From NCBI GenBank assembly GCA_963748625.1, contig CAVVJT010000001.1, positions 1 to 28,285 of the forward strand: a stretch of 28,285 bases of DNA, written 5' to 3'. Within the stretch, counting starts at the first letter, position 1; every line of letters starts with the position of its first letter. A program made the position numbers and the translations under genes. The notes under the pieces were generated by a model. It was given only the letters and a program-made list of their open reading frames with translations. It was not told the origin of the DNA and did no database searches. This document shows positions 1 through 28,285 of this stretch, one piece after another. This DNA is from an uncultured Chloroflexia bacterium (GTDB taxonomy: Bacteria > Chloroflexota > Limnocylindria > Limnocylindrales > CSP1-4).

Positions 1-4
1 CAGA

Positions 5-33
5 AATGTAGCGAGATCGGCCCCCCGTGTCAA
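5..33 (-). promoter_or_regulatory. Consensus sigma70-type promoter firing leftward out of the window
   Basis: Minus strand reads TTGACA (33-28), a 17-nt spacer, then TACATT (10-5). This is a near-perfect -35/-10 in a very GC-rich background. Confidence 0.7.
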
Positions 34-38
34 ACGGC

Positions 39-64
39 CCTGCCGATCCGCCTCGGATGGCAGG
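39..64. terminator. Stem-loop downstream of the metalloprotease gene, possible terminator
   Basis: cctgcc-g-atccg / cct loop / cggat-ggcagg: 11-bp stem with one bulge, ~45 nt past the stop at 111. No clear U-tract. Confidence 0.4.
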
Positions 65-110
65 AGGTCACCGAAGGGGATTGCCCGTTCGCCCGCCCTC
101 GTACCGCGCG

Positions 111-1919
111 CTACCAGCCGGCGTGGGAGACCGTCACTGCCTCGCTCAGGTGCGCCGCGGCGTCCCGGGCGCGGATCACGACCTCGTAGCCATGCCCCTC
201 CTCGACCGGGAAGCTGAGATCGTCAGCCACCGCTACCCCGCCGCCCGCCGTGACGTCGGTCACCACCACGAGCAGGGTGGTGTCCCCCTCGTCGATGGCC
301 CACGCCCAGACGTAGGCCATGCCAGGCTCGTCCTGCCAGACCTCGGCAAACTCGAGGACCGGGTCCATGTCGGCGGTCACCGCGACGGGCGCGGAGACGG
401 CCCACTGGCCCCACTGCCCGGTGTCGTCCTGCGCGCGGACCCGCAGCCGGTAGACGTGGCCCGGGGTGGCGTCCCAGATCTGCCCGCCGTCCCACCCCGA
501 CCAGGTCGCGCCGTCGTCGCCGGAGCGCTGGATCTCCTCGGCCACGACACCTCCGATGTCGTCCGTGCTCGACCAGGGGAAGTCGATCGTCCACGCGCTG
601 GCATCCGCGTCATAGCCCGTGCGTCGCGGCGTTCCCATCTCCACGACCGGCGGCGCGTCGAGTGGGATCTCGACAAGATCCCCAGCCGTCCATGCGCTCC
701 AGCGCCCCGAGGAATCCATGACGCGGACCCGGAACTGGTAGGTGTGGCCACGGGCGAGCGCCTGCTCGGGAACCCATACGCCGGTTTCGCCACCGTTCTG
801 GACGGTCGTCCACGGGCCGCCATCGAGCGCCTGCTGGAGGGTCGCGCGCAGGACGAGCTGGTCGTCGTGCGACTGCCAGGTGACGAGGTAGTCGCCAAGC
901 ACCGGCGGCGAGACGGTGGGCCCGGCCTTGTCCACCCCGGCGAGGAACGTCGAGTTCGCAGTGTTCCAGTGGGTCGCGAGCCACGAGCCCGCGGCGGGCC
1001 GCGGGTTGAAGTAGTCGTTGCCACCACAGTCGAAGCGGTTCTTGAGCGTGCTGCCGCAGCGCTTGACCATCCGGTGGCCACCGTCGTAGTAGCACATGAG
1101 ATCCCACTCGTCCCAGCAGTGGCCGCCCGTGGAGTGTGGCGAGCCCTTCTGGACGGCGCCCAGGGTGTGCATCAGCTCGTGGGCCTCGGACGACTCGTGG
1201 CCGCTCGGACCCGACCTCGCCGACTGGCCCCAGCACGGCGCCACGACATAGGCGTAGTACGGGCCGAGGTTCGCCCGGTTGTCAGGTCCCGGCGTGCCCG
1301 CCTGCGGGGTGTCACCCTCGCCGCACGTGCCGTATTCGAGGCGCTTGTCCATCCAGACGAGGTAGTGGCGGTCCTCGCGCGACAGGCCCTTGCCGGCAAG
1401 CTCCCTCTCCCAGCCCCAGTAGTTGTTGATGGGGTTGGTGCGGACCTTGACCTTGAGCACCGAGAGCACGCAGGTGCTGCTCGTGACCCAGCGCACCCGC
1501 CGGTAGCCACCGAGGCGCGCCGCGGACGCGCGGAAGACGGTGTCGACCTGCGCCGCCCACTTGCGGATGAGTGGCGCGACCTTGCGGTAGCGGTCGTTGG
1601 TGCCCCGGTAGACGTAGACCGCCTGGACGCGGTTGCCATCAACGCCGTTGCCGTCACAGGCGATGCCCGGCGTGCCACCCGCGATGTCGGAGGTGACTGT
1701 CTCACCGGGCGCGAGGGCGGCGAGCTCGCTGATCGTCGGCCGTCGGGCGGTCCTGGTTCCCGCAGCCGGGAGGTCGGCTGCCACGCAGACCTCGGAGCCA
1801 TCGGCCCGCACGATGCAACGCTGCACGTCGGCCGCGGGATCATCTCCCGCCCGGGTGGGTGACGGTGCCGCTCCGGCGAGGATGAGCAGGGCCCCGAGCA
1901 CGGCGGCCAGCCGGGTCAT
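111..1919 (-). CDS. Secreted zinc metalloprotease-like protein (HExxH) with C-terminal fibronectin type III-like repeats, ~602 aa
   Basis: Start re-placed at ATG 1919 (MTRLAAVLGALLILAGAAPSPTRA, signal-peptide-like, GAGG upstream). Contains HELMHTLG, a Cys-rich HCWDEWDLMCY segment, and repeated Y-x-(F/L)RVRxxDxxGxW Fn3-like strands. Confidence 0.7.
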   Translation of the reverse strand: MTRLAAVLGALLILAGAAPSPTRAGDDPAADVQRCIVRADGSEVCVAADLPAAGTRTARRPTISELAALAPGETVTSDIAGGTPGIACDGNGVDGNRVQAVYVYRGTNDRYRKVAPLIRKWAAQVDTVFRASAARLGGYRRVRWVTSSTCVLSVLKVKVRTNPINNYWGWERELAGKGLSREDRHYLVWMDKRLEYGTCGEGDTPQAGTPGPDNRANLGPYYAYVVAPCWGQSARSGPSGHESSEAHELMHTLGAVQKGSPHSTGGHCWDEWDLMCYYDGGHRMVKRCGSTLKNRFDCGGNDYFNPRPAAGSWLATHWNTANSTFLAGVDKAGPTVSPPVLGDYLVTWQSHDDQLVLRATLQQALDGGPWTTVQNGGETGVWVPEQALARGHTYQFRVRVMDSSGRWSAWTAGDLVEIPLDAPPVVEMGTPRRTGYDADASAWTIDFPWSSTDDIGGVVAEEIQRSGDDGATWSGWDGGQIWDATPGHVYRLRVRAQDDTGQWGQWAVSAPVAVTADMDPVLEFAEVWQDEPGMAYVWAWAIDEGDTTLLVVVTDVTAGGGVAVADDLSFPVEEGHGYEVVIRARDAAAHLSEAVTVSHAGW

Positions 1920-2137
1920 CGCACTGCGGACCTCGTGTGTCCCCTTCGCCACGGAACGTCCTCCCACCCTGCGGGGCGATCGCCGCATGCGACGGCTCAG
2001 CACGCCTGCCCGGAGTATCGCAGGCCCGCCATGGGCCGGTATCCCCCGTCGGGGGCCGGATCCTGTCGGCGATGGTCCGGTGTGCCGTATCAGCCATTCC
2101 GGGGAACAGCGCAGGTCGTAGGCCGCGGCCGGCCCGC

Positions 2138-3937
2138 CTACCGCAGCACGGCGAAGGCGTCGAGATCTACGCGTGGCCGGCCCGCCGTCCCCACCACGAC
2201 CACCCTCACGCTGTGCGTGCCCACGGTGGGCCAGCGCTTCGCGAACGCCTGGTAGCGGTACTGCGCCGCCGTCGGGCTGCGGAGGTCGACCGTCTCCTTG
2301 TAGACGCCGTCGATGTAGATCCTGGCCTTGCCGCGGGCGGGGCCCGTCGCGAGCACGACCGACACGGCGCGACCGGTGAACGTGAGGCGCGCCGACGCAC
2401 GTGCCGCCTTCGCGGATCTCGCCGACCCGCCCGAATAGGCGGCGAGCGTGCGGGTGGTCCACGTCCTGGTGTAGTCGATCCCGGCGTAGCCCTGCTGGGT
2501 GAGACCGACGGTGACGGCGTCCGTCTCGGCCCAGGTGACGCCGGCGTTCCCGTCGCGGTCGACAGCCCTCGCCCGGAAGCGGTACGGCGTGCCGCTGGTG
2601 AGGGCCGTGTCCCAGGTGGTCGCCCCAGCCGGGAGCGCCACGGCCGTCCACGCGCCGGACCCGGACCTGCGCTGCAGCTCGTACGCGACGATCCCGATGC
2701 CGCTGCCGTCCGATCCCGAGAGGACGAGCCGCGCCTTGGGCGACTTGCCGCTGAACGCGATGCCCGACCGGAAGCCGATGGCCGGGGCGCTCGTCGTGGG
2801 GGCGACGAGGTCACGCTCGACGGCGCCGATGTCGCAGGCGCCGGCCGGTCGGGCGAGGCCGCGCTGGTCCGTGCCGCCGACGGGGGCGCCGGCGCAGGTC
2901 ATCGCGTCGCCGTTGTCGATCGCGGCCGCCCCGGTGGCGAGCAACCTGACCGTCTGCGTGGGGCCACCGTTGTCCGCGAGGCCGGCGGGGTCCAGGAGCC
3001 CGGCCGTCGCAACGCCGATCAGGTTGTGGGTGCCGGTGTCCAGGGTGGTGGCGGGATCGCTCGTGTCGCCGCCGGCGTTGCCCGCGATGATCGAGTTGCG
3101 CACGTGCACGCTCGAAGCGGCGTCGGCTGCCAGGCCGCCGATGGACCCCGACGCGCCGTTGCCGGACATGGTCACGTTCTCGACGACCAAGGTCGCGTTG
3201 CCGAAGGTCATGATCGCGCCGCCCGTCGGGGCGCTGTTGCCCGCGAACGTGCTGTTGGCGATCGAGAGGACCGCCCCGTTGAAGGCGAAGATCGCCCCGC
3301 CCTGTAACGACGACCAGTTGGAGGCGAACGTGGAGCGCACGATCGACGTGGTCGAACCCGTGTATGCGCTGATCGCCCCGCCGTGGACGGTGGCCGTGTT
3401 CCCGATGAACGAGGAGTCGCGGACGGTGAGGGTCGCGTAGTTGTCGATCGCGCCGCCGTCCATCGTGGCGATGTTGTCGCGGATGGTGCTGCGCTCGATG
3501 AGGAGCGTGCCCGAGTTGTCCACGGCCCCGCCGTACGTGCCGTATCCACCGGCCAGCGTGAGGCCTCGGAGCGTCAGCGACCCGCCGCCATCAACCCCCA
3601 GGATCGCGGTCCCGGTGGAACCTGCAACAGTGACGCGCCCGCCGCCGTCGATCACGACCGCCGTGCCGATGGCCGTCCGACCCGCCAGGGTGATGGTTCC
3701 GGCCACCGAGAAGGTGATCGTGTCCGCGCCGGCGCCCGCGGAACAGTCAGGGTTGGCCGCACTGTCAGCGCCGGCGTTCGCGAGGGCCTCCGGCAGCGTG
3801 CAGGCGTCGTCCACGGCCACCGTGGCAAGCAGGGAGTCCACGACGATCGAGGCGGCGGCGACCCGCTGCGCCGAGCCAGGCAGCAGCGTGGTGGCCAGCG
3901 CGAGGCCGGCGATGACGACGAGGAGGTGGCGGCGCAT
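2138..3937 (-). CDS. Secreted CSLREA-like / parallel beta-helix (Pmp-like repeat) protein with choice-of-anchor Q-like region and C-terminal beta-sandwich domains, 599 aa
   Basis: Signal peptide MRRHLLVVIAGLALATTLLPGSA, then VVDS...DDACTLPEAL (CSLREA-like), repeated FxxN...GGA(I/V) motifs, LADNGGPTQT and DQRG...CDIGAVE, and an Fn3-like YRFRARAVD. GGGAG RBS upstream. Confidence 0.75.
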   Translation of the reverse strand: MRRHLLVVIAGLALATTLLPGSAQRVAAASIVVDSLLATVAVDDACTLPEALANAGADSAANPDCSAGAGADTITFSVAGTITLAGRTAIGTAVVIDGGGRVTVAGSTGTAILGVDGGGSLTLRGLTLAGGYGTYGGAVDNSGTLLIERSTIRDNIATMDGGAIDNYATLTVRDSSFIGNTATVHGGAISAYTGSTTSIVRSTFASNWSSLQGGAIFAFNGAVLSIANSTFAGNSAPTGGAIMTFGNATLVVENVTMSGNGASGSIGGLAADAASSVHVRNSIIAGNAGGDTSDPATTLDTGTHNLIGVATAGLLDPAGLADNGGPTQTVRLLATGAAAIDNGDAMTCAGAPVGGTDQRGLARPAGACDIGAVERDLVAPTTSAPAIGFRSGIAFSGKSPKARLVLSGSDGSGIGIVAYELQRRSGSGAWTAVALPAGATTWDTALTSGTPYRFRARAVDRDGNAGVTWAETDAVTVGLTQQGYAGIDYTRTWTTRTLAAYSGGSARSAKAARASARLTFTGRAVSVVLATGPARGKARIYIDGVYKETVDLRSPTAAQYRYQAFAKRWPTVGTHSVRVVVVGTAGRPRVDLDAFAVLR

Positions 3938-4047
3938 AGCGGCTCCCTGGTGCGGACCGGGACCCGGCCATGGTCCCCTGTCCGGCCGTCATGTGTCGAG
4001 CGCCGCAGGTCACCCTGGACGGTGCCGACCGGGCGCCGCGACCCGCG

Positions 4048-4053
4048 TAGACT
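4048..4053 (+). promoter_or_regulatory. Putative -10 element (TAGACT) for a leaderless or near-leaderless transcript
   Basis: TAnnnT hexamer 8 nt before ATG 4062, with no Shine-Dalgarno. Confidence 0.45.
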
Positions 4054-4061
4054 CCGCGTCC

Positions 4062-4949
4062 ATGGTCCAGCCAGCATCCCGTGATCGGCGCACCGACCGG
4101 ATCCGCCTCGCCCGCGGCCGCGCGGTCGTCGAGATCGCCCCGGGCGTGGGCGGCCGGATTGCGGCGCTCGTCGTGGACGGCTGGGACCTGGTCCGCCGCG
4201 ACGGCTGGACCGACAATGAGTGGGGCATCTTCGTGATGGCGCCATGGGTCGGGCGGCTGCGGAACGCCCGCGTGGCCTGGAACGGCCGGGCATGGGAGGT
4301 TCCGGCCACCGAGCCACCGCACGCGCTGCATGGCCTGCTGGCGGCCGTCCCGTGGGCGGTGGTGGCGACGACGCGTCATGGTGTCCGCCTGCAGGCATCC
4401 CTCGGTGACGCCTGGCCCACCGGCGGCAACCTGGTCCACTCGGTCGAGCTGCTGCCCGATCGCCTGGTTCTGCGCCTGGAGGTGCACGCGGATCGTGGAC
4501 CCACGCCCGCGATCGTCGGCTGGCACCCGTGGTTCCGGCGGACGCTGGTGCGGGCAGCCGACTGGGAATCCCAGGATGGAGCCGGGATGCCCGACGCCGG
4601 GGTCGCCCCCGGGTCGGTCGAGATCGACATCCAGGCCCTGCGCCGCGTCGCGCTTGACCGCGACGGCCTTCCCACCGGCGCCTTGGCTGAGCCGCTGAGC
4701 GCGCCCGTGGACGATGTCCTCCTGGGCGTCACCGACCCGCCCGAGGTTCGCTGGCCCGGTGGCCCCACGCTCCGCCTCGAGGCGTCCGGGGAGGCCGTAT
4801 GGATCGCCTACACCGCGCACCCGGACGGCGTGTGCGTGGAGCCCGTGACCGGCCTGCCGGACGGGATCAACGGCGGCCTGTTGGGCGATACGCCGGCGGC
4901 TGTGCCGGGCAACCCCCTGGAGGCGACGTTCGAGATCGCCTGGCGCTGA
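4062..4949 (+). CDS. Aldose 1-epimerase (galactose mutarotase-like) family protein, ~295 aa
   Basis: Motifs GGRI, MAPWVGRLRN, HALHG, GWHPWF and VCVEP retain the family His/Glu residues. Start re-placed from the long ORF to ATG 4062. Confidence 0.85.
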   Translation: MVQPASRDRRTDRIRLARGRAVVEIAPGVGGRIAALVVDGWDLVRRDGWTDNEWGIFVMAPWVGRLRNARVAWNGRAWEVPATEPPHALHGLLAAVPWAVVATTRHGVRLQASLGDAWPTGGNLVHSVELLPDRLVLRLEVHADRGPTPAIVGWHPWFRRTLVRAADWESQDGAGMPDAGVAPGSVEIDIQALRRVALDRDGLPTGALAEPLSAPVDDVLLGVTDPPEVRWPGGPTLRLEASGEAVWIAYTAHPDGVCVEPVTGLPDGINGGLLGDTPAAVPGNPLEATFEIAWR

Positions 4950-5033
4950 CGCCGCTTGCTGGCACCGATCGCCTGGCGCTGACGCCGCTTGCTGGCACCG
5001 GTCGCCTGCTCTGCCCGGTCGCCTGCTCTGCCC
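4934..5033. repeat. Compound tandem repeat: 33 bp x2 followed by 17 bp x2
   Basis: gatcgcctggcgctgacgccgcttgctggcacc at 4934-4966 and 4967-4999, then ggtcgcctgctctgccc at 5000-5016 and 5017-5033. All units begin g(a/g)tcgcctg. Confidence 0.9.
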
Positions 5034-5072
5034 GGTCGTGCGCCAGCGGCAATACTCCGCGACCGCGCTGCC

Positions 5073-5166
5073 GCCTCCCTGCTCTCGGAGCAACGCCGCG
5101 ACACCCCAGGGCCGCATCCGGCGGCGATTCCTGGCGCCACCGTGCTCGCGGAGCAATGCGACGACA
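5073..5166. repeat. Two 31-bp imperfect direct repeats with an internal palindrome (REP-like)
   Basis: 5073-5103 and 5136-5166 match at 25/31 positions. Each contains a tgctc-nnn-gagca hairpin. Confidence 0.6.
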
Positions 5167-5262
5167 ACGGAGGTCTGGACTATTGCTTTGGGTGCAGGAC
5201 CCAGGCGGAGCCGGCGGGTGCGGTCCTGAGCGAGGGCGCGCCGCTGAGCGAGGGCGCCGCGC

Positions 5263-6099
5263 TCAGCGGGGCGCGGCCCGCGGGAACGCCGCGTCGTAGG
5301 CCGCGACGAGCCCATCGCCGAACGCCTCGAGGTCGCCATCCCCCACGCCGCGCCGCTCGGCCGCCCAGCGCGCCGTGATTGCGACGAACTCGGGCGTGTT
5401 GCGCCCGCGATTGCCGCCCGGCGGCGAGAGGAACGGTGAATTGGTCTCGACCAGGAGGCGGTCGGCGGGCACGAGCGGCGCCACGTCCGCCGACGCCTCC
5501 TCGCCCTTGCGGAACACGAGCCCCGAGAACGAGATCACGCCGCCCATCGCCAGCATCTCGCGGGCGTAGTCCACCGGGCCGCTGAAGCTGTGCACAATCA
5601 CCCGCGGCCGGTCGCCGAAGGCCGCCTCCCCAGCGGCTCCATCGAACCCCGCTGCCCGCAGCTCGGCCACCAGCGCGTCCTGCGCGTCGCGCTCGCCCAC
5701 GCGGGAGCGGCAGTGGAGGATCGGCGGCTTGCCCGTTGCCAGCGCCAGGGACAGGTTCCGGCGCAGGTTGTCGAGCTGGTCCGGCCACGGCGAGAACATC
5801 CGGTCCGAGTCCAGGCCCGTCTCGCCGATCGCCAGCACGCGGGCGTCCTGCGCCCAGGCCTCGACGATCGCCCAGTCGGCGGCGTCGACCTTCGCGGCAT
5901 CGTGGGGGTGCACGCCCACGGCGGCGTCCATCCAGGCCCAGCGGCTCACGACCTCGAGGGCGCGCTCCGACGAGCGGAGGTTCCAGCCCGGAACCAGGAG
6001 CCGCTCGACGCCCGCGAACACGGCGCTCCCGACGACCAGCTCGAGGTCGACGTCGAAGCGGTCGGCGTTGAGGTGGCCGTGGGCATCGACCAGGCGCAT
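5263..6099 (-). CDS. tatD: TatD family metal-dependent hydrolase/DNase, 278 aa
   Basis: DAHGHL, AVGVHPH, IGETGLD, ILHCR, IVHSF and LLVETNSP motifs. Lies downstream of metG as is common. Confidence 0.92.
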   Translation of the reverse strand: MRLVDAHGHLNADRFDVDLELVVGSAVFAGVERLLVPGWNLRSSERALEVVSRWAWMDAAVGVHPHDAAKVDAADWAIVEAWAQDARVLAIGETGLDSDRMFSPWPDQLDNLRRNLSLALATGKPPILHCRSRVGERDAQDALVAELRAAGFDGAAGEAAFGDRPRVIVHSFSGPVDYAREMLAMGGVISFSGLVFRKGEEASADVAPLVPADRLLVETNSPFLSPPGGNRGRNTPEFVAITARWAAERRGVGDGDLEAFGDGLVAAYDAAFPRAAPR

Positions 6100-6102
6100 G
6101 CG

Positions 6103-6555
6103 CTAGGCGGGGTTGAGCGCCGCGCGGATCTGCTCGACGTGCTGCAGGCGGTGCGGCGCCCGCTCCACCCAGTTGAGGCTGTCGGCGGCCCGGGCGCCCG
6201 CGACCTGCTCGTCAGTGAGGGCGGCGGCCAGGATGTCCATCGCGGCAGCGGCGTCGAGGCACAGGGCGATCGCGTCGGCCCCCGGGACCGCACGCCACGT
6301 GGGCTCGAGCGCGTCGTTGTTGCGGTTCGAGACGTCGGGCGCCACGGCGGGCGGGAGCGAATCCCCGGACTCCGCGGCGTGGCGCCAGCGGGCGGCGTGC
6401 CAGCTGTCCCAGAACGCAAGGTGGGCCAGCGCCATCGACACGGTCCAGCCGCCACCCAGGTCGGCGGCCAGGTCCTCGGCCGACAGCGTGGACGCGAGAT
6501 CCGCAAGGGCAGCGGTCGCCTCGGCATTGGCCAGCTCGGCCGCGCGCTCGCTCAT
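6103..6555 (-). CDS. DinB / maleylpyruvate isomerase N-terminal superfamily protein, 150 aa
   Basis: WTVSMALAHLAFWD and C-terminal HRLQH give the DinB His triad. ATG overlaps the metG stop (ATGA) and has a GGAGG RBS. Confidence 0.7.
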   Translation of the reverse strand: MSERAAELANAEATAALADLASTLSAEDLAADLGGGWTVSMALAHLAFWDSWHAARWRHAAESGDSLPPAVAPDVSNRNNDALEPTWRAVPGADAIALCLDAAAAMDILAAALTDEQVAGARAADSLNWVERAPHRLQHVEQIRAALNPA

Positions 6556-8213
6556 GCGGGGCCTCCTGCGGCAGCGTCGGTTTCGACAGCTTCAGTCTCG
6601 AGGCGCGGGAACAGCGGCTGCGGCGTCTCGATGACCTTGCCCGCCTCCCAGGCTGCGCCCCACTCGAGCTGCCCGAGGATGGCGGGTCCGCCGTTCCCGT
6701 CGGGCTGGTAGGCCCAGCCGTAGCCAAGCTGCTCGAGGATCCGGGGCGCCGCGGCGGGCATGAACGGCGCCACCGCGAGGCCGATGAGCCGGCAGGCCTC
6801 GACGAGGTCAGCCAGGACTAGGCGGAGTCGTGTGGCAGCGGCCTCGTCGCCCGCCTTGGCGGCCTTCGCAAGGTTCCAGGGCTGCTCGGCATCAACTGTC
6901 TTGTTGGCGCCGCCCACGAACTCCCAGAGTTCGGCGAGCGCGTCGTGGAGGCGATAGGTGGCGAGCTCGTCCTGGTACAGCCGCAGCGTGTCAGCCCAGC
7001 CCTCGGCCAGCGGGGACTCGCCCGCGGGACGGGGCGCCGGCCGCTCGCCGCCGAGGTAGCGGTTGACCATGGACACAGTCCGGTTGACCAGGTTGCCGAA
7101 GTCGTTGGCGAGGTCCGCGTTGTAGCGGCGCACGAAGCTGTCCCAGCTGACGTCGGTGTCCTTGTCGAAGGCGACCTCACGCAGGGTCACGTAGCGCGCG
7201 CCGTCGGCCCCGAAGGCGGCGACCACCGCGTGCGGGTCGAGGAAGTTGCCGCGGCTCTTGGACATGCGCTCGCCCGATACGAGCAGCCAGCCGTGGACCC
7301 AGACGTGCTTGGGCGCGTCGATCCCGGCGGACCACAGCATCGCGGGCCAGTAGATGGTGTGGAAGCGGGCGATGTCCTTGCCGATGACGTGCAGGTCCGC
7401 CGGCCACCACTTCTGGAACATCTCGATGTCGCCCGGGAAACCGGCGCCGGTGATGTAGTTAATCAGCGCGTCGTACCAGACGTAGATCGTGCCGGCCTCC
7501 GGATCCCAGGAGCCGTCCTCACGCTGGGCGGTCTGACCGTCCTCACCGATGGGGAACGGGATGCCCCAGGTGGCACCTGCGCGGCTGATCGAGAAGTCCT
7601 CGAGACCCTGGCGGATGAAGCCGAGCATCTCGTTGCGCCGATAGTCCGGTTGGACGAAGTCCGGGTTGGCCTCGTAGTAGTCGAGCAGGCGCTGCTGGTA
7701 GGCCGACAGGCGGAAGAACCAGTTCTTCTCGGTCAGGTACTGGAGCGGCACGCCCTGGTGGTTGGGGCACTGCATGCCCTCGGCCGTCTCGACCAGGTCC
7801 GACGGGGCCTTGAAGCCCTCGCCCGTGCAGTACCAGCCCTCGTAGGTGCCCTGGTAGATGTCGCCGGTCTCGAATGCGCGGCGGACCATCTCCTGGGCCG
7901 AGAGGTAGTGGTCCGGGTCCGTCGTGCGGATGAAGCGGTCCGGGCTGATGAGCAGCGCGTCCTCGGCCGAGGTGAACAGCTGCACCTTCTCGTCCACGAA
8001 CTCGCGCGGCGTCCGGCCCTGGGCCTCGGCGGCCTGGGCGATGTTGACGCTGTGCTCGTCGGTGCCGGTCAGGAACCGCGTGTCGTCGCCCTGCATCCGG
8101 TGCCAGCGCGCGATGACGTCGGCGCCGATGACCTCGTACACGGTGTGGAGGCCCGGCGCGTTGTTGGCGTAGGCAATGGCAGTGGTGACGTAGAAGCGAC
8201 GACGATCGGACAT
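6552..8213 (-). CDS. metG: Methionine--tRNA ligase (short form, no C-terminal tRNA-binding/dimerisation domain), ~553 aa
   Basis: FYVTTAIAY, FLTGTDEH, FIRTTD, IYVWYDALINY, IGKDIARFH, RMSKSRGN, DLANDFGNL, PLFPR. Start ATG 8213. Confidence 0.96.
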   Translation of the reverse strand: MSDRRRFYVTTAIAYANNAPGLHTVYEVIGADVIARWHRMQGDDTRFLTGTDEHSVNIAQAAEAQGRTPREFVDEKVQLFTSAEDALLISPDRFIRTTDPDHYLSAQEMVRRAFETGDIYQGTYEGWYCTGEGFKAPSDLVETAEGMQCPNHQGVPLQYLTEKNWFFRLSAYQQRLLDYYEANPDFVQPDYRRNEMLGFIRQGLEDFSISRAGATWGIPFPIGEDGQTAQREDGSWDPEAGTIYVWYDALINYITGAGFPGDIEMFQKWWPADLHVIGKDIARFHTIYWPAMLWSAGIDAPKHVWVHGWLLVSGERMSKSRGNFLDPHAVVAAFGADGARYVTLREVAFDKDTDVSWDSFVRRYNADLANDFGNLVNRTVSMVNRYLGGERPAPRPAGESPLAEGWADTLRLYQDELATYRLHDALAELWEFVGGANKTVDAEQPWNLAKAAKAGDEAAATRLRLVLADLVEACRLIGLAVAPFMPAAAPRILEQLGYGWAYQPDGNGGPAILGQLEWGAAWEAGKVIETPQPLFPRLETEAVETDAAAGGPA

Positions 8214-8222
8214 GGTCAGCCG

Positions 8223-8231
8223 ATGGTAGCA
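8223..8231 (-). promoter_or_regulatory. Extended -10 (TGcTACCAT) upstream of metG, near-leaderless
   Basis: Minus strand reads TGC-TACCAT-cggctgacc-ATG, with no Shine-Dalgarno. Confidence 0.5.
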
Positions 8232-8283
8232 GCGTGCTGGAGCACGGCGGCGCGTGGCCGCGGGCTGGGATGCCGGCCGAGGA

Positions 8284-10743
8284 TCAGGGCACCCCACCGA
8301 GCAGCAGGCGGCTGATGCTCCAGGCCTCGGACTCGCTTCCCTTGCACCGGACCCGCACCGGTCCCGGGCGACTGGGGTCGAACGGGGCGGTGATCCGCGT
8401 GACCCGTCCGCCGGTCACGGCCAGGTACAGGAGTCCGACCAAGGGCGAGAGCAGGATCGCCAGCACGCAGCCGAGCCCGAGGTCCCGCCCGACCTCCACG
8501 GCCGCCACCTCGCGGACCGGGAACACCGCCACGTGGACGACCCGGTAGCGCTCCAGCCAGGCGCGCCCGGCGACCACCACCAGCAGCCAGGCGCCGAGCA
8601 GCGCGAGGAGTCCGGTGGCCAGCCCGCCCGGTACGGCGCCTCCCGGCGCGAGCATGGCCCCGGCGATCGCCGGGACCAGGAGCCCGGCACCGCTGAGCAG
8701 CACGAGGGCCCGGTACTGGTGACGTGCCGCCGGGTCGAGCAGCTCCGTCCGGGCGGTGACCATCCCATCGACGACATCCAGCCAGACACGTCCACGGGCC
8801 GCGCCGTCGGCAGTCCCGATCGACACCCAGGAAGCACCTGCCGGGAGGCGGCCCGGAGACACCATCGCGACGGATGCCCCGTGGACTGGAGCCGCCGGGA
8901 CTGGCGGGACCATGGGGCTCGATGTCGCCTGCGGCAGGTACGGGGCTTGCGGTGCGCTCACCGTCGCCGGTGCGACCGGGGCTGGCGGTGCGACCAGGCC
9001 CTGCGGCCCGGCTTCCTGCGGCCCCGATGCCGACGCCACCCGGTCCACCAGCCATGCCACACCGGTGACCATCGAGAACGCGAGCACCAGGCCCATCGTG
9101 ACCTGCACGTTGCGGTTCGCGAGCGCCATCGCCGGATCGCCCTGCGGGTTGAGCAGCGTGTGGAAGAAGAGGAAGGTCGCCCCGCCCGTCGCAAGGAGCC
9201 AGGCCACGCGGCTTCGCTCGCGCAGCATGTCGCCCGCCGATCCTCGGAACCCCACCAGCGCGACGAACAGGTTCTGCAGCGCCGACGCGAACACCAGCAG
9301 GAGCATCGCCTCGATCCCCGCGAGGCCGTTGGCCAGCCCGCCGTCTCGGGCGAGCGCCGTTGTCACCATCGTGATCGCCCATGCGACGCCGCCCACGGCC
9401 GCGAGCACCGCCACCCCGATCACCGCGAGGCGCCGCGCCCGGGTAGCACCAAGCTCCGCGTCGTCGAGCCGCAGCGCTTCCGGCGTCCCGAACATGAGCC
9501 CCGGCACGACGGCGGCAACCCTGGACACCCCGACCGACCCGGCGGCCAGCAGCAGCGTCGTCGGCCGCACCGACAACGACGCTGCGACGCCCCACCGCCG
9601 CGCGACGGCCCACGCGACGAGATCGTCGCCCACGCCCACGAGTCCGTTGGCCACAGTGAACGACAGGAGCAGCCAGATCCCGGTGATCGTGAGCGGCTCC
9701 CAGCCGGGTTCCAGCAGCGAGAACACCAGTCCGTAGAACAGCGTGACGACCACGAGCGCGGTTACGTCACGCAGGCGGCGGCGCCGGATCCGCCCGGTCG
9801 TCGCCGTCCCGATCCGCGCCTCGAAACGAGCCAGCACCCCGACGCCCGGGACCCGTGCGGCGATTGACGCCTCGTGCCGCGCGAGGAGCCTCGAAGCCAC
9901 CTTCGACGAGATCGTGAGCAACAGGAGCGCGAGCGCGGCGAGCAGGAGGTTCGTGCCCACCACGGCAGGGTCGGTACTCACGTCGAGCGGACTCGGGATG
10001 TGGGTGGTGATCACCGGCACAAGGGGTCCGGCCGGACGGTAGACCGGGGCCTCGGAGCCCACCGCTGCAGCCAGCCGTGCGTCGAGGATGCCCGCGACCT
10101 CGGCAAGGGACGTGACCGGCTCGACGCCCTCGGTCCACGCGTGGCCCACGACCGCGAGGACGGGGCCGCGCCGAGCCGCGACCGCCCGGTACTCCACGCC
10201 GAGGTCGGGCATGTGGATGGCGACCGCGAAGCTGCTCACACCGGCACGTACGCCGGCGATCATCTCGACCTCGGCGTCACCCATCGTTGCAGCCACGGCA
10301 TCCTGGACGAGACGGTCCGCCTGCTGCACCGTGGCGTCGAAGGCTGCCTGGTCGCCAGCCGCCAGCGGCCCGAGGAGCACCGCGGTCACGAACTCGGCCC
10401 CTGACTCCGTCCGGCGCTCGAGGACCATGGCGTTGTGGTCGCCAGCTCCAGGCGAGTCGCGGAGGCCGCCTGCGAGCGCATGTGCCAGCGACGTGAAGGA
10501 GTCCACGTCTGCCGCGCTCGGGGAGAAGCCCGCAGGAAGGTCGTCGGCCGTGATGACGACCGGGCTGAGATCCGGCAGTGTGGCCGGCGTGGGCGCGGGA
10601 GAGGGATCGGCGCCGAGGACCGGGGACGCACCCGCGAGGGCGATCGCGCCTGCCAGCAGCACCGCCCGAACAGTGGCCGCCCGCGCGACGGGCAGCGCGT
10701 CGCCGCCCACGAGACCCTGGCGCAGCAGTTGGCGGATGTCCAC
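8284..10743 (-). CDS. Large multi-pass membrane protein with N-terminal exported domain (resembles FGLLP-motif membrane proteins), ~819 aa
   Basis: Probable GTG start at 10743 with GGAG upstream, then a signal-like AVLLAGAIALAGASPVLG, a ~200-aa soluble domain, ~9 hydrophobic segments including PGLMFG, a Pro/Ala linker and a further ~3 TM segments. Family assignment is from memory of motif style. Start uncertain. Confidence 0.6.
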   Translation of the reverse strand: MDIRQLLRQGLVGGDALPVARAATVRAVLLAGAIALAGASPVLGADPSPAPTPATLPDLSPVVITADDLPAGFSPSAADVDSFTSLAHALAGGLRDSPGAGDHNAMVLERRTESGAEFVTAVLLGPLAAGDQAAFDATVQQADRLVQDAVAATMGDAEVEMIAGVRAGVSSFAVAIHMPDLGVEYRAVAARRGPVLAVVGHAWTEGVEPVTSLAEVAGILDARLAAAVGSEAPVYRPAGPLVPVITTHIPSPLDVSTDPAVVGTNLLLAALALLLLTISSKVASRLLARHEASIAARVPGVGVLARFEARIGTATTGRIRRRRLRDVTALVVVTLFYGLVFSLLEPGWEPLTITGIWLLLSFTVANGLVGVGDDLVAWAVARRWGVAASLSVRPTTLLLAAGSVGVSRVAAVVPGLMFGTPEALRLDDAELGATRARRLAVIGVAVLAAVGGVAWAITMVTTALARDGGLANGLAGIEAMLLLVFASALQNLFVALVGFRGSAGDMLRERSRVAWLLATGGATFLFFHTLLNPQGDPAMALANRNVQVTMGLVLAFSMVTGVAWLVDRVASASGPQEAGPQGLVAPPAPVAPATVSAPQAPYLPQATSSPMVPPVPAAPVHGASVAMVSPGRLPAGASWVSIGTADGAARGRVWLDVVDGMVTARTELLDPAARHQYRALVLLSGAGLLVPAIAGAMLAPGGAVPGGLATGLLALLGAWLLVVVAGRAWLERYRVVHVAVFPVREVAAVEVGRDLGLGCVLAILLSPLVGLLYLAVTGGRVTRITAPFDPSRPGPVRVRCKGSESEAWSISRLLLGGVP

Positions 10744-10935
10744 CGGCGTCTCCGGGCCGCGCGCGACCGGACCCCTGCCGGCCAGCATGCGGATCGTGCG
10801 CCGCCCGCGCCCGCCGGGACAGGGCCGTCCGCCCTGCAACGAGGGCCGCATCGCACCTTGGTCCCGGCGCGGCGCGGCGCAATGCTTGGGTTGGCTGCAG
10901 TCCGTCGCGCGCCAACAGCCGCCAGGGAGAGGCCG

Positions 10936-11829
10936 ATGCTGCCGGTCGTCGCCGCCGTCGCGCCCGCGTGTGGCGGTTGCGGGCGCCCCCCCGGACCCGG
11001 TGACCGGTTCTGTGCGGGCTGCGGGGGCCATCTCGAGTCGGCCGCGCAATCTGCGCCACCGGTGCCGGTCTCCTCGCCACGGGTGCCGGTCTCTGCGCCA
11101 CCGGTGCCGGTCTCCTCGCCGCCGGCGCCGCCAGGACCCCCTGGAGCGGCGACCGCGCCGCCGGCCTCGCCTCCCCCACGTCCGGTGTCGGCGTCGCCAG
11201 GCGTGCCCGGTCCCCAGGTGTCCGTCGGCGGCGTGCCCTCGTCGGTCGGGCGGCGCGCGTCGGGCATTGGCTGGGTCGGTGTCGTGGCCGTTGCGCTGCT
11301 GTTTGCGGTCGGAAGCTCGGCCGTGGTGGTCGCGGGACTCGGGGAGACCCGGCCTCGGCGGATCGCGCCCACACCGGGAGCCGCTGCCCCTGCCGACCCG
11401 GACGGTATCCCCGCCGCCGTTGTCGACGACCGCCTGTTCGACGGCAGCTCCGTCGTCGCGGACGAGCCGTTCACCATCCGTGTCGCAGCCGCCAACCCGG
11501 CGTCGAGGGCCACCGACCCGGTGTGGCTCGTCCTGGAGTGGCGGCCCGCCGACGCCGATCCAGGTCAGGCAGCCGACGGCACCGTCATCGCGTGCGATCC
11601 GGCCGACTGCATGTCGAGCGACGATCCCGACGCCCACCGGACCGCCGTCCGCTGGCCGGGCCTCCCTCCCGGGACGGAGACGACCTACGAGGTGACGGTC
11701 CAGGTGACCGGCATCGAGCCCGGCGACACCTTCCGCTACCACGCGACCGCCGGATCCGGATCACGGCCGGACGCCATCGACGCCGGGAGCGCCTGGACCC
11801 TCGAGCTCGCCGTGGAGGCGCAGGAATAG
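10936..11829 (+). CDS. Zinc-ribbon domain single-pass membrane protein, ~297 aa
   Basis: CGGC...RFCAGCG zinc ribbon, a Pro-rich linker, TM segment WVGVVAVALLFAVGSSAVVVAGL and a beta-rich C-terminal domain. GGAGAGG RBS before ATG 10936. Confidence 0.7.
   Translation: MLPVVAAVAPACGGCGRPPGPGDRFCAGCGGHLESAAQSAPPVPVSSPRVPVSAPPVPVSSPPAPPGPPGAATAPPASPPPRPVSASPGVPGPQVSVGGVPSSVGRRASGIGWVGVVAVALLFAVGSSAVVVAGLGETRPRRIAPTPGAAAPADPDGIPAAVVDDRLFDGSSVVADEPFTIRVAAANPASRATDPVWLVLEWRPADADPGQAADGTVIACDPADCMSSDDPDAHRTAVRWPGLPPGTETTYEVTVQVTGIEPGDTFRYHATAGSGSRPDAIDAGSAWTLELAVEAQE
11050..11129 (+). repeat. In-frame 21-bp tandem repeat (S-A/S-P-P/R-V-P-V) x ~3.8
   Basis: Units at 11050, 11071, 11092 and a partial unit at 11113. 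Units 1 and 3 are identical. Confidence 0.85.
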
Positions 11830-11859
11830 GCCGCAACGCCGCGGCACATGGAGGCAGGC

Positions 11860-13095
11860 ATGGACGACCACGCGACCAAGGGGACGGGACGTCGGGGCGA
11901 CCCCGTGCTGCGGATCGCCTGCGCGCTGCTCCTGCTGCTCGCGCCCCTCGCGTGCGACGACGCGACCGACGGCGTCACCGGCGACCCGGGCAACGTCGGC
12001 CAGACCATTGGCCCGGGGGCGTCGTCGGCGACCGGCGGTGGAGGCGGCAGTCAGGCCGGCGAAGGCTCCCTGGACGAGCTGCTCGCGGCCCTGGCGAGTG
12101 GCGACACGTGGGATCGTGTTGCGGCGATCGGCGGGCTCGCGGACCTCGGCGATGCGGCCGCCGTCCCGGCGGTGAGCGCGGCGCTGGCCGACGAATCGTG
12201 GGACGTGCGCCTCGCTGCGGCGACGGCGTTGGCTGACTTGGGCGACGAGCGCGCCGTGGACGGACTGGTGGCCCTGCTGGGCGAGGCGCTCGACCTCTCC
12301 GGCGTCGATCCGGCCGACCAGCCGACGGCTGAGGAGACAGCCGGTGCCGTGGTCGACGCCCTCGGAGCGATCGGTGATCCCGGTCCGGCCGGATCCCTAG
12401 CGGCAATCCTGGCCAAGGAGACGCCTGCCGTGGACGCGGACCGGGTGAGCGCCGCTCTCGTGGCGATCGGGCCGGATGGGATCCCTGGCATCCGGCGCGC
12501 GATCCGCGATGCCTCTCCATCCGGCGCCGCCCGGATCGTCGCGGTGCTGGGCGGGTTTGGACGGCCCGCGCTCGACGCACTCGCGGACCTCGTGCGCGAC
12601 AAGCGGACAGCCATCCGGGTCGCTGCCGCCGGAGCACTCGGGGGCCTCGATTCCGATGCGGTCCCGGTCCTGCTCAAGGCCCTCAAGGACGGCTCCGACG
12701 ACGTGCGGGTCGCCGCGGCACGCTCGCTCGGGAGCATCGGGAGCCCCAAGGCCACCGAGGGCCTTGTGCGCCTGCTGTCCGACAGCGACACCCGGCGGGC
12801 TGCGGTTGGCGCGCTGGTGAAGATCCACCGGGGCAACGCGACGCCGCTCGTGAAGTACCTCGGCGACAAGGACACCGTGCAGGTCTACCGCCCGCTCATC
12901 AAGATCGGGCAGGACAATACGGTTGGAGCCCTCGCGAAGGCGCTCAAGCGCTACGGGACCAAGACGATGGGCGAGACGTATCTCAATTGCGGCCAGCCTC
13001 GGCTGGAGAAGGCCGCGAAGGAGTGGGCCGCTGACCACGGCTACATCGTCGTCCCGAGTGGCTTCGCGGGCGAGGAGGCCTGGGGCGTGCCCTGA
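11860..13095 (+). CDS. HEAT-repeat (PBS lyase-like) putative lipoprotein, ~411 aa
   Basis: GGAGG before ATG 11860 (alternative start 11848), hydrophobic stretch ending in lipobox-like PLAC, and many L-x-D...VRxAAAxALGxLG repeats. Confidence 0.75.
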   Translation: MDDHATKGTGRRGDPVLRIACALLLLLAPLACDDATDGVTGDPGNVGQTIGPGASSATGGGGGSQAGEGSLDELLAALASGDTWDRVAAIGGLADLGDAAAVPAVSAALADESWDVRLAAATALADLGDERAVDGLVALLGEALDLSGVDPADQPTAEETAGAVVDALGAIGDPGPAGSLAAILAKETPAVDADRVSAALVAIGPDGIPGIRRAIRDASPSGAARIVAVLGGFGRPALDALADLVRDKRTAIRVAAAGALGGLDSDAVPVLLKALKDGSDDVRVAAARSLGSIGSPKATEGLVRLLSDSDTRRAAVGALVKIHRGNATPLVKYLGDKDTVQVYRPLIKIGQDNTVGALAKALKRYGTKTMGETYLNCGQPRLEKAAKEWAADHGYIVVPSGFAGEEAWGVP

Positions 13096-13106
13096 TCGGC
13101 GCGTGC

Positions 13107-15359
13107 TCAGTGGCGGAAGTGGCGCCGACCGGTCACCAGCATCGCGGCGCCCGCCTTCTCGACGTCCGCGAGGACCTCGGCGTCGCGCATCGAGCCGCCC
13201 GGCTGGACGATCGCGCTGACCCCGGCTTCGAGCAGGACGCGCGGGCCGTCCGGGAAGGGAAAGAATGCGTCCGAGGCGGCCACCGCGCCGGTCGCGCCCG
13301 CCTCGCCCTGGAAGGTCCGTGCCTTCTCCACCGCGCCGCGGCAGGCGTCCACGCGCGAGACCTGGCCTGAGCCGAGGCCCACGAGCATCCCGTCGCGCAC
13401 CAGCAGGATCGCGTTCGACACCACGCCGCGGCAGAGACGCCAGGCGAGGTCGAGGTCCGCCAGCTCGCGCGCCGTGGGCTGGCGTGACGTCGTGCACACC
13501 CACTCGGCGGCGTCATCGGGGAGCGTGTCGGGCGCCGTCACGAGCACGCCGCCGCCCGCCGTCCGGAACGAGCCCAGCCAGTCCACAGCGGTCGCCGAGC
13601 CACGCGACGCGTCCGCGTCGAGCGAGGGATCGACCACGAGTCGCAGGTTCGGCTTGGAGGCCAGCACCTCCCGCGCGCCCTCGTCGAACGCCGGGGCGAC
13701 CACGACCTCCAGGAAGATCGACGTCAGCCGCTCGGCCAGCGCCCGGTCCACGGTGCCGGTGATCGCCACCACGCCCCCGAACGCCGACACGGGGTCGCCC
13801 GCCAGCGCCGCCTCCCAGGCCTCGAGCAGGGTGGGCCGCTCCGCGGCGCCGCAGGGGTTGGTGTGCTTGACGATGACCACCGCAGGCCCGCGCATCAGGC
13901 GCCCGAGTGCCGCCGCCGCCGACGCGTCGAGCACGTTGTTGTACGAGAGCGCCTTGCCCTGGAGCGGCGGCTCACCGCTGGTGAACGGGCCCTCACCGAT
14001 GCGCGGCTCGCGGTCGGTGCGCCTGTAGCGGGCGGCAGGCTGGTGGGGGTTCTCGCCATACCGGAGGGTCTCCACCTTCTCCAGCGAGATCGTCAGGACC
14101 GGCGGGTACGGGTCCTCGGCGCCGGGCAGGCCCGGGTCCGGCGGGAGAGGCACGCCGGCCTCGAACATCCGGCACGGCAGCTCCGCCGCGATCCGGGCGT
14201 CATACGCCGCGGTGTGCCGGAACGCCTCGACCGCCAGGGCGGAGCGCAGGCCGAGCGGGACGGACCCGTGCTCATCGAGGGCCGCAAGGACGGCGCCATA
14301 CCGGGAGGGCGACGTGACGATCGCGACCGACGCATGGTTCTTGGCGGCGGCGCGGACCATGGACGGCCCGCCGATGTCGATCTCCTCCACCAGCTCGTCG
14401 AACGTGATCCCGGGCCTGCGCGCGGCGGCGGCGAACGGGTAGAGGTTGACGACGACGAGGTCGAAGGGCGCGATGCCGGCCGCCAGCAGGGCCTCGCGGT
14501 GGTCCGCGCGCCGGCGGTCGGCGAGGAGGCCGGCATGGACGCGGGGGTGGAGCGTCTTCACGCGGCCGTCGAGCATCTCCGGAAAGCCGGTGACGGCCGC
14601 GACGTCGGTGACTGGCAGGCCGGACTCGCGCAGGGCGCGTGCGGTACCACCCGTGGACACGAGCTCCCAGCCGCGGGCGATGAGACCACGACCCAAGTCC
14701 ACCAGGCCGGTCTTGTCGGAGACCGACAGGAGGGCGCGACGCGGGACGGGCATGGCGGCATCGGCGATGGCAGCCGAGAACGAGGCGCGCCGCGCGCCCG
14801 GTTCGACCGTGATGGCACCAGCGAGCAGGCCCGCGACGGCGCCGGGGAGCAGCCGGTGCTCGACGGGGTGGGTTCGCTCGGCCAGCGTCTCCTCGGTGTC
14901 GCCCGGCAGGACCGGGACCGCCTCCTGGGCCACGATCGGTCCGCCATCGAGCGTGGCATCGACAAGGTGCACGGTCACCCCGGTGACGGCCACACCGGCC
15001 GCAAGGGCGTCGGCGATGCCGTGAAGCCCGGGGAACGACGGCAGCAGCGACGGATGCACGTTGAGGATCCGCCCGCCGAAGCGTGCCAGGACCTCGGGCC
15101 CGACCAGGCGCAGGTAGCCGGCGAGCACCACGACGTCGGGGGCGACGACCTCAAGCGTCTCGCCCAGGATCGCGTCATTGCCACCGGGGACCACGATCGT
15201 GTCGATCCCCTGCTCCGCCGCCCAGTCGAGGCCCGCGCACGGGCGGTCGGCGAATACGAGGACCACGTCCCCGCCGAGCTCGCCGCGCCGCGCGGCCGCC
15301 ACCAGCGCCCGCAGGTTGGAGCCGGTCCCGCTCACCCCGACCGCGATCGTCCCGCTCAC
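13107..15359 (-). CDS. purH: Fused phosphoribosylglycinamide formyltransferase (PurN) + bifunctional AICAR transformylase/IMP cyclohydrolase (PurH), ~750 aa
   Basis: GTG 15359 overlaps the purM stop. PurN motifs SGTGSNL, LAGYLR, NVHPSLLP, LDGGP continue without a stop into PurH motifs ALLSVSDK, GRVKTLHP, IDIGGP, LRYGENPHQ, KHTNPCG, ASDAFFPF, RHFRH. Confidence 0.93.
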   Translation of the reverse strand: MSGTIAVGVSGTGSNLRALVAAARRGELGGDVVLVFADRPCAGLDWAAEQGIDTIVVPGGNDAILGETLEVVAPDVVVLAGYLRLVGPEVLARFGGRILNVHPSLLPSFPGLHGIADALAAGVAVTGVTVHLVDATLDGGPIVAQEAVPVLPGDTEETLAERTHPVEHRLLPGAVAGLLAGAITVEPGARRASFSAAIADAAMPVPRRALLSVSDKTGLVDLGRGLIARGWELVSTGGTARALRESGLPVTDVAAVTGFPEMLDGRVKTLHPRVHAGLLADRRRADHREALLAAGIAPFDLVVVNLYPFAAAARRPGITFDELVEEIDIGGPSMVRAAAKNHASVAIVTSPSRYGAVLAALDEHGSVPLGLRSALAVEAFRHTAAYDARIAAELPCRMFEAGVPLPPDPGLPGAEDPYPPVLTISLEKVETLRYGENPHQPAARYRRTDREPRIGEGPFTSGEPPLQGKALSYNNVLDASAAAALGRLMRGPAVVIVKHTNPCGAAERPTLLEAWEAALAGDPVSAFGGVVAITGTVDRALAERLTSIFLEVVVAPAFDEGAREVLASKPNLRLVVDPSLDADASRGSATAVDWLGSFRTAGGGVLVTAPDTLPDDAAEWVCTTSRQPTARELADLDLAWRLCRGVVSNAILLVRDGMLVGLGSGQVSRVDACRGAVEKARTFQGEAGATGAVAASDAFFPFPDGPRVLLEAGVSAIVQPGGSMRDAEVLADVEKAGAAMLVTGRRHFRH

Positions 15360-16530
15360 CGCCCCATCTCCCGCATCGGCCAGTCCAGGGTGCGCGCCGT
15401 GTCGATCTCCGCGTAGCGCCCGCCGATCGCGGACGCCTCGACCACCTCGCCGATCGTCCAGGCCTTGATCCCCAGGCCCTTGAGGATCTCCACGGCGGCA
15501 TTCGCTGCCTCGGACGGCACCACCGCGATCATCCCGATCCCCGCATTGAACGTGGCGCGCAGCTCGGCGTCGCCGATGTGCCCGAGCGCGCCCAGCACCC
15601 GGAACACCGCGGGCATCGTCCACGACGAGATGTCCACGCGGGCACCCAGGTGCTCCGGCAGCGCCCGCGGCACGTTGCCTGGCAGTCCGCCGCCGGTGAT
15701 GTGGGCGAACCCGCGCACCTCGTGTCCGGCCGCCTCGAAGGTCGTGCGCATCGTGAGCAACTGCTTCGCGTAGACCTTCGTCGGTGTGAGCAGCACGTCG
15801 CCCAGCGTCGCGTCGATGAGCTCGGGCGCCTCGAGCAGCTCGAGGCTGGACAACGAGCACCCCAGCGCCCGGCACGCGAGACCGCCCCACGGCTGGGAGA
15901 GGTCGAGCCGCTGGTCCGCGATGATCCGCCGCACCAGCGAGTACCCGTTGGCATGCAGTCCCGACGAGGCCATGCCCACGATCAGGTCGCCCGCCTTCGC
16001 AGCCGACCCGTCGAGCAGCCGCGAGCGCTCCCCCACCCCGGTGCAGAAGCCGGCCAGGTCGAACTCGTCGGGCTTCATGAGACCCGGGTGCTCCGCGGTC
16101 TCCCCACCCACGAGCGCGGCACCGGCCTGGCGGCAGCCCTCCGCGATGCCGGCAACCAGCGCGGCGACCCGCTCCGGGTCCAGCCTCCCGATCGCGATGT
16201 AGTCCAGGAACGCCACCGGCTCCGCGCCCGTGCAGGCGACGTCGTCCGCGCACATCGCCACGAGGTCGATGCCGATGGTGTCGTAGCGCCCGACGGCTGC
16301 GGCGATCGCGGTCTTCGTGCCCACACCGTCCGTGGACGACACGATGACCGGCTCGCGGTACCCGGCCGGGATCGTGAACCCCGAGCCGAACCCGCCGAGA
16401 CCGCCCAGGATCTCCGGGCGCCGCGTGGAGGCCACCGATGCGCGCATGAGCTCCACTGTCCGCTCGCCCGCCTCGACATCGACGCCCGAGGCCGCGTAGG
16501 CGGACCGGTCGGCCGACCCCTTCGCGCCGC

Positions 16531-16534
<4 letters not shown>
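15356..16534 (-). CDS. purM: Phosphoribosylformylglycinamidine cyclo-ligase (AIR synthetase), 392 aa
   Basis: YAASGVD, STDGVGTK, DLVAMC, GGETAEHPG, SSGLHANGYSL, AHITGGG, TFNAGIG. Confidence 0.97.
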
Positions 16535-17972
<1,438 letters not shown>

Positions 17973-17973
<1 letters not shown>

Positions 17974-20357
17974 CAGCCGGCCACCTCGGCACCCGGGAGT
18001 GCGGCATCGGCGACGTGGTCGTCGGCGCCTGACCCCTCCCACCCGAGCGCGCGCGGGAGCCCGTGCTCCCAGGCATGCCGGAGCTCGGCCACGCTGACCT
18101 CGAGCGCGTCCGCCAGGCGGCTCCCCCGATCCTCCGCCGCGCCCGTGGCGCCCTCGCCGGCCAGGCCGATCTGCAGGTGTGTGCCGCCGGTGGTCCCGAT
18201 GGCGGCCATGTGCAGCCCGAACTGCCGGCCAAGCAGCTCGAACGCGGGCACGTGGCGCGGCGCGACCTCGCACACCAGCCGGCTGGGGCTCTCCCCGAAG
18301 AGGGCCACCGCTGGCGAGTCGCCCACGGGGAGGCGCAGCGTCGCGCCGCGGGCGCCCCAGATGCACATCTCCGCGACGGCGACGGCGAAGCCGCCTGCCG
18401 ACACGTCCTGGCAGGCCTCGACGAGACCCCGGTCGATGGCCTCCCGGATGAACTGCTGGGTGCGCTTCTCGAGATCAAGGTCCAGGTGCGGCGGTCCGTC
18501 CCCGGGGGCGCCACCTGCGAGACGCTCGTACTCGGAGCCCGCCAGACCCGGCCCCGCCTGGCCCACGAGCAGCACGGCGTTGTCGTCCGCGGTGAACGAC
18601 GGCCCGACGCGCTTGGCGATGTCCGCGAGCAGGCCCACGATCCCGATCTCCGGCGTCGGCGCGATCGCCGAGCCCGGGGCCTCGTTGTAGAGCGAGACGT
18701 TGCCGCCCGTGACCGGGAGGCCCAGCGCGGTGCATGCGTCGGCGAGACCGCGAACCCCCTCGGCCAGGAACCAGAAGGCCTCGGGCCGGGTGGGGTCGCC
18801 GTAGTTCAGGCAGTTAGTGACGCCCAGCGGACGGGCGCCCGTGATCGACACGTTGCGCGTCGCCTCGGCCACGGACATCGCGGCGCCCAGCCACGGGTCC
18901 AGGGCACCCACGGGCGCATTGCCATCCGTGGTGGCGACGAGCGCCTTGGTGGTGCCCTTGATGCGCAGCACCGCGGCGCCCTTGCCGGGGGCCGCGACGG
19001 TGTTGGACTGGACGTTGGAGTCGTACTGCTCGAAGACCGGGTGGCGGGAGCTCAGGTTCGGCGAGCCGATGAGCGCGGTGAGCACGGCGCCCGGGTCCTG
19101 GCCGCGGAGCGGCAGGTGGTCGACGGGCTCCGCGGGGGAGCCGGGGGCCGGGGCTGCGCGGCGGCGCGACGGCGCGCGCGACTCGCGATTGAAGACGATC
19201 GCCTCGGACGCGAGCGCGCGGGCGGGCATGCGGCCGAGCTCGATGGCGCCTGGGACGGGGTTGCCGTCGGCGTCGAGGGCGCCGGAGCCGTCGGGCGCCG
19301 TGAGCACGACGATGTCCGGCTCCTCGGTGACCCGGCCGATGATCGCCACGGGCAGGTCCCATCTCTCGCAGACGGCCTTGACGGCCTCCCAGCGGTGGGG
19401 CTCCACGATCGCGACCATGCGCTCCTGTGACTCGGAGATCATGACCTCGAAGGGCTCCAGGCCGGGCTCCCGGCGCGGGATGGCGTCGAGGTCCACCAGG
19501 ATCCCGGTCCCGCCGCGATCGGCGGTCTCGCAGGTGGCGCAGGTGATCCCGGCCGCACCCAGGTCCTGGATGGAGACCGCGAGGCCCTTGGCGATGATCT
19601 CGAGGGTCGCCTCGATCAGGAGCTTCTCGGCGAAGGGGTCGCCGACCTGGACCGACGGGCGCTTGCTCGGGTCCTGGTCGCCGAAGGTCGCACTCGCCAG
19701 GACGGAGGCCCCGCCGATGCCGTCGCGGCCGGTGGCGCTGCCGTACAGGACGACGAGGTTGCCCGGGCCGTCGGCGGAGGCGTGCATGAGCATGCCGTCC
19801 TCGAGCAGGCCGATGGCCATCACGTTGACCAGCGGGTTGCCCTGGTATGACGGGTCGAAGACGAGCTCGCCGCCCACGGTGGGCACGCCGACGCAGTTGC
19901 CGTAGCCGCCGACACCGCGCACGACGCCGTCCACGAGGTGACGCGTCCTCGCGTCCGACGGATCGCCGAAGCGGAGCGCGTCGAGCACCGCGATCGGGCG
20001 GGCGCCCATGGCGAAGATGTCGCGCAGGATCCCGCCCACGCCGGTGGCCGCACCCTGGTAGGGCTCGACCGCGGACGGGTGGTTGTGACTCTCGATCTTG
20101 AAGGCCACGGCGAGCCCGTCGCCGATGGCGATGACACCGGCCTGCTCGCCGACGCCCGCGACCACGTCCTCGCCCTTCGTGGGCAGCGTCTTGAGCAGCG
20201 GCCTGGAGCTCTTGTACGAGCAGTGCTCCGACCACATGACGCTGAACATCGCCAGCTCGAGGCCGTTGGGCTCGCGGCCTTCGAGCTTCCCGCGGATCGC
20301 CTCGAGCTCCTCGTCGGTCAGCCCGAGCACCCGGTGGAGCGGCATCCCGGCGGTCAT
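17973..20357 (-). CDS. purL: Phosphoribosylformylglycinamidine synthase subunit PurL (small type), ~794 aa
   Basis: [49 protein letters not shown]. Start ATG 20357 overlaps the purQ stop. Confidence 0.97.
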
Positions 20358-21142
20358 GCCGCACCTCCCGCGACCGTGGCCGCGCCGACACCCGAGCCCG
20401 TGCCCGGGTGCGTGAACGAGATCCGCCCCGTTTGCGCCCACTCCTCCGCAGACACCACGAGCGAGCGGATGATCCCCAGGCCGTCGTCCGAGCCCAGGAT
20501 CGCCTCGACGGCGGTCTCCGGGTGAGGCATCAGGCCTGCCACGTTGCCCACGGCGTTGCGCACGCCCGCGATCCCGCGCAGCGAGCCGTTCGGGTTGCCG
20601 GCATCGTCAGGCCCGGCGACCGAGCCGTCCTTGTTCGCATAGCGCCACATGACGCCGCCGTCGCGCTCCAGCGCGTCCAGCGTGGCGTCGTCCGCGTAGT
20701 AGCAGCCCTCGCCGTGGGCGACGGGCATGCGCAGCGGGCGCTTCGCGTCCAGCTCGCGGGTGAACGGCGTGTCGAGGTGCTCCGGCAGCAGCGTGACCTC
20801 CTTGCACACGAACCGCAGGCCGCGGTTGCGCAGCAGGGCGCCGGGCACGAGGTGCGCTTCGGCGAGGACCTGGAAGCCGTTGCAGATGCCCAGGACCGGG
20901 CCTCCGCGCTGCGCGAAGTCCGCCACGGCCCGCATGACGGGGCTGAAGCGCGCGATGACGCCCGCCCGCAGGTAGTCGCCATAGGCGAAGCCGCCGGGCA
21001 GCAGGATCCCTGCGACCCCGGACAGGTCCGCGTCCTCGTGCCACAGAATCTCGGGCTGGGCACCCGCGACCGTCAGCGCGTTGACCGCGTCGATGTCGCG
21101 GTTGGAGCCCGGGAAGAGGACGATGCCGACGCGAACGGTCAT
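20354..21142 (-). CDS. purQ: Phosphoribosylformylglycinamidine synthase glutaminase subunit PurQ, 262 aa
   Basis: [35 protein letters not shown] catalytic triad. Confidence 0.97.
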
Positions 21143-21438
21143 CCGCCCACCCCTGCCGTCGCCGGCGCCTCGGCGGCCCCGAGCGATTCGACGGAGAACT
21201 GCTCCATCAGCGGGTTGGACAGGAGTTCGCCCGCGAGGTGGTCCACGGTCGCCCGAGCCGTGGCCTCGTCGCCGGCCGCGACCGTGAGCTCCACGCGGCG
21301 GCCGACCCGGACGCCGGTGACGCCGGCGATCCCCAGGTGCGGCAGGCTGCGCTCGACCGCCTTTCCCTGCGGGTCCAGGATGCCGGGCTTGGGGGTGACG
21401 TTGACCGCGAAGCGGAATGCGATCTTGAGCTCGCTCAT
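21139..21438 (-). CDS. purS: Phosphoribosylformylglycinamidine synthase subunit PurS, ~99 aa
   Basis: KPGILDPQG, VRVGR, LLSNP. ATG 21438 overlaps the purC stop. Confidence 0.93.
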   Translation of the reverse strand: MSELKIAFRFAVNVTPKPGILDPQGKAVERSLPHLGIAGVTGVRVGRRVELTVAAGDEATARATVDHLAGELLSNPLMEQFSVESLGAAEAPATAGVGG

Positions 21439-22352
21439 CGGGAGATGACGTCCTCCGAAAGGTAGCGGGCGAAGCTCGCCCCGGTGATGCGCTCGAATGC
21501 CTCGACGTAGCGCCCGCGGGTGCCGGCGGCCACGTCGTCCGGGAGCTCGGGCCCCGGCGCCGTCTTGGTCCACGGCTGCTGCTCGAGCCAGTCGCGGACG
21601 AACTGCTTGTCGTAGCTGGCCTGGGCTCGGCCCGGCTCGTACGCCGCGGCCTCCCAGAACCGTGACGAGTCGGGGGTCATCACCTCGTCGATGAGGATCA
21701 GCTCCCCGTCGGGGGTGACGCCGAACTCGTACTTGGTGTCAGCGAGGATGATCCCCGCCCGCTCGCAGATGATCGACCCGCGCGTGTAGAGCGCGAGGGA
21801 CGCGATCATGACCATGTTGGCGAGCCGGTGTCCGATGAGCTCGGCGACGCGACCCATCGGGATGTTCTCGTCGTGCTGGCCGGCAGGCGCCTTCCAGGCG
21901 GGCGTGAAGACCGGCTCCGGCAGGCGGTCCGACTCGCGCAGGCCCGGCGGGAGCTCGATGCCGCAGACGGTGCCGCCGGCCTGGTACTCCTTCCAGCCCG
22001 AACCGCTGAGGTAGCCGCGGACCACGCACTCCACCGGGAGGACCTCGGCGCGGCGGCCCAGCATCATCCGTCCCCGCAGGTCGGCCAGGACCGCCGGGTC
22101 CCCGCCGGTGAGGTCCTCGGGGAGGTCGGCCGGATCCGTGGAGAGCAGGTGGTTGGCGATGATGTCCGCGGTCTGCGCGAACCAGAACCGCGAGAGGCCG
22201 GTGAGGACGCGACCCTTGTCGGCGATGGGCGTGGGCAGGACCACGTCGAAGGCAGAGAGGCGATCCGACGCCACCAGGAGCAGGCGGTCCTCCCCCACCG
22301 CGTACAGGTCGCGGACCTTGCCGGACCGGACGAAGGCGTCAGCCAGCGGCAT
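21435..22352 (-). CDS. purC: SAICAR synthetase (ADE1-like long type), ~305 aa
   Basis: GKVRDLY, SDRLSAFD, ECVVRGYLSGS, HDENI, ADTKYEFG, DEVMTPDSSRFW, DKQFVRDW. Start ATG 22352. Confidence 0.96.
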   Translation of the reverse strand: MPLADAFVRSGKVRDLYAVGEDRLLLVASDRLSAFDVVLPTPIADKGRVLTGLSRFWFAQTADIIANHLLSTDPADLPEDLTGGDPAVLADLRGRMMLGRRAEVLPVECVVRGYLSGSGWKEYQAGGTVCGIELPPGLRESDRLPEPVFTPAWKAPAGQHDENIPMGRVAELIGHRLANMVMIASLALYTRGSIICERAGIILADTKYEFGVTPDGELILIDEVMTPDSSRFWEAAAYEPGRAQASYDKQFVRDWLEQQPWTKTAPGPELPDDVAAGTRGRYVEAFERITGASFARYLSEDVISR

Positions 22353-23703
22353 CGGAGCCCTCCCGTGCGCGACCAAGCGGGGTCGACCGCTCCCGAACGG
22401 ATGCCTCGAGGGGCTCGAGGCGGCCGATGATCGTGGGCACGTGGCGCAGGACCACGTGGTCGTCGAAGCAGGCGTCGAGATCGGCCAGCGGCAGCTTCTG
22501 GGCCACCTCCGCGTCGGTGGCGAGCAGGCCGTGGAGCGCGACCCGCTCGTCGGCGGCACGCAGGGCGTTGCGCTGGACGATGGCGTAGGCCTGCTCGCGA
22601 CTCATGCCGCCCTTCTCGACGAGGGCGACGAGGACCCGGGAGCTGGCGTGCAGACCGTGGCCACGCTCGATGTTCTCGCGCATGCGCTCGGGCCGCACGA
22701 CCAGGCCCTCCACCAGGCCCGTGGTCTTGGCGAGCATGTAGTCGAGCAGGATCGTCGCGTCCGGCAGCGTCACGCGCTCGGCGCTGCTGTGGCTGATGTC
22801 GCGCTCGTGCCACAGCGGCTGGTTCTCGAAGGCGGTGACGGCGTAGCCGCGCAGGAGGCGGGCGAGCCCGGCGATCCGCTCGGACAGGATCGGGTTGCGC
22901 TTGTGGGGCATCGCCGAGCTGCCCTTCTGGCCGCGCTTGAAGGGCTCCATGACCTCGGCGATCTCGGTGTGCTGGAGGTTGCGCACCTCGGTAGCGAGGC
23001 GCTCCAGGCTGCCACCGATGATCGCGATGGCGGCGACGAACGCGGCATGGCGGTCGCGCTGCACGATCTGCGTGCTGACCGGATCGACCCTGAGGCCCAG
23101 GTCCGCCAGCACCTCGGCCTCCAGGTCCGGCCCGAGGTGTGAGTACGTCCCGACCGGGCCGCTGATCTTGCCCGTGCCGATCTCCGTGGTGGCCTGCGCA
23201 AGGCGGTCGCGTCCTCGCGCGACCTCGAAGGCCCAGCCGGCGCACTTGAGGCCGAAGGTCGTGGGCTCCGCGTGGACGCTGTGGGTGCGGCCCATCATCA
23301 CGGTGCCGGCCTCCTGGCGCGCCCGGGCGATGAGCGCGAGGATCAGTCTGTCGGCCCCGGCGAGGAGCTGCTCCCCCGCCCCCTTGAGCTGGAGGGCGAG
23401 CGCGGTGTCAACCACGTCCGATGACGTGAGGCCAAGGTGCAGGAAACGTCCGTCCGGACCCACCGTCTCGGCAACCTGGGAGACGAACGCGATCACGTCG
23501 TGGTCGGTCGTGAGCTCGATCTCGTTGATCCGCTCCACGTTGACGACGGCCCTGGCCTCGATCGTCGCGAGCGCGGTCGCCGGCACCAGGCCGCGGCGCA
23601 CCTGGGCGCGGCAGACGGCGACCTCCACCTCGAGCATGCGTTCGAAGCGGGCCTCCTCGGACCAGCGGGCGCCCATCTCGGGAAGGGTGTAGCGGCGGAT
23701 CAT
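22339..23703 (-). CDS. purB: Adenylosuccinate lyase, ~454 aa
   Basis: MIRRY start, HDVIAF, HLGLTSSD, GRTH, GSSAMPHKRNP, WHERDISHSS. ATG overlaps the purD stop. Confidence 0.97.
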   Translation of the reverse strand: MIRRYTLPEMGARWSEEARFERMLEVEVAVCRAQVRRGLVPATALATIEARAVVNVERINEIELTTDHDVIAFVSQVAETVGPDGRFLHLGLTSSDVVDTALALQLKGAGEQLLAGADRLILALIARARQEAGTVMMGRTHSVHAEPTTFGLKCAGWAFEVARGRDRLAQATTEIGTGKISGPVGTYSHLGPDLEAEVLADLGLRVDPVSTQIVQRDRHAAFVAAIAIIGGSLERLATEVRNLQHTEIAEVMEPFKRGQKGSSAMPHKRNPILSERIAGLARLLRGYAVTAFENQPLWHERDISHSSAERVTLPDATILLDYMLAKTTGLVEGLVVRPERMRENIERGHGLHASSRVLVALVEKGGMSREQAYAIVQRNALRAADERVALHGLLATDAEVAQKLPLADLDACFDDHVVLRHVPTIIGRLEPLEASVRERSTPLGRAREGSDAAG

Positions 23704-25025
23704 CGGGTGGTCTCCGGGAGCGTGGCGGCGATGTCGCGGCGGCGGTGCATGCCGTCCCACGTGACGGCGTCGGCGGCATGCTCGGCTGCGGCGCGTGCCG
23801 AGGGGATGTCCAGGCCGAGCGCCGTGACAGCGAGAACGCGGCCCCCGTTGGTCCCGAAGCCGCCCTCGGGTCGCTGGCGGGCGGCGGTGCCCGCGTGGAA
23901 GACGAGGGCGCCGAGCCTGAGGGCCTCGTCGAGGCCGTCGATCGGGTCGCCCCTGCGCGGATCGTTGGGGTAGCCCTTCGCGGCCAGCACGATGGTGACG
24001 GCCGCCTCGTCCCGCGTGGGGAGGTGGGCAGGCAGTCCGTTCGGGAGGCCGGTGGTCGCGGCGGCGAGGAGGACCTGCGCGAGGTCCGCGTCGAGACGCG
24101 GCAGGATCGCCTGGGTCTCGGGATCGCCCAGTCGGACGTTGGTCTCGAGCAGCGCGGGCCCGGTCGCGGTGAGCATGAGCCCCGCGTACAGGAAGCCCCG
24201 GAACGGGGTGCCCCGGCGGGCCATCTCGGCGAGGATCGGCAGGTGCACAGTCGTCAGGACGCGGTCGACATCGGCGTCGGTGAGGTCCGGCAGTGGCGAG
24301 TACGCGCCCATGCCGCCGGTGTTGGGACCCTTGTCGCCGCCGCACAGGCGCTTGTGGTCACGGGCCGCGGGGAGGGCGACGGCGCGGGTGCCGTCACAGA
24401 TGGCGATGACGCTCGCCTCCGGGCCCTCGAGCCGCTCCTCGAGGACGAGGGCGGGCTCACCCGGTGCGCGGCCGGCCAGGAACGACGGCGCCAGCTCGAG
24501 CGCCTGCTCAAGGGAGTCGGTGACGATGACGCCCTTGCCCGCCGCGAGGCCGTCGGCCTTGAGCACGGCACCTGCACCATCGGCCGCCAGCTCCCGGATG
24601 AAGTCGAGCGCCGCGGGCTCCTCGCCACCGGCGAAGGCGCGCGCGCGCGCCATGCGGACGCCGGCGGCTTCGGCCACCTCGTGGCAGAACGCCTTTGACG
24701 TCTCCAGGCGGGCGGCGGCCGCCACCGGGCCGAAGACCGGGATCCGGGCCTCCTGCAGGGCGTCGGCAACCCCGGCGCCAAGTGGTGCCTCGGGCCCCAC
24801 GACGACCAGGTCCACCGCCTCCGCCTGCGCAAGCGCGACCACGGCCGCGGGATCGAGCGGGTTCACGGGCTCGCATCGGACCCCGTGGGTCGTCGCGATC
24901 CCGGCGCTGCCCGGCGCGCATACCACCTCGGCCACGCCTGCCTCGCCTGCCAGCTTCCACGCGAGCGCGTGCTCGCGCCCGCCGCCGCCGAGGACGAGCA
25001 CCCGCGAGGGGACGGCGAGGGTCAC
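23700..25025 (-). CDS. purD: Phosphoribosylamine--glycine ligase, ~441 aa
   Basis: Has its own GTG start at 25025 with a GGAGG RBS. VLGGGGREHAL, VGPEAPL, KADGLAAGKGV, RDHKR, GPNTGGMGAYSP, RLGDPE, GGRVL. Confidence 0.95.
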   Translation of the reverse strand: MTLAVPSRVLVLGGGGREHALAWKLAGEAGVAEVVCAPGSAGIATTHGVRCEPVNPLDPAAVVALAQAEAVDLVVVGPEAPLGAGVADALQEARIPVFGPVAAAARLETSKAFCHEVAEAAGVRMARARAFAGGEEPAALDFIRELAADGAGAVLKADGLAAGKGVIVTDSLEQALELAPSFLAGRAPGEPALVLEERLEGPEASVIAICDGTRAVALPAARDHKRLCGGDKGPNTGGMGAYSPLPDLTDADVDRVLTTVHLPILAEMARRGTPFRGFLYAGLMLTATGPALLETNVRLGDPETQAILPRLDADLAQVLLAAATTGLPNGLPAHLPTRDEAAVTIVLAAKGYPNDPRRGDPIDGLDEALRLGALVFHAGTAARQRPEGGFGTNGGRVLAVTALGLDIPSARAAAEHAADAVTWDGMHRRRDIAATLPETTR

Positions 25026-25054
25026 AGCTGGCCTCCGTCGGGACGGTCGATGGC

Positions 25055-26363
25055 TCAGGCCGGCATCTGCGGGCGGTGGCGCATCGGCCGCCAGGCCCGC
25101 TCGATGGTCTGGGTCCGCTCCGGGCCCACGCTCACGAACACGATCGGCACGCCCGCATGATCCTCGAGCGCTTGGACGTAGCGGCGGGCGGCTTCGGGGA
25201 GGTCGGCGAGGCTGCGCACGTCGTGGATCGGCTGCTCCCAGCCTTCGAAATCCTCGTAGATCGGGACGGCTCGCTCGAGCGCGGAGCCCGAGGACGGCCA
25301 GCTCGTCCACGCGCTTGCCGTCGAGGTCGTACGCGACGCAGAGCTTGATCGTCTCGATGCCGGACAGGATGTCGAGCTTGTTGAGCACGATGGCGGAGTT
25401 GGAGTTGACCGCGACCGCGTACCGCAGCGGCACGGTGTCGAACCAGCCGACACGGCGGGCGCGCCCGGTGACGGTGCCGAACTCGTGGCCGCGCTCCGCG
25501 ATCCCCTTGCCGATGTCGTCGAACAGCTCGGTCGGGAACGGGCCCGACCCCACGCGGGTGGAGTAGGCCTTCATCACGCCGATGACCTCGTCCACCTGGA
25601 GCGGGCCGATGCCGCCACCGGTGCAGGCGCCGCCCGCCACCGGGTTGGAGCTGGTGACGAAGGGGTACGAGCCGTGGTCCAGGTCCAGCAGCGCGCCCTG
25701 GGCACCTTCGAGCAGGACGTGGTCACCGCGCCGCAGGGCGTCCTGGACGAGCCAGGTGGTGTCGTCCATGTGCGCCTCGATGCGGGTGCCCCACTCCATG
25801 CACTGCGCCACGAGCGGCTCCACCTCGAAGGTGTCTGCCCCCATCGACGCCAGCAGGAGGTTCTTGTCCGGGAGCGCACGCCCGATGCGCTCGCGCAGGA
25901 CCGGCTCGTTGACCAGATCCTCGATCCGGATGCCCAGGCGCCAGGCGCGGTCGCCGTACGTGGGGCCGATGCCGCGGCCCGTCGTGCCCACCTTCGCGCC
26001 GCCAAGGCGGGTCTCGTTCGCCTTATCGAGGGCGACGTGGTACGGCATGATCACGTGCGCGCTGCGGCTGACGCGGATCTTGCTGGTGTCCACGCCCTTG
26101 CCCGCGAGCATGTCCATCTCGCGGAGCAGCGTGGCCGGGTTGACCACCACGCCGTTGCCGATCACCGACGTGATGTGGGGGTACATCACGCCCGACGGGC
26201 ACAGTTGGAGCTTGATCGTCTCGCTGCCCACCACCACGGTGTGGCCGGCGTTGTCGCCACCCTGGTAGCGCACCACCATCGCCACGTGCTCGGCGAGGAA
26301 GTCGGTGGTCTTCCCCTTTCCCTCGTCGCCCCACTGGAGGCCGGTGATCACGGTCGCGGGCAT
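25055..26363 (-). CDS. purA: Adenylosuccinate synthetase, interrupted by a 1-nt frameshift near 25301-25304 (~435 aa if corrected). Possible pseudogene or sequence error.
   Basis: GLQWGDEGKG, QGGDNAGHT, GTTGRGIGP, EGAQG, TRVGSGPFPTE, EFGTVTGR and NKLD lie in one frame. The C-terminus (PIYEDFEGW...LPEAARRY...VSVGPER) lies in the adjacent frame, ending at 25055. Confidence 0.93.
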
Positions 26364-26380
26364 GGCTCAGCCTCCGGACA

Positions 26381-26410
26381 CAAAAACACCCCGGCGCTCT
26401 GGGCCGGGGT
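26381..26410 (-). terminator. Intrinsic terminator/attenuator immediately upstream of the purA RBS
   Basis: Minus strand ACCCCGGC-ccagagc-GCCGGGGT-GTTTTTG, then GGAGG (26375-26371) and ATG 26363. Confidence 0.8.
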
Positions 26411-26565
26411 TCTGGATACACGTCTCCCGCGTCTGCCCGCCGGTGACCTGGCGGACCGGGTGATCGAAGGTGCGATCCCGTCTCACGGGGCGGATCCCGC
26501 GCCTTCCTCGAGCAACGGTTGTCCCTCCATCGCGGGGCCGGTCAAGGGCCGGCTTCCGAGGAAGG
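26381..26565 (-). ncRNA. Structured 5' leader of the pur operon, candidate riboswitch (class unassigned)
   Basis: Multiple hand-identified stems, two loop-loop complementarities and an alternative pairing between a -10 box and a terminator (details in findings). Confidence 0.6.
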
Positions 26566-26568
26566 GCG

Positions 26569-26574
26569 AGTATA
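26569..26574 (-). promoter_or_regulatory. Putative -10 element (TATACT) of the pur operon promoter
   Basis: TATACT lies directly upstream of the first leader helix. No convincing -35. Confidence 0.55.
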
Positions 26575-26635
26575 CGCGACGGGGGTGGCGCCCGACACGC
26601 CGGCGCGGGTTGCGGATCGGGGTCGAACAGGCCCA

Positions 26636-26822
26636 GCCCGACGGTCGTGTGCGGAGTGACGAGCGCAACTTCCGGTTGCACCGAACGGATTCGCCGCCCG
26701 TCAGCCAGGAGTTCGCTGCGACTGAACAGTCGGCCGGCCGTCGGGCCGTCACGACGCCTTCCGCGGTCGTGTCGTTCGGCCGAGTCGGACAACCGGACGC
26801 GTCACTGCAGATCCGTTCGGTG
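26636..26822. repeat. Inverted-repeat-rich intergenic element (REPIN/MITE-like or ncRNA)
   Basis: caccgaacggat 26679-26690 / atccgttcggtg 26811-26822, tccggttg 26671-26678 / caaccgga 26790-26797, agtgacg 26655-26661 / cgtcact 26800-26806, gcccgacgg 26636-26644 / ccgtcgggc 26738-26746. Confidence 0.5.
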
Positions 26823-26962
26823 GGGCTGAACCACGATGGCAATCGCGGTGCGACCCCGGTACATAAGCGCGCGGTGAGTGTGGCGTGAGTCCGGGTGCAG
26901 TGACGGTGCGTACGGTGTGCATCCCGTCGCCCCCGCCCGCCACAGCCGAAAGGAGACCCCGG

Positions 26963-27448
26963 ATGAACCGGGTCACGCTGACCGGTCGCCTCACACGCGA
27001 CCCCGAGCTCCGCACCACCGCCGGCGGCAAGGCGGTCGTCCAGTTCTCGATCGCCAGCCACGAGTTCGTGGGTGGCAAGGAGAAGTCGGAATTCCATTCG
27101 ATCGTGGCGTGGAACCGCCTCGCGGAGACGTGCGGCCGGTACCTCGGCAAGGGCCAGCAGGTGGCTGTCGAGGGCCGCATCCAGACGCGGACGTGGGACG
27201 ACGCCGACGGCAAGCGGCACTGGAAGACGGAGATCGTGGCGTCGTCGGTGGAGATGCTCGCGGGCCGGCGGCGCCGTGACTACAGCGGCGACCAGGCCGC
27301 CGATGCCCTTGAGGCGCAGGCCCAGGCGGCGGGCGTGCCGTCGGACGCGTCGGAGCCGATGGCGGACGACAGCGGCTTCGCGGTCATGCCGGTCGAGGAC
27401 GAGGACGACGAGGAGGACGAGTTGCTCGAGGAGGCCGTCGCGGCCTAG
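26963..27448 (+). CDS. ssb: Single-stranded DNA-binding protein, ~161 aa
   Basis: AAGGAG RBS. MNRVTLTGRLTRDPELRTT, YLGKGQQVAVEGRIQTRTW and TEIVA form the OB fold, followed by an acidic tail. Confidence 0.95.
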   Translation: MNRVTLTGRLTRDPELRTTAGGKAVVQFSIASHEFVGGKEKSEFHSIVAWNRLAETCGRYLGKGQQVAVEGRIQTRTWDDADGKRHWKTEIVASSVEMLAGRRRRDYSGDQAADALEAQAQAAGVPSDASEPMADDSGFAVMPVEDEDDEEDELLEEAVAA

Positions 27449-27470
27449 ACGTCCTTCTCCCTCTCTCGCG

Positions 27471-27503
27471 GCGACGGCACGGCTCCCCCTCCCGTGCCGT
27501 CGC
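27471..27503 (+). terminator. GC-rich hairpin after ssb, probable terminator
   Basis: gcgacggcacgg / ctccccctc loop / ccgtgccgtcgc, a perfect 12-bp stem with no U-tract. Confidence 0.6.
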
Positions 27504-27525
27504 CCGCCCATGCCCGCTGGCACTG

Positions 27526-27562
27526 TGATGCGTTGATGCGCTCGTGCCTGATGCTACGATGC
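27526..27562 (+). promoter_or_regulatory. vapBC promoter/operator: TGATGC direct repeats and -10 TACGAT
   Basis: TGATGC at 27526, 27534 and 27549, GATGC at 27558. TACGAT at 27555-27560 lies 7 nt before ATG 27568. Confidence 0.55.
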
Positions 27563-27567
27563 CGTGC

Positions 27568-27822
27568 ATGCGAACCACGGTGACCCTTGATCCAGACACC
27601 GACGCGCTCGTCCGCCGCCTCATGCGGGAGCGGTCGATCTCGTTCAAGGAGGCCGTGAACGCGGCAATCCGGGCGGGGGCGACACAGCCCGCGCGACACC
27701 GGATGGCCCGGACGCCGACGTTCGCGATGGGCGAGCCCCGGCTCGACCTCGACAAGGCGCTCGGGCTCGCCGCGCAGCTGGAGGACGACGAGATCATCCG
27801 CAAGCTCGCGCGACGGTCGTAG
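27568..27822 (+). CDS. vapB: VapB-type antitoxin (ribbon-helix-helix/CopG-like), ~84 aa
   Basis: MRTTVTLDPD...SFKEAVNAAIRAG...DLDKALGLAAQLEDDEI, directly upstream of a PIN toxin. Confidence 0.88.
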   Translation: MRTTVTLDPDTDALVRRLMRERSISFKEAVNAAIRAGATQPARHRMARTPTFAMGEPRLDLDKALGLAAQLEDDEIIRKLARRS

Positions 27823-27827
27823 CGCAC

Positions 27828-28283
27828 ATGCGGCTCGTCGACGCGAACGTCCTGCTGTACGCCGTGAACGAGTCGAGCCCGCACAACGAGCCGGCGCGTG
27901 ACTGGCTCGACCGGGCTCTCGCGTCGGACGAGACCATCGGGCTCCCGTGGACGTCGCTCCTGGCGTTCATCCGCCTTGCCACGCACCCGGCCGTCTTCCC
28001 CCACCCGCTCCAGCTTGACGATGCGCTGCGCGTGGTCCGGCTCTGGCTGGCGGCACCTTCGGCGATCCCGGTGGGGCCGGGTGACCGCCACGTGGCAATC
28101 CTCTCAGGCCTCCTCGCGAGCAGCGGCACCGGGGGCAACCTCGTGACCGACGCCCACCTGGCTGCGCTCGCCATCGAGCACGACGCGACGCTGGTCTCCT
28201 TCGACCGGGATTTCGGGCGGTTCGACGGCCTCGCCTGGGAGCTGCCCGCTGCCGCCCAGGGCAGCCGCCGCGGCAAGCGCTGA
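27828..28283 (+). CDS. vapC: VapC PIN-domain ribonuclease toxin, 151 aa
   Basis: LVDANVLLYA, GNLVTDAHLAALAIEH and SFDRDF carry the PIN acidic residues. Mycobacterial-type VapC style. Confidence 0.92.
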   Translation: MRLVDANVLLYAVNESSPHNEPARDWLDRALASDETIGLPWTSLLAFIRLATHPAVFPHPLQLDDALRVVRLWLAAPSAIPVGPGDRHVAILSGLLASSGTGGNLVTDAHLAALAIEHDATLVSFDRDFGRFDGLAWELPAAAQGSRRGKR

Positions 28284-28285
28284 CG

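Follow-up and report, generated by a model that had tools for sequence, protein, structure and literature searches.

The H-x-G-H tetrapeptide is the defining signature of the class I aminoacyl-tRNA synthetases and is described in textbooks as a transition-state-stabilising element. In canonical methionyl-tRNA synthetases of the MetRS1 type, its first His hydrogen-bonds to the adenine, the Gly packs on the adenine ring and the fourth His binds the alpha-phosphate. The window considered here, which is the whole analysed stretch of 28,285 nucleotides from a Limnocylindria-class Chloroflexota bacterium, carries a metG gene in which the original prediction had read G-L-H-T at the position of this signature, next to an intact second class I signature. 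Whether this tetrapeptide is a true permutation, whether it is a property of a lineage or of a single sequence, and whether an enzyme that carries it serves as the working MetRS of its host are the questions raised by the locus.

The metG gene and the register of its signature

The features of the locus are collected in Table 1. The product of metG begins MSDRRRFYVTTAIAYANNAPGLHTVYEVIGAD; the ATG at 8213 agrees with the N-termini of the homologues, and a GTG start at 8297 probably extends the same ORF further upstream. The association of metG with tatD is a housekeeping context, and in one relative (locus L213) a TatD-like ORF, read by eye, likewise follows metG. The protein scores 426.5 bits against the TIGR00398 metG profile (cut-off 336.35), 303.9 bits against PF09334 (cut-off 20.1) and 26.7 against PF19303 (cut-off 23.5), while its score of 549.7 with the full-length equivalog NF008900 lies under the cut-off of 598. 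The AF2 model (pLDDT 94.5, pTM 0.92) has as its best Foldseek match 6ax8, the M. tuberculosis (Mtb) MetRS with Met-AMP, at a TMt of 0.94, and the best 50 matches listed are all MetRS. A Rossmann fold, a CP domain and a helical anticodon-binding domain are recognised from the model, Foldseek and PF19303. The closest solved structures are the MetRS1 of M. tuberculosis and M. smegmatis (PDB 5xet, 6ax8, 5xgq, 2x1l; E about 1e-123, about 42% identity, TMt 0.94), with which the window MetRS shares the monomeric MetRS1 architecture, a degenerate zinc knuckle and identical flanks of the signature, and from which it differs by a 15-residue insertion around its residues 225-239 in the alignment.

Table 1. 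Coordinates of metG, its signatures and the neighbouring gene in the window
Feature	Position	Strand	Details
tatD-family hydrolase gene	5263..6099	-	3' of metG; PF01026 TatD_DNase 165.4 bits
metG (methionine--tRNA ligase, MetRS1 type)	6552..8213	-	553 aa (stop codon included)
Second class I signature R316-M-S-K-S320 (KMSKS loop), intact	7254..7268	-	
Signature block (strand beta1, signature loop, helix alpha1 start)	8118..8186	-	TTAIAYANNAPGLHTVYEVIGAD
Permuted class I signature G21-L22-H23-T24, replacing H-x-G-H	8142..8153	-	GGC CTC CAC ACC

The codons of the signature were read directly and its register was established by alignment. Against the Mtb MetRS, which carries the canonical 18-HVGH-21 (TTAIAYPNAAPHVGHAYEYIATD), no gap is introduced by HMMER between Y15-x-N17-x-x-P20 and Y26-E27...D32 of the window MetRS, and the same ungapped register is maintained across a 72-row MAFFT alignment, 38 rows of which are H-x-G. 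Thus, G-L-H-T lies in exact register at the start of helix alpha1, where H-x-G-H is expected, and no canonical HxGH was found elsewhere in the window MetRS in the alignments to the Mtb enzyme and the 72 rows. Helix alpha1 is predicted from residue 22 in the AF2 model, which we take to be its canonical place. The residues of the methionine/adenylate pocket, Y15, D52, W246, Y253 and H285 (presumably the equivalents of E. coli Y15, D52, W253, Y260 and H301), are present and are invariant or nearly so among 434 aligned sequences. In the KMSKS loop, Arg and Lys are about equally frequent at the first position of the same alignment (R 218, K 215). Register and profiles (TIGR00398, PF09334) bear out the original prediction of a natural exchange of positions 1 and 3 (G21, H23) in a bona fide MetRS, analogous to the GXHH of type 2 isoleucyl-tRNA synthetase (IleRS2), with the fourth His also replaced (Thr24). 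The signature has been rearranged rather than lost, and it keeps one His.

The two components of the change differ in how unusual they are. The statement in the original prediction that HxGH is nearly invariant does not hold for position 4 of MetRS1, at which the 127 H-x-G representatives obtained at the 50% clustering level carry H (79), T (22), S (11), N (8), F (5), Y (1) or W (1), so that the fourth His is absent from 48 of them and Thr is its commonest substitute. These natural H-x-G-[T/S/N/F/Y/W] enzymes retain His at position 1 and Gly at position 3, unlike the window MetRS. Only the exchange of positions 1 and 3 is therefore unusual, the loss of the fourth His being common in MetRS1.

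A shifted register, in which His23 would be the first His of a degenerate H-T-V-Y displaced by a two-residue insertion, with the Gly and the fourth His lost and no exchange involved, is formally possible since His23 is the sole His of the segment. We consider it very improbable and it was rejected on the ungapped alignments to the Mtb MetRS and over the 72 rows, in which the flanking P20, Y26-E27 and D32 stay in exact register; it would demand compensating indels within four residues on either side. Near-identical relatives, moreover, differ solely at positions 1 and 3 (TTSIVYINNTP-HLGY and TTSIVYINNTP-ALHY), and the predicted start of helix alpha1 at residue 22 also argues against the shift.

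Distribution, codon turnover and gene copies

GLHT is present in all of the at least 120 homologues listed (76-96% identity), in 122 of 122 sequences and in 28 of 29 loci of relatives, the 29th being without its N-terminus. A further 27 loci of the same family all carry G[L/V/I]HT, and other families of the class carry PLHS or ALHS (12/12), GLHH (6/6) and GLHF (1/1); the fourth His is kept solely in the family with GLHH (f3) and in a few Dormibacteria-like sequences (GLHH, ALHH). A wider census was performed with the signature block as a degenerate DNA pattern, which matches once in the window and in none of 100 shuffles. The pattern has at least 120 matches in the genome collection, and every one listed is the N-terminus of a MetRS with [G/A/P]-[L/V/I]-H-x. 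It was found in 44 of the 47 genomes sampled from the same class (Limnocylindria/Limnocylindrales) and in 1 of 354 from other classes of Chloroflexota. On the matches listed and the best 150 of the 2962 representatives retrieved in a protein search with E up to 1e-30, the swap may be taxonomically restricted, short of proof. The swap is old and is shared by a clade of soil and freshwater bacteria, rather than being private to the source organism.

A second copy of metG occurs on contig C10 of the same assembly, with 96% amino acid identity and the same GLHT. The window is syntenic with C10:134895-159067 at about 88% nucleotide identity, and the two copies therefore most likely represent two binned populations rather than paralogues; the contamination of the assembly is 7.74%. 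In other genomes GLHT is encoded by 125 distinct DNA stretches that use 4 Gly, 4 Leu, 2 His and 3 Thr codons, synonymous codons having turned over while the residues stayed fixed. Read error, which the original prediction had already discounted, and private decay were both rejected, since the motif is common to the relatives and its codons vary synonymously.

A canonical MetRS paralogue was not found in the window's genome by protein and PF09334 scans, which returned solely the two 96%-identical GLHT copies. In five relatives (G006 and G125, which are single contigs; G025, a streamlined genome of 1.2 Mb; G024 and G054) the PF09334 scan gave one full-length match each, the swapped gene, and no second MetRS. 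A canonical paralogue was accordingly rejected. The swapped gene is the sole MetRS-family gene in the genomes scanned, and we therefore infer that it encodes the working MetRS, responsible for methionine activation and the charging of tRNA-Met.

Swap and reversion in the MetRS1 tree

In a tree built with the motif columns removed, a clade labelled 96* unites the 24 Limnocylindria rows, every one of them swapped, with 43 rows of a Dormibacteria-like group. The sister group Dormibacteria mixes ALH[Y/F/H], HLG[F/Y] and QLGF, and within the Dormibacteria-like group the rows with H/Q-x-G branch from among swapped ones. The QLGF form, a signature free of His, was noted in genome G318. The presence of H-x-G forms inside a swapped clade means that the signature has changed state at least twice. 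The quick tree requires 3 state changes; however, a tree in which all 24 inner-clade H/Q-x-G rows form one group was not rejected by the AU test (p-AU 0.659), with a log-likelihood 13.25 higher in that comparison. Only two changes are secure, and a reading of many independent swaps was set aside. The permutation probably arose no later than the common ancestor of the Limnocylindria and Dormibacteria MetRS and has been retained by purifying selection, part of the Dormibacteria-like branch having probably reverted to H-L-G-[F/Y].

Position 31 is the only nearby column that co-varies with the swap, with Ala in swapped and Thr in H-x-G rows. It is a lead only, as kin share labels, and it leaves the avoidance of a clash between His at position 3 and the adenine without a structural account. 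Positions 59 and 63 were considered as compensating second-shell residues and set aside, as they look like lineage noise.

Catalysis, inhibitors and the IleRS2 precedent

In the Mtb MetRS, His18 contacts adenine N7, Gly20 lies on adenine C6/N1 and His21 reaches the alpha-phosphate, and replacement of this fourth His by Ala (H21A) abolishes ATP-PPi exchange (PMC6038951). Replacement of the position-3 Gly of E. coli MetRS by Pro is severely deleterious (as cited in PMC10485003), and the swap kills activity in IleRS1 and the archaeal IleRS-A (PMC10485003, PMC13752280). Tolerance of such changes is therefore context-dependent and not to be assumed. The inactivity of H21A, together with Asn57 of the window MetRS at the equivalent of Mtb K54, would fit an enzyme that is crippled or repurposed, with Met-tRNA made by something else, a reading that is barely credible when no other MetRS-family gene occurs in the window's genome and the five relatives and strong purifying selection acts on the motif as on the protein as a whole. 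Of 100 sampled canonical HxGH sequences, 26 likewise have S-x-N where G-x-K would stand, and the K54 to Asn substitution was rejected as a clade-specific change. To our knowledge there is no alternative route to Met-tRNA-Met.

It is quite probable, rather, that the window gene encodes the active, sole housekeeping MetRS1 of a Limnocylindria-class Chloroflexota bacterium, with a class I signature that is permuted, as old as the clade and reverted in part of the Dormibacteria-like branch. With a small residue at position 1 (Gly21) and His at position 3, the imidazole of His23 would reach the usual place of the first His, by analogy with the crystal structures of GXHH IleRS2, and the hydroxyl of Thr24, or nothing, may stand in for the fourth His, which many natural MetRS1 do without.

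A study of 2023 presented the 1-3 permutation as an extraordinary solution, found only in IleRS2 and tied to mupirocin hyper-resistance (Brkic et al. 2023, PMC10485003), and in the available parts of PMC10485003 and PMC13752280 it is exclusive to IleRS2 among the IleRS types and is not reported for MetRS. No swapped MetRS signature was found in a full-text literature search, in agreement with the original prediction; the exchange appears to be new for MetRS, the permutation itself having until now been known from IleRS2 alone (PMC10485003). The closest precedent is the GXHH/A-XHH ('GIHH') signature of IleRS2 / HUP-2. There too a housekeeping class Ia synthetase has positions 1 and 3 exchanged, the motif spans whole clades and one sub-lineage has naturally reverted, Deinococcus-Thermus for IleRS2 (PMC10485003; PMC13752280, 2026) and part of the Dormibacteria-like group for MetRS. 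In GXHH IleRS2, N-epsilon-2 of the third His takes over the site of the first His and activity falls only mildly (PMC10485003). The MetRS of family f3 has exactly GLHH, like IleRS2. The present case differs in its host enzyme, MetRS1 instead of IleRS2, in being known here from its sequence and predicted fold, in the loss of the fourth His from the window MetRS and most of the clade (T, S, F or Y), and in having no known inhibitor to protect against.

The last difference bears on whether the swap serves to lower the binding of a natural adenylate/ATP-site inhibitor of MetRS under antibiotic pressure in soil and water, catalysis being kept, as GXHH does with mupirocin. The genome's own IleRS is an IleRS2 carrying GVHH, the IleRS pattern PMGVHHxWG accompanies the swapped MetRS in 34/35 (f1), 5/5 (f2) and 39/40 (f4) cases, and in GXHH the third-position His clashes with the inhibitor, giving hyper-resistance (PMC10485003). 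We nevertheless regard such a role as unlikely. Family f3 has a swapped MetRS and the IleRS pattern in none of 39, which makes any link between the two swaps less than strict; a profile scan found no resistance or biosynthetic genes beside metG within the window; the trait is ancient and clade-wide, unlike the usual patchiness of acquired resistance; and the sister group's return to HLG[F/Y] fits near-neutral interconversion equally well. No natural product is known to us as an established MetRS inhibitor. An altered handling of ATP or the adenylate, which the original prediction also put forward, is likewise speculative.

A second, unrelated class Ia enzyme thus carries the same permutation, long fixed in two bacterial classes with the fourth His lost and with the swapped enzyme as the only MetRS there, which weakens the tie between the swap and one antibiotic. 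Natural revertants and the His-free QLGF form complete a series of natural variants for dissecting what the signature really does. The series is also relevant to the design of MetRS1 inhibitors, since these use the adenylate/ATP region, and it indicates to annotators and users of motif classifiers that an absent HIGH signature does not imply a dead synthetase. A broader reading, offered tentatively, is that in the MetRS1 subfamily of Limnocylindria and Dormibacteria the class I signature may not be a fixed requirement: one hydrogen-bonding His or Gln at position 1 or 3 with a small residue at the other would suffice, the fourth His would be dispensable, and H-x-G-x and G/A/P-x-H-x would have replaced each other in both directions. 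If so, swapped enzymes could be intrinsically insensitive to adenylate-mimicking inhibitors, and the 1-3 swap would be a general latent alternative of the class Ia synthetases rather than a resistance device specific to IleRS2.

The window MetRS and the register of its signature

The window protein, the MetRS1 P0001, scores 426.5 against TIGR00398 metG (curated cut-off 336.35) and 303.9 against PF09334 (curated cut-off 20.1). Comparison of N-termini places the start site of its homologues at the same ATG (8213), and a longer GTG-start ORF reaching up to 8297 is probably spurious, given the high G+C content. An AlphaFold2 model built from a 60-sequence alignment (mean pLDDT 94.5, pTM 0.92) begins helix alpha1 at residue 22; its best Foldseek match is 6ax8, M. 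tuberculosis (Mtb) MetRS with Met-AMP (TMt 0.94), and each of the top 50 matches listed is a MetRS.

The original prediction placed GLHT at the position of the usual HxGH with RMSKS intact, and proposed alignment with MetRS families, a survey of taxonomic spread and a search for a second canonical metG as checks. Translation confirmed both motifs. The segment is gap-free in the HMMER alignment of the window protein TTAIAYANNAPGLHTVYEVIGAD with Mtb MetRS TTAIAYPNAAPHVGHAYEYIATD, and in MAFFT alignments of 72, 106 and 434 sequences GLHT occupies the four H-x-G-x columns, flanked by a conserved Pro on the N side and by Tyr-Glu and Asp on the C side; the protein has no canonical HxGH elsewhere. 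On these alignments, the register of GLHT is secure.

Features in and around the window metG
Feature	Position	Strand	Remarks
Gly-Leu-His-Thr signature	8142-8153	-	codons GGC CTC CAC ACC
metG ORF	6552-8213	-	553 residues; protein N-terminus MSDRRRFYVTTAIAYANNAPGLHTVYEVIGAD
RMSKS	7254-7268	-	residues 316-320; read in translation
Zinc knuckle	about 7758-7829	-	residues 129-152 of P0001
tatD-family gene	5263-6099		after metG; ordinary housekeeping context
1152-residue ORF	8284-11742	-	directly upstream of metG; long hydrophobic stretches
Formyl_trans_N, MGS, AICARFT_IMPCHas	13107-16637	-	one long ORF; PurN-like (residues 431-600), PurH (residues 644-1105)

The MetRS1 zinc knuckle is degenerate, reading C-T-G-E…C-P-N-H in P0001 versus the consensus C-x-S-C…C-P-x-H of relatives, with Glu132, aligned to Mtb Glu130, in place of the second Cys. 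Among the neighbours, the purine ORF represents a purN-purH fusion or, alternatively, two same-frame genes without an intervening stop. The ORF upstream of metG matched no Pfam family (E up to 1e-5), and its N-terminal portion may be an artefact of high G+C.

Distribution and copy number of the swapped MetRS

GLHT is present in 122/122 close sequences, namely 120 homologues listed from a large protein collection (76-96% identity) and both copies of the window assembly; source names on some are Chloroflexota, 'Candidatus Limnocylindrales' and, once (P0117), 'Candidatus Binatia'. It also occurs at 28 of 29 loci in relatives' genomes, a set that takes in a second family (genomes of about 1.1 Mb, about 64% identity), the remaining locus being a contig fragment without the N-terminus. 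Further loci of the window's family carry G-[L/V/I]-H-T (27/27), and those retrieved from other families of the class carry PLHS or ALHS (f4, 12/12), GLHH (f3, 6/6 of MetRS1 type) or GLHF (f5, 1/1). The family match tallies include the unpublished genomes G102, G122, G131 and G134, from which no locus sequences were taken. Nine f3 genomes gave a distant match only (E 1e-22 to 1e-41); the motif was read in one of them, G087, whose 600-residue MetRS of another type (L089, G087:C17:22145-24087) has a canonical HLGH and 26% identity to the window protein. The swapped MetRS1 seems to have been replaced in these nine, as in gene displacement inside the class. G050 may hold both MetRS types.

A census was performed with a degenerate DNA pattern for T-T-x-I-x-[Y/F]-x4-P-[G/A/P/R]-x-H-x-x-[Y/F]-x5-D, which matches the window once and 100 shuffles never. 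At least 120 matches were obtained in a species-representative genome collection, and every one of the 120 listed translates to a swapped MetRS N-terminus, that is, with a small residue at position 1 and His at position 3 (GLHT 81, ALHS 11, PLHS 9, GLHH 8, GVHT 7, GLHY 2, GIHT 1, GLHF 1). The listed titles are those of MAGs of Chloroflexi/Chloroflexota/Chloroflexia, Limnocylindria/-ales/-us or Anaerolinea type, save two titled Steroidobacteraceae and two just 'bacterium'. Over 401 Chloroflexota genomes of at least 80% completeness, the pattern was found in 44/47 of the window's class (own genome counted) and 1/354 of other classes, and a reversed control pattern gave no match. The three same-class misses are due to a MetRS of another type (G044), a loop with an extra Pro, PPPLHS (G089), and His for Tyr two residues past the signature, GLHTLHE (G045).

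The codons in 125 distinct GLHT-encoding stretches vary (GGC/GGG/GGT/GGA, CTC/CTG/CTT/TTG, CAC/CAT, ACC/ACG/ACT) and the residues remain constant; this synonymous variety indicates purifying selection on GLHT and agrees with the earlier view that the motif is not a read error. Private decay, which the original prediction had named as a refutation, does not hold, as relatives share the swap. Judged from these sequences, the swap is an ancient and conserved clade trait, artefact and private decay being excluded.

The window assembly (10 contigs, 98.3% complete, 7.74% contamination) contains two full-length MetRS genes only, 96% identical and both GLHT, by protein search and PF09334 scan; weaker matches are LeuRS, ValRS, IleRS, CysRS and class I LysRS genes, and neither search found a canonical MetRS paralogue. 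The window is the entire contig C1, of which bases 5273-27517 (about 22 kb) are collinear with G000:C10:134895-159067 at 86-89% nucleotide identity. Most likely, then, the copies belong to two related populations in one bin and are not paralogues; the assembly, with its 7.74% contamination, is probably a mixture. Such mixing may also explain the presence of two class I LysRS genes (C6, C10). Five relatives, G006 and G125 (single-contig assemblies), G024, G054 and G025 (1.2 Mb), have one full-length PF09334 match each, the swapped gene. MetRS is indispensable to the cell, and the swapped enzyme, being the sole MetRS, must by that reasoning be functional. In G272 (family f19, 94% complete) no full-length PF09334 match was found, the best being partial (E 1.1e-21) inside an 893-aa ORF; its MetRS gene may be unassembled.

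Evolution of the swap

The sole other-class census match, G479, carries ALHY, and in four further members of that family the signature is HLGF or HLGY. A homology search with its protein listed 120 proteins, several named 'Candidatus Dormibacteraeota/Dormibacteria', including H/Q-x-G forms (HLGF 42, HLGY 5, QLGF 2) and swapped forms (ALHY 13, GLHH 3, ALHF 3, ALHH 2, ALHT 1, PLHY 1), the others being Limnocylindria-type and canonical outgroups, with the N-terminus unreadable in 9. The QLGF enzymes of this Dormibacteria-like group (L222, G318:C29:79666-83334; P0298; P0321) have His at none of the four signature positions; in G318 (94% complete, 2% contamination) this gene is the only full-length PF09334 match, and cluster P0298 comprises 19 sequences from 7 contigs.

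In a first tree (72 rows, IQ-TREE quick search, motif columns removed), the swapped MetRS of the window's class and the family of G479 were joined with support 99. A second tree of 81 rows, from which 27/41 near-identical HLGF protein rows had been left out beforehand by list order, contains a 67-row clade (96) in two parts. The Limnocylindria part is swapped in 24/24 rows. The Dormibacteria-like part (43 rows, 99) has a first-diverging branch of 5 swapped rows (99), and its remaining 38 rows (100) include 14 swapped, 22 H-x-G and 2 Q-x-G. The swapped label requires three changes on this tree, of which only two are claimed, because the AU test does not reject a tree grouping all 24 H/Q-x-G rows (p-AU 0.659, better likelihood). 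By parsimony, with canonical sequences as the outgroup and the rooting thus assumed, these would be a single swap, at the base of the 67-row clade or earlier, and a single later reversion; the alternative of independent swaps would require four or more. The presumed revertants have Phe/Tyr at position 4, like their swapped relatives (ALH[Y/F], GLH[Y/F]), and not the His usual there in canonical enzymes, a pattern consistent with reversion. Near the motif, only position 31 co-varies with the swap in the Dormibacteria-like group (Ala in swapped, Thr in H-x-G forms), a lead and no more, since labels are shared among kin.

Rarity, precedent and probable function

HxGH had been described as nearly invariant. 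Outside the clade, among the best 150 of 2962 representatives at the 50% clustering level (137 of usable length, 132 motif-readable), this stood for positions 1 and 3, with His and Gly in 127/132 and the five swapped sequences all close relatives of the query; it did not stand for position 4 (H 79, T 22, S 11, N 8, F 5, Y 1, W 1 in the 127). Thus, in this sample the 1-3 exchange is a rare event and loss of the fourth His is common in MetRS1, despite the inactivation of Mtb MetRS by H21A (PMC6038951). Mtb Lys54, whose Ala mutant is likewise dead (PMC6038951), corresponds to Asn57 in the window protein. A tie of Asn57 to the swap was rejected: it belongs to an S-x-N subfamily, and as S-x-N is found also in 26/100 sampled canonical HxGH enzymes, Asn57 is independent of the swap.

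The nearest precedent is the GXHH ('GIHH') of IleRS2, reported as exclusive to this type among IleRS and linked to mupirocin hyper-resistance (PMC10485003, PMC13752280). As predicted, the MetRS swap is analogous, positions 1 and 3 being exchanged and the fourth His also replaced (Thr24). The prediction knew of no description in MetRS, and no report was found in the main texts of the open full-text literature searched; in a 2026 IleRS paper, MetRS serves as a reference family only (PMC13752280).

The IleRS of the window's genome (L215, C3:243927-247301, -) is itself an IleRS2 with the published swapped form GVHH, …ANNPMGVHHAWGR…, scoring 637.4 against TIGR00392 (cut-off 621.4) with strong similarity to MupA/MupB. 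A PMGVHHxWG DNA pattern was detected in 34/35 f1 genomes and the window's own, 5/5 of f2 and 39/40 of f4, and was not found in f3 (0/39) or f5 (0/1), the four unpublished genomes being included in these tallies. Swapped MetRS and GVHH IleRS2 occur in the same lineages, and by sequence those having the pattern therefore show the 1-3 swap in the signatures of two class Ia synthetases. In the same genome, CysRS (L217, C10:672273-673919, -) has H-I-G-N, its fourth His replaced, LeuRS (HIGH) and ValRS (HLGH) are canonical, and class I LysRS has HVGS.

In the Met-AMP complex of Mtb MetRS, adenine N7 is bonded by His18 N-epsilon-2 and the alpha-phosphate by His21, with Gly20 resting against C6/N1 of the adenine (PMC6038951). 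Crystal structures of IleRS2 GXHH mutants place the third-position His N-epsilon-2 where that of the first His would be, a helix-tip shift of about 1.7 A making it fit (PMC10485003). The swap worsens kinetic constants by up to tenfold in IleRS2, whereas IleRS1 (PMC10485003) and archaeal IleRS-A (PMC13752280) lose their activity with it. By analogy, His23 would provide the adenine contact in the window MetRS, Gly21 (Ala or Pro in relatives) would provide space and the Thr24 hydroxyl may reach the phosphate; the Phe/Tyr variants at position 4 indicate that this third contact is dispensable in the swapped subfamily. By analogy with IleRS2, a role in resistance is possible.

A synthetase specialist would be surprised by such a clade-wide permutation of the class I signature in what is the sole MetRS of these bacteria, and with the natural series GLHT, PLHS, GLHH, ALHY, HLGF and QLGF the part that the signature plays can be tested directly.

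What the first reader, a model, noticed from the sequence alone, without database searches (positions are those of the whole stretch)
26381..26574. Candidate unclassified (possibly tandem) riboswitch controlling the whole purine operon
Seen on the minus strand: TATACT, ~150 nt of dense structure, then an 8-bp terminator with a U-tract 5 nt before the purA RBS. Domain 1 is a three-way junction. P1 is CCUUCCUCG/CGAGGAAGG (26565-26557 with 26510-26502), P2 is GCCGG-[CCCUUGA]-CCGGC and P3 is GCGAUGG-[AGGGACAA]-CCGUUGC, and the two loops are complementary (CCCU/AGGG). Domain 2 is closed by GGAUCCGC/GUGUAUCC and contains CCCG-UGAGA-CGGG, GAUCG-[CACCUU]-CGAUC and GUCCGCC-[AGGUCACC]-GGCGGGC, again with complementary loops (ACCU/AGGU). 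GAAGGCGCG (26506-26498) can alternatively pair with CGCACCUUC (26474-26466), which would break P1, as expected of a switch. Established: pur operons are controlled by guanine, PRPP (ykkC subtype 2b), ZTP and tandem guanine-PRPP riboswitches. Domain 1 has purine-riboswitch-like topology but lacks the UAUAA/UUUCUAC core, and it has GGAA...CUUGAC...CAACCG words reminiscent of c-di-GMP-II. Domain 2 has words reminiscent of ykkC (GGGAUCCGC, GGUCCG, GGCGGG, CGGGAG) but lacks the AAAAG loop. Inference: this is a new or strongly diverged nucleotide-sensing element. I did not find a clear antiterminator helix.
Basis: partly seen in the sequence, partly recalled or inferred. Interest (0 to 1): 0.78.

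Follow-up and report, generated by a model that had tools for sequence, protein, structure and literature searches.

The report
Translated RNA leader controlling purine operon
In front of the purine-synthesis genes of a family of uncultured Chloroflexota lies a conserved folded RNA leader that no RNA catalogue lists, in which a small reading frame starts in a hairpin loop, runs through a transcription stop signal and ends at the start of the first gene, which points to an undescribed way of tying translation to purine gene control.

Summary

The element is real. A covariance model finds it in 104 of 151 genomes of the family (36 of 49 genera), once per genome as a rule. It lies directly upstream of purA in 95 of 96 loci. 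It was not found in 147 other genomes of the phylum, and Rfam gives no match.

Five helices covary: 31 of 36 pairs have changes on both sides, and 0 of 500 shuffles reach this.

An ORF starts at an invariant GUG in the apical loop of the central hairpin. It runs through the terminator and stops within -10 to +13 nt of the purA start in 92 of 92 loci (control frame: 4 of 92). The distance from GUG to the purA start takes 43 different values.

My reading is a translation-coupled attenuator. A ribosome on the leader ORF suppresses the terminator and passes on to purA, and the conserved fold is the sensor. The signal is unknown. This is neither a tandem riboswitch nor a known class.

The parts
26569..26574 (-). 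-10 promoter box TATACT. In most relatives it is the extended form TGnTATACT.
   Evidence: A TAnAnT box lies a short distance upstream of the motif in the listed upstream regions of the 100 loci, mostly 7 nt before model position 1. Conservation within the genus begins exactly here. No -35 box was found by the scan.
26411..26568 (-). Conserved structured leader core (P1, P2, P3, P4, P5 and the 3' tail).
   Evidence: Covariance models R1 and R2 match G000:C1:26411-26568 with 141.3 and 127.9 bits. Covariation is reported.
26556..26565 (-). P1 5' strand (CCUUCCUCGG). It is anti-Shine-Dalgarno-like and lies at the very 5' end of the transcript.
   Evidence: P1 has 6 of 7 pairs with changes on both sides on A3 and 5 of 5 on A5.
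26502..26511 (-). P1 3' strand, a purine tract UCGAGGAAGG. Its last bases (GAAGG) are also the 5' strand of P4a.
   Evidence: Model positions 62 and 63 pair with both P1 and P4a, and both pairings show compensatory changes.
26537..26553 (-). P2, a variable hairpin inside P1.
   Evidence: Compensatory variants are seen within the genus: GGCU/AGCC, GGCC/GGCC, GGUC/GACC. A hairpin of at least 4 bp folds there in 52 of 99 sequences, and the segment is absent in 11.
26512..26533 (-). P3 hairpin with a conserved purine-rich (GGAGG-like) loop.
   Evidence: 4 of 7 pairs have changes on both sides, and 74.9% of cells are paired.
26466..26506 (-). P4, the long central hairpin: GAAGG-C-GCG...AUCCG [C CCCGUGAG A] CGGGAU...CGC-A-CCUUC.
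   Evidence: On the MAFFT alignment A4, which was not fitted to this helix: 78.4% paired against 35-46% slid, 12 of 15 pairs changed on both sides, and 0 of 500 shuffles reach four of the five measures. The closing pair covaries as U.G (42 rows) or C.A (34 rows).
26484..26486 (-). GUG in the apical loop of P4, the proposed start codon of the leader ORF.
   Evidence: GUG stands in this column in 93 of 100 rows. In 68 of 100 rows no other canonical in-frame start lies between the predicted transcription start (or the last in-frame stop) and this codon. 12 rows have an in-frame stop upstream of it.
26367..26486 (-). Leader ORF (39 codons plus UGA in the window). It spans the P4 3' strand, P5, the tail, the terminator and the purA Shine-Dalgarno sequence.
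   Evidence: Translated without an internal stop. In 92 of 92 relatives the same frame ends within -10 to +13 of the purA start.
26435..26456 (-). P5 hairpin. The sequence varies and the structure is kept.
   Evidence: 9 of 9 pairs have changes on both sides, and 87.2% of cells are paired. Its length varies in steps of three bases.
26411..26434 (-). Conserved single-stranded 3' tail (AGACGCGGGAGACGUGUAUCCAGA; family consensus ..GGGnGnnGUnUAnCCnGG).
   Evidence: Per-position conservation is given. Its last bases are the foot of the terminator stem in most relatives.
26380..26410 (-). Intrinsic terminator: an 8-bp stem, a 7-nt loop and a U-tract.
   Evidence: The scan finds it at 26410-26388. 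A hairpin followed by a U-rich tail is found in 96 of 99 relatives with enough downstream sequence.
26361..26375 (-). purA Shine-Dalgarno GGAGG (26375-26371), leader-ORF stop UGA (26369-26367) and purA AUG (26363-26361).
   Evidence: purA is identified by Pfam Adenylsucc_synt, E = 1.4e-144.
26483..26515 (-). Optional 10-codon mini-ORF (UUG...UGA). Its stop overlaps the loop GUG as GUGA.
   Evidence: The 10-codon UUG form with a Shine-Dalgarno-like word 3-11 nt upstream is scored in 53 of 100 rows. 27 rows have no canonical start in that frame.
13107..26363 (-). The operon behind the leader: purA, purD, purB, purC, purQ, purL, purF, purM, purN, purH.
   Evidence: Pfam matches.

Best explanation
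This is a translation-coupled transcription attenuator with a riboswitch-like sensor domain.

How I think it works:
1. Transcription starts about 7 nt after a conserved (TGn)TATACT box.
2. The first ~155 nt fold into P1 (with the optional P2 and P3), the long hairpin P4, the hairpin P5 and a conserved tail.
3. An intrinsic terminator follows at once.
4. A leader ORF begins at the invariant GUG in the apical loop of P4. It reads through the P4 3' strand, P5, the tail, the terminator and a variable spacer. It stops on or beside the purA start codon, mostly as UGAUG.
5. When no ribosome follows the polymerase, the terminator forms and the pur operon is off.
6. When a ribosome starts at the loop GUG and keeps close to the polymerase, it covers the terminator stem and transcription reads through. 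The terminating ribosome then restarts at purA.
7. The conserved fold decides how often the ribosome gets on. The GUG is enclosed by the P4 stem, and the purine tract GAGGAAGG is held by two anti-Shine-Dalgarno-like strands.
8. I take the fold to be stabilised by a purine-pathway signal, a nucleotide or a base, so that the bound state means off.

Shown by computation: the conservation, the link to purA, the promoter box, the helices, the terminator, and the kept frame with its stop position.

Inferred: that the ORF is translated, that GUG is its start, that the ribosome acts as antiterminator, and the nature and direction of the signal.
For: Conservation and gene link:
- R1 matches 104 of 151 family genomes and 36 of 49 genera.
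- R2 matches 94 of 108 family genomes in the order sample.
- 95 of 96 loci have purA directly downstream. The 96th has only 9 nt of downstream sequence.

Structure:
- P4 on an unfitted MAFFT alignment.
- All helices on A5: 80.9% paired against 36-42% slid, 31 of 36 pairs with double changes, 0 of 500 shuffles.
- The top mutual-information pairs are these same helices.

Terminator: found in 96 of 99 loci.

Reading frame:
- From the loop GUG the ORF ends at -2 (53 rows), +13 (18), -4 (8), -3 (6), -5 (3), +1 (2), -6 (1) or -10 (1) relative to the purA start. That is 92 of 92 rows.
- In control frame +2 this holds for 4 of 92 rows.
- There are 43 distinct GUG-to-start distances, from 110 to 452 nt.
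- The distance from the GUG to the tail is a multiple of three in 93 of 99 rows, over lengths of 51 to 69 nt.

Start codon: GUG in 93 of 100 rows, and it is the first canonical in-frame start in 68 of 100.

Coupling: outside the window's genus, 44 of 85 purA starts have no Shine-Dalgarno 4-mer.

Selection is on the RNA, not on a peptide:
- The encoded residues follow the base-pair swaps.
- The spacer has GC of 0.73/0.77/0.77 by codon position, against 0.69/0.40/0.95 in purA.

Precedent: the pyrBI attenuator's terminator lies inside its 135-bp leader-peptide gene, and a closely following ribosome represses terminators (PMC4824070, passages read).
Against: - No direct evidence of transcription ends or of translation. 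The only RNA data are metatranscriptome contigs, which cannot show ends.
- There is no Shine-Dalgarno sequence at a working distance before the GUG. The purine tract ends 15 nt upstream.
- The GUG sits in an 8-nt loop closed by a covarying stem, which should hinder initiation unless the stem opens.
- 7 of 100 rows lack GUG in that column, yet most of them keep the frame. The start may therefore lie elsewhere in some lineages.
- No ligand, binding pocket or clearly exclusive alternative fold was shown.
- The loop CCC and the tail GGG are invariant, so a pseudoknot between them cannot be tested by covariation.
- Related genomes are not independent observations.
- Alignments A3 and A5 were fitted to the model's helices P1, P3 and P5. 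A5 was also fitted to P4.
Confidence: 0.45

Rival explanations
1. A pyrBI-type attenuator that senses nucleotides and has no ligand-binding RNA. The architecture is the same, with a leader ORF across the terminator. The signal is the speed of RNA polymerase. When ATP or GTP is scarce, the polymerase pauses, with P5 as a pause hairpin and the conserved tail as the pause site. The ribosome catches up and the terminator is suppressed.
For: - All the frame and terminator evidence applies equally here.
- P5 keeps its structure but not its sequence. It is followed by a conserved, unpaired, A/U-containing tail just before the terminator, as expected of a hairpin-dependent pause.
- Precedents: UTP-sensitive coupling at pyrBI, and ATP sensing through conserved adenines in mgtM (PMC3641672 and PMC4824070, passages read).
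- No antiterminator helix is needed.
Against: - There is no run of A or of purines like the U-tract of pyrBI. The tail is a mixed sequence.
- A pause model does not explain the invariant 8-nt loop or the P1/P3/P4 architecture, which has many invariant unpaired bases.
- Low GTP would slow the ribosome too.
Confidence: 0.25
2. A leader operated by a protein. An RNA-binding protein (a PyrR-like attenuation protein, or an enzyme of the pathway acting on its own mRNA) binds the P4 loop and the tail. It blocks the loop GUG or stabilises the terminator.
For: - Invariant loop and tail sequences with variable stems fit a protein operator as well as an aptamer.
- The start codon lies inside the presumed binding site.
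- The element is limited to one family, with a diverged form in one other genus. This would fit co-evolution with a lineage-specific protein.
Against: - No candidate regulator is encoded beside the operon. The upstream neighbour is a divergent ssb.
- Rfam's PyrR-binding-site model does not match.
- A four-helix fold of 155 nt is larger than typical protein operators.
Confidence: 0.12
3. A conventional terminator riboswitch. The open frame would be incidental or would serve only to deliver ribosomes to purA.
For: - A conserved covarying fold, a strict gene link and a terminator.
- P1 and P4a share two bases, and both pairings covary. That could be a small switch.
Against: - 92 of 92 frames end at the purA start, and insertions and deletions come in threes. 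Translation must matter.
The one candidate, GGUCC/GGACC, is not kept within the genus (read from the alignment).
Confidence: 0.08
4. The conserved stretch is a small protein-coding gene, or the end of an upstream gene, coupled to purA. The 'RNA structure' would be secondary.
For: A kept open frame with a stop-start overlap.
Against: - The promoter box lies directly upstream of the motif in all loci, and the upstream gene is a divergent ssb.
- The amino acids change radically along with the base-pair swaps.
- In the tail the third codon positions are invariant while the second positions vary.
- There is no codon-position GC bias.
- 1-nt insertions and deletions occur upstream of the GUG.
Confidence: 0.03

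Closest known systems
pyrBI attenuator of Escherichia coli (leader peptide pyrL)
   Same: An intrinsic terminator lies inside a leader ORF of about 40-50 codons, just upstream of a nucleotide-biosynthesis operon. A ribosome close behind the polymerase would suppress the terminator (PMC4824070 and PMC3641672, passages read).
   Different: - The operon here is for purines, not pyrimidines.
- There is no homopolymer tract.
- The ORF is preceded and overlapped by a 155-nt covarying four-helix fold.
- The start codon sits in a hairpin loop.
- The ORF stop overlaps the structural gene's start.
- The lineage is Chloroflexota.
mgtM ATP-sensing leader ORF of the Salmonella mgtCBR leader
   Same: A short leader ORF whose peptide is not conserved while RNA features are. 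A purine nucleotide level is read through the coupling of transcription and translation (PMC3641672, abstract and passages read).
   Different: mgtM works through alternative stem-loops and conserved adenines. It does not span an intrinsic terminator, and it controls a virulence and Mg2+ locus, not purine synthesis.
Riboswitches of purine operons: purine, ZTP (pfl), PRPP/ppGpp (ykkC subtype 2)
   Same: A conserved structured 5' leader with an intrinsic terminator in front of pur genes.
   Different: No Rfam model of any of these scores, even at E up to 10. The fold differs: there are no kissing loops and no ykkC or pfl core. The expression platform here includes a translated ORF.
Termination-reinitiation coupling at overlapping stop and start codons (UGAUG, GUGA)
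   Same: The stop of the upstream frame overlaps or abuts the start of the next gene (53 of 92 as UGAUG), and the downstream Shine-Dalgarno sequence is often missing.
   Different: The upstream frame is not a gene. It is a regulatory ORF embedded in a structured RNA.

Membership tests
Purine riboswitch (Rfam RF00167) | Match to the family covariance model | tested here: not met
   No match at gathering score in the window or in 12 relatives. None at E up to 10 on 26200-26900.
Purine riboswitch (Rfam RF00167) | Three-way junction with conserved loop-loop (L2-L3) pairing | tested here: not met
   P1, P2 and P3 form a junction in the window, but the proposed CCCU/AGGG contact is paired in only 28% of cells across 100 relatives. 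P2 is absent in 11 of 99.
ykkC clan (guanidine-I, PRPP, ppGpp), ZTP (pfl), c-di-GMP-II | Match to the family covariance models | tested here: not met
   No match at E up to 10. No gathering-score match.
Riboswitch (generic) | Conserved structured domain supported by covariation | tested here: met
Riboswitch (generic) | Constant position upstream of functionally related genes | tested here: met
   95 of 96 loci are upstream of purA. The operon holds the purine pathway.
Riboswitch (generic) | Expression platform (terminator or sequestered ribosome site) | tested here: met
   Terminator in 96 of 99 loci. The start codon lies in the P4 loop.
Riboswitch (generic) | Mutually exclusive alternative fold | tested here: inconclusive
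   P1 and P4a share only two bases, and both pairings covary. No antiterminator helix was found.
Riboswitch (generic) | Direct binding of a small molecule | not testable with these tools
   Needs in-line probing or a binding assay.
pyrBI-type translation-coupled attenuator | Intrinsic terminator lies inside the leader ORF | tested here: met
   The ORF from the loop GUG spans the terminator and ends at the purA start in 92 of 92 rows.
pyrBI-type translation-coupled attenuator | NTP-sensitive pause tract upstream of the terminator | tested here: inconclusive
   A conserved tail lies between P5 and the terminator, but it holds no homopolymer run. Pausing cannot be tested here.
pyrBI-type translation-coupled attenuator | The leader ORF is translated, and its translation is needed for read-through | not testable with these tools
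   Supported only indirectly, by the kept frame.
Amino-acid-type leader-peptide attenuator (trpL, hisL) | Runs of regulatory codons; the ORF stops before the terminator; a 2:3 antiterminator | tested here: not met
   The peptide is not conserved and shows no conserved codon runs. The ORF extends beyond the terminator.

The most novel reading that the evidence does not exclude
This would be a new riboswitch class for a purine-pathway metabolite, with a new kind of expression platform. The aptamer displays the start codon of a terminator-spanning leader ORF in its own apical loop, so ligand binding decides whether a ribosome boards and acts as the antiterminator. In two thirds of the members this is part of a relay of overlapping frames: a Shine-Dalgarno sequence in the P3 loop, then a 10-codon mini-ORF, then GUGA, then the leader ORF, then UGAUG, then purA.
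Probability: 0.3. Interest if true: 0.85.

Novelty: new variant of a known kind. Interest (0 to 1): 0.72.

Why it matters
If this reading is right, it would be the first purine-operon counterpart of the classical pyrBI mechanism that I could find. It sits in an uncultured lineage, Limnocylindria of the Chloroflexota, whose gene regulation is almost unknown.

It would join two ideas that are usually treated apart: a large covarying riboswitch-like fold, and a ribosome acting as antiterminator.

It also gives a directly testable case of a start codon presented in a hairpin loop, and of stop-start relays inside a 5' leader.

In practice it adds a candidate RNA family of several hundred members to annotation. 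It also warns that 'non-coding' leaders in GC-rich genomes can carry reading frames under selection.

Tried and rejected
- Folding energy of the window's leader. It is not significant (z = -1.29) and was not used as support.
- Rfam. Nothing in the whole window at gathering score. At E up to 10 on the region there were only terminator-like chance matches. Nothing in 12 diverse members or in 20 purA loci of two sister families.
- RNAalifold on the genus alone. It gave a long-range structure with almost no covariation and found only 4 pairs on the family MAFFT alignment. Helices were therefore tested one by one.
- Within the genus, covariation is not above shuffles. The wider family sample was needed.
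- A pseudoknot between the loop CCCG and the tail CGGG. Both sides are invariant, and the few loop variants are not compensated. It stays open.
- An antiterminator between the 5' GGUCC and GGACC at the foot of the terminator. It is not kept within the genus (read).
- Anchoring the frame on the motif's 3' end suggested three in-frame fusions with purA. Anchoring on the GUG shows stops at +13 or -2 instead, so that idea is dropped.
- The regex anchor landed on non-GUG triplets in 17 rows. It is replaced by the alignment anchor.
- A first crude terminator count gave 63 of 99 because outer pairs confused the parser. It is replaced.
- RNA evidence. Three metatranscriptome runs and one run of unrecorded type hold contigs over parts of 26342-26600. 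Contigs show neither ends nor strand, one reaches upstream of the -10 box, and DNA carry-over is possible. This is no support either way.
- Sister families were searched for a known riboswitch that might name the ligand by analogy. The 12 loci of family f3 have purA as an apparently leaderless GUG-start transcript directly behind a TAGCAT-like box. Most of the 11 loci of family f4 have a -10-like box only some tens of bases before purA (read). There is no Rfam match, so no hint came from there.
- Literature. No paper was found with Limnocylindria plus riboswitch, with purA plus riboswitch, Actinobacteria and motif, with purA plus riboswitch candidate, with purA plus leader or attenuator, or with Chloroflexi plus riboswitch candidate plus purine biosynthesis beyond the two CMfinder surveys, seen in the search listing only, whose motifs I recall to be in Rfam. 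Subscription journals are not in the library.
Full report
WHAT IS THERE

On the minus strand of 26361-26580 the sequence reads, in order:
- TATACT at 26574-26569;
- a GC-rich stretch of about 155 nt;
- an 8-bp hairpin with a U-tract at 26410-26380, which the terminator scan reports as the only such site in 26300-26950, against 0.2 expected;
- GGAGG at 26375-26371;
- the ATG of an ORF whose first 355 residues are adenylosuccinate synthetase (Pfam E = 1.4e-144).

Behind purA, on the same strand, lie purD, purB, purC, purQ, purL, purF, purM, purN and purH. The next gene upstream is a divergent ssb at 26885-27448 on the plus strand. No co-directional gene runs into the leader.

IS IT MORE THAN CHANCE?

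Not by energy. The MFE of -102.2 kcal/mol has z = -1.29 against dinucleotide shuffles in this 70% GC sequence.

By comparison, yes.
- The DNA of 26364-26640 matches 23 of 24 other genomes of the genus at 75-80% identity. A second copy lies in the same assembly.
- In the MAFFT alignment of 20 upstream regions, conservation begins exactly at the -10 box, and the DNA upstream of it cannot be aligned.
- A covariance model built from the genus (R1) matches 104 of 151 genomes of the family and 36 of 49 genera, mostly once per genome. Two of the 104, G121 and G177, are unpublished genomes. I used no sequence from them.
- A second model built from 96 family sequences (R2) matches 94 of 108 family genomes and 0 of 42 genomes of the sister family with 1.1-Mb genomes.
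- Across the class, R2 matches 42 of 44 genomes in the family and 3 of 50 in a second family, all three in one genus. It matches none of the 56 genomes searched in the other three families.
- In a phylum sample it matches 2 of 3 family genomes and 0 of 147 others.
The titles of nearly all the 80 loci shown name Chloroflexota or Candidatus Limnocylindria/Limnocylindrales MAGs.
- Four loci with other labels were checked with R2. Three (a Streptomyces, an Acidimicrobiales MAG and a Verrucomicrobiota MAG) do not match, so they are chance pattern hits. One contig labelled Verrucomicrobiia matches fully at 105.7 bits, so it is probably mislabelled or misbinned.
- 95 of 96 matched loci have purA directly downstream. 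The 96th ends 9 nt after the motif.
- The two better hits in the second family are also upstream of purA.

STRUCTURE

P4 is the core. It is a long hairpin, GAAGG-C-GCG..CGUCCG [Y CCCGUGAG R] CGGACG..CGC-A-CCUUC.
- On a plain MAFFT alignment of 92 sequences, 78.4% of its cells pair, against 35-46% when the partners are slid. For this alignment I dropped one duplicate core sequence and three rows with an aberrant loop or tail (L088, L093, L094).
- 12 of 15 pairs show changes on both sides.
- No shuffle in 500 reaches the observed pairing, covariation score, double-changed cells or pair types.
- The pair that closes the loop switches between U.G (42 rows) and C.A (34 rows).

P1, P3 and P5 are supported on the model-fitted alignments, which lean towards them. 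On A3: 85.2% paired and 19 of 23 pairs double-changed. On A5, with all five helices: 80.9% against 36-42%, 31 of 36 pairs, and 0 of 500 shuffles. A mutual-information ranking that ignores the structure puts these same pairs on top.

- the domain-2 closing helix: 54% paired;
- GAUCG/CGAUC: 39%;
- the two loop-loop contacts: 28% and 45%.

It shares only two bases with P1, and both pairings show compensatory changes.

Unpaired but nearly invariant are the loop CCCGUGAG, the purine tract (U)CGAGGAAGG and the tail GGGnGnnGUnUAnCCnGG.

A hairpin followed by at least 4 U in 8 nt comes directly after the tail in 96 of 99 loci. Its 5' foot is usually the last bases of the conserved tail.

THE READING FRAME

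Many purA starts read UGAUG. The gap between the motif end and the purA start is 1 modulo 3 in 79 of 99 loci, although it ranges from 37 to 382 nt.

Every locus has a (TGn)TATACT-like box just upstream of the motif, mostly 7 nt before model position 1. The transcript therefore begins at the motif.

I anchored the frame on the alignment column of the loop GUG.
- GUG is present in 93 of 100 rows.
- The ORF that begins there ends within -10 to +13 of the A of the purA start in 92 of 92 rows that have both a GUG and an identified purA.
- The stop positions are -2 (53 rows), +13 (18), -4 (8), -3 (6), -5 (3), +1 (2), -6 (1) and -10 (1).
- Control frame +2 does so in 4 of 92 rows. Frame +1 stops at once at the loop's UGA.
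- There are 43 distinct GUG-to-start distances between 110 and 452 nt. The ORF has 36 to 149 codons, with a median of 48.
- Inside the conserved RNA, the distance from the GUG to the tail is a multiple of three in 93 of 99 rows, over lengths of 51, 54, 57, 60, 63, 66 and 69 nt. Base pairing gives no reason for that.
- In 68 of 100 rows no other canonical in-frame start lies between the predicted transcription start (or the last in-frame stop) and the GUG. 12 rows have an in-frame stop upstream of it.
- In the window the ORF runs from 26486 to 26367: 39 codons, then UGA three bases before the purA ATG.

The product is not conserved as a protein.
- Its residues change radically wherever stems swap pairs.
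- In the tail the third codon positions are invariant while the second positions vary.
- The spacer has no codon-position GC bias: 0.73/0.77/0.77, against 0.69/0.40/0.95 in purA.

Selection is therefore on the RNA and on the passage of a ribosome, not on a peptide. Outside the window's genus, 44 of 85 purA starts have no Shine-Dalgarno 4-mer. That fits restart by a ribosome that terminates there.

MECHANISM

The anatomy is that of the pyrBI attenuator. There the terminator lies inside a 135-bp leader-peptide gene and is suppressed only when a ribosome follows the polymerase closely (PMC4824070, passages read; PMC3641672, passages read).

I therefore read the element as a translation-coupled attenuator. 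With no ribosome, transcription terminates. With a ribosome on the leader ORF, transcription reads through and the ribosome is handed over to purA. This also explains why no antiterminator helix exists.

What sets it apart from pyrBI is the 155-nt covarying fold that encloses the start codon. It holds the purine tract GAGGAAGG between two anti-Shine-Dalgarno-like strands, UCCUCGA of P1 and CACCUUC of P4.

I take this fold to be the sensor that gates initiation, and I think a small molecule of the purine pathway is the most likely effector (0.45 for the whole statement).

The main rival is NTP-sensitive pausing, with P5 as the pause hairpin and the tail as the pause site (0.25). A protein operator comes next (0.12).

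In two thirds of the rows a canonical start in the +1 frame is preceded by a GGAG-like word. In 53 of 100 rows this is a 10-codon UUG frame that ends at the UGA overlapping the loop GUG. Twenty-seven rows have no such start (the window's copy is). A ribosome on this mini-ORF would open P4 and arrive at the GUG. The spacing is fixed by the RNA anyway, so this remains a lead, not a finding.

COMPARISON AND NOVELTY

- No Rfam 15 family matches the window, 12 diverse members or 20 purA loci of the sister families.
- The 12 loci of one sister family have an apparently leaderless GUG-start purA directly behind a TAGCAT-like box. Most of the 11 loci of the other have a -10-like box only some tens of bases before purA (read). 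The leader is thus an innovation of this family.
- My literature searches found nothing on it. The library lacks most subscription journals.
- I file it as a new variant of a known kind: a ribosome-dependent attenuator, or a riboswitch with an unusual platform. It is not a member of any described RNA family.

LIMITS

- Everything is comparative.
- Related genomes are not independent.
- E-values of the home-made models are rough.
- A3 and A5 are fitted to the model's helices.
- Translation, RNA ends and ligand binding are untested.
- The metatranscriptome contigs that cover parts of the leader prove nothing about ends or strand.

Noticed in passing
window 23700-26363 (-), near 25300-25310; also 25055-25453 (-): purA looks frameshifted in the window. 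Pfam positions 1-351 are in the frame of the ATG at 26363, while positions 349-416 are in another frame (ORF 25055-25453). The first frame runs on without a stop into purD and gives an 887-aa 'fusion' ORF. This may be an assembly error or a real frameshift.
   Followed up: partly
G000:C10:155000-160500 (L147): The same assembly holds a second copy of the leader plus purA-purD, about 87% identical in DNA over 3.4 kb (R2 127.5 bits). In it the purA and purD frames differ at the point where the window's copy fuses them. The assembly is rated at 7.7% contamination, so this may be a second strain rather than a duplication.
   Followed up: partly
window 26483-26515 (-): A 10-codon mini-ORF (UUG...UGA, LLEEGAGSAP) is preceded by the GGAGG-like P3 loop. 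Its stop overlaps the loop GUG as GUGA. The 10-codon UUG form is scored in 53 of 100 relatives, and 27 have no canonical start in that frame.
   Followed up: partly
L144 and L145 (a second family of the class, one genus): A diverged form of the leader stands upstream of purA. P1, the purine tract and the tail are kept. The P4 loop differs, and an in-frame AUG in the 3' strand of the hairpin takes the place of the loop GUG. The frame still stops at -2.
   Followed up: partly
L149 (G104:C386:1063-1896): A weak R2 match (29.8 bits) has a P4-like hairpin with a CCGUGAGG loop but no tail and no purA nearby. It may be a stray copy of the hairpin or a chance match.
   Followed up: no
L162 (contig titled Verrucomicrobiia MAG): It carries a full-scoring copy of the leader (105.7 bits). 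The contig is probably misbinned or mislabelled Limnocylindria DNA.
   Followed up: no
L271-L282 (a sister family): purA there starts with GUG 7-8 nt after a conserved TAGCAT-like box. That looks like a leaderless transcript.
   Followed up: no
window 8284-11742 (-) and 3765-5339 (-): These long ORFs of 1152 and 524 aa have no Pfam match. In a 70% GC genome they may be spurious.
   Followed up: no
window 27828-28283 (+): A PIN-domain ORF lies at the edge of the window, downstream of ssb.
   Followed up: no
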